Shown: positions 1 to 50,684 of the stretch, one piece after another | How positions within the stretch are numbered: the first letter of the stretch is position 1 | How the letters are laid out: the number at the start of each line of letters is the position of its first letter | Assembly: GCA_964348915.1 (NCBI GenBank) | Contig: CAYGEM010000002.1 | Coordinates: forward strand, 13,617 to 64,300 | DNA: 50,684 nt | DNA from: an uncultured Candidatus Saccharibacteria bacterium | Lineage (GTDB): Bacteria; Patescibacteriota; Minisyncoccia; UBA6257; Colwellbacteraceae | Reading direction: 5' to 3' | Translations under genes and position numbers: made by a program | The notes under the pieces: generated by a model | Told to the model about the DNA's origin: nothing | Databases searched by the model: none | What the model saw: the letters and a program-made list of their open reading frames with translations, nothing else

Positions 1-68
1 AGGAGTACCACCAGGAGTACCACCAGGAGTACCACCAGGAGTACCACCAGGAGTACCACCAGGAGTAG
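1..68. repeat. 12-nt tandem repeat AGGAGTACCACC, 5 perfect copies plus a partial one; encodes (GGTP)n on the minus strand
   Basis: Bases 1-60 are five identical 12-mers. Bases 61-68 begin a sixth copy that diverges. The repeat is in frame with the 1..1686 minus-strand ORF. Confidence 0.95.
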
Positions 69-1686
69 GAGGAGTCCAGCGTCTCCATGGAAAAGGTCTC
101 GGAGAAGGTCCCGTAGGCCTTCTGGCCCAGCGCGCACTCGCTCCTGCCGCTATTTTCCTCGCAGTCATTCTTGCCGCGCTGCCAAGTACGGCCGGAGTCA
201 TTGCCCCGGCTATAGCAAAGGCCTTATCAGCTCCGGCTATGCCCATTTTTTTTGCCGCAAACAATCCTCCGAAAAGCAAGACAAGAATAACTATTAATTT
301 TCCCATAAAAGCGAGAAACCCTTGTTTATAGAGTTCTTCCGGGTTGTTGAACGAGCTCTCCAGCAAGATTTTCACCAAATATAAGAAAAAAGAAAAGACA
401 GGCAGGAAAATTATCCATTTAATAAAAGTGGACCACCATTCTTTCCAAAGGTTGCCGAGGTCGCCTCCTAATTTGGGGAAAATAAAACTTAACCACACAA
501 GCGGAGAGAAAATTATAAGAATACTTAAGGTTACATAACGGACAGCAAGCGCCCAGATCAAAAAGATTATATTTATAGCGGCAACAAGAGAAATAATCGC
601 GGCGAAAAAGAGATTAAATATCGGTGAAATTAATTCCCTTATGAGGAAATTGTTCTCTTCTCTTTCAGTGATCTTTTCTAGGGTGTCGCGCATGGAAAAA
701 AGATTAAAGCGCTTCCAATAAGAGAGAGTGAATTCCTCTACCGGACCATCCATCGCAACTCCTGGCGAGGTTCCTGTATTTTGCGTCGGGAGGTCGGCGT
801 TTATAGAACACACTTCTCTTCCGAGAAAGGCCGAAGTTATTGAATTCGAAACATTTAGGAAAAGACCAATGAAAAACAAACTAAAATTTATTAAAAGCAC
901 GGCTATTATCAGCTTAGCCAAGGCATCTTTCATCGCATACCCCTTCAATCGCAATATAGTGGCAAAGCCGATTATGACCAAAACCAGGACAAACCCGACA
1001 TTTGTCAATCCTAAAGTTATACGGAAACCGGTACCTACAACCCCGCTGGCGAGTGCACCGCAATTTAGGGCAAAAAGACCTCCAGCCAATACGAGGCCGA
1101 ACCACAGAATTAATGAAACGGCGACTCCGATTAGCAGCATATTAAACCAAACAGCCAGGAGGGAATCCATTAAGTTGTCCGCTCCTCCAAACACAATCGA
1201 AATTCCGGCGCCAATTGGTATGTTGAGCGGCGCCCAGTCTTCTACGGCCTCTACAAGATTAGCGAGGACATAAGTAGCTAGCTTACCCACTAAAGCCCAG
1301 ACAAAAAGTCCTCCGAATTTCACTAGGGCCGACGTGAGAGTGATATCGTTCTCGTCGGCCGACTCTGGTTTTTCGAACGCTGTTGAATATTCTGTAAGAG
1401 CTCCGCCAACATTCCTAGCTTTGGTACATGTATTTTTATAGCAAACAAACTTGTCGGCGCAGTCTTCACTATCTATACAATTAGTAGCGCCATCTTCACC
1501 CTTTATCCCCGGAATAATGCATCGTCCATCGAAGGTGCACTCTGCCCCCACAGGATAAATGCAAGGTCTATCAGTCTCGCATTCGCCGACTTGAGCATCG
1601 AGTGCCGCAAAAACAGGCATTATCGGCATTACCTGCGAAAGGGAGAAAACTATTAAGATGAAGAATAAAACTCCTCGTTTATTCAT
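1..1686 (-). CDS. Secreted/multi-pass integral membrane protein, C-terminus runs off the window (at least 562 codons). Cys-rich N-terminal ectodomain, several hydrophobic spans, Pro/Gly/Thr repeat tail. Possibly TrbL/VirB6-like.
   Basis: Hand translation of the reverse strand from the ATG at 1686 gives MNKRGVLFFILIVFSLSQVMPIMPVFAALDAQVGECETDRPCIYPVGAECTFDGRC... with no stop down to base 1. It is missing from the ORF track because there is no stop inside the window. Signal-peptide-like start, 8 Cys in the first ~90 aa, long hydrophobic stretches, and an end of ...WTPPTP(GGTP)5. The family assignment is a guess from architecture only. Confidence 0.8.
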   Translation of the reverse strand, partial: MNKRGVLFFILIVFSLSQVMPIMPVFAALDAQVGECETDRPCIYPVGAECTFDGRCIIPGIKGEDGATNCIDSEDCADKFVCYKNTCTKARNVGGALTEYSTAFEKPESADENDITLTSALVKFGGLFVWALVGKLATYVLANLVEAVEDWAPLNIPIGAGISIVFGGADNLMDSLLAVWFNMLLIGVAVSLILWFGLVLAGGLFALNCGALASGVVGTGFRITLGLTNVGFVLVLVIIGFATILRLKGYAMKDALAKLIIAVLLINFSLFFIGLFLNVSNSITSAFLGREVCSINADLPTQNTGTSPGVAMDGPVEEFTLSYWKRFNLFSMRDTLEKITEREENNFLIRELISPIFNLFFAAIISLVAAINIIFLIWALAVRYVTLSILIIFSPLVWLSFIFPKLGGDLGNLWKEWWSTFIKWIIFLPVFSFFLYLVKILLESSFNNPEELYKQGFLAFMGKLIVILVLLFGGLFAAKKMGIAGADKAFAIAGAMTPAVLGSAARMTARKIAAGASARWARRPTGPSPRPFPWRRWTPPTPGGTPGGTPGGTPGGTPGGTP

Positions 1687-1692
1687 ACTTTT

Positions 1693-2469
1693 TTAAAGTA
1701 TATCATTTTTCAACAAGCTTGCTAACAAAATAATCATTTTCATGTTTAAATTTTGAGGCCTCGAAGAAGGGACAAGCCCTGCTTTTTTAAGTTCTTCCAC
1801 AGTTCCTTCTCCGTGGTTTCTGGAGATTGCCAGTAAATTATTCAAAATCGTTTTTCTTGGCTGTTTGAATAAAATTTTGACGAACCGATAATACTGGTCG
1901 GGATTTTTTGTTTTCTTCGGGAAAAGCCGGATTATGGCCGAATCTACTTCAGGCGGAGGAGAGAATTTTTGACGGGGAATGGAGCCGATAATTTCCGGGT
2001 CGGCCCAGAATTGGGTGATGGCGGCGAGAAGATTCATCCGGGGCGGTTGGGCAACTATCCTTTCCGCCACCTCTTTCTGGACGGTGAGGACAATGATTTC
2101 CGGCTTATTTTTCAGCTCGCTCAATACGCGGAGCAATCGGCCGGTGATGTAAAAGGGAATATTGCCGATGAGTTTGTAGCGCCGGAGCCGGAGAGAGGAC
2201 AGGGCTTTTAGAATGTCGGCATTAACGACTTCAATTTTGACGCCATCCGGAAGATGAGAGAAATGTTGAAGGAGAGAGTCGGCGAGGAGCTTATCCTTTT
2301 CAATCGCGATTATTTTTTTAGGGTGATATTCAATAAGATGGCGGGTGAGCTCGCCGTGTCCCGGCCCGATTTCAACAACAACATCGGTTTTTTTTATTTC
2401 CAAACCAGCGGCGATTTTCTCGAGCGCCTCTTCGTCTTCCAAGAAATGCTGTCCTAGTTTGCGGGGCAT
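1693..2469 (-). CDS. rsmA: 16S rRNA (adenine1518/1519-N6)-dimethyltransferase RsmA/KsgA
   Basis: 258 aa. N-terminal LGQHFL and the SAM-binding motif VVEIGPGHGELT are typical of KsgA. Confidence 0.9.
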   Translation of the reverse strand: MPRKLGQHFLEDEEALEKIAAGLEIKKTDVVVEIGPGHGELTRHLIEYHPKKIIAIEKDKLLADSLLQHFSHLPDGVKIEVVNADILKALSSLRLRRYKLIGNIPFYITGRLLRVLSELKNKPEIIVLTVQKEVAERIVAQPPRMNLLAAITQFWADPEIIGSIPRQKFSPPPEVDSAIIRLFPKKTKNPDQYYRFVKILFKQPRKTILNNLLAISRNHGEGTVEELKKAGLVPSSRPQNLNMKMIILLASLLKNDIL

Positions 2470-2495
2470 ATATAAATTATATTTCTTGGCCGGAC

Positions 2496-4250
2496 TTAAT
2501 CCAAATAGATTTCATCCTCCCTTTTCAGATTGGACTCGCCGCGAAAATCGATGATCTCCGGCGGGATTTCGTACAAGAAGCGCGAAGCCGGACCGTAGAA
2601 GCTGATACAGAGCCGTTTTTTGGCCCGGGTCATCCCTACATACATCAAACGTCTTTCTTCTTCCAAGTCGTATTTTTTGAGCAGGGATCTTTGATGAGGA
2701 AGAATTCCCTCGGTCGCGCCGGCAAGGAAAACATTTTCGAATTCCAATCCTTTGGCCAAATGGATGGTCATTAATTTTACGCGCTCGGTCGAACGGATAT
2801 TCTTTTTCAGAGAATCGCCGGACTGGAAAAGGGAGATCCTTTCCAAAAATTCTGCGAGCGAGGAAAAATCTCCGGCAAAATTGATAAGCTCGCCCAGGTT
2901 CTCTTTTCTTTCTTCGGCGTTCGGGAACTTCGATAAGAGAAGATTTTCATAGTCGCTGGTTTTAAGGAAAAAGCCGATGATCTCCAGAGGAGAGCTATTT
3001 TCGGCGAGAAGAGGCAGGCGGTCAATGAGTTCTTTGGAGACAGCGCGCCGGAAATTGGTTTCCAGCCGGTTGCGGCTGACTTCGTCTTTGGGATTATTGG
3101 CGAAACGGAGGCCGGCAACCAGGTCTTTAATTTCATACCGTTCATAGAATTTGAGCCCGCCGAATATTTCGTAGCCGATATCGGAGGAGATGAGTGATTG
3201 TTCGATTTGGCGCGACTGGGCGTTGGTGCGGTAGAGGATGGCGGTTTCTTCGGGATGAGCCAGGCCGGCGATTATATCGGCGAGATAGTCGGCCTCTTCT
3301 TCCGGGTGATTAAAGCCGCGAATTTTCACCGGTTCGCCCGGTTCGTTTTTTGTCCAGAGATTTTTGGGACGCTGGAGAGTATTTTGAGAGATGACCGCGC
3401 CGGCGGCGGAAAGGATGTTTCCCGAAGAGCGGTAATTTTGGTCGAGAACGATGACCTTGGCGTCCGGCCAGTCGTTTTCGAAATTCAGGAAATTTCGGAA
3501 ATCCGAGCCGCGAAAACTGTAAATACTCTGCTGGTCGTCGCCGACCACGCTTAGACGCCGGTGTTTTTCGGCAAGGAGCTTGATAAAAAGATACTGACTG
3601 GAATTGATATCTTGGTATTCGTCAACAAGGATGTAAGCAAACCGGCGGCGATACTTCTCGAGTATTTCCGGGGAGGAGATAAATAAGCACACCGGTTTTT
3701 CAATCAAGTCGTCGAAATCAAAAGCATTCTGTCGGTTGAGCGACTTTTCGTAGGACTCAAAAATCAGACGAATTTTTTCATCTTCTTCCTCCCAAGAGAG
3801 AAACTCATTTTTGACTTTAGACACGCGGTCACGGACAGCCGGCAGAAAAAGTTTTTCCTTGAAATCGGCGTTTTTCAGAATTGCTTTTATGACTTTTTCC
3901 GAGTCATCGTTGTCAAAAATAGCAAAGTTGGGGCGCCGGCCCAATTTTTCCGCTTCTTCCCGCAGAATGCGGCTACCCAAGGAATGGAAGGTGCCGATGA
4001 ACGGACTTACGGATCCTTTCAGATAAGAAGAGAGGCGATTTTTCATTTCCCCGGCCGCCTTATTGGTAAAAGTAATGGCGATGATTTTGTTTGGCGGAAT
4101 TCCCTGTTCGATAAAATAGGCCAGACGGTTGGTCAGGGTGCGGGTTTTACCCGAGCCGGCGCCGGCGGTAATGAGCAGGGGAACGTGAGGCGCGAAAGCG
4201 GCCTCCTCTTGTTTTGGGTCGAGTTTTTGATTCACTCCACCAATGTACAC
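2496..4250 (-). CDS. UvrD/PcrA/Rep-family ATP-dependent DNA helicase (short form, 584 aa)
   Basis: Walker A AGAGSGKTRTL, motif II VDEYQDIN, and the late motifs TIHLAKGLEF and YVGMTRAKKRL. GTG start. Confidence 0.9.
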   Translation of the reverse strand: MYIGGVNQKLDPKQEEAAFAPHVPLLITAGAGSGKTRTLTNRLAYFIEQGIPPNKIIAITFTNKAAGEMKNRLSSYLKGSVSPFIGTFHSLGSRILREEAEKLGRRPNFAIFDNDDSEKVIKAILKNADFKEKLFLPAVRDRVSKVKNEFLSWEEEDEKIRLIFESYEKSLNRQNAFDFDDLIEKPVCLFISSPEILEKYRRRFAYILVDEYQDINSSQYLFIKLLAEKHRRLSVVGDDQQSIYSFRGSDFRNFLNFENDWPDAKVIVLDQNYRSSGNILSAAGAVISQNTLQRPKNLWTKNEPGEPVKIRGFNHPEEEADYLADIIAGLAHPEETAILYRTNAQSRQIEQSLISSDIGYEIFGGLKFYERYEIKDLVAGLRFANNPKDEVSRNRLETNFRRAVSKELIDRLPLLAENSSPLEIIGFFLKTSDYENLLLSKFPNAEERKENLGELINFAGDFSSLAEFLERISLFQSGDSLKKNIRSTERVKLMTIHLAKGLEFENVFLAGATEGILPHQRSLLKKYDLEEERRLMYVGMTRAKKRLCISFYGPASRFLYEIPPEIIDFRGESNLKREDEIYLD

Positions 4251-4285
4251 TTACCCGCCAGCCAATGACAAATAAGTTTTAAAAA

Positions 4286-5827
4286 TCACGCTAGATACTC
4301 GGTTCTCAATCGATACTGAAAGGCCTCGGCGACGTGGTCCAATCCGACTTGTCCGGATTCTTCCAGGTCGGCGATGGTGCGGCTCACTTTAAGCAGGCGG
4401 AAATAACCGCGGGCGGACAAAAGGGAACGGTCGAACGCTTTTTTGATGAATTCATCCGCTTCTTTGGTCAGACCGACGATTTTTTCGCACATTTTGGAGC
4501 TCATTTCATTGTTGGAAAAAGCGTTTTCTCCCCGGTCAAGAAATCTTTTTCTTTGCAATTCGCGCGCTTTTCGGACAGTGTCTTTTATCTCCGAGGAATT
4601 CTTTTCCGGAGAAGAGCGAAGATGTTCCATTTTCAGGCGGGGGACGGAAATTTGGATGTCGATGCGGTCGAGCAAGGGGCCGGAGATTTTTTTCTGGTAG
4701 CGGAAAATTTCATAAGCGCTGCAACGACATTCTTTTTCCGGGTCGTTGTAATAACCGCAGGGGCAGGGGTTCATGGCGGCGACAAATTGGAAACGGGCCG
4801 GAAAAACAAGGCTGTCTTTGATGCGGGAAACGGTGATGTAGCCGGCCTCGAGGGGCTGTCTTAAGGCCTCGAGAATGTCTCTCCTGAATTCAGGAAGTTC
4901 GTCCAAGAAAAGTACTCCGCGATGGGCCAAACTTATTTCTCCCGGCCGGGGATTCGCGCCGCCGCCGACGATCGCGGCGACTGAAGCGGAATGGTGCGGC
5001 TGGCGGAACGGCCGGAAATTTACGCGGGGAATTTCTTCGGAGAGAAGCCCGGCGGCGCTCCAGATTTTGGATATTTCGATAATTTCTTCAATGACCAGAG
5101 GGGGTAGAATCGACGGTAAGGATTTGGCCAGCATGGTTTTTCCCGAGCCCGGCGGCCCGACCATAAGCAAGTTATGTCCGCCGGCCGCGGCGATGATGAG
5201 GGCGCGTTTCGCCGCCTCCTGACCCCGGATATCGGCTATATCGATTTCCGGGAACGACTCTTCCCTTGGCTGATTCGGCGGGACAGCAGGGAGGACGTTT
5301 TTTTCTTCAAGATGGTCGATGACCTGGAGCAGGTTTTCCGCCGGACAGACGTTAATACCCGCGATAAGAGAGGCCTCGGCGGCGTTGGTTTTAGGTAAAA
5401 TCAATTCCCGAAATCCTTTTTTGACGCCGAGAGAGGCGACGCTCAAAGCGCCTCGCACCGGCCGGAGGCCGCCGTCCAGAGAAAGTTCGCCGAGGAAAAG
5501 CCGCTGGTCGGCGGCGAAATTTTTTATCTGGCCGGACGAAAGCAAATAACCGACGGCGATGGCCAAATCATATTGCGAGCCGGTCTTTTGTAAGTTCGCC
5601 GGAGCCAAACTCACGGTGATTTTGCGATTTTCCCGGTTCGGCGGCTTAAAGCCGCTGTTCTTCAAGGCGGAATTGACCCTTTCTTTAGCTTCGGAAAGGG
5701 CCTTATCGGCCAATCCGACGATAGCGAAACTATGCAGGCCGACATTGGTGTCAACCTCGATTTCGATTAATTGGGCATCGACTCCTTCTAACTCCGAGGA
5801 AAAAACGCGAGCCAGCATCCCCGGCAT
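4286..5827 (-). CDS. YifB/ComM-family Mg-chelatase-like AAA+ protein
   Basis: 513 aa. Lon-protease-like N-terminal domain, Walker A GPPGSGKT, Walker B LFLDELPEF, and a C-terminal ChlI-like region. Confidence 0.9.
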   Translation of the reverse strand: MPGMLARVFSSELEGVDAQLIEIEVDTNVGLHSFAIVGLADKALSEAKERVNSALKNSGFKPPNRENRKITVSLAPANLQKTGSQYDLAIAVGYLLSSGQIKNFAADQRLFLGELSLDGGLRPVRGALSVASLGVKKGFRELILPKTNAAEASLIAGINVCPAENLLQVIDHLEEKNVLPAVPPNQPREESFPEIDIADIRGQEAAKRALIIAAAGGHNLLMVGPPGSGKTMLAKSLPSILPPLVIEEIIEISKIWSAAGLLSEEIPRVNFRPFRQPHHSASVAAIVGGGANPRPGEISLAHRGVLFLDELPEFRRDILEALRQPLEAGYITVSRIKDSLVFPARFQFVAAMNPCPCGYYNDPEKECRCSAYEIFRYQKKISGPLLDRIDIQISVPRLKMEHLRSSPEKNSSEIKDTVRKARELQRKRFLDRGENAFSNNEMSSKMCEKIVGLTKEADEFIKKAFDRSLLSARGYFRLLKVSRTIADLEESGQVGLDHVAEAFQYRLRTEYLA

Positions 5828-5828
5828 T

Positions 5829-6161
5829 TTATTGGAGGGCTTTGTGTTTGCGGCAGTATCTTGACTCCGGGTCGATTTCCAGAATTTCCTTCTCTATTTC
5901 TTCATCGCTGATTTCGCAGATCCCGTAGGTGCCTTCTTTTATTTTTATCAAAGCGGATTTAGCGTCCTCCAGGCGCCGTTTAAGCACTTCTTTTATGCCG
6001 AGCTGGATATCGGCGGAGACAGACTCGTCCGCTTCTTCCTCTTGATCGGCTTGGTCGCCGAAATTAATCACATCGGGAATATTGGCGAGGTCGTTTTCCA
6101 ACCTCCTTTTCAATTCAAGCAATTTATTTTCCGCTTTTTCCAAATCTTTTCGGCTAAGCAT
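5829..6161 (-). CDS. DksA/TraR-like coiled-coil protein (start trimmed to the internal ATG)
   Basis: The track ORF 5829..6329 overlaps ruvA. The ATG at 6161 (MLSRKDLEKAENKLLELKRRLE...) gives 110 aa with a coiled-coil region and a C-terminal GTYGICE...RYCRKHK that resembles the DksA zinc-finger region but has only 2 Cys. Confidence 0.45.
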   Translation of the reverse strand: MLSRKDLEKAENKLLELKRRLENDLANIPDVINFGDQADQEEEADESVSADIQLGIKEVLKRRLEDAKSALIKIKEGTYGICEISDEEIEKEILEIDPESRYCRKHKALQ

Positions 6162-6173
6162 ATAATTAAGTAT

Positions 6174-6734
6174 ATGTTCTACTCGATAAAAGGCAAGCTG
6201 AAAAAGAAGGGAATAAATTTCGTCGCGATTGAAGCCGGGGGCCTGGGTTATCGGATAGTCGTTCCCGCTATCACCTTGAGTTCTCTCCCGAGAGAAGGGG
6301 AGGAGGTCGAGCTTTATTTGCATCTGCATCTGCGCGAGGACGGCGCCGAACTTTTCGGATTTCTCAACGAAGAAGAACTTATTTTTTTTGAGATGCTGAT
6401 ATCCGTTTCAGGAGTGGGGCCGCGGACAGCTTTGGGCATTCTGGGGCTCGCGCCAATGGCGGGATTGAAATCGGCGATAAGGGCCGGGGACGCAGACACA
6501 TTGATTAAGGCCTTCGGAGTCGGCCGGAAAACCGCGGAGAGGATAACTATCGAACTGAAAGACAAGGTTGGCGGAGAAGCGGAGGAAATCGGCGGAGGAA
6601 GATTGGACGTCATTGATGCTCTGGTCGGTTTGGGTTACAGCCGCCGGCAGGCGCAGGAAGCGGTGAGGAAAATTAGCGGCGAAAACAAATCACCGGAAGA
6701 AGTGATAAAGGAAGCGCTGAAGCAGATTAAATGA
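6174..6734 (+). CDS. ruvA: Holliday junction branch migration complex subunit RuvA
   Basis: Start moved to the ATG at 6174 (MFYSIKGKLKKKG...). HhH motifs ISVSGVGPRTALGILG and FGVGRKTAERITIELK, plus a C-terminal domain III (LVGLGYSRRQAQEAV). Confidence 0.9.
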   Translation: MFYSIKGKLKKKGINFVAIEAGGLGYRIVVPAITLSSLPREGEEVELYLHLHLREDGAELFGFLNEEELIFFEMLISVSGVGPRTALGILGLAPMAGLKSAIRAGDADTLIKAFGVGRKTAERITIELKDKVGGEAEEIGGGRLDVIDALVGLGYSRRQAQEAVRKISGENKSPEEVIKEALKQIK

Positions 6735-7150
6735 GCGACTTTCTGCCGGAAGGGGTGACGGAAATTTCTCACACGGCCGACCTGAAAATCGCTATCGAGG
6801 GCAATACTCTGGAAGATATTTTCGGAAAGGCGGCCGCGGCTCTGGCAGGAATAGTTGCCGGAAAAATTCTCAAGGACTTCAACCAAGAAGAAAAAATAAA
6901 AATAACCGCCGGCGAAGAGAGCGCTTTACTAATCGATTTTTTAAACGAGATTATTTCCCGAACGCAAATTAATCGCGCGGTTTATCCGGAGATAGAAATT
7001 TTGGAGCTTTGCGAAAATAGGGCGGAGATAAAATTAAAGGGCGCCCGGGTGGATGATTTTCGAAAAGACGTGAAAGCCGCCACTTACCATGGCGTTAAAA
7101 TTGAGCGGCGAAACGGAAAATTAATAGCCGAAATATTATTTGATGTTTGA
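6731..7150 (+). CDS. Archease (RtcB activator)
   Basis: 139 aa. SHTADLKI motif near the N-terminus and KAATYHGVKIE near the C-terminus. Lies directly upstream of rtcB and overlaps the ruvA stop by 4 nt. Confidence 0.85.
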   Translation: MSDFLPEGVTEISHTADLKIAIEGNTLEDIFGKAAAALAGIVAGKILKDFNQEEKIKITAGEESALLIDFLNEIISRTQINRAVYPEIEILELCENRAEIKLKGARVDDFRKDVKAATYHGVKIERRNGKLIAEILFDV

Positions 7151-7159
7151 TTTCTCAAA

Positions 7160-8575
7160 ATGATTTCTCAAAACGATTTGATAAAAATAAAAGAATTTCT
7201 CTGGGAGATACCTCGGGGATTGAGGAAAGACATGAGGGTGCCGGCGAGATTTTACAGCAACGAAAAAATGCTGGCAGAAGTTTTCAAGGACGAATCCCTT
7301 CAGCAATTAGTAAACCTGACGGCCATGCCGGGAATTAAGAAATATTCTCTGGCCATGCCGGATATTCACGAAGGATACGGCTCGCCGATAGGCGGGGTTT
7401 TCGCCGTGGATGACGAAGAGGGCGTGATTTCCCCCGGAGCCGTCGGCTATGACATAAATTGCGGCGTAAGATTGCTTCTTTCTCCATTTTCCCATGAAGA
7501 GATAAAGAAAGAGATTTCTGGTTTGGCCGAAAAGATTTATCGGAAAGTGCCTTCCGGTTTGGGTCGCGGACAAGAGAAAAAGATATCAGCCGCTGATCTG
7601 GATAATATTCTTCAAAACGGCGCTAAGGCATTTTTGAGGCAGGGATACGCGACCAGCGAGGATATCGAGAATTGCGAGGAGAATGGCGGTCTGGCTTTAG
7701 CCGAGGCGGACAATGTTTCATCAACGGCCAAAGCGAGAGGAGGAAATCAGCTCGGGACACTCGGGAGCGGGAATCATTTTTTGGAAATTCAGAAAGTGGA
7801 AGAAATATTTGACGAAAAAGCAGCGCGGGCATTTGGATTATTCCCAGAGCAGGTCGTCATCATGATTCATACCGGTAGTCGGGGATTAGGACATCAGGTC
7901 GCCACCGACTATATCCGGCTGATGATGAAAGCGATGCCGAAATACAATCTTCATTTGCCGGACAAAGAATTAGCTTCGGCGCCGATTGTTTCGGACGAGG
8001 GAAAAATGTATTTCGGGGCGATGGCCGCGGCGGCCAATTTCGCCTGGGCCAATCGGCAGATGATATCTTTCCTTATCCGCGAGGCCTGGGGAGAGTCAAT
8101 CGGAAAAGGGGAATTGAAGCTTCTCTACGATGTGGCGCACAATATCGCCAAACAAGAGGGCGGGCTGATTGTCCATCGCAAAGGCGCGACCCGGGCCTTT
8201 GCGCCGGGAAGCGAAGATATTCCGGAAAAATACCGGTCGGTCGGCCAGCCGGTTTTGATTCCCGGGTCGATGGGAACTTCTTCGTATGTCTTGGCAGGGA
8301 CTAAAGAAGCCGAGGAGTCGTTTTATTCGACTTGCCACGGCGCCGGCAGAAGAATGTCCCGGCATCAGGCGACGAGGACGTTGAGCGGACAGCGGGTGGC
8401 CGAGGAATTAGGGGAAAAGGGAATTATTATAAAAACTCGTTCTTTGCGAGGGGTGTCCGAAGAAGCGCCCGAGGCCTATAAAGATGTCGACGAGGTGGTG
8501 GGGGTGGTCGATTCAGCCGGCTTATCCAAAAAAGTGGCCCGGCTTCTGCCTCTCGCGGTGATTAAGGGGGAATAA
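7160..8575 (+). CDS. rtcB: RNA 3'-phosphate/2',3'-cyclic phosphate ligase RtcB
   Basis: 471 aa. Motifs GYDINCGVR, GSGNHFLEIQ, HTGSRGLGHQV and CHGAGR. Confidence 0.95.
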   Translation: MISQNDLIKIKEFLWEIPRGLRKDMRVPARFYSNEKMLAEVFKDESLQQLVNLTAMPGIKKYSLAMPDIHEGYGSPIGGVFAVDDEEGVISPGAVGYDINCGVRLLLSPFSHEEIKKEISGLAEKIYRKVPSGLGRGQEKKISAADLDNILQNGAKAFLRQGYATSEDIENCEENGGLALAEADNVSSTAKARGGNQLGTLGSGNHFLEIQKVEEIFDEKAARAFGLFPEQVVIMIHTGSRGLGHQVATDYIRLMMKAMPKYNLHLPDKELASAPIVSDEGKMYFGAMAAAANFAWANRQMISFLIREAWGESIGKGELKLLYDVAHNIAKQEGGLIVHRKGATRAFAPGSEDIPEKYRSVGQPVLIPGSMGTSSYVLAGTKEAEESFYSTCHGAGRRMSRHQATRTLSGQRVAEELGEKGIIIKTRSLRGVSEEAPEAYKDVDEVVGVVDSAGLSKKVARLLPLAVIKGE

Positions 8576-8576
8576 A

Positions 8577-8608
8577 AAGAAAGACCCCGCCGAAGTTCGA
8601 TGGGGTCG
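8577..8608 (-). terminator. Hairpin plus T-run downstream of glmS
   Basis: GACCCC (8583-8588) pairs with GGGGTC (8602-8607). On the minus strand the stem is followed by TCTTTCTTTT. No T-run follows on the plus strand. Confidence 0.5.
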
Positions 8609-8661
8609 AGAGAAAAGATCGTAAGTTACTGTTTCCCACGGTGACATTTTCGGCCAAGCCG

Positions 8662-10521
8662 TCACTCTACGGTGACGCTCTTGGCCAGGTTCCTCGGCTT
8701 ATCCACATCACAGCCTCGAGCCACCGCCGCATAGTAGGCTATGAGCTGGAGCGGTATGGCGGCTAGAATCGGCGCCAGCAGCGGATCGGTCTTGGGTAGC
8801 CAGATGACCTCATCGGCGTGCTCGGCTATCTCCGGGTCGCCCTCGGTGGCCACGGCGATGACGTACCCTCCGCGGGCCTTGATAACCTGCACGTTGGAGA
8901 TGGTCTTGTTCCTCAAGTCGGGCTGGGTCGAGACGGCGATAACCGGGACGCCGTTGTCGATGAGGGCGAGCGTTCCGTGCTTGAGCTCGCCGGCCGCGAT
9001 GGCCTCGGCGTGGATGTAGGAGATCTCCTTCAGCTTGAGTTGCCCCTCCATGGCCACGGCTAGGTCCAGACCGCGCCCGATGTAGAAGACGTCATTCCAC
9101 TCGGCGAGGCGCCGGGCGACCGCCTTCACCTGCTCGGCCCGGTCGAGGACCCTCTTCGCCAGTTCCGGCAGGCGCCGGCACTCGTCGAGGATTTCGGCCG
9201 CTCGCTCGGCTCGCAGAGTTCCGCGGGCCACGCCGATGTGGCAAGCGAAGAGGACGAAGACCAAGAGTTGAACCGTGTAGGCCTTAGTTGAGGCCACGGC
9301 TATCTCGGGGCCGGCCCTGGTGTAGACCACCTCGTCGGCTTCACGGGCCACCGAGCTACCGACCACGTTGGTGATGGCTACGGTGCGAGCTCCCCGGTGG
9401 GCGGCTTCGCGCTGGGCCTCGAGAGTGTCCATAGTTTCGCCGGATTGGCTGACGACGATGAGTATGTCTCCCTTTCCGATGAGCGAATCACGGTAGCGGA
9501 ACTCGGAGGCGATGTCGGCCTCGACTGGCAGACGAGCCAGCCTCTCGATGAGATGCTTCCCGACCAGACCGGCGTGGAAGGCCGTGCCGCAGGCGGCGAT
9601 GAAGATCCTATCCAGGGCGACGACCTCCTCCGTGCCGAGGGCCCCTTTCTCGAACATGATCCCCGTTTCGGCCGGATTCCTGGGGCCTCCGGCCGGGAGA
9701 CGTCCGGCCAGGGTTTGCTGGAGGCAGATCGGCTGCTCGAAGATTTCCTTGAGCATAAAGTGCGGGAAGCCGTCCTTCTCGGCCGTCTCCACGTCCCACT
9801 CCACCTCGAGCATGGCCCTGTCGACATCCCAGGCCTCGCTGTCTGTGATCTGGATATTTGACCGTTCGATCACGGCCATGTCTCCGTCTTTAAGGACAAC
9901 GACTCGGCGAGTATGCCGGAGGATGGCCGGAATGTCGGAGGCGAGGAAGTTCTCTCCCTTGCCGAGGCCGATGATGAGCGGGTTACCCCTGTGTATGGCA
10001 ACTAGGTGGTCCGGCTCGTCGGCGTGAAGGACCAAGAAGGCGTAGTAACCTTTGAGGTCGGCCACCGCCCGCCGCACCGCCGCGACCAGGTCGCCGGCGT
10101 AGTACTCCTCGACCAGGTGCGGGATGACCTCCGAGTCGGTCTCCGAGCGAAAGCGGTGTCCGGCGGCCTCCAGACGCTGCCTCAGGATGAGGTAGTTCTC
10201 GATGACCCCGTTGTGGACGACGGCTATCTTGCCCTCGCAGTCGGCATGAGGATGGGAGTTGACGGTGGAGGCCTTGCCGTGGGTGGCCCATCGACAATGA
10301 CCGAGGCCCATGGTGCCTTGCGGAGTGTTCCTATCCTTAGGAAGATTTTTCACGAGGGCTTCTACAGGCCCTGTGGCTTTGAAGATTAGTAACTCCTTGC
10401 TTTCTTCGTCTAAAATGGCAACCCCGGTCGAGTCGTAGCCACGGTATTCGAGGCGTCTGAGGCCGTCCAGAATCACCGGCAGGGCCGGCTTGCGGCCGAT
10501 GTACCCGACTATCCCACACAT
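8662..10521 (-). CDS. glmS: Glutamine--fructose-6-phosphate aminotransferase (isomerizing) GlmS
   Basis: 619 aa. N-terminal MCGIVGY (catalytic Cys), two SIS domains, and C-terminal KPRNLAKSVTVE. Markedly more GC-rich than its neighbours. Confidence 0.95.
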   Translation of the reverse strand: MCGIVGYIGRKPALPVILDGLRRLEYRGYDSTGVAILDEESKELLIFKATGPVEALVKNLPKDRNTPQGTMGLGHCRWATHGKASTVNSHPHADCEGKIAVVHNGVIENYLILRQRLEAAGHRFRSETDSEVIPHLVEEYYAGDLVAAVRRAVADLKGYYAFLVLHADEPDHLVAIHRGNPLIIGLGKGENFLASDIPAILRHTRRVVVLKDGDMAVIERSNIQITDSEAWDVDRAMLEVEWDVETAEKDGFPHFMLKEIFEQPICLQQTLAGRLPAGGPRNPAETGIMFEKGALGTEEVVALDRIFIAACGTAFHAGLVGKHLIERLARLPVEADIASEFRYRDSLIGKGDILIVVSQSGETMDTLEAQREAAHRGARTVAITNVVGSSVAREADEVVYTRAGPEIAVASTKAYTVQLLVFVLFACHIGVARGTLRAERAAEILDECRRLPELAKRVLDRAEQVKAVARRLAEWNDVFYIGRGLDLAVAMEGQLKLKEISYIHAEAIAAGELKHGTLALIDNGVPVIAVSTQPDLRNKTISNVQVIKARGGYVIAVATEGDPEIAEHADEVIWLPKTDPLLAPILAAIPLQLIAYYAAVARGCDVDKPRNLAKSVTVE

Positions 10522-10578
10522 AGAATCACCCCCTATTTTTTAAAGGACTCTCCATACACTTATCGCGAAAGTTTTTAT

Positions 10579-10599
10579 CTGTCAATAGGAACTTGACAG
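10579..10599. promoter_or_regulatory. Perfect inverted repeat CTGTCAA-N7-TTGACAG in the glmS / trmB-like divergent intergenic region
   Basis: 10579-10585 CTGTCAA and 10593-10599 TTGACAG. Each arm also reads as a TTGACA -35 box pointing toward one of the two divergent genes. Confidence 0.5.
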
Positions 10600-10636
10600 C
10601 ATAAAGAGCTATGCTATCCTTTAATATAAAGAAAAT

Positions 10637-11374
10637 ATGAATATCGAACTTCTTAAGCGTTTGGGATTTTCTGACAAGATGGCCTTAGTTTATTTTGAGC
10701 TTTTGCGTCTCGGACCGTCATCGGTAAGGCAACTGGCTGACAGAAGTGACCTTAACCGGGGTAGTGTTTATGAAGCGTTAAAATGGCTCAAAGCAAAAGG
10801 ATTGGTTAATTTTTATGAGAAAGAGGCGAAACAATATTTTGTAAGCGAGGACCCCGTCAGGCTAATCGATTTGGCCCGTCAGCAGTCGGCCGAATTCAAG
10901 GAAACGGAAAAGAAAGTCGAGGCGGCGATACCGGAGCTTAAATCGATATACGATCGGGGCGGCGAAAGGCCGATTGCCCGTTATTTTGAATCGGATGAAA
11001 TCCGTAAAATTCTTGAGGATGTTTTGGATGTCTGCGCTGACAGCGAAGAAAAACTTTATCGGGTTTATTCAGCCGCGGGCATTCGGGAATATTTATACCG
11101 GGATTTCGCCGATTTCAGCGAAAAGAGGATAGCCCGCGGAATTAAGGTAAAAGTGATCGCGATGGGCGAAGGGGGAGAGTTGAGGGGGCTTGACGAAAGA
11201 AAGTGGCTGAATAACGCGATCGAGACGCCGACCTACATCATTATTTACTTCGGGAAAACCGCCTACATTTCCTTAAACGCGAAAGGAGAGGCCGTCGGAG
11301 TAGCTATAGATAACCGGGGCATTTTCGAAACGCAGAAAGGCATATTTGACAGTTTGTGGAAAACGCTAAAGTAA
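10637..11374 (+). CDS. TrmB-family winged-helix transcriptional regulator
   Basis: 245 aa. The N-terminal LGFSDKMALVYFELLRLGPSSVRQLADRSDLNRGSVYEALKWLKAKGLV is a typical TrmB HTH. Confidence 0.75.
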   Translation: MNIELLKRLGFSDKMALVYFELLRLGPSSVRQLADRSDLNRGSVYEALKWLKAKGLVNFYEKEAKQYFVSEDPVRLIDLARQQSAEFKETEKKVEAAIPELKSIYDRGGERPIARYFESDEIRKILEDVLDVCADSEEKLYRVYSAAGIREYLYRDFADFSEKRIARGIKVKVIAMGEGGELRGLDERKWLNNAIETPTYIIIYFGKTAYISLNAKGEAVGVAIDNRGIFETQKGIFDSLWKTLK

Positions 11375-11399
11375 TATCTGCAAATCAGGTCGGTGGAGA

Positions 11400-12263
11400 T
11401 TAGTCCGCGAAACGTCTTTGGGCAGCGAATTTGGCTAATTCTTCTAATTTTTTTACCATTTCCAAAGGCAATTTTTTAAGGATGCCTTCTCCTTCTTTTA
11501 TGGAAAGATTCTCGACCACACCTAATCCCCGATGATCTATCCGTCCTGTCCATTTAGAAACAAATATTACATCCCCCTCCTTTAGGGGGAGGACGATTTC
11601 TATCCTAGGATTTCCCTCGTCCACTATTATTCTTACTTTTCCAAAGATAACGTCTTCGTCATCTGCAAAAGGATTTATGGGGCTTGATTCGAGTTGTCCC
11701 TCTTGAGGACTAAAGTTTTCCTCTCCCCCCTCTTCTTTGGGGAGGTCCGCTTGAGGATCAAGGATTATTTCCGTCCTTTTAGCTTCGCCGCCGACAAGGT
11801 TTTTATTTTGTTTTAATATTTCTGTGATAAAATCCTTAGCTAAACTCTCAACCTTTTCGAGATTTTCGGGTGATAGTTTTTCCCCAAAATCAAAAAAGAT
11901 GTAGGGGAATTTCTCAAGAGAAAATTCTCCTCCTTTTATTTCTACTTTCCATCGAAGAGGGACTAAGCACCACTCTTCCCCTTTCTTCCAACGGGCAATA
12001 ACCATTACTGTCCCCTTATCTTTTCGGAAGTAAAGCCCTTCTTTATAAAAATGCTGAGGGTGTTTTTCTTTCGTTTCTCTGAAATTGCCTTTCCATATTC
12101 TTCTCTCCCCTCGTCTTATCTTTAATAATTTTGCCCACGCTTTTCGCATTAGTTCCCTTTCTCCAAGAAAAGAAGGGCCGAGCTCTCTAAGCTCAAAAGC
12201 TGTCTGTTCGTTTTTTTCCGGCTCCTTTGGCTTTGGGGATGGAGAGTATTCAGATCCGCCCAT
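11400..12263 (-). CDS. Hypothetical protein with an internal two-module duplication
   Basis: 287-aa ORF without recognisable motifs. The N- and C-terminal halves both end in L..E..K.E.LAK.F-like helices. Confidence 0.6.
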   Translation of the reverse strand: MGGSEYSPSPKPKEPEKNEQTAFELRELGPSFLGERELMRKAWAKLLKIRRGERRIWKGNFRETKEKHPQHFYKEGLYFRKDKGTVMVIARWKKGEEWCLVPLRWKVEIKGGEFSLEKFPYIFFDFGEKLSPENLEKVESLAKDFITEILKQNKNLVGGEAKRTEIILDPQADLPKEEGGEENFSPQEGQLESSPINPFADDEDVIFGKVRIIVDEGNPRIEIVLPLKEGDVIFVSKWTGRIDHRGLGVVENLSIKEGEGILKKLPLEMVKKLEELAKFAAQRRFAD

Positions 12264-12335
12264 ATTATTGAAATAATAAGTTATAATTTAAGGACAGGCA
12301 ATTTTTAATGAAAGGTCGCGCATATCAAGAAATCT

Positions 12336-12542
12336 ATGCTTAAAAACAACAATCACAATTTAATCCATCAGCTTTCCGAAATTTCAGACAGCGCTTGGAG
12401 GATGAATAAGTATATCGATGAGGCGAAGGAGTGCGAGGCCTGCCGGTCTCTCTGGTCGGGATTGCTTAGCGACTACGAGAAACACATAGCTCTGCTCAAG
12501 GAAGAAATGAGCAGGCACATTTCCGAAGGCAAGTTTGAATAA
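12336..12542 (+). CDS. Small hypothetical helical protein
   Basis: 68-aa ORF in an otherwise empty gap. Plausible composition, no motif recognised. Confidence 0.45.
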   Translation: MLKNNNHNLIHQLSEISDSAWRMNKYIDEAKECEACRSLWSGLLSDYEKHIALLKEEMSRHISEGKFE

Positions 12543-12570
12543 TTGAGAGAAGGGCGGTTTAATAATCCTA

Positions 12571-13926
12571 ATGAAAATAAAGTTCTGCGGAGGAACGGGT
12601 GGAGTAACCGGATCGAATTATCTGCTGGAGAGCGAAGGAGCGAAGATTTTAATTGATTGCGGGCTGTATCAAGGCGGTTCGGACGTCGAACGGCTTAATT
12701 TTGAGCCCTTTCCTTACAATCCGGAGGAAATAGACGCGATTTTTTTGACCCACGCGCATTTAGACCATATTGGCCGGTTGCCGGTCCTTTTCAAAAAAGG
12801 ATTCCAGGGAAGAATTATCTCAACGCCGCCGACCAAGGATTTGGGCCGGGAGATATTGCTTGATGCCGGACATCTTTTTTCCGAACGCGCCGAGAAAGAA
12901 AGGGCGCCGGTTCTTTTTGATGATAAGGATATTGAAAAAACGATGTCTGCCTGGGAGACGGCCAAATACCGTGAAAAAATAACAATAAAAGACGTTGAGG
13001 TGAAATTTCACGATGCCGGCCATATTTTGGGCTCCGCTTTTATCGTTCTGACTGTCGACGGCGAGCAGGTCGTTTTTTCCGGCGATCTGGGAAACGCCCC
13101 GGCGCCTTTGGTTAAGGATATCGAACCGCTTGGAGAAGCGGACTATCTGGTGATGGAATCAACCTATGGCGGCCGGTGGCACGAGGATGCGAAGAATCGA
13201 AAGAATTTGCTAGAAGACGTAATCGAAAATACAGCCCTTTCGGGAGGCACTCTTATGATTCCGGCTTTTGCCATGGAGCGAACCCAGGCCTTGCTTTCGG
13301 AGATCAATGATCTGGTCTCTGCCGGACGGATTCCGGAAATGCCGGTTTTCGTCGATAGCCCGTTGGCCATAAATCTCACCGCGGTTTATAAAAAATATCT
13401 GGGTGACCCGGATTATTTCGACGCGGAAACAATCAAGGCCTCGAAAGAAGGAAAAGAGTTTTTCAATCTGGCCGGGCTTAAATTCACGCCTACGACCGAA
13501 GAGTCCAAGGCAATCAATGCCGTTCCGGCGCCGAAAGTGATAATCGCCGGTTCGGGTATGTCGCAGGGAGGCAGGATTATCCACCACGAATACCGTTATC
13601 TCTCGGACCCCAAAAGTACCATCCTTTTTATCGGATTTCAGACGACCGGTTCGCGGGGAAGGCGGATTCTCGAAGGGGTGAAAGAAGTGGAGATTTTTCA
13701 CGAGAGTATCCCGATTCGTTGCCGGGTGGAGAGCATTACCGGCTATTCGGCGCACGCCGACCAGGCCGGTTTACTTAAATGGATTATGCTGGCGAGAAGG
13801 TCTCTCCGGCGGGTATTCTTGGTGCACGGCGAAGAAAACGAATTAAAAATTCTGGAGCAGAAGGTGAGAGACGAGCTGGCGATCGAAACGAAAATTCCGA
13901 TTTTGGGAGAAGAGGTGGTATTATAA
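12571..13926 (+). CDS. Metallo-beta-lactamase / beta-CASP family RNA-metabolising hydrolase
   Basis: 451 aa. HAHLDHIG (HxHxDH), a later DAGHILGS, and the C-terminal GYSAHADQ typical of beta-CASP nucleases. Confidence 0.85.
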   Translation: MKIKFCGGTGGVTGSNYLLESEGAKILIDCGLYQGGSDVERLNFEPFPYNPEEIDAIFLTHAHLDHIGRLPVLFKKGFQGRIISTPPTKDLGREILLDAGHLFSERAEKERAPVLFDDKDIEKTMSAWETAKYREKITIKDVEVKFHDAGHILGSAFIVLTVDGEQVVFSGDLGNAPAPLVKDIEPLGEADYLVMESTYGGRWHEDAKNRKNLLEDVIENTALSGGTLMIPAFAMERTQALLSEINDLVSAGRIPEMPVFVDSPLAINLTAVYKKYLGDPDYFDAETIKASKEGKEFFNLAGLKFTPTTEESKAINAVPAPKVIIAGSGMSQGGRIIHHEYRYLSDPKSTILFIGFQTTGSRGRRILEGVKEVEIFHESIPIRCRVESITGYSAHADQAGLLKWIMLARRSLRRVFLVHGEENELKILEQKVRDELAIETKIPILGEEVVL

Positions 13927-13930
13927 ACAA

Positions 13931-14512
13931 ATGACGGAAGATTTACTCAAGTATAAAATTTGCGTTTCCGGCGCTGCGGAAACTTCGCATTGCGGAGAGA
14001 GCGCCTACCGCATCGCTGAAGAATTAGGCAGGGAAATCGCGCGCCACGATGTCGTTCTTGTTGATGGCGCGACCACCGGATTTCCCTACTGGACTTCCAA
14101 GGGCGCCAAACTGGAGGGGGGGTTGGTCATCGGCGTTTCTCCGGCGGCGACGAAAAGAGAGCATATCCGCGATTATAAATTGCCGATCGATTACCACGAC
14201 GTGATTATGTATACCGGGCACGGCTATTCCGGCCGAAACCTGCTTTTGACCCGGATGAGCGACGCGGTCATCGTCGGTTGCGGACGGATGGGTACGTTGA
14301 ATGAATTTACCATCGCTTTCGAGGACAAAAAGCCCATCGGCATATTGCAGGGAGAATGGGAGACCGACGAGCTTTTCGATTTTGTCATTAAAGGCACTCT
14401 CCGCTTTGAAGAGATGAGAGACAAAATCGTCCGCAATACCGACCCCAAGAAATTGCTTGAAGAAGTGATAGCGGTCATCCAGAGAGAAGAAAGAAGAAAT
14501 CATATTATTTAA
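13931..14512 (+). CDS. LOG/SLOG-superfamily Rossmann protein (TIGR00725-like)
   Basis: 193 aa. ICVSGAA start, VDGATTGFPYWTSKGA...GGLVIGVSP, and GCGRMGTLNEF, as in TIGR00725/LOG-like proteins. Confidence 0.6.
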   Translation: MTEDLLKYKICVSGAAETSHCGESAYRIAEELGREIARHDVVLVDGATTGFPYWTSKGAKLEGGLVIGVSPAATKREHIRDYKLPIDYHDVIMYTGHGYSGRNLLLTRMSDAVIVGCGRMGTLNEFTIAFEDKKPIGILQGEWETDELFDFVIKGTLRFEEMRDKIVRNTDPKKLLEEVIAVIQREERRNHII

Positions 14513-14534
14513 AGGTCGATAAATTACTTTTTCG

Positions 14535-14792
14535 ATGAAAAAACAAGAGGAGCAACCTATCGGGGTAGTTATCCATTATTACGGTAAAATAGGCGTAGCG
14601 GTCATCAAGGCGCTTAAGCGTTTGTCCAAAGGCGACACTGTTCGTTTCCGCGGGTCGGACGAATTCGACCAGAGGATAGATTCGATCCAGATAGACCACC
14701 GGGAAGAACCGTTTATTCCGGCCGGCCGAGAAGGAGCCGTCAAAACTGAAAAGAAAGTTCGCGAAGGTGACGAAGTTTACGAAATTATATAA
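14535..14792 (+). CDS. Small beta-barrel protein (EF-Tu domain-2-like)
   Basis: 85 aa. IGVVIHYYGKIGVAVIKALKRLSKGDTVRF...GDEVYEI resembles translation-factor-like barrel proteins. Confidence 0.5.
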   Translation: MKKQEEQPIGVVIHYYGKIGVAVIKALKRLSKGDTVRFRGSDEFDQRIDSIQIDHREEPFIPAGREGAVKTEKKVREGDEVYEII

Positions 14793-15885
14793 AGAACTGC
14801 TAATCCCGGCGGCGCTCCTCTCCGCGCTCATCATCGGCGCCGGGATGTTTTCGTTGCCTTTTATTTTTAACCGCGCCGGAATCGTCACCGGCATTTTTTA
14901 TCTCGTGGCGCTGACTCTGGTTCTGGCCGCGGTCCATCTTATGTACGCGGAGATCATCGGAAGAACTCCCGGAGATCACCGTTTTGTCGGCTACACCAAA
15001 ATACATTTAGGCAAAGCCGGATTTATTCTTTCCATTTTTACCGCCATTTTTACGATTATCCTGGTTTTGCTGATTTATCTCGTGCTCGCTCCCAGCTTTT
15101 TCCGGCTGATTTTTCCGGGCATGGTTCCTCTTACGGGAGTTTTACTTTTTTGGCTGGTCGGGACAATGGCGGTTCTTGCCGGAGTCAAAAAAATGGCCGG
15201 CTTGGAATCCGGAATAGTCGTCGTTATCATTTTGTTCGTCCTCGCCCTGTTTTTTTCCGGAATAACTTCGCCGGATTTTAATCCGGCTCTTCTTCCTCAA
15301 TATAATCCTTGCTTTATTTTTTTGCCTTTCGGGGCGGTGCTTTTTTCCTTGGGAGGAAGAGCGGCCATCTCTTCCATCCGGGAATATTTCCGGAAGGAGA
15401 AAATAAGCGAAAAGAGATTTCCGGCGGCGATTATTCTCGGAACAGCTCTGCCGGCGGTCGTCTATCTCCTTTTCGTTATCGGGATAATTTCTTTTTCCAA
15501 GGGTATGGTGACGGAGGACGCTATCTCCGGAATTGTTTTTTCGCCGTTTCTGCTTAAAATTTTTGGCGTTGTCGGCCTGCTTACCCTGTGGACTTCTTAC
15601 GTGTTTCTGGGTTTGGAATTGCGCGGGATATTTCGTCTTGATTTCAAGATTAAAAAAATCGCGGCCGATTCCGCGGTGGTTTTTCTGCCCCTGGCGATTT
15701 ATCTAGCCGGGGCGTCGGACTTTATCGTCTTGGTTGGCGTGGCCGGAGGGATTTTCTCCGGTCTGGAAAGCGTTTTGGTAGTTTCGATGTGGCAGAAACT
15801 AAAAAAACGGTTATCCCCGGCTTTTCTTCTTATTCCGGTATTTCTGGCCGGAGCGGTTTACGAAGCGATAAAACATTTGTCATAA
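14767..15885 (+). CDS. Amino-acid permease-like polytopic membrane protein
   Basis: 372 aa, about 10-11 hydrophobic spans. N-terminal LSALIIGAGMFSLPF resembles aromatic/hydroxy amino-acid permeases. GTG start overlaps the preceding ORF. Confidence 0.6.
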   Translation: MTKFTKLYKELLIPAALLSALIIGAGMFSLPFIFNRAGIVTGIFYLVALTLVLAAVHLMYAEIIGRTPGDHRFVGYTKIHLGKAGFILSIFTAIFTIILVLLIYLVLAPSFFRLIFPGMVPLTGVLLFWLVGTMAVLAGVKKMAGLESGIVVVIILFVLALFFSGITSPDFNPALLPQYNPCFIFLPFGAVLFSLGGRAAISSIREYFRKEKISEKRFPAAIILGTALPAVVYLLFVIGIISFSKGMVTEDAISGIVFSPFLLKIFGVVGLLTLWTSYVFLGLELRGIFRLDFKIKKIAADSAVVFLPLAIYLAGASDFIVLVGVAGGIFSGLESVLVVSMWQKLKKRLSPAFLLIPVFLAGAVYEAIKHLS

Positions 15886-15894
15886 TAAAGGCGC

Positions 15895-15966
15895 GCCTCG
15901 GTAGTTCAACGGATAGAACGCAGGCCTCCGAAGCCTGAAATGAAGGTTCGATTCCCTCCCGAGGCA
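15895..15966 (+). tRNA. tRNA-Arg (anticodon CCG)
   Basis: Hand fold. Acceptor GCCTCGG/CCGAGGC, D arm GTTC..GAAC, anticodon stem CAGGC/GCCTG with loop CTCCGAA, T loop TTCGATT. One A:C mismatch in the T stem. CCA not encoded. Confidence 0.85.
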
Positions 15967-15972
15967 TAAAAT

Positions 15973-16656
15973 TTATTCTTCCCGTTCGTTTATCTGTGGC
16001 GGGATATATTGGTGGGTGTCAATGAAATTTTGGCACCAGTCGCGAAAATCTTCGGACCAGATTAAATCGAGCCCTTTTATTTCTTCGGCGGTTTTATCCA
16101 AAGCCGGGCAAGCGGTTTCCAAAATCTGTTTGCAGATTTTTTCGTGAGCTTTTGTATGCCACTGTTCGATGGCAAAAAAGATATATTCCAGATTCTCCAA
16201 GGCCTCGAAGATTTTCGCCTCTTTTTCCCGGTTCTCCTTAAGCTCACGGAGGATTTCTCTCTCTTCCTCTTCGAAGACAGAATGGTCGGACAAAGAGAAC
16301 TGGAGCAGGAAGGGCCTTTTTAATTCATCAAATATCTCCGGTTTGACACAGGAAAAAACGCGCTTGAAATTTTCATATTCTTCGCGATTCTGGGATTTTC
16401 TGCGCAAGACATAAGGGACATCTCTACCTTGCCCGCATTCGCCGATATCATGAAGCAGGGCGGTATCTTTAATAAGTTCGGCGTCGAGGGAAGGGTGAAA
16501 GGGTTTGAGCAAACAAGTGACCACGTTAGTCAATACAGCGAGGGAAAAAGAATGCTCCAAACTGTCCTGCTCTCTTATATTTTCGAATGAAACCCAACGA
16601 ATGGTTTTTCCGAGGCCGGGGATTTCACAAAAAAGCCGGTGAAGTTTCTCCCACAT
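15973..16656 (-). CDS. HD-domain phosphohydrolase
   Basis: 227 aa. EHSFSLAV...LLHDIGE metal-binding HD signature. Confidence 0.7.
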   Translation of the reverse strand: MWEKLHRLFCEIPGLGKTIRWVSFENIREQDSLEHSFSLAVLTNVVTCLLKPFHPSLDAELIKDTALLHDIGECGQGRDVPYVLRRKSQNREEYENFKRVFSCVKPEIFDELKRPFLLQFSLSDHSVFEEEEREILRELKENREKEAKIFEALENLEYIFFAIEQWHTKAHEKICKQILETACPALDKTAEEIKGLDLIWSEDFRDWCQNFIDTHQYIPPQINEREE

Positions 16657-16705
16657 ACGATAATGATATGGCGTTTATTCGCCGGATACCACTATAATTA
16701 GTTAA

Positions 16706-18388
16706 ATGCTTTTTTCGGAAATTGCAATCGCTCTGGCGATCGCGGCGGCTTTCGGCTTCGGCGCTTATCTATTAAAACAGCCGGCAATAATCGGTTTTAT
16801 CGGTGCCGGACTGCTTATCGGCTCGATTGGCGGATTGCGGCTTGGCCAGTCAACGACCTTGGAAGAATTGGCTTCCATCGGCGTTACCCTGCTTCTTTTC
16901 GCCGTCGGTCTGGAGATGGATTTCCGTCAATTCCGACGGATCGGTTCAGCGGCGATTATAGCCGGTCTGGGACAGATAATTCTTACTTTCGGAGCCGGTT
17001 TTTGGATTCTTTCCCGACTGGGTTACGCGCCTTTGGCGGCCGGATATATCGCGGCGGCGCTGACTTTTTCCTCGACCATCATCGTGGTAAAACTGCTTTC
17101 GGCGAAAGGCGACCTGAACAGTTTGTACGGACGGATAGTGGTCGGTTTCCTCTTGGTTCAGGATTTCGTTGCCATCCTCGCCCTGGTTTTTCTCTCTGGT
17201 TTCCAATCCGGCGAATCTCTCGTCTCTGCTTCCTTGATTTTCGCATTAGGGAAAACAATTCTTCTTTTCGGGCTGACCATGGCAATCTCGCGGATTTTCC
17301 CGCGATTACTCCACTTAATCGGCGCCGCTCCGGAATTGCTTTTTCTTTTCAGCGTGGCTTGGCCTCTCGGCATCGCCGCCTTGGTTTCTTCTCCGGTTAT
17401 CGGTCTTTCCCGGGAAATCGGCGGTTTTTTGGCCGGCCTCGCTCTCGCCAATTCTTCCGAGCATTTTCAGATAGCGGCGAGAATAAGGCCGCTTCGGGAT
17501 TTTTTCATCGTCCTTTTCTTCGTGGGACTCGGAGCCAAGCTGGCCGCGACCGGCGCCGCGATAAACACGGCTCAGGTTATTCTGCTTTCCTTATTTGTGC
17601 TTATTGGCAATCCTCTTAGCGTTCTTCTCATTATGGGATTTTTGGGTTTTCGGGCGAGAACTTCGTTCCTCGCCAGCGTGACCGTGGCCCAGACCTCGGA
17701 ATTTAGCCTTATCCTTATCATGCTCGGATTGTCCCTCGGGCATGTTTCAGCCGCGGAAGCGTCTCTTGTCGCCATGGTCAGCGTGATTACTATTTTTATT
17801 TCTTCTTATCTCATCACTTACAACGAAAAAATTTATGCCAGATTCAAAAAAGCGATAAAGTTTTTTGAATTTCGGAAATCGCGCGAGGAGGAAGGGGGAG
17901 GGGTGATGGCTCTCTCTGGACACATTATTCTTGTCGGCGCGCATCGGTTGGGCGGGAGTATCCTCCGGGCTTTGCGAGGTATCGGCGAATCAATTGTTGT
18001 CGTCGACCTCGATTACAACATAATCGAAGACATCAAGAAAAAAGGAGGCGAGGCTTTGCTCGGCGATATCGCTGACGAGGAAATTCAGGAATTGGCCGGA
18101 TTTTCTCGGGCAAAAATGATTATTTCCGCCGCTCCTTCTTTTTCCGATAACGCGGTTATTTTGGGGGCGGCTAAAGAAATCAATCCTGAAGCGAGAGTAA
18201 TTTTAACCGCAGACAGTGAATGGGCAGGGAAAGAGTTCTACCGCCTTGGGGCGGACTATGTCCTCCTTCCCCATTTTTTAGGGGGAGAACATTTGGCGGA
18301 AGCGATAAGAAAAGGGGGGTATGATAAGGGTGATGGCTTAGCCGAACTTAAGAAAAAAGACGCCGCTTTGCTCGAAATAAATATTTAA
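16706..18388 (+). CDS. CPA2-family cation:proton antiporter with a C-terminal TrkA-N/RCK domain (KefB-like)
   Basis: 560 aa. About 12 TM spans followed by the Rossmann motif ILVGAHRLGGSI and an RCK-like domain. Confidence 0.85.
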   Translation: MLFSEIAIALAIAAAFGFGAYLLKQPAIIGFIGAGLLIGSIGGLRLGQSTTLEELASIGVTLLLFAVGLEMDFRQFRRIGSAAIIAGLGQIILTFGAGFWILSRLGYAPLAAGYIAAALTFSSTIIVVKLLSAKGDLNSLYGRIVVGFLLVQDFVAILALVFLSGFQSGESLVSASLIFALGKTILLFGLTMAISRIFPRLLHLIGAAPELLFLFSVAWPLGIAALVSSPVIGLSREIGGFLAGLALANSSEHFQIAARIRPLRDFFIVLFFVGLGAKLAATGAAINTAQVILLSLFVLIGNPLSVLLIMGFLGFRARTSFLASVTVAQTSEFSLILIMLGLSLGHVSAAEASLVAMVSVITIFISSYLITYNEKIYARFKKAIKFFEFRKSREEEGGGVMALSGHIILVGAHRLGGSILRALRGIGESIVVVDLDYNIIEDIKKKGGEALLGDIADEEIQELAGFSRAKMIISAAPSFSDNAVILGAAKEINPEARVILTADSEWAGKEFYRLGADYVLLPHFLGGEHLAEAIRKGGYDKGDGLAELKKKDAALLEINI

Positions 18389-18400
18389 CGAATTTTAAAA

Positions 18401-19636
18401 ATGAAATTTATCGCCGACCTGCATATTCATTCTCCTTATTCCCGGGCGGTTTCGCCGGAGATGGTTTTTTCGGGGATTGATGTCTGGGCGAAAAAGAAAG
18501 GGATAACCGTGATGGCTACGGGCGACTTTACTCATCCCCGCTGGGTGGCAGAAATGGAAAAACATTTCATTCCCGCCGAGCCGGGCCTTTTTACCTTGAA
18601 AGGGGGAGGGACGAGATTTATTCTCTCGGCGGAGATATCCTCCATTTATTCGCGCGGCGGAAAGGTGAGGAGGGTGCATAATCTGATATTCGCTCCGGAT
18701 TTGGAAACAGTCCGGAAAATAAACAACGAGCTTATCCGGCGCGGTAGCAATCTTTTATCCGATGGCCGGCCGATTATCGGATTGGATTCGGAAGACCTCC
18801 TTCTTTTGGTCAAAGAAGCGGACGAAAGAAATGTTTTGATTCCGGCGCACGCCTGGACGCCTTGGTTCTCCGTATTCGGTTCTATGTCCGGATTCGATTC
18901 TCTGGAAGAATGCTTCGGCGACAACACCAAGCATATTTTTGCCATTGAAACCGGTTTGTCGAGCGACCCGGCGATGAACTGGCGGCTCTCCCGACTGGAT
19001 AATATTTCTTTTATTTCCAATTCGGATTCGCATTCTTTGCCGAATCTCGGACGGGAAGCCAATGTTTTTGACACCGAACTTTCTTACGCGGGAATAATCG
19101 AGGCCATTAAAAGCCGCGACCCCGGGCGCTTTTTGCAGACCATCGAATTTTTTCCCGAAGAGGGCAAGTATCATTATGACGGGCATCGGCTCTGCGGAGT
19201 TTCTTTGAATCCCAAGGAGACAAAAAAATTATCGAAACGATGTCCGGCTTGCGGTCGGGAAATAACCGTTGGCGTAATGAGCCGGGTGGAAGAGTTGGCG
19301 GACCGGCCTGAAGGATATCGCGACCCCAAAAGGGCCCCTTTCGTAAAGCTCATTTTATTGCAGGAAATAATCGCCGAAGCGTTAGCGGTGGGCAAATCCT
19401 CCAAAAAAGTCAAAGAGGAGTATGAGAGAATGATCTCTTCGCTGGGTCCGGAGATCCGGATATTAAGTGAATTACCCGTCGAGAATATCCGGGCGGTTTC
19501 CGGCGAACGGATAGCCGAAGGCATCTCGAGGGTAAGACAGGGAAAAATTTCCATCAGGCCCGGGTATGACGGCGAATACGGGAAGATAGCCATTTTCGGA
19601 GAGGAAAAACCAATCGGCCCAAAGGCCCTGTTCTGA
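18401..19636 (+). CDS. PHP-domain nuclease with Zn-ribbon, endonuclease Q-like (COG1379-type)
   Basis: 411 aa. N-terminal PHP motif ADLHIHSPYS, later HAWTPW and SNSDSHS metal ligands, and Zn-ribbon CGVSLNPKETKKLSKRCPACG. Confidence 0.7.
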   Translation: MKFIADLHIHSPYSRAVSPEMVFSGIDVWAKKKGITVMATGDFTHPRWVAEMEKHFIPAEPGLFTLKGGGTRFILSAEISSIYSRGGKVRRVHNLIFAPDLETVRKINNELIRRGSNLLSDGRPIIGLDSEDLLLLVKEADERNVLIPAHAWTPWFSVFGSMSGFDSLEECFGDNTKHIFAIETGLSSDPAMNWRLSRLDNISFISNSDSHSLPNLGREANVFDTELSYAGIIEAIKSRDPGRFLQTIEFFPEEGKYHYDGHRLCGVSLNPKETKKLSKRCPACGREITVGVMSRVEELADRPEGYRDPKRAPFVKLILLQEIIAEALAVGKSSKKVKEEYERMISSLGPEIRILSELPVENIRAVSGERIAEGISRVRQGKISIRPGYDGEYGKIAIFGEEKPIGPKALF

Positions 19637-19699
19637 TTTCCGGGGAGAGACCGCGAGGGGAGTTTCTAAAGACAGGAGAGAGCTTTATAATGAAACTAT

Positions 19700-20041
19700 A
19701 TGACGGCACCGATTTATTTTTTAAATTTTTTCCTGATTAAGATTTATGATTTTTTCCGACATTGGTATGTGGGCGGTTTTTCCGCCTGGGTGAACGCGAC
19801 CGTCGGTCTTCTCGAGAGGTTCGACCGCCGGCTGGCGCTAAGGATAACCGTCCGCCATCTTTTCTCCCCCTTGTATCAGGAGTGGAATCTGGCGGGCTTC
19901 ATTCTCGGTTTCATTTTCCGGTCAATCAGGGCGATAGCGGCCGTCTCGCTCTACGGTTTAGTTATCCTCGCTTCTTTTATCCTTTATGTCGCTTGGGCGA
20001 CCCTCCCCGTTTATTTCATTTATAAAATTATTAAAGGATAA
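19700..20041 (+). CDS. Small membrane protein, translationally coupled to the downstream Clp-like ATPase
   Basis: 113 aa, 2-3 hydrophobic spans. Its stop overlaps the next ATG as TAATG at 20039-20043. Confidence 0.6.
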   Translation: MTAPIYFLNFFLIKIYDFFRHWYVGGFSAWVNATVGLLERFDRRLALRITVRHLFSPLYQEWNLAGFILGFIFRSIRAIAAVSLYGLVILASFILYVAWATLPVYFIYKIIKG

Positions 20042-22557
20042 TGACCGAACTCAACGACAAAACTAAAGTTTATTTCCGGGAGCCATTCCTGGAGTTAAGC
20101 GTTTTTAGCCAATCGCTTCTGCGCGTTTTAAGACGGGCCGCTCTTATTATCCTCGCGATTGCCGTTTTCGTTTTTCTGTTCTCGGGTGAGAAAAGAATTT
20201 TTTACGGCGGGTTGCTCGGTTTGATTTTTCTTTTGGATTCGGCTTTCCACTGGAGTAAAGGAAGGGTCGCGTTATTTTCGGCGCTAAAGCGGGAAAAAAT
20301 AAATTTGGCCGATTCCGCCACCCCCCAGACCATGGATATCATCGCTTCGGCTTTTCAGTATTCTTTGCTTGCCGGCGGAAGTTTTTATCTGTGGCTTAAC
20401 AAATATCTTTTCGACTTGTCCGAGGTCAGGGAAGCGGCGAAAAGAATGGAGGCTGACCCGGCGGAAATTCTTCAGAAAATAAACGAATCCTTGTCCGCTC
20501 CTTCTGCTCCGAATAAAAGGGAGGCGCTTCTCACGGAAGTGGAAAAGCTCATGTTCGCCGCGGTTAAAGTGGCGCTCGCGGGCGGCAGTCGTTACATAAC
20601 CCCCATCGACCTTTTCGCCGGCCAGAAATTTTCTTCGGACAAGGAGATTGGCCGCATTTTCAATTTGTTTGAAATCGACACCGAGGATTTGGAAAACGTG
20701 GCCGTGTTCAGCCGTTTTATAAGCCGGGTGAGATTTTCTTCGGCGGGGTTGCCCGAAACCATTGGCGGATTCGCTTCCAAATTTAACGGAGTGCGGCATC
20801 GGGCGATGAATCGGGCCTGGACCGCCCGGCCGACGCCGACCCTCGACCTTTTCGGCACGGACTTGACCGATTTGGCGCGGGCCGGAGAGACCGGTTTTAT
20901 GGTCGGCCACGAAAAAGAATACGAGCGGATGGTCAATATTCTTTCCCGACCCAACAAGCCGAACGCGGTTTTCGTGGGTGATCCGGGTGTCGGCACGAAT
21001 ACTATCGTCAAACATCTGGCTTATATGATTATCAAGGATGAAGTTCCGGACATTCTTTTTGACCGTCGCGTGGTTTCACTGAACATCAGCAGTTTGGTTT
21101 CGGGGGCTGACCAGGCCGAGCTTCAGCGGCGGATAAACAATATCTTTGAGGAAATCCACCGCGCCGGCAATGTCGTTCTTTATATTCCCGAGATTCATAA
21201 TTTGAGCCGGACTTCCGGAGAGTTTTTCCTCTCGGCGGCAAACGTAATGATGCCTCTCGTGACTTCGAGCGAGTTTCCGACCATCGGCACCACCTACCCG
21301 CAGGAATTCCGGCAGTTTATCGAGAGGGACAGCGCTTTTATGGAGGCCTTCGAATTCATAAAAGTCGAGGAAATAACCGAAGACGAAGCGATAAGGTTTC
21401 TTTCTTTTGCCGGACTTCTTTTTGAAAAACACTGGAAAATAAGAATCAGCTTCGATGCCGTAAAAACCGCCGTAGCTTTGGCGAAGAAATATTTTCACAA
21501 CCAGCCCTTGCCGGCGCCGGCGAGCGATTTGATGAAAGAGGCGGTGGCGGACGCGAAAAGGCGGCACTTAAAAACCCTGAATAAAGAAGACATTATCCGT
21601 ATAGCCGAGACGCGCACCAACATTCCCATCAAGGAGGCGAGCCGCGAAGAAGCGAAGAAATTGCTTAATTTGGAAGAGGTCATTCATCGGGATTTAATCG
21701 ACCAGGAAGAAGCCGTCGTTGCGGTAGCTCGGGCTTTGCGCGAATACCGGAGCGGTTTGTCGCGAAGCGGCGGACCCATTGCCACTTTTCTTTTCGTCGG
21801 GCCGACCGGCGTAGGCAAAACCGAATTGGCCAAGATTTTGACAAAGACGCAGTTCGGATTGGAAGAGATGATGGTCCGGCTGGATATGTCCGAATACCAG
21901 GATAAAACCAGCTTTTTCCGATTAATCGGGTCCCCCGACGGGAAAGTCACCGGTTTTCTTACCGAGGCGGTTATGGCCAAGCCCTATAGTTTGGTGTTGC
22001 TTGACGAGTTCGAGAAAGCCCATCCGGACGTGCTTAATCTTTTCCTCCAGGTTTTCGACGACGGCCGGCTGACGGATAATTTGGGCCGGACAGTCGATTT
22101 TCAAAACACGATTATCATCGCCACCTCCAACGCTCATTCGACTTTTATCAAAGCGTCTCTTGAGGAAGGTAAAACGATTGCCGCGATTGTCGACGAATTC
22201 AAGAAAAAACTGGTCGATTATTTCCGGCCGGAACTGCTAAACAGATTTTCCGATATTATAATTTTTAAGACCTTGACGCCGGAAGACGTGATTAAAATCA
22301 CTCGTTTGCAGTTGGATAAACTGGCGAAATCTTTGTCTGAAGAGCAGGGAATCGAGATTGTTTTCGAGGACGGGGCGGTACGCCGACTGGCTGAGCTGGG
22401 ATTCGACCCGGTCTTCGGAGCCAGGCCGTTGAGGAAGACCATCTCTGAACACGTAAAGGCGCCGCTTGCCGAAAAGATTCTTGCCGGAGAGACAATGAGG
22501 GGAAGCCGGGTCAATTTTTGCCTCAAAAACAACGAACTGGAAATGATTTCAGAATAA
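20041..22557 (+). CDS. Clp/Hsp100-family AAA+ ATPase (ClpC/ClpB-like) with an N-terminal membrane anchor and a degenerate NBD1
   Basis: 838 aa. Two hydrophobic spans in the first ~75 aa, then Clp_N-like repeats. NBD1 Walker A reads GDPGVGTNT and Walker B reads VLYIPEIH. NBD2 is intact: GPTGVGKTELAK, LLDEFEKAHPDV, and the sensor region FRPELLNRF. Confidence 0.85.
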   Translation: MTELNDKTKVYFREPFLELSVFSQSLLRVLRRAALIILAIAVFVFLFSGEKRIFYGGLLGLIFLLDSAFHWSKGRVALFSALKREKINLADSATPQTMDIIASAFQYSLLAGGSFYLWLNKYLFDLSEVREAAKRMEADPAEILQKINESLSAPSAPNKREALLTEVEKLMFAAVKVALAGGSRYITPIDLFAGQKFSSDKEIGRIFNLFEIDTEDLENVAVFSRFISRVRFSSAGLPETIGGFASKFNGVRHRAMNRAWTARPTPTLDLFGTDLTDLARAGETGFMVGHEKEYERMVNILSRPNKPNAVFVGDPGVGTNTIVKHLAYMIIKDEVPDILFDRRVVSLNISSLVSGADQAELQRRINNIFEEIHRAGNVVLYIPEIHNLSRTSGEFFLSAANVMMPLVTSSEFPTIGTTYPQEFRQFIERDSAFMEAFEFIKVEEITEDEAIRFLSFAGLLFEKHWKIRISFDAVKTAVALAKKYFHNQPLPAPASDLMKEAVADAKRRHLKTLNKEDIIRIAETRTNIPIKEASREEAKKLLNLEEVIHRDLIDQEEAVVAVARALREYRSGLSRSGGPIATFLFVGPTGVGKTELAKILTKTQFGLEEMMVRLDMSEYQDKTSFFRLIGSPDGKVTGFLTEAVMAKPYSLVLLDEFEKAHPDVLNLFLQVFDDGRLTDNLGRTVDFQNTIIIATSNAHSTFIKASLEEGKTIAAIVDEFKKKLVDYFRPELLNRFSDIIIFKTLTPEDVIKITRLQLDKLAKSLSEEQGIEIVFEDGAVRRLAELGFDPVFGARPLRKTISEHVKAPLAEKILAGETMRGSRVNFCLKNNELEMISE

Positions 22558-22569
22558 ACACGAGCGATT

Positions 22570-23211
22570 ATGAAACTATCGTTTAAAATCAATCGGGTCG
22601 TCCGAAACTTCATCCTCTCGGACATGCTTCTTTTTAGCGGCTGGGGTCTGATTACGCCGATTTTTTCGATATTCATCCTGGAAAAGGTAGTCGGCGCAAC
22701 GCTGGTGGTCATCGGGACAAGCACGGCGATATACTGGCTTACTCGGTCCATAATCCAATTGCCTTTGGCCGGTCTTCTTGACCGGACCGAAGGCGAAAAA
22801 GACGATTTTTACACCCTTGTCGTCGGGTTGCTTCTTATTTCTTCTTCGGCGTTCGCTTTTACCGTTGTTCACAACGTGAGAGAGCTATTTTTGGTTCAAG
22901 GACTGCACGCGATCGGGTTCGCTTTTTACACGCCGGCTTGGTCGGCGATTTTTTCGCGCCATATGGATAAGGACCGCATCGCTCTCTCCTGGTCGCTTAA
23001 CAGCACCGCCTTGGGCATTTCAGCGGGGATAGCCGGATTTTTAAGCGGCATTATCGCCGAGCAATTCGGCTTCAGGGCCATTTTTATCATCGCCGGATTA
23101 TTTTCTCTTTTCGCGGCGTTGATTATTTTTATCGTGCCTGACATCGTGATTCCGCGAGTGACGAGAAAGAGGCCGGTGAGGGTGAACCATACCCCGCTTA
23201 CCACTACTTAA
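22570..23211 (+). CDS. Half-size (6-TM) MFS-like membrane protein
   Basis: 213 aa, six hydrophobic spans. GLLDRTEGEKD loop between TM2 and TM3 as in MFS transporters. Confidence 0.55.
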   Translation: MKLSFKINRVVRNFILSDMLLFSGWGLITPIFSIFILEKVVGATLVVIGTSTAIYWLTRSIIQLPLAGLLDRTEGEKDDFYTLVVGLLLISSSAFAFTVVHNVRELFLVQGLHAIGFAFYTPAWSAIFSRHMDKDRIALSWSLNSTALGISAGIAGFLSGIIAEQFGFRAIFIIAGLFSLFAALIIFIVPDIVIPRVTRKRPVRVNHTPLTTT

Positions 23212-24960
23212 ATGGATAACCGGAAAATCGCCCGAATTCTTGCGGAAATAGGCGAATATCTGGAGATGGCGGGAGAGAATTTCAAGCCGCGGGCTTACGA
23301 GAAAGCGGCGAATTCGGTTATTAATCTTGATGAAGAAGCAGGGTTGATTTACCGGCGGGGCGGGATAAAGGCCCTGGAGGAAATTCCCGGAGTCGGGCAG
23401 TCCATCGCCGAAAAGATAGAGGAGCTTATTAAAACCGGAAAATTGAAATATTACGAGAAATTAAAAAAAGCCGCGCCGGTTAATTTAACCGAATTAAGCA
23501 GAATTGAGGGGCTGGGCCCGAAAAAAATAAGAAAGCTCTACGACGAGATTGGCGTAAAAAGCGTTTCCGACCTGGAGAGGGCCGCCAAATCCGGCCGGAT
23601 ACGGACCGTCCCGGGATTCGGGGAGAAATCCGAAGAAGACATCCTCAAAGGAATCGAGTTTTTAAAAAAAAGCAAAGGCCGTTTCATCCTCGGCTTTATT
23701 ATGCCGGAGGTGAGAAAAATCGAAGAAGAATTGAAGAAATTATCCCTGGCCAGCCGGCTGGAGGTAGCCGGTTCGGTGAGGAGGATGAAAGAGACCATTG
23801 GCGATATCGACATCCTCGCCTCGGTCAAGGGAGGAAAGGACTTCGACCGGCGCGCCAAAAAAATGATGAGCGCTTTTACCTCGATGGATGAAGTCGAGCA
23901 TATTTACGCCGAAGGGCCGACACGCGCTTCGGTCCGGCTGAAATTAGGTTTGGACGCCGACCTGCGGGTGATTCCGGAGAGCTCTTACGGCGCCGCTCTT
24001 TTATATTTTACCGGCTCCAAAGATCACAACATCGCCTTGCGCAATATAGCCATAAAAAAAGGATGGAAACTTAACGAGTATGGTTTATTTAAGGGTCAAA
24101 AAATCATTGCCGGGAAAACCGAAGAGGAAATTTATGCCGCTTTGGGGCTTCAGTTTATTCCGCCGGAGATGCGCGAGAATACCGGCGAAATAGAACTGGC
24201 CGCGGAAGAAGAAATCCCCAAGCTTGTTGGCTATGATGATCTGCGGGGAGATCTCCAGATTCAGACGGATTGGACAGACGGTTCAAGCGGTATTGCCGAT
24301 TATGCCGAAGAAGCGATGGAAAAGGGATTGGAATATATTGCCATTACCGACCATACCAAGCATCTGGCCATGACTGGCGGCCTGGACGAAAAAAGATTGG
24401 CCAGCCAGGGCAAGGAAATAGACAAAATTAACAGCCGAATAAGAAAAGCGGGCAAACGGTTTCGGGTCCTCAAGGGGACGGAAGTGGATATTTTGAAAGA
24501 CGGCTCTCTTGATTTGAAAGACGAGGCATTGGCGAAACTCGATATCGTCGGCGCCGCCATCCACTCTTATTTTAATTTGTCCGAGGATGAACAGACCCGC
24601 CGGCTTATCCGGGCGATGGAGAATAAAAACGTCCATATAATTTTCCATCCGACCGGAAGGATAATCAACCGGCGCGAATCGATAAAATTGAATATCGACG
24701 AAGTGGTTCGGATGGCGAAAAAAACCGGCACGGTTTTGGAGATAGACGCTTATCCCGACCGACTCGACCTCAAGGATGACTTCGTAAAGAAGTGCGTTGA
24801 GGCCGGCGTGAAAATAAGCATTAATTCGGATAGTCATGAAGCCTGCCAGATAAAATATCTTTATCTTGGAATCGGCCAGGCGCGCCGCGGTTGGGCAAAA
24901 AAAAGCGACGTGATTAACGCCTGGCCGCTCGATAAAATGCTTTCTTTTTTGAAGAGGTGA
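23212..24960 (+). CDS. polX: Family X DNA polymerase with C-terminal PHP domain (PolX)
   Basis: 582 aa. HhH motifs IPGVGQSIAEKI and IEGLGPKKIRKL, nucleotidyltransferase motif GSVRRMKETIGDIDIL, and PHP domain DLQIQTDWTDGS...ITDHT. Confidence 0.9.
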   Translation: MDNRKIARILAEIGEYLEMAGENFKPRAYEKAANSVINLDEEAGLIYRRGGIKALEEIPGVGQSIAEKIEELIKTGKLKYYEKLKKAAPVNLTELSRIEGLGPKKIRKLYDEIGVKSVSDLERAAKSGRIRTVPGFGEKSEEDILKGIEFLKKSKGRFILGFIMPEVRKIEEELKKLSLASRLEVAGSVRRMKETIGDIDILASVKGGKDFDRRAKKMMSAFTSMDEVEHIYAEGPTRASVRLKLGLDADLRVIPESSYGAALLYFTGSKDHNIALRNIAIKKGWKLNEYGLFKGQKIIAGKTEEEIYAALGLQFIPPEMRENTGEIELAAEEEIPKLVGYDDLRGDLQIQTDWTDGSSGIADYAEEAMEKGLEYIAITDHTKHLAMTGGLDEKRLASQGKEIDKINSRIRKAGKRFRVLKGTEVDILKDGSLDLKDEALAKLDIVGAAIHSYFNLSEDEQTRRLIRAMENKNVHIIFHPTGRIINRRESIKLNIDEVVRMAKKTGTVLEIDAYPDRLDLKDDFVKKCVEAGVKISINSDSHEACQIKYLYLGIGQARRGWAKKSDVINAWPLDKMLSFLKR

Positions 24961-24996
24961 TTTTTCAGAGACCGATTTTTCGGCTATGATTACCTG

Positions 24997-25491
24997 ATGC
25001 GAAAAGAGATTTCAGCCGGAATAATCGTCTATCGGATGGCGGAAAATAAACCCAGATTTTTGCTTCTTTATCACGGCGGAAAATATTGGAATTTTCCGAA
25101 AGGCCATATCGAGCCGCTTTCTCCTTTCGAGGGACAAGTCGCGTCTCAAAAAGAAAATGACATCCAGACCGCTTTTCGGGAGACGGAAGAAGAGACCGGC
25201 TTAAAAAAGAAAGACATTTTCATCCGGCGGGGGTTTAGGGCCAGCCAGCGTTATTGTTTCAAAAAGGGAACGGAGCAAATCTGCAAAACGGTGGTTTATT
25301 TTCTCGGTGAAACAAAGAAGACGCAAATTTCGGTTTCGGACGAACACGAGGGATACGGCTGGTTTGCCTACAACGAGGCCTTGGCGATACTTACGCGACA
25401 TAAAAACAATCAGCAGATGATAAGAAGGGTCCGGGCTTTTATCCGGGGGCCGAGACACAATCAGGCGAATATTACTTCAGAAAAGAAATAA
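24997..25491 (+). CDS. NUDIX hydrolase
   Basis: 164 aa. Nudix box GHIEP...AFRETEEETGL. Confidence 0.85.
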   Translation: MRKEISAGIIVYRMAENKPRFLLLYHGGKYWNFPKGHIEPLSPFEGQVASQKENDIQTAFRETEEETGLKKKDIFIRRGFRASQRYCFKKGTEQICKTVVYFLGETKKTQISVSDEHEGYGWFAYNEALAILTRHKNNQQMIRRVRAFIRGPRHNQANITSEKK

Positions 25492-25816
25492 TTTTCGCGA
25501 ATATCTCCGGCTGGTTTTCCGCGAGAGAAGCGAGAATTTTGCGGTCGAGTTCGATATCGTTTTTCTTCAGCCGGCTGATTAAGTCGCGATAGGTCATGCC
25601 TTCGGCGCGGCTCGCGGCGTTGATTTTTACCTGCCACAAACTGCGGCTGGTGCGTTTTTTCTCTTTCCGGCCGCGGAATTTGCGGGGCAGGGCGTGAAGC
25701 AGGGCCTCTTTCGCCGCCCGTTCCTTGGATTTCCGGCTCCACTTGAAACCTTTGGTTTGTTTTAAAACCTTTCCCCGTTTTTTATGGGCGGTTTTGCCCC
25801 TTTTGACGCGTACCAT
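25472..25816 (-). CDS. rplT: 50S ribosomal protein L20
   Basis: 114 aa. MVRVKRGKTAHKKRGKVLKQTKGF is a typical L20 N-terminus. Confidence 0.95.
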   Translation of the reverse strand: MVRVKRGKTAHKKRGKVLKQTKGFKWSRKSKERAAKEALLHALPRKFRGRKEKKRTSRSLWQVKINAASRAEGMTYRDLISRLKKNDIELDRKILASLAENQPEIFAKIISFLK

Positions 25817-25819
25817 GAT

Positions 25820-25993
25820 TTAAATATAATTGGCGATCATCTTTTCGGTGACCTTTGTCACATTAATCCGCGAACGCTTTTCCCGGATTTGCTTGCCGGA
25901 TTTTTTGGCGCGAAAATGCGATTGGCCGATTTTTCGGCGGATCAGCTTGCCGGTTCTGGTTTTTCTGATTCTGGAAGTGACGCTTTTTCTCAT
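25820..25993 (-). CDS. rpmI: 50S ribosomal protein L35
   Basis: Below the ORF-track size cutoff. Hand translation from the ATG at 25993 gives MRKSVTSRIRKTRTGKLIRRKIGQSHFRAKKSGKQIREKRSRINVTKVTEKMIANYI (57 aa). ATGA overlap with the infC stop, 3 nt from the rplT start. Confidence 0.9.
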   Translation of the reverse strand: MRKSVTSRIRKTRTGKLIRRKIGQSHFRAKKSGKQIREKRSRINVTKVTEKMIANYI

Positions 25994-26529
25994 TTTTGCT
26001 TTTTATCAATCTGAACGTTAAGTCCGAAATTGTCAAACCGAATTTCGCTTACCGGTTTGTAGTCCTCGGGAAGAATCAACAGAAATTCTTCCATCTTTTT
26101 CTTCGCCCAGTCCCGATTGGCTTTTTCCCGACCTCGCAGGCGCATGCGAATTTCCACTTTATGGCCGGCTTCGATGAATTTCTCCGCTTGCTTGGACCGG
26201 AAGAGCAGGTCGTTTTTCGCGGCGCGGGCGCTGATCTGCACCTGTTTCAGCTCTTTGGCTTTGCTCTGCTGTTTCTGTTTTTTGAGCTCCTTTTCTCTCT
26301 CGTAACGAAATTTGTCGAAACTGATGATTTTGGCCACCGGCGGTTTGGCCGTGGGGACGATTTCCACCAGGTCTAACCCTTTTTCTTTCGCGACAGCGAG
26401 CGCTTCGGCGAGAGAAATAACGCCCAAATTTTCTCCGCCTTCGACAAGGACGCGAAGCTCGGGAGAGGTAATTTGGTCGTTAATTTTGACGCTTATTCTG
26501 ACGCCGCCGCCTCTATAATTGCTGTTCAA
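25990..26529 (-). CDS. infC: Translation initiation factor IF-3
   Basis: About 179 aa. INDQITSPELRVL...GLDLVEI...PVAKIISFDKFRYE is a typical IF-3. The exact non-ATG start is uncertain. Confidence 0.9.
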   Translation of the reverse strand: MNSNYRGGGVRISVKINDQITSPELRVLVEGGENLGVISLAEALAVAKEKGLDLVEIVPTAKPPVAKIISFDKFRYEREKELKKQKQQSKAKELKQVQISARAAKNDLLFRSKQAEKFIEAGHKVEIRMRLRGREKANRDWAKKKMEEFLLILPEDYKPVSEIRFDNFGLNVQIDKKQK

Positions 26530-26776
26530 TGTTGACTAAATATAAGGGTTTTTTAGAGGGGAGTCAATCGAATTTATTTCGAATCAATGCTCGCCCAAAG
26601 ATAGCGGTAAGCAAGGATGCGGTACGGACTCCATTTTTGGGCGAGAACGGGGTCGCAAGAGCAGAGATGACTGATGGCAGAAGAGCGGGGCATTATTTAG
26701 AAGATTAGGACAGGAAAAGGGGAAGGCAATGGCGGGAGTTTCACAGTGTATAACTGCATTGAGAACATATCATCAA

Positions 26777-27046
26777 CTATCGTTGTTTTGTCGGTAGCCC
26801 CTTATTGAATTTTTCGACCAACATTTCTTTTTTGTCCCGGCGCCATTTTTTAATTTGGATTTCCCTTTCCCTCGCTTCGATTAAAGAATTATAGCTTTCG
26901 CTGAAGATTAAGATAAATTTAGTTTTGTGTTTCGTAAATTTGGCTCCTTGTTTTGTGTTGTGGCAATATAGCCTACTTTTTAAGTTCTCGGTCACGCCGA
27001 CATAAAGATCGTTAAAATCGTTTTTGATCATGTACACATAATACAT
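26777..27046 (-). CDS. GIY-YIG nuclease-superfamily small protein (UPF0213/YhbQ-like)
   Basis: Start trimmed to the ATG at 27046 (MYYVYMIKNDFNDLYVGVTENLKSRLYCHN...), which gives the GIY..YVG motif. A TATAAT lies 7 nt upstream of this ATG. Confidence 0.75.
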   Translation of the reverse strand: MYYVYMIKNDFNDLYVGVTENLKSRLYCHNTKQGAKFTKHKTKFILIFSESYNSLIEAREREIQIKKWRRDKKEMLVEKFNKGLPTKQR

Positions 27047-27206
27047 AGGTAAATTATAGAATAATCTGTTCCTCGACTTGGTTCGACTTCGCTCACCATA
27101 AACCGCTCGGGGCACTCGATTCTTTTTGAGCAAGACAAATCAACCCAGATAACGTTTAAGTGGTTTACCACGAGTGAACCCCGAGTTTATCGAGGGGCGA
27201 ATCGAG

Positions 27207-27558
27207 TGGAGATGGCGGGAGTTGAACCCGCGTCCGAGGCGAGGCAAGAAAAATTTCTACAAGCTTAGCCGGATTGATTTGGAATCAAGGCCTTTAATCC
27301 GGCGAAAAAGCTTTGATTCTTTCGTCCTTTTTTTCGTCGGGAGAACGGACGATTTCTCCTGATATAGCTTAATTTATAACACCTTTAGGCCTTATCAAGC
27401 TTCGGGCCGGGCGGCGACTTTAAGCGTAGGCGTGAGCCGGAACTAAAGCCACAGTGCGATTTGAGTTGGCACTTTTTGTTTCGGAAAGTTTTTAAAGAGA
27501 TTCCCGAACTCTTGCTTGCCATTCTTCTTTTCGCGCTCCGTCGAGGCCTTGCATCCCC
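27207..27558 (-). ncRNA. ssrA: tmRNA (SsrA), one-piece, about 352 nt
   Basis: Minus strand. The 5' GGGGATGCAAGGCCTCGACGG pairs with the 3' ...GGACGCGGGTTCAACTCCCGCCATCTCCA, giving an acceptor stem with a G3:U70 pair and T arm GCGGG/TTCAACT/CCCGC. Tag ORF at 27470..27420: GCC AAC TCA AAT CGC ACT GTG GCT TTA GTT CCG GCT CAC GCC TAC GCT TAA = ANSNRTVALVPAHAYA*. Lies directly downstream of smpB. CCA not encoded. Confidence 0.9.
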
Positions 27559-27566
27559 ATAGCGAA

Positions 27567-27610
27567 GCTGACTGATGACTAACGACTAACAACTTACGAC
27601 CAATAACGAC
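27567..27610. repeat. Heptanucleotide tandem array (about 6 units, consensus ACGACTN) between smpB and the tmRNA 5' end
   Basis: gctgact gatgact aacgact aacaact tacgacc aataacg. Related arrays occur at 29780-29820 and 33110-33130. Confidence 0.8.
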
Positions 27611-27623
27611 TTCGCGAATGAAC

Positions 27624-27661
27624 AAATTCGTACATTCGTATTGATTCGTAAATTCGTATGG
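27624..27661. repeat. Four ATTCGTA direct repeats at 8/10/8-nt spacing
   Basis: ATTCGTA at 27626, 27634, 27644 and 27652. 27643-27661 is the exact reverse complement of 29826-29844 (a 19-mer). Confidence 0.8.
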
Positions 27662-27664
27662 CTA

Positions 27665-28108
27665 TTATTTTTTCAAGGTACGGGCGGTTTCTTTCTTTAC
27701 TTCCCTCTCTTTTATCACCTCGCGCTTGTCCTCTTTTTTCCGTTTTTTCGCGAGGCCGATTTCGAGCTTTATCCTGCCGGCTTTAGTATAAACACTAAGA
27801 GGAATAATTGTCAATCCTCTTTCGTTGGTTTTGCCAATCAGGTTTTTGATTTCCTCCCTTTTCAAAAGAAGTTTTTTGGTGCGGTCAGAGACAAAGCTCT
27901 GGGGCGCGTTTTCGGGCTGATAGGCGCCGATGTCCGCATTCAAGAGCCAGGCCTCATTTCCGCGGATGATTACATGTCCGGAAGAAAGGTTCATTTTGCC
28001 CTGGCGGACCGCCTTTGTTTCGAATCCGGTCAAAACAAGGCCGGCCTCGAATTTATCCAGAATTTCATAGTCAAAAAGGGCATTCCGATTGGTGGCGTAA
28101 GGAGGCAT
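27665..28108 (-). CDS. smpB: SsrA-binding protein SmpB
   Basis: 147 aa. ATNRNALFDYEILDKFEAGLVLTGFETK plus a basic C-terminal tail. Confidence 0.95.
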   Translation of the reverse strand: MPPYATNRNALFDYEILDKFEAGLVLTGFETKAVRQGKMNLSSGHVIIRGNEAWLLNADIGAYQPENAPQSFVSDRTKKLLLKREEIKNLIGKTNERGLTIIPLSVYTKAGRIKLEIGLAKKRKKEDKREVIKEREVKKETARTLKK

Positions 28109-28126
28109 ACGCTATAATTCTAATCA

Positions 28127-29773
28127 ATGGTTGAGGAAATCGCTAATTTAATTCGGGAAGCGACCAAGGAGGAGGCAAAGATAACGATTCCGGAGGACCC
28201 GAAATTCGGCCATTATTCCACCAATCTCGCTTTTATCGTCGCCAAATATCGGGAGATGGATCCTGCGGCGGCGGCCAAGGAGTTGAAAGACAAAATTTAT
28301 AATTACGCGCCAAAAGGTTTTTTCGAGCGCATTGATATCGCTGGAGGATTCCTCAATTTTTTTCTCGGAGAAAAAACTTTGGAGAAAGAATTTGAAAAAA
28401 TATTGCGGGAAAAAGGGGAATACGGTGCTTCTTCTTCCGGCCGGGGGAAAACGATAGTCATCGATTATTCCGCGCCGAATATCGCCAAGCCGATGAACAT
28501 CGGGCATCTGCCTTCGACCATCATCGGCCAGGCCCTGGTTAATCTGTACAGATTTTCGGGTTACCGGGTTATTGGAGACAACCACCTGGGCGATTGGGGA
28601 ACGCAACTCGGCAGCCTTATCGCGGCCTACAAAAAATGGGGAGACAAGAAAGAATTCGCGGTTCGCCCGATTGACCATCTGGTCGGTCTTTATGTCCGAT
28701 TCCATCGGGAAGCGGAGGACGATGAGGAACTGGCCAAGGAAGCGCGCGAAGAGACAAGAAAACTTCAGGAGGGCGACAAAGAAAATCGGCGGTTATGGAA
28801 GCTGTTTGTAAAGGAGAGTTTGAAAGAATTCAATAAAATTTATCGGCGACTCGGCATAAAGTTTAATGTATCTTTGAGCGAGAGTTTTTATCAGCCGATG
28901 CTTAAGGGGATCGTTGATGAGGCGCTGGCGAGAGGAGTGGCCAGAAAAGATGACGGGGCAATTAAAATATCCTCCGATAGTTTGCCCGATTTCGTCATTC
29001 GGAAAACCAACGGTTCATTTCTGTATACCACTACCGATTTGGCCACAATAAAATACCGGGTGAAACGCTGGAATCCGCGGAAAATTCTTTATGTGGTGTC
29101 TAATGAACAAACGCTTCATTTCAGCCAGTTATTCGTTGCCACGGAAAAATTGGGTTATGCGCCCCAGGTTGAATTGGCCCACATTAAATTCGGCATGGTG
29201 CTTGGCGAATCAGGCAAGAAAATGTCCACCCGGCGCGGGGAATTCATCAAGCTCGAGGAAGTGCTGGACAAGGCGACGGGAAAAGCCGGAGAGATCAATA
29301 AGGCGGCGGCCGAGGAAGTGGGGATAGGCGCGGTGAAATATAATATTTTATCCCATGATCGGATGAGCGACATTGTTTTTGACTGGGAGAAGATGCTCGA
29401 TTTACGCGGCAATTCCGGGCCGTATCTCCAGTATGCCTATGCCCGCTGCCGGAGCGTTTTAAGAAAAGCCGGAAGATTTAGCAAGAGAGTCGGGATTGAT
29501 TTGCTGACCGCGGAGAGCGAAAAAGAATTATTGCGCGAGATATTATATTTTCCGGACGCTGTTTCTTTTGCCGCGGAGAATTACAGTGTGAACCACTTGA
29601 CTGATTATCTCTATCGACTTGCCGGAGCGATGAATAATTTTTACGAAAAAGAGCCGGTTCTCAAAGCCGAAAAAAATTTGAAGCAGGCGCGGCTCGCCTT
29701 GCTTTTCAGCGCAAGCGAAATTTTGAAAAAAGGATTGGAACTTTTGGGAATAAAGGTGGCGGAGAGGATGTGA
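28127..29773 (+). CDS. argS: Arginine--tRNA ligase
   Basis: 548 aa. SAPNIAKPMNIGHLPSTIIG (HIGH-type region), a DALR anticodon-binding C-terminus, and C-terminal ...ERM. Confidence 0.9.
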   Translation: MVEEIANLIREATKEEAKITIPEDPKFGHYSTNLAFIVAKYREMDPAAAAKELKDKIYNYAPKGFFERIDIAGGFLNFFLGEKTLEKEFEKILREKGEYGASSSGRGKTIVIDYSAPNIAKPMNIGHLPSTIIGQALVNLYRFSGYRVIGDNHLGDWGTQLGSLIAAYKKWGDKKEFAVRPIDHLVGLYVRFHREAEDDEELAKEAREETRKLQEGDKENRRLWKLFVKESLKEFNKIYRRLGIKFNVSLSESFYQPMLKGIVDEALARGVARKDDGAIKISSDSLPDFVIRKTNGSFLYTTTDLATIKYRVKRWNPRKILYVVSNEQTLHFSQLFVATEKLGYAPQVELAHIKFGMVLGESGKKMSTRRGEFIKLEEVLDKATGKAGEINKAAAEEVGIGAVKYNILSHDRMSDIVFDWEKMLDLRGNSGPYLQYAYARCRSVLRKAGRFSKRVGIDLLTAESEKELLREILYFPDAVSFAAENYSVNHLTDYLYRLAGAMNNFYEKEPVLKAEKNLKQARLALLFSASEILKKGLELLGIKVAERM

Positions 29774-29779
29774 GTTAAG

Positions 29780-29820
29780 CCGACTAACAACTAACGACTT
29801 ACGACTAACGACTCACGACA
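29780..29820. repeat. Heptanucleotide tandem array ACGACTN, about 6 units
   Basis: ccgacta acaacta acgactt acgacta acgactc acgaca, immediately after the argS stop. Confidence 0.85.
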
Positions 29821-29825
29821 GGCCT

Positions 29826-29892
29826 CCATACGAATTTACGAATCGGCACTTGTCCCGATAGTATAGAGGGACGAATATACGAATTTGTGCCG
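29826..29892. repeat. TACGAAT repeat cluster (4 copies in two pairs)
   Basis: TACGAAT at 29829 and 29837, ACGAAT at 29871, TACGAAT at 29878. GGCAC (29845-29849) and GTGCC (29888-29892) are inverted. Confidence 0.8.
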
Positions 29893-29898
29893 TTCTTT

Positions 29899-29935
29899 TT
29901 GACAAAGCGCTTTCATTATGTTTCTCTTTAAGCAG
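29899..29935 (+). promoter_or_regulatory. TTGACA-N10-ATTATGTTTCTCTTTAAGCAG element upstream of pyrF
   Basis: Same architecture and an identical 21-mer at 31655-31691. UUUCUCU (29921-29927) is complementary to AGAGAGA (29966-29972) next to the SD GAGGGAGG. Confidence 0.6.
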
Positions 29936-29988
29936 TAACAGCAGTTGTACCTTATCAAAGCTTTCAGAGAGAGAGGGAGGTGAAATAA

Positions 29989-30867
29989 ATGGCAGGTTTT
30001 CGTCAGAAGTTGGCTCGGCGTCAGGAGAAGATCGGCTCTCTTCTGTGCGTGGGATTAGATCCTGTCTGGGAGAAGATTCCGCGTTCCGTGAAGAGGGCCT
30101 GTTCTTCACCGAAGGACGCGGTTCTTCTCTGGGCGATGGGGATTGTTGATGCAGTCGTATTCGACACCTGTCTCTTCAAGCCTCAGCATGCCCACTGGGA
30201 GGCGATTCCCGGCGGCATCGAGGTCTTGAGGACATTGGTCGCTTATATCCACTCCAACTACCCCACCATCCCAGTCTTCGTCGACTGCAAGAGGGGAGAC
30301 ATCGAGGACACCCAAGCCCAGTACGGGGTCGCTCATCTTAAAGGAGAGCGGTTCGACGGCATGAATATAAACGGTTACATGGGGCTTGCCACCGTCGAAC
30401 CCCTCGCCCGGCGGTATCCCGGCCGAGCCATCGTCGGGCTTGGCCGGACCAGCAATTCGTCCGCTTGGGAGATACAGGACACTCCTATGGCAGATGGGCG
30501 ACCGTTTTGGGAGTTCATGGTCAAATGTCAGCTTGCCTGGTTCCGGCAGCTTGGCATTACGGCCGATGCCGGCCTGGTTATGGGCGCCGCTTATCCCGAC
30601 CCCAAAGATCCCGGCCGAGTCTACGATGCCCATCTCCGGCGAGTCCGAGAACTCGTCGATGACGAACTGTGGCTCCTGATTCCTGGTATCGGGAAGCAAG
30701 GGGGTCTAGCTCGAGCCACGGCCGAGGCCAGTTTCCGGGGTTGGGGCAGTATCGCCATCAACTCGTCCAGGGCGATCATCTTCGCCAGCGGAAAGGCGGA
30801 TTTTGCCGAAGCCGCTGTAGCGGTTGCGCGTACTACGAACGATGAGCTGATGGCCGGAATCAAGTAG
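29989..30867 (+). CDS. pyrF: Orotidine 5'-phosphate decarboxylase, type 2
   Basis: 292 aa. LCVGLDP, FKPQHAHW, DCKRGDIEDT and IPGIGKQGG are the long-form OMPdecase motifs. GC-rich relative to the backbone. Confidence 0.85.
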   Translation: MAGFRQKLARRQEKIGSLLCVGLDPVWEKIPRSVKRACSSPKDAVLLWAMGIVDAVVFDTCLFKPQHAHWEAIPGGIEVLRTLVAYIHSNYPTIPVFVDCKRGDIEDTQAQYGVAHLKGERFDGMNINGYMGLATVEPLARRYPGRAIVGLGRTSNSSAWEIQDTPMADGRPFWEFMVKCQLAWFRQLGITADAGLVMGAAYPDPKDPGRVYDAHLRRVRELVDDELWLLIPGIGKQGGLARATAEASFRGWGSIAINSSRAIIFASGKADFAEAAVAVARTTNDELMAGIK

Positions 30868-30903
30868 CCCGTATGTCACCCGAAGCCGGAAGGAGGTGAG
30901 ATC

Positions 30904-31560
30904 GTGCCTATTTTTTCCGAAGACGTCACTCGGATTCTCGAGCAGAGGGATGCTCTGTGGATCCATTCGGGAAATCCGAAGGACCCGCATGCAGAGCTGA
31001 CTTCAGGCAAGTGCAGTGACGGTTTCGTCGACGTCCTTCGAGCCCTCCGCTACACCGATGATTGCATGCTTCTTGCCGAGGGCCTCGTTACCCTGCTCCG
31101 GAAGAACTACAGCGGTCCGGTGGATTGGGTAGTTGGTTCGGATCACGCCGGCGCCGCCCTTTCGCACTCGGTGGCCATTCTATTCCATGCGAAACACGAC
31201 TTCACCGAAAAGAAAGAAGAACTGGGCGATGGAGAGATGGTCAAGGAGCAGTTGTGGCGTCGCTTCGAGATCAAGCCCGGAGATATGGTGCTTCAAGTCG
31301 AGGATTTGATCACGACCACGGGGACGCTTCTTCGCGTCCGGCAAGGGATCAGGGCGGGGAACCATTCTTCAGTCCGGTTTGTCCCATTCTCTCTCGTCCT
31401 GGTTCATCGGTCCGATGTCTACGAGATCGAGGGAGAGCCGATCCTCTATCTTGCCCATTACGACATCCGGACCTGGGAGCCGGCCGATTGCCCTCTCTGC
31501 AGAGCCGGGTCGAAACGGCTTCGCCCGAAGAAAAGCTGGGCGGAGCTGGTTGGCCGATAG
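30904..31560 (+). CDS. pyrE: Type I phosphoribosyltransferase, probably orotate phosphoribosyltransferase
   Basis: 218 aa. GTG start 8 nt after GGAAGGAGGTGAG. PRPP-binding loop VLQVEDLITTTGTL. The OPRT call rests mainly on adjacency to pyrF. Confidence 0.6.
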   Translation: MPIFSEDVTRILEQRDALWIHSGNPKDPHAELTSGKCSDGFVDVLRALRYTDDCMLLAEGLVTLLRKNYSGPVDWVVGSDHAGAALSHSVAILFHAKHDFTEKKEELGDGEMVKEQLWRRFEIKPGDMVLQVEDLITTTGTLLRVRQGIRAGNHSSVRFVPFSLVLVHRSDVYEIEGEPILYLAHYDIRTWEPADCPLCRAGSKRLRPKKSWAELVGR

Positions 31561-31596
31561 CTCTTCGTGGGACAGGAGATAAACCCCTAAACTCCT

Positions 31597-31643
31597 AGCG
31601 GCCATGCGGATAACAAATCGCATGGCCGCTGTTCATTTCTATT
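31597..31643 (+). terminator. Intrinsic terminator after pyrE
   Basis: 12-bp perfect stem AGCGGCCATGCG (31597-31608) / CGCATGGCCGCT (31619-31630) with a 10-nt loop, followed by GTTCATTTCTATT. Confidence 0.7.
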
Positions 31644-31654
31644 CGAAAAGATGT

Positions 31655-31691
31655 TTGACACGCCATTATTATTATGTTTCTCTTTAAGCAG
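31655..31691 (+). promoter_or_regulatory. Second copy of TTGACA-N10-ATTATGTTTCTCTTTAAGCAG, upstream of the orphan ORF
   Basis: Identical 21-mer at 31671-31691. AGCAG (31687-31691) pairs with CTGCT (31701-31705). UUUCUCU (31677-31683) can pair with AGAGAGG (31713-31719), overlapping the SD. Confidence 0.6.
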
Positions 31692-31731
31692 GTCTTAATA
31701 CTGCTGATACTTAGAGAGGGAGGCGAGATCG

Positions 31732-32049
31732 ATGGATAAGGAAGAAAAGATCCTCCTTTCGCGTTGTCGAAAGAAGACAAAGGTGGAGGTCGAGGGGGCG
31801 TGGGAAGTCTACTATCCCAGCATCGGGCCCCTCTTCCGGAATGAAAGGGCCGTAGGGGGCGTACCCGAGAGCATATGCATACCTCGGGTCCTCGGCACCA
31901 AAGACGAGGTTGTGCAACTCGTGAGGCTCCTCGAGCTTCCTCTGATGGGGCCCTACGGGGTTTTCCTTCGACCCCTCAAAGTGCAGGTGAGAGGGGTAGT
32001 CGCCAGAGAGGCCATAAAGGCCATCGGCGACAAGGACAAGAAGGAGTAG
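31732..32049 (+). CDS. Hypothetical small protein (105 aa) sharing the pyrF-type leader
   Basis: ORF with SD GAGGGAGG upstream and a strong terminator downstream. GC-rich like pyrF/pyrE. No motif recognised. Confidence 0.6.
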   Translation: MDKEEKILLSRCRKKTKVEVEGAWEVYYPSIGPLFRNERAVGGVPESICIPRVLGTKDEVVQLVRLLELPLMGPYGVFLRPLKVQVRGVVAREAIKAIGDKDKKE

Positions 32050-32059
32050 GATACCACCG

Positions 32060-32090
32060 GCGGTCGTGCTTGCACGACCGCTTCGTTTTT
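32060..32090 (+). terminator. Intrinsic terminator (GC stem, CUUG loop, T-run)
   Basis: GCGGTCGTG (32060-32068) / CACGACCGC (32073-32081) around CTTG, followed by TTCGTTTTT. Confidence 0.85.
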
Positions 32091-32227
32091 AATCGAATTC
32101 TTAATTAAGAACCATTAGTTATTAACCGTGGATTATAGACAAATTTCTGCTATAGCAATGGAATGTCTATAGAATAAGAATAATTAGAATATTAATTAAT
32201 CACGGGATATCGGTTATTATTAATCCG

Positions 32228-33106
32228 ATGCCAAATTTGACCATTTTAACCACCAAACCGAGCAAGGATTACGAACTTCTGGACAGCGGTGAGGGAGAAA
32301 AGCTGGAACGTTACGGTGAAGTGATTTTGAGCCGGCCGGACCCGCAGGCCTTATGGCGGAAAAATCTTCCTGAAAGCGAATGGAAAAAAGCGCGGGCAAA
32401 ATTCGCCGGGCAGGGAGAAAAATCCGGCTGGATCATCGATCCTTCGGTGCCAAAGAAGTGGGAAATCAGTTTTGGTGACATGAGATTTTTGATCAAACCC
32501 TCGTCTTTCAAGCACGTTGGTCTTTTCCCGGAACAATTGTCGAATTGGGAGTGGCTCGAGGAGACACTTTCAAAAAGAAAAGGAGCGACAAGCGCGCTTA
32601 ATCTTTTCGGTTATACCGGCGGCGCGACCCTCGCCTTGGCCAAAGCCGGCGCCGAGGTCTGCCACGTGGACGGTTCAAAAGTGGCCTTAAGCTCGGCCCG
32701 GGAAAACGCCGAGATTTCCGGATTGGATAAAAAACCGATTCGCTGGATTTTGGACGACGCCGTGACTTTCGTCGAAAGGGAAATCCGGCGGGGCAGGACT
32801 TATGACGGATTCGTTATGGATCCGCCGGCTTTCGGCCATGGCCCCTCGGGCGAACTTTGGAAAATAGAGCAGGATTTTTTGAAACTTTTCGATTTGTGCC
32901 TGAAATTATTTTCAAAAAAACCGCTATTCTTCCTTATCAATGGTTACGCATCGGGATATTCAGCTATCGCCTACGGCAACACTTTGTTAAGTATAAAGGA
33001 AAGGTACGGCGGAGAAATCGAGGTCGGCGAATTAACCATTGAGGAGACGTCTGGAAGGTGTCTTCTGCCCTGCGGGATATTCAGCCGGTGGCGAGCCGAT
33101 TGCTAA
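32228..33106 (+). CDS. Class I SAM-dependent methyltransferase (RlmI/RlmK-like, COG1092-type, without PUA)
   Basis: 292 aa. SAM-binding FGYTGGATLALAKAGAEVCHVDGS and motif IV VMDPPAFG. Confidence 0.8.
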   Translation: MPNLTILTTKPSKDYELLDSGEGEKLERYGEVILSRPDPQALWRKNLPESEWKKARAKFAGQGEKSGWIIDPSVPKKWEISFGDMRFLIKPSSFKHVGLFPEQLSNWEWLEETLSKRKGATSALNLFGYTGGATLALAKAGAEVCHVDGSKVALSSARENAEISGLDKKPIRWILDDAVTFVEREIRRGRTYDGFVMDPPAFGHGPSGELWKIEQDFLKLFDLCLKLFSKKPLFFLINGYASGYSAIAYGNTLLSIKERYGGEIEVGELTIEETSGRCLLPCGIFSRWRADC

Positions 33107-33109
33107 CCT

Positions 33110-33198
33110 ACGACTTACGACTAACGACCTATGGCTGACGAGGAATAACAAAATAGAAATAAGGAAGATTTTTTTTCATGTCGTTGGTCGTCAGTTGT
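33110..33198. repeat. Inverted pair of ACGACTN heptamer arrays flanking a 49-nt spacer
   Basis: 33110-33130 reads ACGACTT ACGACTA ACGACCT. 33180-33198 GTCGTTGGTCGTCAGTTGT is the reverse complement of ACAACTG ACGACCA ACGAC. As RNA, 18 of 19 positions can pair if G:U is allowed. Confidence 0.75.
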
Positions 33199-33206
33199 GA
33201 GTTTAT

Positions 33207-33854
33207 ATGAATATTCTCTATGAAGACAATCATCTTATCGCGGTTTATAAACCGGCGGGCATGCTTACGCAGCCGGACACGTTGGGCGGACGTTCGTTGA
33301 TGACTGAAGTCAAAAAATATCTGAAAGAGAAATACCGCAAGCCCGGCCAGGTATTTCTGGGATTGGTTCAACGGCTGGACCGGCCGGTCGCGGGAATTGT
33401 TTTATTCGCCAAGACCAGCAAGGCCGCTTCACGGTTAGCTGAACAATTCCGTGAGAGACGGGTGGAGAAAATTTATCACGCTGTTGTCATCGGTTGTCCG
33501 GCGAAAGAAACAGGAGACATCAAGAGCCGGCTCAAAAAAGAATTTAGCCGAAGAAAGACAGAATTAAGCGAGGGGGGCAAAGAAGCCGAGCTTGACTATC
33601 GCGTCATCAAAAAAGGCGAAAAATATTCTTTGCTTGAAATCCGGCCGAAGACCGGCCGGCCGCATCAGATTCGCAGCCAGTTGGCTTCAATCGGTCTGCC
33701 GATCTTGGGAGACGTAAAATACGGCGCGCCTTTTTCGCTGGAAGACCGCTCCATCGCTTTGGTAGCAACCGGGATTGTCTTCGAGACGACCGTAACAAAA
33801 GAAAAAAAGAAAATTTTCATCCCGTTTCCTTCCGCGTGGCAACAATATTTTTGA
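33207..33854 (+). CDS. RluA-family pseudouridine synthase
   Basis: 215 aa. Catalytic motif QRLDRPVAGIVLFAKT and the later GRPHQIR. Confidence 0.9.
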   Translation: MNILYEDNHLIAVYKPAGMLTQPDTLGGRSLMTEVKKYLKEKYRKPGQVFLGLVQRLDRPVAGIVLFAKTSKAASRLAEQFRERRVEKIYHAVVIGCPAKETGDIKSRLKKEFSRRKTELSEGGKEAELDYRVIKKGEKYSLLEIRPKTGRPHQIRSQLASIGLPILGDVKYGAPFSLEDRSIALVATGIVFETTVTKEKKKIFIPFPSAWQQYF

Positions 33855-33908
33855 TTCCGAGCTTCCATTTTTCTATGATTTAGGCGAAATTTGTAATAAA
33901 ATAAAAAA

Positions 33909-36900
33909 ATGCTTTTCAAGTTCGATAAATTCGAATTAGCCAAAATCGAGGAGGAGGTTCTCGATTTTTGGAAAAAAAACCGGATTTTCGAGAAATCTCT
34001 GAAAAAAACACAGGGCCGGAAGAAATTCGTTTTTTACGAAGGGCCGCCTTACGCAAATGGTCTGCCGGGCGTCCATCATGTTCTCGCTCGCGTATTCAAG
34101 GATATCATCCTTCGTTACAAGTCCATGGCCGGATATTACGTGTCGCGCAAAGCCGGTTGGGACACGCACGGTTTGCCGATTGAGCTTGCTGTGGAAAAAG
34201 AATTGGGCTTCACTTCAAAGAAACAGATCGAAGAATTCGGTATCGACAAATTCAACCAAAAAGCGAAAGAGACCGCTTTCCGTTTCAAAGGGGAATTCGA
34301 AAAAATGACCGAGCGCATCGGTTATTGGCTTGATTTAAAAAATGCCTATATCACCTGCAGCAACGAATACATTGAAAAACTCTGGGGGGTGATGAAAAAA
34401 ATCTCCCAGCGGGGCTATTTCAAAAAAGATTACAAGATATTGCCGTGGTGCCCGCGCTGCGGAACGCCGCTTGCCTCCCACGAGCTTGCCCAGCCCGGCG
34501 CCTACAAAACAGTAACCGACCCGTCTCTTTTTCTGAAGTTTCCGGTGAAAGACGAGGAAGATACTTATTTTCTGGTTTGGACTACTACGCCTTGGACTCT
34601 GCCGGCGAACGTCTTTATCGCGGTCAACCCAAAATTAAAATATAAAAAATTCCGGATAGGGAAAGATTTTATCTGGTCGCAAGTTGTTCCGTCAGGCGCG
34701 AAAGCCGAGGATTTTGTCGAGGAGATTCTCGGTTCCGAGCTTGTCGGCCGGGAATACAAACCTCTTTTCGGGGAGGAATCTTCCGGTAAATACCAATTGG
34801 TGGAAGCGGAATTTGTTTCCGCGGAAGAAGGCACGGGTCTGGTTCATATCGCACCGGCTTTCGGCGAGGAAGACCTTAAGCTGGCCAAAAGAATCGGCTT
34901 GAAAGATTTCCCGACGACAGTAAGCGACAGCGGCAAGGTTGTCGGTCCTTATCCCGGCGAAGGCAAGTATATCAAGGAAGCGGACAAGGATATTATCGCT
35001 GATCTTACGGAGCGGGGATTGGTTTACGAGAGCGGAACAATCGAACACGAATATCCCCATTGCTGGCGTTCCGGCGACCCGCTTATTTATTTCGCCAGAA
35101 ATTCCTGGTTTATCGAGATGAGCCGCTTAAGAAAAGAATTGGTCGCGGCCAACGAACGAATCAACTGGATGCCCGAATACATAAAAGAAGGGCGGTTCGG
35201 CGAATGGATCAGGGAGGCGAAGGACTGGGCGATTTCGCGCGAACGCTATTGGGGAACGCCCTTGCCGATTTGGGAATGCGAAAAATGCGATAAGAGATTA
35301 TTCGTCGGTTCGGCGCTGGAATTCTCCAAATTAGCCGCTTCGTCCGGCAATCGTTATTTCATCATGCGGCACGGCGAAGCGGACTCCAATGTTTTCGATG
35401 TGGTTTCTTCTTCTCCGGAGAATATGGATATCAATCTGACAAAGAAGGGAATAGAACAGGTTAAGCGAGTTGCCGCGCGTTTTAAAAAGAAAGGCCTTGA
35501 CCTTATTTTTTCCTCGCCGATAAAACGGACGCGGGAGACGGCGGAGATGATTTCTAAGGAGACCGGTGCGCCGGTTATTTACGATAACCGCATTATTGAA
35601 TTCAATGTCGGTATTTTTAACGGCCGGCCAACCAAAGAAGTGCTGGATTTTGTTATTTCACAGGAAGACAGGTTTGCCGCGGTTCCGGAGAATGGGGAAA
35701 GTTTGAATGCCATCCGGGCGCGAATGATGTCTTTTACGGCCGAGCTCGAGCAAAAATACCAGGGTAAAAAAATTCTTATCGTGAGTCACGGCGAGCCGCT
35801 CTGGCTTTTGGAAGGCGCGAGTCAGGGAATGAACGAGGAAGAATTGATTGAATTGCGGGCGACTAAATACATTAATCCCGGAGAACTTCGAGAACTTAAA
35901 TATATGCGTTTGTCTTATAACCGGGAAGGATGTCTGGATTGGCACCGGCCCTATATTGATGAAGCCGAGCTCCATTGTCCAAAATGCCGCGGTAAGATGA
36001 ATCGCACGCCGGAGGTGGCGGACGTGTGGTTTGATTCCGGTTCGATGCCTTTCGCCGCCGGCTTCTACCCCGAATTTTTCCCGGCGGATTACATTTGCGA
36101 AGGCCTGGACCAGACCAGGGGCTGGTTTTACGTGCTTCTCGCCGTTTCGGTTCTTCTTAGAGAGAAGAACCCTTACAAGAATGTCATCTGTCTCGGATTG
36201 GTTTTGGATAAGCACGGCCAAAAAATGTCGAAATCCAAAGGAAATGTTGTCAGTCCAAACGAGATAATCGATAAATATGGCGCGGACGCTCTTCGGTGGT
36301 TTTTCTACACCACGAACGACCCGGGCGATCCCAAACGTTTTGACGAAAAGGATCTCGTGGAAGTCGCGCGCGGATTCTTTCTCATCATTTACAATATATT
36401 TTCTTTTTATCGGCTTTATGGCAAAGGGGCGGATTCGTCTTTGCGGTTTCAGCCGAAAAGGACTCTGGATAAATGGATTTTTAGCCGACTGCATGAAACG
36501 ATTTACGAGGTTACAGAGAGGTTGGAAAAATACGATATCGGCAATGCGGCCAGAAAAATCGCCGCGTTCACAGATGATTTGAGCCGCTGGTATTTACGCC
36601 GTTCGCGGACGCGGTTCCAGCGTCCGGGAAGCGAGAGGGATTTAATCGAGGCGTCAGCTTTGCTAAGAGAGTTGTTGCTCAAACTAAGCCAGCTTGTCGC
36701 TCCTTTCGCGCCATTTTTCGGCGAAGCCCTATTCAAGTCGCTTTCTTCCGATGAGTCAGTCCATCTTTCGGATTGGCCGGAAGCGGACAAAAAGATGATT
36801 GACGCGAAACTTTCCTCTTTGATGGCTGAAGCGCGAGATATCGCCACTAAAGCTTTGGCCAAACGAGCGGAGTCAGGCGTTAAGGTGCGACAACCGCTCG

Positions 36901-37307
36901 GCTCGCTCAAGATAAAGAAATCTTCCCTGCGCGGGAGCGAAGAGATTATCGAAATTCTAAAGGAAGAAATTAACGTCAAAGAAATAATTTTTGACGAAAT
37001 GGCCGAAGAAGATGTTTCTTTCGATCTAACCATCACGCCGGAGCTCAAAGAAGAAGGTCTTCGGCGGGAGTTCAGCCGGATGGTCCAGGAAATGAGGCAG
37101 AAAGCCGGTTTGCGCCCCGGAGAAGAAATTATCGTGGAGATGGAATCCTTTCCTGTTTTCGAACAGGCGGTCCGGGCCGGCGGCCGGAACTTGGCCAAAG
37201 TCATCTCGGCCCGGGAGATTGATTTTAAATTAAGCGATAAATTCGATTTGCGAACGGAAACGAAAACAGAAGGGGAGAAAATAATTTTGGGGATAAGAAG
37301 GATTTAG
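33909..37307 (+). CDS. ileS: Isoleucine--tRNA ligase carrying an inserted histidine-phosphatase-like domain
   Basis: 1132 aa. PPYANGLPGVHHVL (HIGH region), TTTPWTLPAN (editing domain), DWAISRERYWGTPLPIW, DVWFDSGSMP and KMSKSKGN. Residues ~480-660 instead read RYFIMRHGEADSN...SSPIKRTRETA...ILIVSHGEPL. Confidence 0.95.
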   Translation: MLFKFDKFELAKIEEEVLDFWKKNRIFEKSLKKTQGRKKFVFYEGPPYANGLPGVHHVLARVFKDIILRYKSMAGYYVSRKAGWDTHGLPIELAVEKELGFTSKKQIEEFGIDKFNQKAKETAFRFKGEFEKMTERIGYWLDLKNAYITCSNEYIEKLWGVMKKISQRGYFKKDYKILPWCPRCGTPLASHELAQPGAYKTVTDPSLFLKFPVKDEEDTYFLVWTTTPWTLPANVFIAVNPKLKYKKFRIGKDFIWSQVVPSGAKAEDFVEEILGSELVGREYKPLFGEESSGKYQLVEAEFVSAEEGTGLVHIAPAFGEEDLKLAKRIGLKDFPTTVSDSGKVVGPYPGEGKYIKEADKDIIADLTERGLVYESGTIEHEYPHCWRSGDPLIYFARNSWFIEMSRLRKELVAANERINWMPEYIKEGRFGEWIREAKDWAISRERYWGTPLPIWECEKCDKRLFVGSALEFSKLAASSGNRYFIMRHGEADSNVFDVVSSSPENMDINLTKKGIEQVKRVAARFKKKGLDLIFSSPIKRTRETAEMISKETGAPVIYDNRIIEFNVGIFNGRPTKEVLDFVISQEDRFAAVPENGESLNAIRARMMSFTAELEQKYQGKKILIVSHGEPLWLLEGASQGMNEEELIELRATKYINPGELRELKYMRLSYNREGCLDWHRPYIDEAELHCPKCRGKMNRTPEVADVWFDSGSMPFAAGFYPEFFPADYICEGLDQTRGWFYVLLAVSVLLREKNPYKNVICLGLVLDKHGQKMSKSKGNVVSPNEIIDKYGADALRWFFYTTNDPGDPKRFDEKDLVEVARGFFLIIYNIFSFYRLYGKGADSSLRFQPKRTLDKWIFSRLHETIYEVTERLEKYDIGNAARKIAAFTDDLSRWYLRRSRTRFQRPGSERDLIEASALLRELLLKLSQLVAPFAPFFGEALFKSLSSDESVHLSDWPEADKKMIDAKLSSLMAEARDIATKALAKRAESGVKVRQPLGSLKIKKSSLRGSEEIIEILKEEINVKEIIFDEMAEEDVSFDLTITPELKEEGLRREFSRMVQEMRQKAGLRPGEEIIVEMESFPVFEQAVRAGGRNLAKVISAREIDFKLSDKFDLRTETKTEGEKIILGIRRI

Positions 37308-38284
37308 AGCAGGCCCACCTTTTCTCTTATTTCGGCGAAATTCGGCCGGGCGATTTTGCTTGCTTTTTCCGCGCCGGACGACATTATCTCCGTGAGCAGA
37401 TTTTGATTGGAGGAAAAGTATTCAATTTTTTCGCGGATAGGCGCGAGAGCTTTAATAACGGCCTCGGCCAGGTCTTTTTTGAAACCGGCGTATTTTTTGT
37501 TCCGGTAGGAAGAGGTCAATTCGGTGATTTTGACGCCGGTCAATTCGCTGAAAATAAAAAGAAGATTGGAGAGACCGGGCTTTTTTTCCGGGTCGTAGAT
37601 TATTTCTTCGCCGGAATCGGTAACGGCAGTTTTTATTTTTTCCCGGATGGTTTCCGGAGAATCATTAAGAAAAAGACAGCCGCTCGGCAGTGATTTGGAC
37701 ATTTTCTTTTCCGGGTTATCCAAGCTTTTAATCCGCAGGCCTTCCATATAGAGGCCGACCGGTTCGGGAAAGGTTTTTCCGAAGCGGACATTGAAAACTC
37801 GGGCGATTTCTCTCGCGAGTTCAAGGTGTTGGCGTTGGTCTTCGCCGACCGGGACAAGGTTGGCTTTATAGAGCAGGATGTCGGCGGCCATCAGGACCGG
37901 GTAAGTAAGCAAGCCGGTATTGGGGATTTGGCCTTCGGAAATTTTCTCCCGGTACTCGATCATTCCCTGGAGTTTTCCGGCAGGAGTGATGGTGCTGAAT
38001 ATCCAAGCGAGATTAGCGTGTTCCGGCACGTGGGATTGCAGGAAAAACACGGATTTTTGCGGGTTGAGACCGAGAGCGAGAAGGGAAGCGAACATTTCCA
38101 AAATTTCCCCGCGTTTTTCCGGCGGAAGATATTTTTGCGTCAAAGAGTGGTAATCGGCGACGAAATAAAGGCAGTCGTATTTGTCGGTGTCTTGCAAAAG
38201 AAGGGCGGGCTTGATGGCGCCGAGATAATTGCCGATATGCAGTTTGCCGCTGGGTTTGAATCCGCTGACAACAATCGGTTTCAT
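37304..38284 (-). CDS. trpS: Tryptophan--tRNA ligase
   Basis: 326 aa. GKLHIGNYLGA and KKMSKS. Convergent 4-nt overlap with the ileS stop. Confidence 0.95.
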   Translation of the reverse strand: MKPIVVSGFKPSGKLHIGNYLGAIKPALLLQDTDKYDCLYFVADYHSLTQKYLPPEKRGEILEMFASLLALGLNPQKSVFFLQSHVPEHANLAWIFSTITPAGKLQGMIEYREKISEGQIPNTGLLTYPVLMAADILLYKANLVPVGEDQRQHLELAREIARVFNVRFGKTFPEPVGLYMEGLRIKSLDNPEKKMSKSLPSGCLFLNDSPETIREKIKTAVTDSGEEIIYDPEKKPGLSNLLFIFSELTGVKITELTSSYRNKKYAGFKKDLAEAVIKALAPIREKIEYFSSNQNLLTEIMSSGAEKASKIARPNFAEIREKVGLL

Positions 38285-38305
38285 GTTACGCCTCTATTAT
38301 ATATG

Positions 38306-39988
38306 TCACACCTCTATTATAACAGGAAGAATCATCGGCCGGCGATTGGTCTTGTTGTAAATATACTGGCCGATTTGGTCTCGGAACAGGGCCTTCAAGT
38401 AATCGGGGTCGATCGGCTGGTTGTGCGGAATGCGGCCGACGATGTTTTTAACTTTATCGCGAATATCAGAAAGAAGACGCTGATTCTCGCGAAGATAAAT
38501 AAAACCGCGCGAAATAATGTCGGGATTTTTGACTAACCGGCCGTTCCGGCTGCCCACCGCGGCGATAACCACGATCATGCCTTCCTGGGCGAGCAAGCGC
38601 CGGTCGCGCAGGACTACTTCGCCGACGTCGCCTACGCCCAAGCCGTCCACCATGACATAAGAAGCGGGTACGGTTTCGTCGAGTACTTTAATCTCGTTTT
38701 TGAGGATTTCCACCACTTGGCCGTTATCGACAACGAAGATATTTTTTCTGGGGATGCCGGCTTCGACGCCGTTTAAGGCGTTTTGCGAACGCATGAAGAA
38801 ATAGCCGTGTACTGGAAAGAAAAATTTCGGCTTCATCAGCTTGATGATTTCCTTGATTTCTTCCTGCGGGGCGTGACCGGAAGAATGGATGTCGACGATT
38901 TTCGAGTGATAAACAATGGCGCCCTGGCGGGAAAGATTGTCCTTGAGCACCTGGACGCTCTTCTCATTGCCGGGAATAACCGAAGAAGAGAAGATGAAAG
39001 TGTCGCCGGGCTTTACCCGCAAATGGCGATGTTCGCCGCTTATTACGCGCATCAAGCTCGCGTTCGGTTCTCCTTGGGCGCCGGTGGAAAGAATCATGAT
39101 TTTGTTGTCGTGGTACTTGTTAATCTCTTCGAGGGGTATAATTGTTCCTTTTTTCACTTTGATGTAACCGAGACGGGTCGCGGCATCGATATTCTCGCGC
39201 ATGGACCGGCCGGAAATGGCCACTTTCTTGCCCATTTTCTCGGCGATTTTCAGGATTTCCGAGATGCGGGTAAGCAACGAGGAGAAGATGCCGATGACAA
39301 TCCGGCCCTGGGCCTTTTCAAAAAGTTCCTCCAGGTTTTTCTCCACCACTCTTTCCGAGAGAGAGCGGCCGGGAGTTTCGGCGTTGGTGCTGTCGAGGAA
39401 AATGGTATGGACGCCCTGCTTGCTTATTTTCTTGAAATCATCCATATGGGCGGGGTTGCCCTTGGTGTCGTAATCGAATCTGAAATCGGAGAGATGGACT
39501 ATGTTGCCAACGGGAGTTTTCAGCAATATTCCGGTATTGTCGGGAATACTGTGGGAAACGCCGAAAAATTCCGCCTCGAAATATTGGGATAACTTTATTT
39601 TGTCGCCGCTTTTTATTTCCCTGATATTCAGCTTCGGGGCGTTCACAAACTCCTCCTGCCGTTTTTCCACCAGGGCTTTGGTCAGGGCCGTGGCGTAGAT
39701 GACCGGATTGCCGAGACGTTGGATAAGGTAGGGAATGGCGCCGATATGGTCGTAGTGGGCGTGAGTGAGCAAGACCGCCTTGATGCGTTCCTTCTTTGAT
39801 TCAAGATAGCTTACGTTCGGGATGATGTAGTCGATTCCCGGAGTTTCTTCTTCGGGAAACTGGAGGCCGATATCGAAAATGACAATTTCGTCTTTGTATT
39901 CGAAAAGCATCATGTTCCGGCCGATTTCTTCCAGCCCGCCGAGAGCGATACAGCGCATGGCCGATTCTTTTTGGTTTTTTGGAGGCAT
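38306..39988 (-). CDS. rnj: Ribonuclease J
   Basis: 560 aa. Beta-lactamase motif THAHYDHIGA, beta-CASP domain, and the C-terminal domain typical of RNase J. Confidence 0.9.
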   Translation of the reverse strand: MPPKNQKESAMRCIALGGLEEIGRNMMLFEYKDEIVIFDIGLQFPEEETPGIDYIIPNVSYLESKKERIKAVLLTHAHYDHIGAIPYLIQRLGNPVIYATALTKALVEKRQEEFVNAPKLNIREIKSGDKIKLSQYFEAEFFGVSHSIPDNTGILLKTPVGNIVHLSDFRFDYDTKGNPAHMDDFKKISKQGVHTIFLDSTNAETPGRSLSERVVEKNLEELFEKAQGRIVIGIFSSLLTRISEILKIAEKMGKKVAISGRSMRENIDAATRLGYIKVKKGTIIPLEEINKYHDNKIMILSTGAQGEPNASLMRVISGEHRHLRVKPGDTFIFSSSVIPGNEKSVQVLKDNLSRQGAIVYHSKIVDIHSSGHAPQEEIKEIIKLMKPKFFFPVHGYFFMRSQNALNGVEAGIPRKNIFVVDNGQVVEILKNEIKVLDETVPASYVMVDGLGVGDVGEVVLRDRRLLAQEGMIVVIAAVGSRNGRLVKNPDIISRGFIYLRENQRLLSDIRDKVKNIVGRIPHNQPIDPDYLKALFRDQIGQYIYNKTNRRPMILPVIIEV

Positions 39989-40026
39989 TACGATTTAGTT
40001 TTGATAAAGCGACGATTTACCTTTAG

Positions 40027-40108
40027 TGCCCTCGGTGGGATTCGAACCCACAAGCCTTGCGGCATAGCGACCTGAACGCTACGCGTATGCCAGTTCCGCC
40101 ACGAGGGC
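40027..40108 (-). tRNA. tRNA-Leu (anticodon CAG), long variable arm
   Basis: Hand fold of the reverse complement. GCCCTCG acceptor, D region TGGCGGAACTGGCATACGC, anticodon stem TAGCG/CGCTA with loop TTCAGGT, variable arm GCC-GCAA-GGC, T arm GTGGG TTCGAAT CCCAC. Closely resembles E. coli tRNA-Leu(CAG) as I recall it. Confidence 0.9.
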
Positions 40109-40152
40109 AATATCCGGAAAAGAGCGTGAGAGTGATTGCGGTTGGCATAAGT

Positions 40153-41745
40153 TTAATCTTTATCAGCGGATTTTTCAATCGCTTCCGCAGAGGAGCGGAA
40201 TTTTCTGGCTGTTTTGACGTACCAGTTTTCCACCCGGTTGAATCGTTCGTCGGGCGTGACGACCGTGTCGAGGGAGAAGCCGCGCAGTTTCGGCGAAACG
40301 ACGTAAGTGTAATCGGGGGAGTAAAGGAAGAGAGCCGGCGCGTCTTCGTTGATGATTTTTTCAAGAGAGGAAAGAAAGTCCGCGCGCCGGGCTTCGTCTT
40401 TCTCGGAGCGGATTTTCTCCATCAGGTTGTCGGCCCGTTCGTTTTTATAAAGAGAAAGATTGGTGCCCGGGAAAAAACGGTTGGAAGAATGCCAGAAAGA
40501 ATAAAGGTCCGCGGGATCGGTCAGGTTGTTGCCGAAGAGAAGGAGTTCGTAATTTCTGGTTCGAATAGCCTCTAAAATTTCAGAGGTGCCGAGGGGAGCG
40601 AGATTGATTTTAAATCCGACGGCCTCCCAATCGGATTTCAGGCGTTCGGCCACTTTTTCCAGCGTCGGAGAAGAAGGGAAAGAAAGGTTCAGCTCGGTGG
40701 AGCTGTCGTCAAAAGTTTTTTTGGAAGGAAGAAGGGGGATATTTTCGAGGAGGCCGTTTATCGGCAGAGCAAATCCTTTGAACGCGTCAGCGACGATTTT
40801 TTCCCGGTTGATGGCGGAGTTGAGCAACCTTCTTGAGTCGATGTTTTTGAGATTTTCGGCCAGACTTTGGTTTATGAATACGGCGAAATAGCGCGGCGCT
40901 TCCAGCGGTTTTATCCGGTGGCGGAGGAGCAATCCGGCCAGATTCTCCGGGTCATCTATTATTGCTCCGTCGATAGAATTTCCGTTATAAGCGGCGACAA
41001 GGTCTTTCTCATTGGAGAAAAACCGGACAATGATTTTTTTGATATAAGGAGCCGTTTGGAAATAATAATCGTTGGGAACAAGCGCATACTCGGTGATGAA
41101 TCCGTCATTTTTTTTATCGAAGGAGATAAACTTGTACGGTCCGGAACCGACCGGTTCCAGGATGTAGCGAGAGAGATAAAAATTGTTGGCCGGGATGTTG
41201 CCGAAGACGTGCTTTGGTATGATCTTCATTTTTTTCAGGGTTGTTTCGAAAAAAACATAGGGAGAAGGCAGGCTGAATTTGACCTCCAGTTCGCTTACTC
41301 GGCTGGCAGCTGCGCCGGCAAAGCTCTGAAAAAGAGGAGAGCGTGAATCGGGGTTGCCGATCGTCTCCGCGGTGAAAATAATGTCGTCGCTCGTGATTTT
41401 TTCTCCATCCTGCCATTTCAGCCCCTCTTTTAATCTTACCGTCCATTCGCGGTTGTCGTCAGCCGCTTTAATTTCAGCCATTTCATCCAGGTCGGCGAAA
41501 ATAAGGGCGGAGATGTCCCGGTCGATATCATTGCCGGGGAAGACGGGATTGATCGAAATCGGCTGGCCGACCATTCCTTCACGCCACAAACCGCCCTTCA
41601 CGGCCGTTTCTTCGGTGGCGGAGAGAAAAACGCCGTAGACAAGGGAAAGGGCCGAAAAGACAAAAATAGAGGCGCTGACGATAAAAGTTAGGCGCCGCTT
41701 TGGCGACAAAGAGGAGAAAATTTGTCCGACTTTATTTTTTAACAA
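40153..41745 (-). CDS. ABC transporter substrate-binding protein, family 5 (peptide/nickel type), membrane-anchored
   Basis: 530 aa. N-terminal hydrophobic anchor and overall SBP_bac_5-like sequence (LKEGLKWQDGEKITSDDI...). Confidence 0.75.
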   Translation of the reverse strand: MLKNKVGQIFSSLSPKRRLTFIVSASIFVFSALSLVYGVFLSATEETAVKGGLWREGMVGQPISINPVFPGNDIDRDISALIFADLDEMAEIKAADDNREWTVRLKEGLKWQDGEKITSDDIIFTAETIGNPDSRSPLFQSFAGAAASRVSELEVKFSLPSPYVFFETTLKKMKIIPKHVFGNIPANNFYLSRYILEPVGSGPYKFISFDKKNDGFITEYALVPNDYYFQTAPYIKKIIVRFFSNEKDLVAAYNGNSIDGAIIDDPENLAGLLLRHRIKPLEAPRYFAVFINQSLAENLKNIDSRRLLNSAINREKIVADAFKGFALPINGLLENIPLLPSKKTFDDSSTELNLSFPSSPTLEKVAERLKSDWEAVGFKINLAPLGTSEILEAIRTRNYELLLFGNNLTDPADLYSFWHSSNRFFPGTNLSLYKNERADNLMEKIRSEKDEARRADFLSSLEKIINEDAPALFLYSPDYTYVVSPKLRGFSLDTVVTPDERFNRVENWYVKTARKFRSSAEAIEKSADKD

Positions 41746-41956
41746 GGTTAAGGATGGAAAAGACGGCGAGGGCGGCGGCGGAAATTATGGTCATAACGAA
41801 AATCATTTTTTCGAACCCGCGTCTTTTCTGGTAGAAATCGGTTCCGGCGCCGCCGCCGAAAATTCCGCCGACTCCGCCGGATTGGCGGCCTTGCAGAAGG
41901 ACTAAGCCGATGAGAATTACGGCGATGATTATTTGGATAACAGTAATCGCTGGCAT
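41732..41956 (-). CDS. secG: Preprotein translocase subunit SecG
   Basis: 74 aa. Two TM spans with LLQGRQSGGVGGIFGGG between them. Confidence 0.85.
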   Translation of the reverse strand: MPAITVIQIIIAVILIGLVLLQGRQSGGVGGIFGGGAGTDFYQKRRGFEKMIFVMTIISAAALAVFSILNLVKK

Positions 41957-42288
41957 AGGGTATTGATAATTCCTATCAAAACGGCGGCAAGCAGAAGAGG
42001 AATCGTTCCGCTAATCATAATCGTTCCGGAAATATAATCAAGCAGACCGAGAATGACGGCGCTGATGACGATATTGAAGAGGCCGAAAGTGATAAGGACG
42101 AGCGGAATAAGAAGAATTTTCAGAACGGGCCGGAGGATGAGGTTTAAGAGGGTAAGGACGACGGCGAGAGCGATAATGGCGCCGATATTTTGGCTAAGGG
42201 AGACGCCCGGGATGAAGCGGCCGGCCAGATAAAGACCGAGAGTATTCGCGCCGACGAGGAAAATCAGTTTACTCAAAAATTTAAACAT
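41929..42288 (-). CDS. DUF360 / phage-holin-4-like small membrane protein (YvlD-like)
   Basis: Start trimmed to the ATG at 42288 (MFKFLSKLIFLVGANTLGLYLAGRFIPGV...). TAATG overlap with the gpmI stop. Four hydrophobic spans. Confidence 0.6.
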   Translation of the reverse strand: MFKFLSKLIFLVGANTLGLYLAGRFIPGVSLSQNIGAIIALAVVLTLLNLILRPVLKILLIPLVLITFGLFNIVISAVILGLLDYISGTIMISGTIPLLLAAVLIGIINTLCQRLLLSK

Positions 42289-43853
42289 TATTTCAGGAAG
42301 GGAAGAAGGCTTTGTCCGGTCATTTCCTCCGGTTTGTTGAGCCCCATTAATTCTAAAACAGTAGGAGCGATATCGCAAAGACTGCCGGAGACTTCTTTCT
42401 CGGCCGAGTCGACGAGCCGATCTTCTTTCGGTCGGCGGAACGACTCGGCGACGACATAGAAAGGAACCGGACTGGAATTGTGCATGGTCTCCGGGAGGCC
42501 GGTTAGGGGGTCGAGCAGGCGTTCGGCGTTGCCGTGGTCGGAAGTGATGATAAGAGTTGTGCCGGTTTTTAAAGCGGTATCCATAAGCTTCCCGACTTGT
42601 TCATCGATGACTTGCACTGCTTTCACCACGGCGTCGAAATTGCCGGTATGGCCGATAATGTCGGGGTTGGCGTAATTCGCCAAAATAAAGCCGTAAACTC
42701 CTTCTTCCATGGCCGAGATAATCCGGTTGGTGATATCTTCAGCCATCATTTCCGGGTATTTGTCCGGATTGGCGATTTTTCGGGAGGGAGCAATGGCGCG
42801 GTATTCGTTTGGGAAAGGATCTTCTCTCTTGGCATTGAAAAAATAAGTTACGTGCGCTCCTTTTTCGCTTTCGGCGACCCGGAGCTGAAGGATATTTGCT
42901 TTCGCGATTATTTCAGCCAGAGTGTTTTCTGGCCTGGGCCGGGGAAAGGCAACGGGAAGGGAAGGAAAATCTCGGCCGTAATCGGTAAAGGAGGCCATTT
43001 TTAAAGAAGGCATTTTTTCCATGAATATTTTAACCAGTTGGCGCATGCGTTCCTCGCGGAAATTGAAAAACAGCACGGCGTCATTTTCCTTGATTCCCCG
43101 AGCGGATGAAATCACGATTGGTTCGATAAATTCGTCGGTAACGCCGCGGTTGTAGCTTTCCTCCATCGCTTTTATCGGGTCGTTTGTTGTTTCCCCTTGG
43201 CCGGTCATGGCGGAGAAGGCGAGGGCGGTTCTTTCCAGGTGATTATCGCGGTCCATGGCGTAAAAACGGCCGGAGATGCTGGCGATTTTTTCCGCGGGCA
43301 GTTCGCGGACGAGATCAAGGCATTTTTTAGGCGAACCGTCGCGGCCGTCGGTAATCAGATGGAGATTGAAGTCGGGTAAATTATTTTGTCCGAGCATGGA
43401 GAGGAGGGCTCGGAGGTGTTCGAACGAAGAATGAACGTTGCTCTCGCCGATCAATCCGACGAGGTTCAATTTGGCGCCGGATTGTTTGGCGTAATTTATG
43501 AGATCGAGAATGGCGGGATTCCGGAAGAAGGAGCCGTCTTTTATCCCGTCGCTGATTCGCGGAAAATCTTGGAATATCACCTGGCCGGCGCCGATAGCCA
43601 GATGGCCGATTTCGCTATTGCCTTCTTCTTCCCAAGGAAGGCCGATGGCCAAGCCGGAGGCCTGGAGGCTGGTTATGGAAAAATTTTTCTTGATAAAACC
43701 GATATTTTGGGGTTGGGCCGCGTAAATGGGATTGGAGCCGTCCCGGGGTCCGTTTCCCCAGCCGTCCAGAATAACCAAAGCTATTTTGGCCGGAAGCAGT
43801 CCCTTTTTTGACAGCTCCCCGTTTTTAGCCGTATGATTAGAACTTAAGGTCAT
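42288..43853 (-). CDS. gpmI: 2,3-bisphosphoglycerate-independent phosphoglycerate mutase
   Basis: 521 aa. ILDGWG near the N-terminus, the GNSEIGHLAIGAG region, and C-terminal ITSDHGNAE. Confidence 0.9.
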   Translation of the reverse strand: MTLSSNHTAKNGELSKKGLLPAKIALVILDGWGNGPRDGSNPIYAAQPQNIGFIKKNFSITSLQASGLAIGLPWEEEGNSEIGHLAIGAGQVIFQDFPRISDGIKDGSFFRNPAILDLINYAKQSGAKLNLVGLIGESNVHSSFEHLRALLSMLGQNNLPDFNLHLITDGRDGSPKKCLDLVRELPAEKIASISGRFYAMDRDNHLERTALAFSAMTGQGETTNDPIKAMEESYNRGVTDEFIEPIVISSARGIKENDAVLFFNFREERMRQLVKIFMEKMPSLKMASFTDYGRDFPSLPVAFPRPRPENTLAEIIAKANILQLRVAESEKGAHVTYFFNAKREDPFPNEYRAIAPSRKIANPDKYPEMMAEDITNRIISAMEEGVYGFILANYANPDIIGHTGNFDAVVKAVQVIDEQVGKLMDTALKTGTTLIITSDHGNAERLLDPLTGLPETMHNSSPVPFYVVAESFRRPKEDRLVDSAEKEVSGSLCDIAPTVLELMGLNKPEEMTGQSLLPFLK

Positions 43854-43879
43854 GAAAATTAATATCTTAATCTTACCTT

Positions 43880-45397
43880 ATGATTTACGTTATTTCATTA
43901 GCGGCCCTTGCCGCCGGTTTGGTTTCGGGTTACTTCGTTCGGCAGAATCTCGCCGCAAAGACCGCTAATTCTATCGAGAAAAGGCTGAGAGAGAAGGCAG
44001 AAGCCGCTGAACATGAGGCCAAAGACGTTGTTCTAAAAGCCAAAGACAGGGCCGCTTCTATTCTCGAAGAGGTCCGAAAAGAAGAAAAAGAAAAAGAAGA
44101 GGCGTTCAAACAAGCAGAGGGCCGTCTTTTGCGTAAGGAAGAAATATTGGAAAGACAGGAAGAGGAGACGAGAGAAAAAGAAGGAAAGCTTAAAGAAGGA
44201 GAAGTTTGTTTGGAAAAAAGCAAGCTGGAAGTCGAGAGGCAAAGAGAAATGGTCGGGGTGGAGCTTTCGCGCATAAGCGGTTTGACTCCCGAACAGGCCA
44301 AAGAAAAATTGATCAAACAAGTGGAAGAGCAGGGCCGCGAAGAATTGACGGGATTGCTTCAGAAAATCGAAAAAAACAAAAGGGAAGAGGTGGAGAAAAA
44401 AGGAGTGGAGATTATTACCACCGCTCTCCAGAGATATGCCCGCTCCAACGTCTCGGATATTACTACGACGGCATTTCCATTGCCAAGCGAGGACCTGAAA
44501 GGAAAGATTATCGGTAAGGAAGGCCGGAATATCAAGACTCTGGAACGGCTGACCGGAGCGGAGCTTATCATCGATGAAACGCCGGATACCATTCTCATTT
44601 CTTCGTTCGACCCGTTCCGTCGGGAAATAGCCAAAATGACTTTGGAAAAATTGATCAAGGACGGCCGAATCCAACCGGCGAAGATTGAGGAGAAGGTGGA
44701 AGAATCGCGGGCAGAACTGGAAAAAAGGATCGTTCAGATTGGCGAAGAAGCGGTTTACGAAGTGGGTATTCTGGATTTGCCGCCGGAGCTGATAAAACTT
44801 CTCGGCCGTTTGAATTTCCGTACCAGTTTCGGCCAGAGCGTTCTCAACCATTCGGAGGAAACGGCGTACATCGCGAAGATGATTGCTGAAGAACTGGGCT
44901 TAAATGTCGAGGTAGTCAAAAAAGCGGCTTTGCTTCATGATATCGGCAAGGCCATCGACCACGAAGTTTCCGGAAATCATGTGGAATTGGGCATGAAGAT
45001 TCTGAAGAAATACGGTATTTCGGAAAAGATTATCGAGGCGATGCAGTCCCATCACGAGGACTATCCTTTCGCTTCGCCAGAGGCCTATATCGTGGCTACG
45101 GCGGATATTCTTTCCGCGGCCAGACCGGGTGCCAGAAGAGGAACGCTTGAAAATTACATCAAACGTTTGGCCGATTTGGAAAAAATCGCCTCCGGTTTTA
45201 AAGGGGTCAAGGCTTCTTACGCGGTTTCCGCCGGACGCGAGCTTAGAATATTCGTGGTTCCGGAGAAGATAGACGATTTCGGCGCCTTGTCTTTGGCCAA
45301 AGAAATCGCCAATCGTATCGAAGCCGAGTTAAAATATCCGGGAGAAATCAAGGTGAACGTTATCCGGGAAGTGCGGGCGGTGGAATACGCGCGTTAA
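43880..45397 (+). CDS. rny: Ribonuclease Y
   Basis: 505 aa. N-terminal TM anchor, K/E-rich coiled coil, KH domain GKIIGKEGRNIKTLE, and HD domain AALLHDIGKA. Confidence 0.95.
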   Translation: MIYVISLAALAAGLVSGYFVRQNLAAKTANSIEKRLREKAEAAEHEAKDVVLKAKDRAASILEEVRKEEKEKEEAFKQAEGRLLRKEEILERQEEETREKEGKLKEGEVCLEKSKLEVERQREMVGVELSRISGLTPEQAKEKLIKQVEEQGREELTGLLQKIEKNKREEVEKKGVEIITTALQRYARSNVSDITTTAFPLPSEDLKGKIIGKEGRNIKTLERLTGAELIIDETPDTILISSFDPFRREIAKMTLEKLIKDGRIQPAKIEEKVEESRAELEKRIVQIGEEAVYEVGILDLPPELIKLLGRLNFRTSFGQSVLNHSEETAYIAKMIAEELGLNVEVVKKAALLHDIGKAIDHEVSGNHVELGMKILKKYGISEKIIEAMQSHHEDYPFASPEAYIVATADILSAARPGARRGTLENYIKRLADLEKIASGFKGVKASYAVSAGRELRIFVVPEKIDDFGALSLAKEIANRIEAELKYPGEIKVNVIREVRAVEYAR

Positions 45398-45481
45398 ATC
45401 CGGTTTGCCCGCTGGCCTCATATTTGCTATCATTTTCTCAAGGGAAAATAAAGGTCGGAAGAGAAAACAGAGAATAAATCG

Positions 45482-45757
45482 ATGAAAAAAATAGGACTCG
45501 TGGAAGAGGTTATGAAAGTTGCCGAAATCCAGACGAAAAAACAGGCCGAACAGGCGGTGAACGCGGTCTTCGATACCATTGTCAAAACGCTGGGGAGCGG
45601 AGAAGAAGTTGCCATCACCGGTTTTGGCACTTTTCGCATCGCTAAGCGCGCCGCAAGAATGGGTGTCAATCCCAAGACCGGAGAAAAAATTCACATTGCC
45701 GCTTCGGTAAAGCCGAAATTCCGGGCGGGCAAGTTGCTTAAAGAAGCCGTATTGTAA
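45482..45757 (+). CDS. hup: DNA-binding protein HU
   Basis: 91 aa. ITGFGTFRIAKRAARMGVNPKTGEKIHIAAS is a typical HU/IHF arm. Confidence 0.95.
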   Translation: MKKIGLVEEVMKVAEIQTKKQAEQAVNAVFDTIVKTLGSGEEVAITGFGTFRIAKRAARMGVNPKTGEKIHIAASVKPKFRAGKLLKEAVL

Positions 45758-45773
45758 AAGGGAAAATTTCAAT

Positions 45774-45811
45774 AAAAATCCTCTGACCCGGATTAGGGTT
45801 GGAGGATTTTT
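45774..45811. terminator. Hairpin between convergent hup and the 45793..46638 ORF
   Basis: AAAAATCCTC (45774-45783) pairs with GAGGATTTTT (45802-45811), 18-nt loop. A/T runs on both sides allow bidirectional function. Overlaps the 3' end of the minus-strand ORF. Confidence 0.55.
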
Positions 45812-46638
45812 ATTGCGTCTCGGCTGATTTTGACGAAGATTTCGTAGCTGGAGCGCAGATTCTTGAGAGAATTTCCCAGAAGTTCACGGACCGACGGCTT
45901 GATCGCAGGTTCGGCGGAAAGTTTTTCAATGGCGTCGGCGTCGGATAAAGGCGGATTTAATTCATCCAAGTTGGTTTCGATAATCATTTTCCCGGCTTCC
46001 CGGCTTATTTCTTTGGCTCCGGCGAGATATTTCTGGGCGTTTTCCATATCCGCGGAGAAAGCTCCTGGGTCAATTAATTCGTATTTTTCAAATTTTTTAA
46101 TTTCGAGATTGATTTTCTGCCAGCGCGTTTCCGCGGCAGAGATAAGATTGTCAATCTGCAGCCACAAAAAGAAATCCACGATTTTTTGCAGACGGGGATT
46201 ATAATTATTTTCGCGATAATCTTTAAGCTCGCCGGCCAGCGCCTTAATTTCTTCCAAGTCCGTCAATCCGCCGGCTTTGATTCCGGCAGATTCGAAATAG
46301 GCCGCGGCTTCGTCGAGATAAGAGAAAAAAGACGCGGCTTTAAGCTTGAGCTTGGCTTCGGCCGGCTTGTTTTTTGACAGATTCTCTTTCAGGCCGTTTA
46401 TTTCGGCGACAGAAAGGCGGACGGCTTCAACTATAACCTTCTTTCTGGCGTCAATTTCTTTCAGACCGCGTTCAGCTTCGCTTAGGGCGGAGTCGTCCTT
46501 GATTTCAAGAAGCGCGTCGACGCTCTCGTTGAGAGCGCTGGCATTTTCATTAAGGTCGGCGGCCAGGGCGAAACAAGAAGGTGAAATCAGAGCGGCAATA
46601 GACAGGCAGATTAGAATTATTCTTGAAAAAGAAGTCAT
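45793..46638 (-). CDS. Secreted helical/coiled-coil hypothetical protein
   Basis: 281 aa. Signal-peptide-like N-terminus (MTSFSRIILICLSIAALISPSCFALA). Last gene of the sigma/anti-sigma operon. Confidence 0.6.
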   Translation of the reverse strand: MTSFSRIILICLSIAALISPSCFALAADLNENASALNESVDALLEIKDDSALSEAERGLKEIDARKKVIVEAVRLSVAEINGLKENLSKNKPAEAKLKLKAASFFSYLDEAAAYFESAGIKAGGLTDLEEIKALAGELKDYRENNYNPRLQKIVDFFLWLQIDNLISAAETRWQKINLEIKKFEKYELIDPGAFSADMENAQKYLAGAKEISREAGKMIIETNLDELNPPLSDADAIEKLSAEPAIKPSVRELLGNSLKNLRSSYEIFVKISRDAIKILQP

Positions 46639-46649
46639 GATAATAAAAG

Positions 46650-47126
46650 TTATTGGCTGGCTTGGTCTAATAATTTATCGATATTTTCGCCGTGAAGATA
46701 ACCGTTGAGGTCGTTAAAGGATTCCATTTCCCCTTCCAGGACGGCGGCATTTAAATGGCGGAGGCCGTTGCTTGCCGCTTCGTCAAGGGCCAAGGAGGCG
46801 ACTTGGGCGTTCTCGTTAAAATAATTGATTTCCTTGAGGGTGATATCGATTTTTTCGACGGCCGACTCGGTTTCTCTGTTTAGGTCGTAAATATTGGCGA
46901 CGGTTGGAGCTTGTCCGGCGAGATTGACCGAAAATAAAGCGAACGTCAAAGCGGCCATGACCGCCGAACAACTAAGAACCAAACGGGGTAAGGGCAACCA
47001 AAAGGAGAAAACGGTTTTCCTTGGAGCTTGGACGGAAGAGAGGATAATCCTTTTGGATTCCAGAACAAAAGCCGAACGCGGCTTGATGTTTTTCAGTTTT
47101 TGGATTTTGCTTATGATTTCTTCCAT
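46650..47126 (-). CDS. Single-pass membrane protein, putative anti-sigma factor
   Basis: 158 aa. Overlaps the sigma gene stop by 16 nt, with a central TM span (LVLSCSAVMAALTFALFSV). The assignment is by position only. Confidence 0.4.
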   Translation of the reverse strand: MEEIISKIQKLKNIKPRSAFVLESKRIILSSVQAPRKTVFSFWLPLPRLVLSCSAVMAALTFALFSVNLAGQAPTVANIYDLNRETESAVEKIDITLKEINYFNENAQVASLALDEAASNGLRHLNAAVLEGEMESFNDLNGYLHGENIDKLLDQASQ

Positions 47127-47653
47127 TGTCGCAATAGCTCTTTTAATTTATTGACGGCGCGGTGCTGCGTAACTTTTATCGCTCCTTCGGATTTTCCGGT
47201 TATTTTGGCGGTTTCGGCCACGGACAGTTCTTCCATGAACCGCAGGATAATCACTTCCTGTTCCGCGGGTTTCAGCTCCCCGATTGCTTCGATGGTCTGT
47301 TCGAGCTCGAGAGAAGCATCCATCTTTTCTTCCACCCGGCTGTTTTCCGGAATTTCAAAAGGGAAATCGAGGCTTACCAATGTTTTTGAACGTCGGTAAT
47401 AATCGATGATGGCGTTTCTCGCGATACGGTAGAGCCAGCTCCCGAAGGGCAAGCCCTTGTCGCTGTAATTTTTTAGGTTCTGCCAGGCCTTCAGAAAGGT
47501 TTGGTGGGAGAGGTCTTCGGCTTCCTCACGTCGGCCGACTCGGACCAGGATGAAACGATATATTTTAGGAAAATAATGGTCGTAAAGAAGGCCAAAAGCG
47601 TCGGCCTCTCCCTCCTTCGATAATTCTATGAGTTTGCGTTCATCCTCTAACAT
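47111..47653 (-). CDS. ECF-type RNA polymerase sigma-70 family factor
   Basis: About 180 aa from the ATG at 47653 (MLEDERKLIELSKEG...). Region 2 FGLLYDHYFPKIYRFILVRV...AEDLSHQTFLKAW, and region 4 HTH LSVAETAKITGKSEGAIKVTQHRAVNKLK. Confidence 0.85.
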   Translation of the reverse strand: MLEDERKLIELSKEGEADAFGLLYDHYFPKIYRFILVRVGRREEAEDLSHQTFLKAWQNLKNYSDKGLPFGSWLYRIARNAIIDYYRRSKTLVSLDFPFEIPENSRVEEKMDASLELEQTIEAIGELKPAEQEVIILRFMEELSVAETAKITGKSEGAIKVTQHRAVNKLKELLRQWKKS

Positions 47654-47713
47654 AGAAACGTTTTTATGTGCCAAAAGTTACATTTACGGCTTGGATAGCC
47701 GATAAAATCGCTA

Positions 47714-47875
47714 TCAACGGCCGATGGCCGTCTGGTCGCCGATTTCCGGAATAGATATTTCGATGTCGTTTGCCGCGGCCCTTACCCCGTCCTTTTCCGG
47801 AGGCAAAACCGAATAGAGCTCCAGCAGGGCGAGCATGGTGGCGGCGATAATCAAAAATCCTATTATCGGTTTCAT
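47714..47875 (-). CDS. Possible 53-aa small secreted/membrane peptide upstream of the sigma factor
   Basis: Hand translation gives MKPIIGFLIIAATMLALLELYSVLPPEKDGVRAAANDIEISIPEIGDQTAIGR*. Below the track cutoff, with no other support. Confidence 0.3.
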   Translation of the reverse strand: MKPIIGFLIIAATMLALLELYSVLPPEKDGVRAAANDIEISIPEIGDQTAIGR

Positions 47876-47891
47876 TGTTTTAGTTTTACGG

Positions 47892-47963
47892 AGCGGGCGA
47901 GCGGAATTGAACCGCCGTCACCTGCTTGGAAGGCAGGTATAATAGCCGCTATACGACGCCCGC
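47892..47963 (-). tRNA. tRNA-Gly (anticodon UCC)
   Basis: The reverse complement GCGGGCGTCGTATAGCGGCTATTATACCTGCCTTCCAAGCAGGTGACGGCGGTTCAATTCCGCTCGCCCGCT folds with acceptor GCGGGCG/CGCCCGC, anticodon stem CCTGC/GCAGG with loop CTTCCAA, and T loop TTCAATT. Very similar to E. coli tRNA-Gly(UCC) as I recall it. Confidence 0.88.
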
Positions 47964-48116
47964 GTTTACTTCAATCTTTTCGGTTCGCGTTGCGAACTGT
48001 TGAAATTCTAACGAATTTCAGTTTGGGTGGCAAATTCTTTTATGAAAATTCATTCTTGGAGCCGGTGATTATGTTATTCACAGGAAGGAGGCAATAGAAT
48101 ATGTTACAATTATTAG

Positions 48117-48554
48117 ATGAACAAGAAAAATTTTTCCGCTCAAAAATCCGGCTTAACCAAGCCGGAAGAAGCTTTAAGATTCGTCAAATAAACCGGCATT
48201 GATCTTTCGGCGCCGTCAGTCGGCAATATTCACGGCCGGTTCAAGCGCGGATTTAATCCCAAAATTGATTTGCCGCTTATTCGGGAAATAAAAAACAAAT
48301 GCCGCATTCCGCTTGTGCTTCACGGCGGCTCTGGCTTGCTTTTGCCTGACATCAAATTAGCCATTACTGTCGGCGTCGGAATTGTCCACATCAATACTGA
48401 ATTGCGGTTGGTTCGGCGGAAAAGTTTGGAATCGGTCTTGAAAAAATATCCTGATGAAATTGTGCCTTATAAAATTCTGCCTTTGGTTGAAAAAGAAATT
48501 AGCAAAACAGTTGGGCGCTACTTCGGGAGTTTTCATAGATTAAAGCACCCGTAG
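48117..48554 (+). pseudogene. Remnant of a class II fructose-bisphosphate aldolase (C-terminal ~145 codons, in-frame TAA)
   Basis: This frame reads MNKKNFSAQKSGLTKPEEALRFVK*TGIDLSAPSVGNIHGRFKRGFNPKIDLPLIREIKNKCRIPLVLHGGSGLLLPDIKLAITVGVGIVHINTELR.... It matches the FBA class II C-terminal half (..GNxHG.., PLVLHGGSG, INTEL). The stop is at 48189-48191 and the N-terminal half of the enzyme is absent. Confidence 0.7.
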
Positions 48555-48580
48555 CGTCCTAAATTAAGCTCGTATTAACC

Positions 48581-48627
48581 CAAAAAGAAACCGAGCCGCA
48601 TCATTGCACCGAAGTGCTAGCGGCTCG
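48581..48627 (-). terminator. Intrinsic terminator downstream of the propeller gene
   Basis: On the minus strand, CGAGCCGC...GCGGCTCG (48620-48627 / 48592-48599) encloses an inner GCAC-TTCG-GTGC hairpin and is followed by GTTTCTTTTT. Confidence 0.75.
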
Positions 48628-48658
48628 TTGAGTGTCCTGTGCGCGCGTCTGCCTGCTA

Positions 48659-50188
48659 TCATGGGGTTGCCGTCTCCGGTTTTGGATAGATGATAGTGAC
48701 CTGCCGGAGATTTTCGTCCCAGAGTACTTTTGCCCCTAGCGCTTCGGCGATAAAGCGCAATGGGAGCATGGTTCTGCCTGGAGGCGCGACATAGGGTCGC
48801 ACCACCGAGTTTGCCGCGTCAATTGGCGTCTCAACGCCGTTGACATGGGCGATCGGGTTGTCGATCCAGAGAACAATCTCACGATCACCACTCTGGATTT
48901 CAACCCTCCTGTCGTCTCCGAACCAGAGGATCTTCCCGCCCAAGGCCTCAACAACAGGCCTAATGGGTAGAAATGTTCTAGACGTTCCCGCCGGAATCTC
49001 CGGCACGGCGTCGAGGACGATGGCCATTCTCTCGCCGCCTTTCTCCACGATCAGCTCTTTCGAGCCTATCTGAAGAAAGAGGGTAATGATTTCGCTTGCC
49101 TCGGCAATGAGAATCGCCTCTAGTCCAGCTTCGGCCGCGACAAATAGTCCGTTGCCGTAGCCAACAGCATAAATCGGTTCGTCCAGGCCACCTAAGTTGC
49201 CACTGCTCCATCTTACCCCATCTTCTGAGGTGAAGATGGCCGGTCCGCTGCTGTTTGCGGGCGGATAGGAGTTTGAGCCGACTGCCACGAACCGTCCTGC
49301 TCCGTAAGCCACGTCGTCGAAGTTTACGCCCTTCTGGACAGGGACTTGCGCCATTGTCCACTTTACCGCGTCTTTTGACAACAGGATGGGCGCTGATCCT
49401 CCAACAGGCATAGCCACTTTGGTAACAGCGACGAACAAACCATTGCCGTGAGTTATAGCTGCAAGAGACACGTCGTTTGTGCCTGGCTCCTGTATTTCCC
49501 AACCCCGGCCGTCCGTTGAAGTAAGAACAGCATCAGGATAACCTACGGCCACAAACTGCCTATTGCCGTAGACGATGTCGTTAAGGGAAATGCCGAACGG
49601 AGCCTCTCTCTCTGGCACATCTTGCGGTTCCCAGCTTTGGCCGTCTTGGGAGACAAGGATAACAGGATTTGACATTATCCTGCCTCCTTCTGTGTAGCTG
49701 CCTATGTAGCTACTCCGGCCAACAGTGACAAACAAGCCATTGGCATAGGCGATGCCTTTAAGGTCATAGGGCATCGAAATCTGCCTGATTGTCCAGCTCG
49801 CGCCGTCCGGTGAGGTAAGGACAATGCCGTCTGACTTTAGGTCGCGCATGTGCCATTGGTAACCTACAGCGATAAGCTGTCCATCGCCATAGGCAATACC
49901 GCTCAAGATGTAAGCCTTTGCCGCTTCTGGTAATTCCTCCCTGCTCCAGGTTTTGCCATCCGGCGAGGTGAGAATTGCGCCATTGGTTCTGCCGGGGGCT
50001 ATCCATTCGCGCCCTACTGCGACGAACTTCTTGCCATTATAGGTGATGGCTCTTATGAGGAGATCTGCTACCGGTTCTGCCATCTTCATCCTCTGCCAGA
50101 CCAACTGGTCTGCTCCGCTGGCAATGACTGTTACCGATAAAGCAGACACAACTGTCAAGACGAGCATCACCGTCAACATCTTCTTCAT
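48659..50188 (-). CDS. Secreted Asp-box (BNR-like) beta-propeller protein with a C-terminal copper-amine-oxidase-N-terminal-like domain
   Basis: Signal peptide MKKMLTVMLVLTVVSALSVTVIASGA. Six or more repeats of I.YG.G.FVAVG....ILTS.DG..W (TSPDGKTW, TSPDGASW, VSQDGQSW, TSTDGRGW, TSEDGVRW). The C-terminal ~110 aa (TFLPIRPVVEALGGKILW...TMLPLRFIAEALGAKVLWD) resembles the Cu_amine_oxidN1 stalk domains common in Firmicutes. ATG at 50188 preferred, with GGGAG 9 nt upstream; a GTG at 50197 is also possible. Confidence 0.8.
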   Translation of the reverse strand: MKKMLTVMLVLTVVSALSVTVIASGADQLVWQRMKMAEPVADLLIRAITYNGKKFVAVGREWIAPGRTNGAILTSPDGKTWSREELPEAAKAYILSGIAYGDGQLIAVGYQWHMRDLKSDGIVLTSPDGASWTIRQISMPYDLKGIAYANGLFVTVGRSSYIGSYTEGGRIMSNPVILVSQDGQSWEPQDVPEREAPFGISLNDIVYGNRQFVAVGYPDAVLTSTDGRGWEIQEPGTNDVSLAAITHGNGLFVAVTKVAMPVGGSAPILLSKDAVKWTMAQVPVQKGVNFDDVAYGAGRFVAVGSNSYPPANSSGPAIFTSEDGVRWSSGNLGGLDEPIYAVGYGNGLFVAAEAGLEAILIAEASEIITLFLQIGSKELIVEKGGERMAIVLDAVPEIPAGTSRTFLPIRPVVEALGGKILWFGDDRRVEIQSGDREIVLWIDNPIAHVNGVETPIDAANSVVRPYVAPPGRTMLPLRFIAEALGAKVLWDENLRQVTIIYPKPETATP

Positions 50189-50358
50189 CTCTTTCACTCC
50201 CTTTCCTGTGATCTTTCTCCCGCGTTGCGCGCACGGTTTTCATATTCAGTTGTTAAGTTACATGCCTTCACCAAAACAGAAAAACCTTATTTTGTCAAGG
50301 CTAAGAGTTATTCACAGAGCGGTTATTTGCGAAAGGATATTCTTGCTATAATTAATCT

Positions 50359-50684
50359 ATGCTTAACAAAAAATTCATTACCGTTAGCTTGGTGGTTTTA
50401 TTTATTCTTCTTGTCGCCCTTTTTATTTATCGTCAGCCGATTCGAGAGCAGATTATTGCCTCGAGAGACAGAACTGAAACGGTCAATACTATTGAAAATT
50501 TTTATAAAGAACATTTGCGGGCAATCAATACTAATGAAAACTGGGTGGATCTGGCAGAGGAATACGCCAGCGGCCGGGCAAAAGAACTGCTAACGGCCAG
50601 AGCCGGATCTTTCTTGGCTGAAGCCAGCCAAGGCAAACAGCGTTTGGCCGAGATTGTGTCGCCGATTATTATCAGATTTTATGA
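50359..50684 (+). CDS. N-terminally anchored hypothetical protein, 3' end runs off the window
   Basis: The ATG at 50359 gives MLNKKFITVSLVVLFILLVALFIYRQPIREQIIASRDRTETVNTIENFYKEHLRAINTNENWVDLAEEYASGRAKELL..., open to the window end. More protein-like than the overlapping track ORF 50225..50593. Confidence 0.5.
   Translation, partial: MLNKKFITVSLVVLFILLVALFIYRQPIREQIIASRDRTETVNTIENFYKEHLRAINTNENWVDLAEEYASGRAKELLTARAGSFLAEASQGKQRLAEIVSPIIIRFY

Follow-up and report, generated by a model that had tools for sequence, protein, structure and literature searches.

Two neighbouring transcription units in the genome of a member of the Patescibacteria (ultra-small bacteria), one with pyrF and a pyrE-like gene and the other with an orphan ORF (ORF105), are headed by the same arrangement, TTGACA-N10-ATTATGTTTCTCTTTAAGCAG, and the question is what this 37-base block does there: whether it is promoter DNA, a control element acting in the RNA, or the footprint of an insertion. 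The window searched, that is, the whole stretch of DNA analysed, spans 50.7 kb, and the features of the locus are collected in Table 1.

The block and its setting

The block is real. A sequence-only reading of this DNA had described the two blocks as identical at 21 of 21 positions and at a fixed distance from TTGACA, and both the sequence and a mismatch search bear this out: with up to three mismatches allowed, the 21-mer has two sites only in the 50.7 kb and none in 100 shuffles, the chance expectation for the 21/21 identity being none. The ten bases that separate TTGACA from the 21-mer are dissimilar, and over the whole block the copies match at 29 of 37 positions. When four copies were combined into a sequence-only model, it detected no diverged copy at E ≤ 10 in the window, and comparison of the source metagenomes' contigs with copy 2 returned the two known copies only; with just two copies in its samples, a promoter class is not demonstrable from this genome.

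Table 1. Coordinates of the block copies, leaders, genes and terminators in the window
Feature	Position	Strand	Details
Block copy 1 (pyrF unit)	29899-29935	+	TTGACA 29899-29904, 10-nt spacer segment, 21-mer (ATTATGTTTCTCTTTAAGCAG) 29915-29935
Palindrome AAAGCGCTTT in copy 1 spacer segment	29904-29913	+	
Copy 1 as promoter (predicted)		+	TG 29919-29920; -10-position hexamer TTCTCT 29922-29927
Copy 1, predicted +1	~29930-29935	+	
pyrF leader	29936-29988	+	SD tract AGAGAGGGAGG at 29970-29980, 8 nt 5' of ATG
pyrF, orotidine-5'-phosphate decarboxylase subfamily 2	29989-30867	+	Pfam PF00215; TIGR02127
pyrE-like phosphoribosyltransferase	30904-31560	+	GTG start, SD GGAAGGAGGTGA, GC 57.7%
Intrinsic terminator 3' of pyrE	31596-31631	+	14-bp stem, then T-rich tail
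Block copy 2 (ORF105 unit)	31655-31691	+	TTGACA 31655-31660, spacer CGCCATTATT, identical 21-mer 31671-31691
Copy 2, predicted +1	~31686-31691	+	
ORF105 leader	31692-31731	+	SD tract AGAGAGGGAGG at 31713-31723, 8 nt 5' of ATG
ORF105, orphan 105-aa ORF	31732-32049	+	GC 57.2%, GC3 71.7%
Intrinsic terminator 3' of ORF105	32059-32082	+	10-bp stem

As for the genes, the pyrF product scores 154 bits against TIGR02127 (cutoff 110.6), and the GC content of the gene is 58.8% (GC3 66.9%). The phosphoribosyltransferase that follows scores as pyrE-like and not as PyrR; it reaches 63 bits with pyrE_Therm, below the cutoff, and it has many CPR homologues with 55-66% identity, some of them named orotate phosphoribosyltransferase by JGI. 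ORF105 had no homologue in two protein searches and no match in Pfam or NCBIfam, and its AF2 model, with a mean pLDDT of 43, is unusable. The idea that ORF105 is the regulator of the block was rejected, because the protein has no homologue anywhere, yet the block is found in other genomes.

The three genes are GC-rich and SD-led, and the backbone genes differ on both counts: GC is 57-59% inside the module (GC3 67-72%) versus 46-50% (GC3 49-57%) in the neighbouring genes, and among 43 gene starts outside the module and glmS an SD of at least 5 nt was found only at 13931. The leaders of pyrF and ORF105 align with each other at both ends and share an identical AGAGAGGGAGG-N8-ATG, a feature absent from the sequence-only reading.

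Every copy of the block occupies a place that calls for a promoter and lacks a canonical one. Copy 1 lies within the 215-nt gap between argS and pyrF, and copy 2 begins 24 nt after the end of the pyrE terminator; because this strong terminator directly precedes it, copy 2 needs a promoter of its own.

Promoter features

The -35 hexamer is TTGACA at 6 of 6 positions in all four sequenced copies, and its distance to the conserved segment is N10, N10, N11 and N10. The earlier remark that no canonical -10 lies 16-18 nt downstream, so that this is not a plain TTGACA/TATAAT promoter, proved correct: the hexamers there (TTTCTC, TTCTCT and TCTCTT) have no A at position 2, none is TAnnnT, and a consensus scan built no + strand promoter on either TTGACA of the block. 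A TG is placed exactly as in an extended -10 (TGn) with a 17-nt spacer, the -10 position reading TG-n-TTCTCT.

Regarding the rest of the genome, the backbone genes, most of them leaderless, have clear TATAAT boxes; the box is perfect (6/6) upstream of argS and several other genes, and a -10-like box lies 4-11 nt upstream in 21 of 43 gene starts versus 14% at random positions. Since canonical boxes are used elsewhere in the genome, the missing TAnnnT counts against a promoter. Other assignments were tried and discarded, as none fits all copies: TATGTT with a 12-nt spacer, CATTAT/TATTAT and TA[AG]nnn with a 24-nt spacer as alternative -10/-35 elements, and the Bacteroidetes-type TTTG/TAnnTTTG, sigma-54 and ECF GAAC/CGT types. 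An ECF sigma factor is encoded at 47111-47674.

Recurrence in other genomes

In a relative (L007), pyrF also follows argS with the block upstream, TTGACA being conserved at 6/6 and the 21-mer at 19/21; the contig ends inside pyrE. The PyrF proteins are 78% identical and the third-codon positions of pyrF only 60% identical to the window, yet the block is kept. Downstream of it, positions 29943-29971 of the pyrF leader (AGTTGTACCTTATCAAAGCTTTCAGAGAG) are identical in L007 (29/29), a conservation that leaves room for an additional RNA-level signal.

A second occurrence, in another CPR contig (L030, 341 kb), adjoins a divergent tRNA-Gln and precedes ORF172, an unrelated orphan gene rich in GC. pyrF, ORF105 and ORF172 are unrelated to one another (BLASTP E = 15 for the ORF172 comparison), and the L030 leader has nothing in common with the window leaders beyond the block. 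In the source metagenomes of L030 the block is present on at least three more contigs (31.4, 20.3 and 4.7 kb) of similar depth, where the flanks are unrelated on both sides of it; the matches start 0-3 nt upstream of TTGACA and run as far as ...TTTCTCT, ...TTTAA or ...TTTAAGTG, at the predicted +1. One paralogous copy in this community has an extra ATT, which would lengthen a -35/-10 spacer to 20 nt and counts against the promoter reading. Across genomes and loci, the recurring unit is TTGACA with the next ~30 nt, and not the leader or the purine tract.

A search with TTGACA-N9-12-TTATGTTTCTCTTT matched 14 loci in metagenome_contigs, of which L030 alone is related, and gave 7 chance matches in unrelated phyla in genome_contigs, a collection that excludes the window's own genome, and none in viral_contigs. 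The upstream regions of four more distant pyrF/pyrE loci (L008, L031, L032 and L035) have no similarity, and the block is therefore not a conserved CPR pyr leader. pyrF was found in none of the RNA runs, and four metatranscriptomes that contain a related tmRNA gave no transcripts of the locus.

A probable copied core promoter

The block behaves like promoter DNA, because it starts with a perfect -35 and its conservation ends ~30-35 nt further on, near the expected +1. With a probability of roughly 60%, it is a copied core promoter (-35 to about +1) that now heads the pyrF-pyrE and ORF105 units. The perfect TTGACA would be the contact site for RNA polymerase holoenzyme, and the invariant ATTATGTTTCTCT would fill the spacer and the -10 position, with TG at -15/-14 and TTCTCT after the 17-nt spacer; a start at the A/G of AAGCAG would give leaders of ~55 nt for pyrF and ~42 nt for ORF105, both ending in the strong SD. 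The -10 has no essential A2, yet the ~28 nt after the -35 are constant across genomes, from which we infer a composite promoter-plus-recognition site: the block probably requires an additional factor or a different sigma, so that either a dedicated activator or repressor would work with it or an alternative sigma factor would use it. The pyrF-pyrE and ORF105 units would be co-regulated at transcription, and the perfect identity of the two window copies in the 21-mer would derive from duplication or gene conversion.

A bolder version, possible if unlikely, would make the block one of a lineage-specific, non-sigma-70-type class of promoters in a clade of Patescibacteria, in which TTGACA plus the invariant ATTATGTTTCTCT is read by an alternative sigma factor or a dedicated activator; the block would be a portable expression module, grafted with a strong SD before GC-rich and probably acquired genes in genomes with leaderless native genes that start from TATAAT-N6-9-ATG, and slippage of the (ATT)n run in the spacer would tune or switch its strength.

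Alternative explanations

The sequence-only reading had placed the function of the block in the RNA: once transcribed, UUUCUCU would pair with the purine tract of the SD, or a PyrR-like protein would bind AGAGAGG, and translation of pyrF and ORF105 would be controlled jointly. The pairings it named (UUUCUCU 29921-29927 with AGAGAGA 29966-29972, and 31677-31683 with 31713-31719) do exist, as do the helper helices AAGC/GCUU and AGCAG/CUGCU, and all appear in minimum-energy folds that include the tract; L007 (UUUCUCUUU with AGAGAGGAA) and even L030, where AAAGAGGGG lies at the SD, retain the capacity to pair, L007 carries CAGAGAGG, the core of PyrR sites, and read-through from argS could put the tract in RNA, because the scan gave no terminator after that gene. 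However, a purine-rich SD pairs with any pyrimidine run, and the leaders fold no more stably than dinucleotide shuffles, with z = 0.19 and -1.70 when the tract is included and 0.38 and 0.42 when folding starts at the predicted +1. RNAalifold, given three leaders, leaves out the UUUCUCU:AGAGAGG helix, and the same leaders contain no compensatory changes in the named helices: AAGC/GCUU loses one pair in L007, the only orthologue found, where AAGC has become AGAC without a compensating change, and the one A-U to G-C change lies in a different, weak helix (UACCUU:GAGGUG), a 5-6 bp SD match of the kind that chance is expected to produce. The PyrR family RF00515 has no match at the gathering score or at E ≤ 10 in 29700-32100 or in the L007 leader, and no other relevant Rfam family was found at these thresholds. 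Moreover, with TTGACA taken as the -35, UUUCUCU occupies roughly -13 to -7, 5' of the predicted +1, and is predicted to be untranscribed; copy 2 needs its own promoter directly 3' of a strong terminator, and the paralogous copies have the block with neither the leader nor the purine tract. What survives of this proposal is a shared cis element that is not due to chance, with co-regulation plausible; translational or PyrR control, which is unsupported, appears improbable.

Another explanation, rather unlikely, is that recombination at a short shared sequence brought in or rearranged the GC-rich pyrF-pyrE segment, the repeats being junction duplicates that are identical by descent or gene conversion and have no sequence-specific function beyond an ordinary -35. 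Direct repeats do flank a segment of 58% GC in a neighbourhood of 46-50%, and the three genes of the segment all have SDs, versus a leaderless backbone; in addition, the L007 promoter is a hybrid, with a -35 flank and spacer that match copy 2 (GATGTTTGACAC[A/G]CCATTATT) and a downstream leader that matches copy 1, the pattern that a crossover within the 21-mer would leave. Against this, the arrangement is old, because pyrF of L007, with 78% protein identity, is already behind argS with the block, neither an empty site nor a deletion joint was found in four metagenomes, and 34 nt recur at unrelated loci with sharp edges, which points to selection on the sequence itself. It is very unlikely that the block works from the other strand, where its complement has a good -10 (CATAAT, plus AATAAT repeats) that would drive divergent or antisense transcripts: the scan gives TTAAGA-N16-CATAAT at 31698-31671, and L030 has TTAAAA-N18-AATAAT with the tRNA-Gln downstream on that strand, but such a promoter would take its -35, which is not the same in copy 1 and L007, from beyond the conserved block, the invariant TTGACA is left unexplained, and within the window nothing but antisense RNA to argS and pyrE would result. 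Equally slight are the chances that a mini-ORF (ATG TTT CTC TTT AAG CAG TAA, MFLFKQ*) begins in the block and serves as a leader peptide or a ribosome-loading device. All copies keep its frame open (MFLFKQ*; L007, MFLFRQ*; L030, MFLFKCF*; copy 2, 21 aa), and the sole change in L007 is a conservative two-base one, AAG to AGA (Lys to Arg); yet the length and the C-terminus vary between copies, an SD is lacking, the ATG is 13 nt after TTGACA and hence upstream of the predicted +1, and, unlike the leaderless genes of this genome, it has no -10 box 6-9 nt upstream.

Comparison with known systems

The block resembles extended -10 (TGn) sigma-70 promoters in its perfect -35, the 17-nt spacer and the TG one base before the hexamer, but this hexamer, TTCTCT, is without the -11 A on which group-1 sigma factors depend, and membership fails there. 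With the PyrR site (RF00515) it shares an AGAGAGG-like purine tract before a pyrimidine-synthesis gene; unlike that site, it gives no covariance-model match, and the tract is part of the SD and also precedes an unrelated orphan gene; no pyrR gene was seen in the sequence analysed. In E. coli and Salmonella, start-site switching of the pyrC/pyrD type reportedly involves a 5' hairpin that sequesters the SD (reviewed by Turnbough and Switzer). Here too, the promoter of a pyrimidine gene has a C/T-rich stretch near +1 that could pair with the SD if transcribed; however, the block also serves non-pyrimidine genes (ORF105 and ORF172 of L030), and nothing at the window locus points to alternative start sites.

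Promoter reuse before non-homologous genes has been documented as putative mobile promoters, defined by at least 80% identity over at least 50 nt (Matus-Garcia, Nijveen & van Passel 2012; PMC3575422). The block is like these in that near-identical upstream regions precede non-homologous genes, both inside a single genome and between related ones, and no mobile element can be recognised alongside. It differs in its length of 34-38 nt, short of the formal 50 nt, in having no canonical -10, and in that the two window copies are neighbours on either side of a GC-atypical segment.

Significance

Most likely, the block is a real but fairly ordinary case of promoter reuse rather than an RNA switch, and a tempting misreading can be corrected: the purine tract by a pyrimidine-synthesis gene is a Shine-Dalgarno sequence and not a PyrR site. 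If this plain reading alone is true, the locus adds one more case of promoter duplication and reuse. To our knowledge, promoters of Patescibacteria have not been characterised by experiment, and a constant, promoter-sized block without the usual -10 of the genome offers a testable handle on how acquired genes are expressed in these bacteria.

The block and its setting

Two copies of a block, consisting of a TTGACA hexamer, a spacer of about 10 nt and a 21-mer, precede pyrF (copy 1) and ORF105, an orphan 105-aa ORF (copy 2); judged by sequence, this block would most likely be a reused, non-canonical core promoter, to which we assign a probability of about 0.6. The arrangement reported in the sequence-only reading, TTGACA followed by 10 variable nt and an identical 21-mer, is present at both sites. 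The 10-nt segments 3' of TTGACA differ, being AAGCGCTTTC in copy 1 and CGCCATTATT in copy 2; a search of the whole window allowing up to 3 mismatches returned no 21-mer site besides these two, and the 21-mer appeared in 0 of 100 shuffles. Regarding the leaders of pyrF and ORF105, MAFFT aligned them over their full length, with a diverged middle, and AGAGAGGGAGG is common to their 3' ends, 8 nt before ATG. For the identity between this genome's two copies, duplication or gene conversion is the best explanation. The copy 1 spacer contains a perfect 10-nt palindrome, AAAGCGCTTT (29904-29913), in place of the (ATT)n run of the other copies; this palindrome may have arisen by chance, or it may be an operator specific to pyrF.

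Coordinates of the block and of neighbouring features in the window
Feature	Position or length	Strand	Remarks
TTGACA hexamers	29899-29904 and 31655-31660	+	sequence
Identical 21-mer ATTATGTTTCTCTTTAAGCAG	29915-29935 and 31671-31691	+	sequence
argS	28127-29773		
argS-pyrF gap	215 nt		ACGACTN heptamers and ACGAAT repeats inside
pyrF	29989-30867		TIGR02127 above cutoff
pyrE-like PRTase	30904-31560		
Strong terminator after pyrE-like PRTase	31596-31631		block 2 starts 24 nt later
ORF105	31732-32049		
Terminator after ORF105	32059-32082		

The window is part of a Patescibacteria/CPR genome, and the homologues of its genes agree. The gene order is smpB, argS, the gap, block 1, pyrF, pyrE-like PRTase, terminator, block 2, ORF105, terminator, methyltransferase, pseudouridine synthase and ileS; pyrF, pyrE and ORF105 have a GC content of 57-59% (GC3 67-72%) versus 46-50% (GC3 49-57%) in the neighbouring genes. 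In the window, a -10-like box lies 4-11 nt upstream of 21 of the 43 gene starts, versus 14% of random positions, and several of these boxes are a perfect TATAAT, as before argS; from this pattern, the backbone genes look largely leaderless. Only five genes of the window have an SD of at least 5 nt, and four of them are GC-rich: pyrF, pyrE, ORF105, and glmS, which is another GC-rich island.

As for ORF105, neither a word search of 5.8 billion proteins nor an exhaustive HMMER search against 1.84 billion representatives returned a homologue. In sequencing run X3, a minor strain variant (31711-31799) lacks 1 nt at 31711 and carries two substitutions upstream of the ORF, A31717G within the SD tract and C31730T within the leader; this variant also has four changes inside ORF105 (one synonymous, the others E to K, K to R and A to V), and it does not clearly point to purifying selection on this ORF.

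The ACGACTN heptamer array and TACGAAT repeat cluster at 29782-29884, upstream of block 1, is multi-copy (also at 27567-27660 and 33110-33198); in each of the four source metagenomes, contig depth over it exceeds that of the genes on either side by a factor of ∼5, the sequences flanking it are many and varied, and several assemblies break within it, at 29807-29855.

Copies at other loci

The closest pyrF (78% identity) is on L007, a 1.1-kb JGI contig syntenic with the window upstream of this gene (argS end, heptamers and ACGAAT repeats), with the block TTGACA-N11-ATTATGTTTCTCTTTAGACAG. Between the two loci, pyrF third-codon positions are 60% identical, TTGACA 6/6 and the 21-mer 19/21. L007 is similar to window copy 2 in its -35 flank and spacer and to copy 1 in its leader, a hybrid pattern that suggests recombination or conversion inside the 21-mer in one lineage. 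At more distant CPR pyrF/pyrE loci, no trace of the block was found.

In JGI metagenomes, an exact-pattern scan gave a single related locus, L030, which lies on a contig of 341 kb; its block, TTGACAcattattattATTATGTTTCTCTTTAAGtgt, is preceded by heptamers of the same kind as in the window, and is followed by an orphan ORF of 172 aa (ORF172; 63% GC) unrelated to ORF105. A divergent tRNA-Gln adjoins the block and ORF172, and a stem-loop, seen by eye at ∼4924-4970 after the ORF, is absent from the list of the terminator scan. Beyond the block, the L030 leader has nothing in common with the window leaders. L007, as the orthologue, and L030, as the paralogous locus, are the two loci outside the window that were read in their entirety. 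Repeats of the types at 29782-29884 adjoin the block in both L007 and L030.

Alignment of the contigs of the two L030 source metagenomes to the block alone revealed at least three more contigs carrying it (31.4, 20.3 and 4.7 kb); their depths are similar and their flanks unrelated on both sides. The edges of these copies lie 0-3 nt before TTGACA at the 5' side, and at ...TTTCTCT, ...TTTAA or ...TTTAAGTG at the 3' side; in one copy, the spacer is longer by an ATT. In the four metagenomes of the window itself, neither copies beyond the two known nor a deletion joint between them were detected.

One contig of run X9 connects position 4357 of L030 to position 5453 on the opposite strand, and the joint lies inside the inverted ACGAAA repeat arrays around ORF172 and nifU; either an inversion, by which nifU would come to lie behind the block, or a repeat artefact may explain it (the short side is 34 nt).

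Promoter DNA or leader RNA

The conserved unit extends from a perfect -35 hexamer to the expected +1, and it occurs before unrelated genes, in their orientation, at sites where a promoter is required and a canonical one is missing; these traits argue for promoter DNA rather than leader RNA, and promoter reuse in front of non-homologous genes is documented (PMC3575422). The alternative, put forward in the sequence-only reading, is an anti-SD or PyrR-like translational control of both units. The helices named for it are present and are picked by the MFE fold; taking TTGACA as the -35, UUUCUCU falls at about -13 to -7, so it would not be transcribed. Stability did not exceed that of shuffles, either for folds including the pyrimidine run (z 0.19 and -1.70) or for those starting at the predicted +1 (z 0.38 and 0.42). 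By our estimate, chance is about enough for a 40-nt leader to match a purine-rich SD over 5-6 bp. RNAalifold did not select UUUCUCU:AGAGAGG on the three available leaders; the helix that it proposed, UACCUU:GAGGUG, is weak and contains a single A-U to G-C change. In L007, one pair of the helper helix AAGC/GCUU is lost, since AAGC becomes AGAC and the opposite strand is unchanged. As for the PyrR site, no Rfam match reached the gathering score or E ≤ 10 in the window, none was found in the L007 leader, and the other relevant Rfam families likewise gave nothing at either threshold in the window. The shared cis element is real, and a translational or PyrR mechanism for it is unsupported. Separately from the block, the pyrF leader at 29943-29971 is identical to L007 158-186 at 29/29 positions, with synonymous sites only ∼60% identical, and this stretch may be an additional, pyrF-specific RNA signal.

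Returning to the putative core promoter, the lack of a canonical -10 noted earlier holds: its position is occupied by TG-n-TTCTCT, which lacks the position-2 A, unlike the textbook TATAAT boxes in the rest of the genome. At dispersed loci, all of the ∼28 nt that follow the -35 are unchanged, and the edges of the conserved unit are sharp; this constancy, together with the -10 devoid of the position-2 A, suggests that the block would combine a promoter with a recognition site, and that it would depend on an additional factor or be read by an alternative sigma.

Other promoter-related features

A promoter-like site at 50298-50262 (- strand), before a Cu_amine_oxidN1-domain protein, has a TTGACA-N14-TGT-TTnnnT layout like the block, with TTTGGT in place of TTCTCT and likewise no A at -11; model R1, a sequence-only model built from four block copies, gave it no score. 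The window also encodes an ECF-type sigma (BldN/SigM-like; TIGR02937, 109 bits) at 47111-47674 on the - strand; the small gene that comes after it (pair 46650-47674, - strand) has a faint FtsL-like match and could be its anti-sigma.

Follow-up and report, generated by a model that had tools for sequence, protein, structure and literature searches.

A predicted histidine phosphatase nested in the zinc-knuckle loop of a Patescibacteria isoleucyl-tRNA synthetase

The ileS gene in the window (the whole 50,684-nucleotide stretch of DNA analysed here) encodes a single polypeptide that, as read from its sequence, is two enzymes: a type-2 isoleucyl-tRNA synthetase (IleRS) and a short histidine phosphatase of PhoE/PspA/CobC-like form. 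Few enzymes are as conserved as the aminoacyl-tRNA synthetases, and extra catalytic domains nested within them are rare; where such domains do occur, they are usually a sign of new biology, for example editing or signalling. On balance we favour, though with limited confidence, the view that the nested domain is an accessory phosphohydrolase that clears a product or by-product of the adenylate chemistry of its host, and is not a glycolytic mutase.

The synthetase and its inserted module

The ileS reading frame runs without interruption for 1132 amino acids. Its match to the NCBIfam ileS model TIGR00392 scores 869.6 bits (cutoff 621.4) and falls into two stretches that flank the insert; similarly, Pfam tRNA-synt_1 matches in two stretches with His_Phos_1 between them. 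The HIGH-type signature takes the non-canonical form GVHH, with (G/A)xHH present in 115 of 121 homologues, while the K, M, S and K of the KMSKS loop are invariant and its final S is kept in 117/121. The editing motifs WTTTPWTLPAN (residues 224–234) and GTGLVHIAP (308–316) are invariant or nearly so in a 69-sequence alignment, Pfam Anticodon_1 matches at residues 854–997, and the C-terminus is of DUF5915 type. An AF2 model of the whole protein (pLDDT 90.5, pTM 0.83; linker blocks 88–93) superposes on Priestia megaterium IleRS2 (PmIleRS2, 8C8V; TM 0.84, target-normalised) and on T. thermophilus IleRS (1ILE; 0.91). With its GVHH and KMSKS signatures, editing motifs and anticodon-binding C-terminus, the host enzyme is a complete type-2 IleRS and apparently functional; no second ileS was found within the 50-kb window. 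The GXHH motif, which is HXGH with positions 1 and 3 swapped, has been tied to the mupirocin hyper-resistance of IleRS2 (PMC10485003), and its presence suggests that mupirocin resistance is perhaps intrinsic to these IleRS.

Alignment places the insert in the loop of the second CxxC...CxxC zinc knuckle, within the connective region and before the second Rossmann half. In the first half of this knuckle (CEKC, aligned to the CEGC of 8C8U), C457 is kept in 116/121 homologues and C460 in 98/121, and in the second half (CPKC) both C690 and C693 are invariant in 121/121. The insertion point corresponds approximately to PmIleRS2 residues 467–478; the second half of the catalytic core of that enzyme comprises residues 513–632 (PMC10485003). 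An initial sequence-only reading had put the module in the catalytic core, next to the aminoacylation site, and its position in the knuckle loop of the connective region corrects this. The boundaries were defined by the alignment gap against the IleRS of L081 and L085, which belong to this subtype, lack the insert and share ~51% identity with the window protein; they have 8–10 residues in place of its ~192. Likewise, only ~25 residues separate CEGC from HKPYVD in P. megaterium IleRS2 (8C8U), which bears out the expectation that reference enzymes have a short linker here.

Table 1. Features of the window relevant to the nested phosphatase.
Feature	Position	Strand	Basis
Separate NUDIX gene	24997-25491
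argS, syntenic landmark	28127..29773	+	Pfam tRNA-synt_1d, DALR_1, Arg_tRNA_synt_N
ileS, type-2 IleRS with nested phosphatase domain, 1132 aa	33909..37307	+	ORF call, TIGR00392
GVHH, non-canonical HIGH signature (GXHH) of IleRS2, aa 54-57	34068..34079	+	homologue alignment
CEKC, zinc knuckle first half, aa 457-460	35277..35288	+	aligns to CEGC of 8C8U
Inserted module, complete ~190-aa histidine phosphatase plus short linkers, aa ~477-668	35337..35912	+	gap versus insert-less L081/L085
Pfam His_Phos_1 (PF00300) match, aa 484-648	35358..35852	+	profile match
R487-H488 of RHG motif; H488 predicted to be the nucleophile that accepts the phosphate	35367..35372	+	alignment
R540, second phosphate-binding arginine, in SSPIKRTRETA	35526..35528	+	alignment
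E564, predicted general acid, in IIEFNVG	35598..35600	+	alignment
H627, second catalytic histidine, in family motif SHG(D/E)PLW	35787..35789	+	alignment
CPKC, zinc knuckle second half, aa 690-693	35976..35987	+	alignment
KMSKS, class I signature loop, aa 772-776	36222..36236	+	homologue alignment
Cofactor-independent phosphoglycerate mutase (iPGM)	42288..43853	-	Pfam Metalloenzyme, iPGM_N

The insert matches Pfam His_Phos_1 with E-values of 1.3e-34 to 6e-36 (120–124 bits against a gathering threshold of 21.7). This match spans profile positions 2–168 of 194, so that the earlier description of the module as complete needs correcting as far as the Pfam match itself is concerned; it holds for the module, which aligns end to end with free-standing homologues of ~190 amino acids and runs to their natural C-terminus (GELRELK, residues ~659–666). 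In the model, the last strand of the insert (residues 660–663) coincides with the C-terminus of these free-standing proteins, completing the alpha/beta/alpha fold. Modelled alone, the insert has a confidently predicted fold (AF2 pLDDT 91.8, pTM 0.89), and in Foldseek comparisons it resembled PhoE (1H2E, TM 0.81), CobC (6NRU/6E4B, 0.79–0.80) and PspA (4IJ5/4IJ6, 0.79).

All the residues of a histidine-phosphatase active site are present. R487 and H488 of the RHGE motif (487–490) are invariant in 121/121 homologues and in every tandem, embedded and free-standing copy examined; R540 is kept in 120/121 homologues, and H627 is again invariant in 121/121. E564 is at least 90% conserved in the 69-sequence alignment; almost all copies of the family have E or D there, and in alignment it corresponds to the catalytic Glu of PspA 4IJ5 (segment 'RIIEID'). 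Of 185 domains sampled from embedded, tandem and free-standing copies, nearly all retain the set R-H-R-E/D-H. The four motifs named in the sequence-only reading (RHGE, SSPIKRTRETA, the EFNVG segment and SHGE) were all found, the codons it gave for His488 (35370–35372) and His627 (35787–35789) were correct, and its central claims, that a full histidine-phosphatase module is nested in an otherwise intact IleRS and that the frame, KMSKS and HIGH-type signatures are undamaged, are supported. That the phosphatase is catalytically active is the reasonable reading.

Nested, adjoining and other fused forms of the phosphatase

The insert architecture is shared by 120/120 homologues among the matches listed, which range from 96% down to 49% identical. 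Relatives are encoded by 364 GTDB species representatives, and a scan seeded with embedded sequences only found ~75 of the best 80 of these 364 loci to be embedded in IleRS and 4 to be free-standing. One family copy per locus was seen in 88/89 sequences examined, and, within the sequence covered, the free-standing gene and the insert never occurred at one locus; within the window, tblastn matched the insert alone, with no second phosphatase copy. In a neighbour-joining tree of 185 domains, which is too crude for counting insertion events or for ordering insertion versus excision, embedded and ileS-adjacent free-standing forms fell into largely separate clades (55/71 and 81/90).

In sister lineages a gene of its own encodes the ~190-aa phosphatase, and an insert-less ileS follows it directly. 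This arrangement was seen in 9/9 loci of the ileS-linked branch having downstream sequence (L022, L043, L080–L085 and L088), which cover three IleRS subtypes, and the spacing between the two genes ranged from a 4-bp overlap to 41 bp. The gene order argS, free-standing phosphatase, ileS was present in L043, L081–L083, L085 and L088, and adjacency to ileS was retained despite a different upstream gene in L080 and L084. Much of this adjacency could reflect inherited synteny (smpB-argS-X-ileS-recO) and not selection for a functional link. As judged by alignment, the nested module is homologous to, and the full length of, this free-standing Patescibacteria phosphatase. Since relatives keep the phosphatase as a separate gene adjoining the synthetase gene, the two enzymes probably work together.

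The phosphatase was also found joined to other enzymes. Other CPR IleRS carry 2–3 copies at sites other than the zinc knuckle, ValRS carries 1 or 4 copies, fusions to TsaC form two clusters, and a fusion to ATP sulfurylase has three members on contigs of 12–114 kb. Neither this recurrence among adenylate-forming enzymes nor the pairing with ileS as an operon partner could be read from the window sequence, and the two are the most informative observations made. A profile search seeded with the domains from the TsaC and Sat fusions returned free-standing proteins only. An apparent ArgRS fusion (P0139) has no independent evidential weight because it is a simple stop-codon read-through of neighbouring genes. 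Free-standing relatives at a greater distance occur in gene clusters for glycan synthesis, one of them adjoining a sulfotransferase, and the wider family is thus not exclusive to enzymes that release pyrophosphate (PPi).

Possible functions of the nested domain

In the proposed mechanism, H488 would attack a terminal phosphate to give a phospho-histidine intermediate, with R487, R540 and H627 holding the phosphate and E564 protonating the leaving group. The same subfamily appears to have been taken up time and again by enzymes whose reaction makes an adenylate and releases PPi, namely IleRS (at at least four sites), ValRS, TsaC/Sua5 and ATP sulfurylase, and it is because of this recurrence that we infer a phosphohydrolase tethered to adenylate-forming enzymes, where it would remove a phosphate-bearing product or by-product. 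The simplest candidate substrate would be PPi, with AMP, pAp or a 3'-phosphorylated A76 tRNA end as alternatives; the proposal of a PPi or nucleotide substrate is inferred from the set of fusion partners. More tentatively, the family as a whole may be a CPR/DPANN-specific group of tethered product-clearing modules, perhaps a non-canonical pyrophosphatase or adenine-nucleotide phosphatase, captured independently by IleRS (at least four sites, 1–3 copies), ValRS (1–4 copies), TsaC/Sua5 and ATP sulfurylase; we consider this wider proposal possible rather than probable.

Hydrolysis of PPi within the histidine-phosphatase superfamily has a branch-2 example (PMC7926622), which counts in favour of product clearing. 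It is documented for that branch-2 member only, however, and not for branch 1, which counts against PPi as the substrate. Because a membrane pump energised by PPi is present in at least one genome of the Parcubacteria (RAAC4), a PPi-wasting hydrolase is not obviously needed; in addition, the literature describes PPases encoded by Peribacteria and by an OD1 genome, and the PPi idea is therefore weakened, but not killed.

The product-clearing reading has to be weighed against several others. The domain could be an independent housekeeping phosphatase for an unrelated metabolite, fused into IleRS only as an upstream operon neighbour, in streamlined CPR genomes that put up with or even favour the joining of genes, and mechanistically uncoupled from isoleucylation. 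Its nearest characterised relatives (PspA, PhoE, CobC and GpgP) are broad or metabolic small-molecule phosphatases, most of the adjacency cases belong to one synteny block (smpB-argS-phosphatase-ileS-recO) that may be vertically inherited, and both the read-through origin of P0139 and the distant relatives in glycan clusters fit such a role. Against this, adjacency holds with other upstream genes and over three IleRS subtypes, simple read-through cannot place an upstream neighbour in an internal loop, and independent insertions appear to have occurred at four or more IleRS sites and in ValRS, sometimes as 2–4 catalytically intact copies; moreover, the conserved and confidently modelled linkers suggest fixed docking, not a loose tether. 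We regard a housekeeping role as doubtful, though possible. A phosphatase acting on the tRNA 3' end, which would strip a 3'-phosphate, a 2',3'-cyclic-derived phosphate or a pyrophosphate from A76 of tRNA-Ile and so make damaged or toxin-modified tRNA rechargeable, is in our judgement unlikely. It would suit partners that include the tRNA enzymes IleRS, ValRS and TsaC, a 3'-phosphorylated A76 being chemically an adenosine 3',5'-bisphosphate end; it would also suit the relatives fused to ATP sulfurylase or beside a sulfotransferase, where pAp/PAPS chemistry applies, and the presence in the window of a gene for RtcB, an RNA 3'-phosphate ligase, which indicates that the organism handles 3'-phosphate RNA ends. 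However, we know of no branch-1 histidine phosphatase that acts on RNA ends, the architecture is the capped, small-substrate one of PhoE/PspA and not an open protein- or RNA-binding cleft, end repair is needed by all tRNAs and not by IleRS specifically, and 2–4 copies are hard to account for.

Nested domains are often allosteric modules, and this one is apparently rigidly embedded in the synthetase model, as might be expected of a ligand sensor or pseudo-enzyme that would tune IleRS allosterically on binding a phosphorylated metabolite, while turning over little or none of it. That reading is very unlikely, given that the five catalytic residues are strictly conserved in embedded, tandem and free-standing forms and that the free-standing homologues have no cis target to regulate. 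A true cofactor-dependent phosphoglycerate mutase (dPGM) of glycolysis fused to IleRS is more improbable still and was rejected. The top NCBIfam match by score is indeed the archaeal dPGM model NF038349, but at 88–92 bits it falls well below the cutoff of 225; TIGR01258 reaches 34–41 bits against 81.7, and PRK14115 and other dPGM models are far under cutoff. The dPGM domain is ~230–250 aa long and its C-terminal tail closes the active site; the insert has ~190 aa and lacks that tail, and dPGM structures aligned to it in Foldseek with lower target coverage (TMt 0.55–0.63). Because the window encodes iPGM, the insert is also not needed as a glycolytic mutase. The labels 'PGAM-type' and 'mutase-like' of the sequence-only reading accordingly give way to the short PhoE/PspA/CobC-like form. 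Finally, an assembly chimera, intein or mobile-element insertion devoid of function has nothing but the unusual architecture to recommend it. The same junctions occur in 120 protein clusters whose assemblies are independent and across hundreds of GTDB species, base composition is smooth across the insert without a break, the catalytic residues are clearly constrained, Pfam found no intein domains, and PADLOC returned no defence-system matches, whether for the insert or for the protein as a whole. The probability of this alternative is negligible: cross-sample conservation and the smooth composition profile effectively refute an artefact, an origin in a defence system or mobile element was rejected on the PADLOC and Pfam results, and the gene is, as first proposed, no pseudogene.

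Taken together, these analyses place a phosphatase predicted to be catalytically intact inside, or beside, the only IleRS visible in hundreds of Patescibacteria species. Its recurrence in ValRS, TsaC and ATP sulfurylase suggests that adenylate chemistry in organisms of minimal metabolism includes an accessory step that has gone unrecognised. If the product-clearing reading is true, these ultra-small symbionts would physically couple product removal to the synthetase, and the module would represent a new functional class of domain appended to aminoacyl-tRNA synthetases. A single recombinant protein, a point mutant of it and a short list of substrates would allow a clean test of the system, and the matched natural forms, as separate or nested gene, offer a chance to study domain insertion into an essential enzyme.

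Comparison with known systems

The synthetase resembles the IleRS2 of Deinococcus and P. megaterium (8C8U/8C8V, PMC10485003) in fold (TM 0.84), in its DUF5915-type C-terminal domain and in the zinc knuckle, and departs from them in the knuckle loop, which is ~25 aa in reference IleRS2 but ~215 aa between CEKC and HRPYID in the window protein. The insert shares a fold (TM 0.77–0.81), a length of ~190–210 aa and the R-H-R-E-H catalytic set with PspA (4IJ5), PhoE/YhfR (1H2E, 1EBB), CobC (6NRU, 6E4B) and GpgP Rv2419c (4PZ9). Identity to these is only 22–28%, however, and all NCBIfam equivalog cutoffs were missed, including those for PspA (79–84 bits versus 350) and CobC TIGR03162 (82–86 versus 162.9). 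Unlike them, the insert family has motifs of its own (NxYF(I/L)xRHGE, SHGDPLW and a C-terminal GELRxL), is restricted to Patescibacteria/DPANN-type organisms and is tied to ileS.

Fusions of related kinds are known. In Rv2228c (PRK07238, RNase H joined to a CobC-like acid phosphatase), the insert's second-best NCBIfam match at 85–89 bits (below the 326-bit cutoff), a nucleic-acid-processing enzyme is likewise combined with a short His_Phos_1 phosphatase, but the fusion is end to end and with another partner, whereas the insert is nested. NCBIfam NF040702 ('ileS_w_GNAT') is a precedent for an IleRS with an extra enzymatic domain; the enzyme inserted there is an N-acetyltransferase, and the window protein matches the shared IleRS parts only (299 bits; cutoff 1999). 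In some eukaryotes ATP sulfurylase is fused to a pyrophosphatase, which similarly links a PPi-releasing adenylyltransferase to a product-removing enzyme, although the partner there is a canonical family I PPase and not a histidine phosphatase.

The closest precedent lies within the CPR. The sequence-only reading knew of no aminoacyl-tRNA synthetase with this domain, yet Kantor et al. 2013 (PMC3812714) had already noted that the IleRS of SR1 (RAAC1) and ACD80 is broken up by a Nudix domain and two domains of the phosphoglycerate-mutase family. This passing mention, the only account of a related architecture that we found in the literature, is one descriptive sentence; catalytic residues, distribution and function are not analysed there. 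Nudix enzymes are nucleotide pyrophosphohydrolases, and the Nudix domain of the SR1 IleRS was counted in favour of product clearing. The window IleRS, which has no Pfam match to a NUDIX domain, is likewise a CPR IleRS reading frame interrupted by a domain of the phosphoglycerate-mutase family (His_Phos_1). The nested phosphatase thus represents a variant of a barely described kind: the two mutase-family domains and the Nudix domain of the SR1 and ACD80 enzymes split the synthetase into four regions, whereas the window protein carries one His_Phos_1 domain at a single zinc-knuckle site.

A histidine phosphatase nested in isoleucyl-tRNA synthetase

The window's ileS product was identified as an isoleucine-tRNA ligase by the NCBIfam model TIGR00392 (869.6 bits; cutoff, 621.4). 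Within it, the Pfam match to tRNA-synt_1 (E 2e-112) was split in two by His_Phos_1 (PF00300, aa 484-648; E 1.3e-34; 120 bits, gathering score 21.7). This bears out the sequence-only reading that a phosphatase module lies inside IleRS, and the codons it had assigned to the catalytic histidines H488 and H627 were correct. When aligned with the Priestia megaterium PmIleRS2 structure 8C8U, the window segment through WECEKC...GSALEFSKLA matched residues 401-478 and that from ~aa 656 (NPGELRELKYMRLSYNREGCLDWHRPYIDE...) matched residues 467-581; the window IleRS therefore carries ~180-190 extra residues. Insert-less IleRS of the same subtype, encoded at two Patescibacteria loci, L081 and L085, share ~51% identity with the window protein across ~920 residues and have 8-10 residues at the insertion site, compared with ~192 in the window IleRS. 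The insert is flanked by the zinc-knuckle halves CEKC (457-460) and CPKC (690-693), whose cysteines are kept in 98-121 of 121 insert-bearing homologues. Since the insertion point falls at ~467-478 in PmIleRS2 numbering and the catalytic HUP core has its second half starting only at residue 513 (PMC10485003), the module lies in the connective region, outside the Rossmann core proper, and not strictly in the catalytic core where it had been placed.

The editing motifs WTTTPWTLPAN and GTGLVHIAP, KMSKS (772-776), the anticodon-binding domain and a DUF5915-type C-terminus are all present and conserved in the window IleRS. Its HIGH motif has the non-canonical GXHH form; (G/A)xHH was found in 115 of the 121 insert-bearing homologues, and HxGH, reverted or retained, in the other six. 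The GXHH signature has been tied to mupirocin hyper-resistance of IleRS2 by Brkic et al. (PMC10485003). A whole-protein AlphaFold2 model (69-sequence alignment; mean pLDDT 90.5, pTM 0.83) had no segment below a pLDDT of 50, with linker blocks at 88-93, and superposed on PmIleRS2 (8C8V, TM 0.84, target-normalised) and on T. thermophilus IleRS (1ILE, 0.91). In this model the IleRS is complete and the module is predicted to sit rigidly in its zinc-knuckle loop, at the surface. The synthetase and the phosphatase both appear intact, and the window IleRS is a real, conserved synthetase that is probably bifunctional.

As a branch-1 histidine phosphatase, the module is complete and retains every catalytic residue. 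In the alignments of IleRS homologues, R487, H488 and H627 were invariant, R540 was present in 120 of 121 and E564 in at least 90%. Modelled alone, the insert reached a pLDDT of 91.8, and its nearest solved folds were PspA (4IJ5/4IJ6, TM 0.79), PhoE (1H2E, 0.81), CobC (0.79-0.80) and GpgP; sequence searches agreed in placing short small-molecule phosphatases nearest to it. Curated NCBIfam equivalog cutoffs were all missed widely (dPGM_arch, 88-92 bits versus 225; TIGR01258, 34-41 versus 81.7; PspA, 79-84 versus 350; CobC, 82-86 versus 163). A strict phosphoglycerate mutase was rejected: the dPGM cutoff was missed, the ~190-aa module is without the dPGM tail, and a separate cofactor-independent mutase (iPGM) is encoded in the window, so that glycolytic mutase activity is independent of the IleRS insert. 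The proposal of an active phosphatase or mutase thus holds in its first part, as a prediction from the retained catalytic set, and fails in its second.

Distribution and probable repeated capture of the module

With the full-length protein as query, both IleRS domains and PF00300 were found in all of the best 120 protein clusters (96% to 49% identity, 1119 to 1214 aa), usually titled 'class I tRNA ligase family protein' and named for Patescibacteria, Parcubacteria, Colwellbacteria, Liptonbacteria, Minisyncoccota or Paceibacterota. When one genome per GTDB species was scanned for the family motif [IV][VI][SG]HG[DE]PLW, 364 loci proved to encode a relative. Among the best 80 of these, ~75 lay within an IleRS-sized ORF (~1150-1260 aa, or a fragment ended by a contig edge), four were free-standing genes and one locus was masked. 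An assembly artefact was rejected because the module is so widespread; GC content and skew are also unbroken across the insert. Parcubacteria-type IleRS also appeared on many GTDB records titled 'uncultured Candidatus Saccharibacteria', 'Gammaproteobacteria', 'Acutalibacteraceae' and 'Binatia' (L005, L014, L016-L018, L020, L051 and others); such titles look like automatic or mis-binned names, unfit for inferring distribution. One protein, P0191, is free-standing with two tandem His_Phos_1 domains, occurs on 16 contigs and is named Candidatus Woesearchaeota archaeon; on this naming, the phosphatase family reaches DPANN archaea.

A large family of free-standing Patescibacteria proteins, ~190 aa long, can be aligned with the insert over the full length; its members start M..N.YF.LRHG and end GELR.L(N/K), matched exactly by the insert's GELRELKY. 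In the ileS-linked branch, an insert-less IleRS (938-977 aa) was the next gene in every free-standing locus with downstream sequence (L022, L043, L080, L081, L082, L083, L084, L085 and L088), starting between a 4-bp overlap with the phosphatase stop and 41 bp past it. The usual order was smpB, argS, phosphatase, ileS, recO, and the phosphatase-ileS pair was kept at L080 and L084 despite a different upstream gene. Three subtypes are represented among these IleRS partners, their HIGH regions reading GPITANNPMGVHH, GPPYANGLPGIHH (the subtype to which the window IleRS belongs) and PPFATGKPHYGH. In a Pacebacteria example, ileS lies 1.6 kb downstream of the phosphatase. Across 88 loci and the window, each sequence had exactly one copy from the family, whether embedded or free-standing, except that L053 alone has an additional distant His_Phos protein; no second phosphatase copy was found in the 50-kb window. 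The genomic and physical association of the module with IleRS is conserved.

The module appears to have been captured repeatedly. When the best 150 representatives at 50%-identity clustering were counted by architecture, 57 were free-standing and ~87 were IleRS, whole or fragmentary, that have the insert at the junction seen in the window. Canonical HYGH IleRS with two or three catalytically intact His_Phos_1 domains were also seen (P0167, P0182, P0252, P0195, P0221, P0129): P0167 (1468 aa) and P0182 (named Candidatus Peribacteria) carry two copies in tandem at the zinc-knuckle site, P0195 and P0221 have copies elsewhere, between DCWFESG and DQTRGWF and after KMSKS, and P0129 has three. One member of the P0195 cluster is on a 1.06-Mb contig. 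Beyond IleRS, one copy occupies the equivalent site in a ValRS (P0231, whose cluster includes a protein named valyl-tRNA synthetase) and four tandem copies a 1161-aa ValRS fragment (P0121). Two clusters (P0178, P0215) are fusions with TsaC/Sua5 (threonylcarbamoyl-AMP synthase), P0199 is a phosphatase-PUA-ATP sulfurylase fusion (three members, contigs of 12-114 kb) and P0139 is an ArgRS fusion by read-through. The R-H-R-E/D-H set is retained in nearly all copies, every tandem copy included; the ATP sulfurylase (Sat) fusion has Gln, not Glu, at the general-acid position.

Gene neighbourhood in the window

Features of the window surrounding and within ileS
Feature	Position	Strand	Remarks
RtcB RNA ligase	7160-8575	+	PF01139, E 4e-167
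beta-CASP/RMMBL nuclease	12571-13926	+	
PolX-PHP	23212-24960		synteny element
NUDIX	24997-25491		synteny element
tmRNA	27204-27558	-	tag ANSNRTVALVPAHAYA; synteny element
argS	28127-29773		synteny element
ileS	33909-37307	+	1132 aa, single uninterrupted ORF (ORF call)
HIGH motif, GVHH	34068-34079	+	aa 54-57 (motif reading)
H488 codon	35370-35372		
H627 codon	35787-35789		
trpS	37304-38284	-	convergent with ileS
RNase J	38306-39988	-	
Cofactor-independent phosphoglycerate mutase	42288-43853	-	Metalloenzyme and iPGM_N domains
RNase Y	43880-45397	+	

argS lies 4 kb upstream of ileS, and an RluA-type pseudouridine synthase immediately upstream. Four genes separate the two synthetases (OMP-decarboxylase-like, unknown, SAM methyltransferase and the RluA-type enzyme), and the window's PolX-PHP, NUDIX, tmRNA and argS mirror the order PolX, NUDIX, ..., smpB, argS, phosphatase, ileS at L082. 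The 3' ends of ileS and trpS overlap by 4 nt (37304-37307), both stop codons included, leaving no space for a terminator between them. The window is rich in RNA metabolism, with nucleases, RtcB, tmRNA, argS, ileS, trpS and rRNA/tRNA modification enzymes; three of its products within 50 kb are RNA-degradation enzymes (the beta-CASP/RMMBL nuclease, RNase J and RNase Y). RtcB ligates RNA ends bearing a 3'-phosphate or 2',3'-cyclic phosphate, and its presence indicates that RNA ends with 3'-phosphate are processed in this organism.

Possible function and relation to described systems

From family chemistry, H488 would form the phospho-enzyme, R487, R540 and H627 would bind phosphate, and E564 would act as general acid. 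IleRS, ValRS, TsaC and ATP sulfurylase each turn ATP into an adenylate with release of PPi. The module may therefore be an accessory hydrolase that clears a phosphate-bearing compound arising from adenylation, as product or by-product. This is the most economical reading because the partners all form adenylates and because the SR1 IleRS of Kantor et al. 2013 (PMC3812714) also bears a Nudix nucleotide pyrophosphohydrolase domain; as a functional class we favour it tentatively, at somewhat short of an even chance. Candidate substrates would be PPi, whose hydrolysis has a superfamily precedent in a branch-2 histidine phosphatase (PMC7926622), an adenine-nucleotide phosphate (AMP, pAp or p4A), or the 3'-phosphorylated A76 end of tRNA; any one of these taken singly is improbable.

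Several points weigh against such product clearing: no substrate-specific residues could be assigned in the module, much of the ileS adjacency may be inherited synteny, more distant relatives have other neighbours, and a membrane PPase is reported from an OD1 genome. The main rival, on which a housekeeping phosphatase of unrelated function was joined to the synthetase for the sake of co-expression, is in our view unlikely. Those more distant free-standing relatives (the P0409 locus and L086) are in glycan or polysaccharide-synthesis clusters. The gene of one distant relative and the beginning of a sulfotransferase gene overlap, a hint that the branch in question has a role related to pAp/PAPS.

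The sequence-only reading was aware of no aminoacyl-tRNA synthetase with this domain, but such an enzyme is not wholly unprecedented. The full-text literature searched held no analysis of a histidine phosphatase in such a synthetase; the one exception is a sentence by Kantor et al. 2013 (PMC3812714) on an SR1 IleRS broken up by two phosphoglycerate-mutase domains and a Nudix domain. Proteins of this kind are already deposited publicly with generic titles. So far as our searches reached, the single-insert zinc-knuckle form dominant in Parcubacteria, the proposed origin of the insert as an operon partner of ileS, the conserved state of its catalytic residues and the recurrence of the module in other adenylate-forming enzymes are undescribed. 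The kind is thus already known, yet essentially unstudied. The function of the module is directly testable, and it forms a natural series (separate gene, nested single copy, multiple copies) of a sort unusual among essential enzymes.
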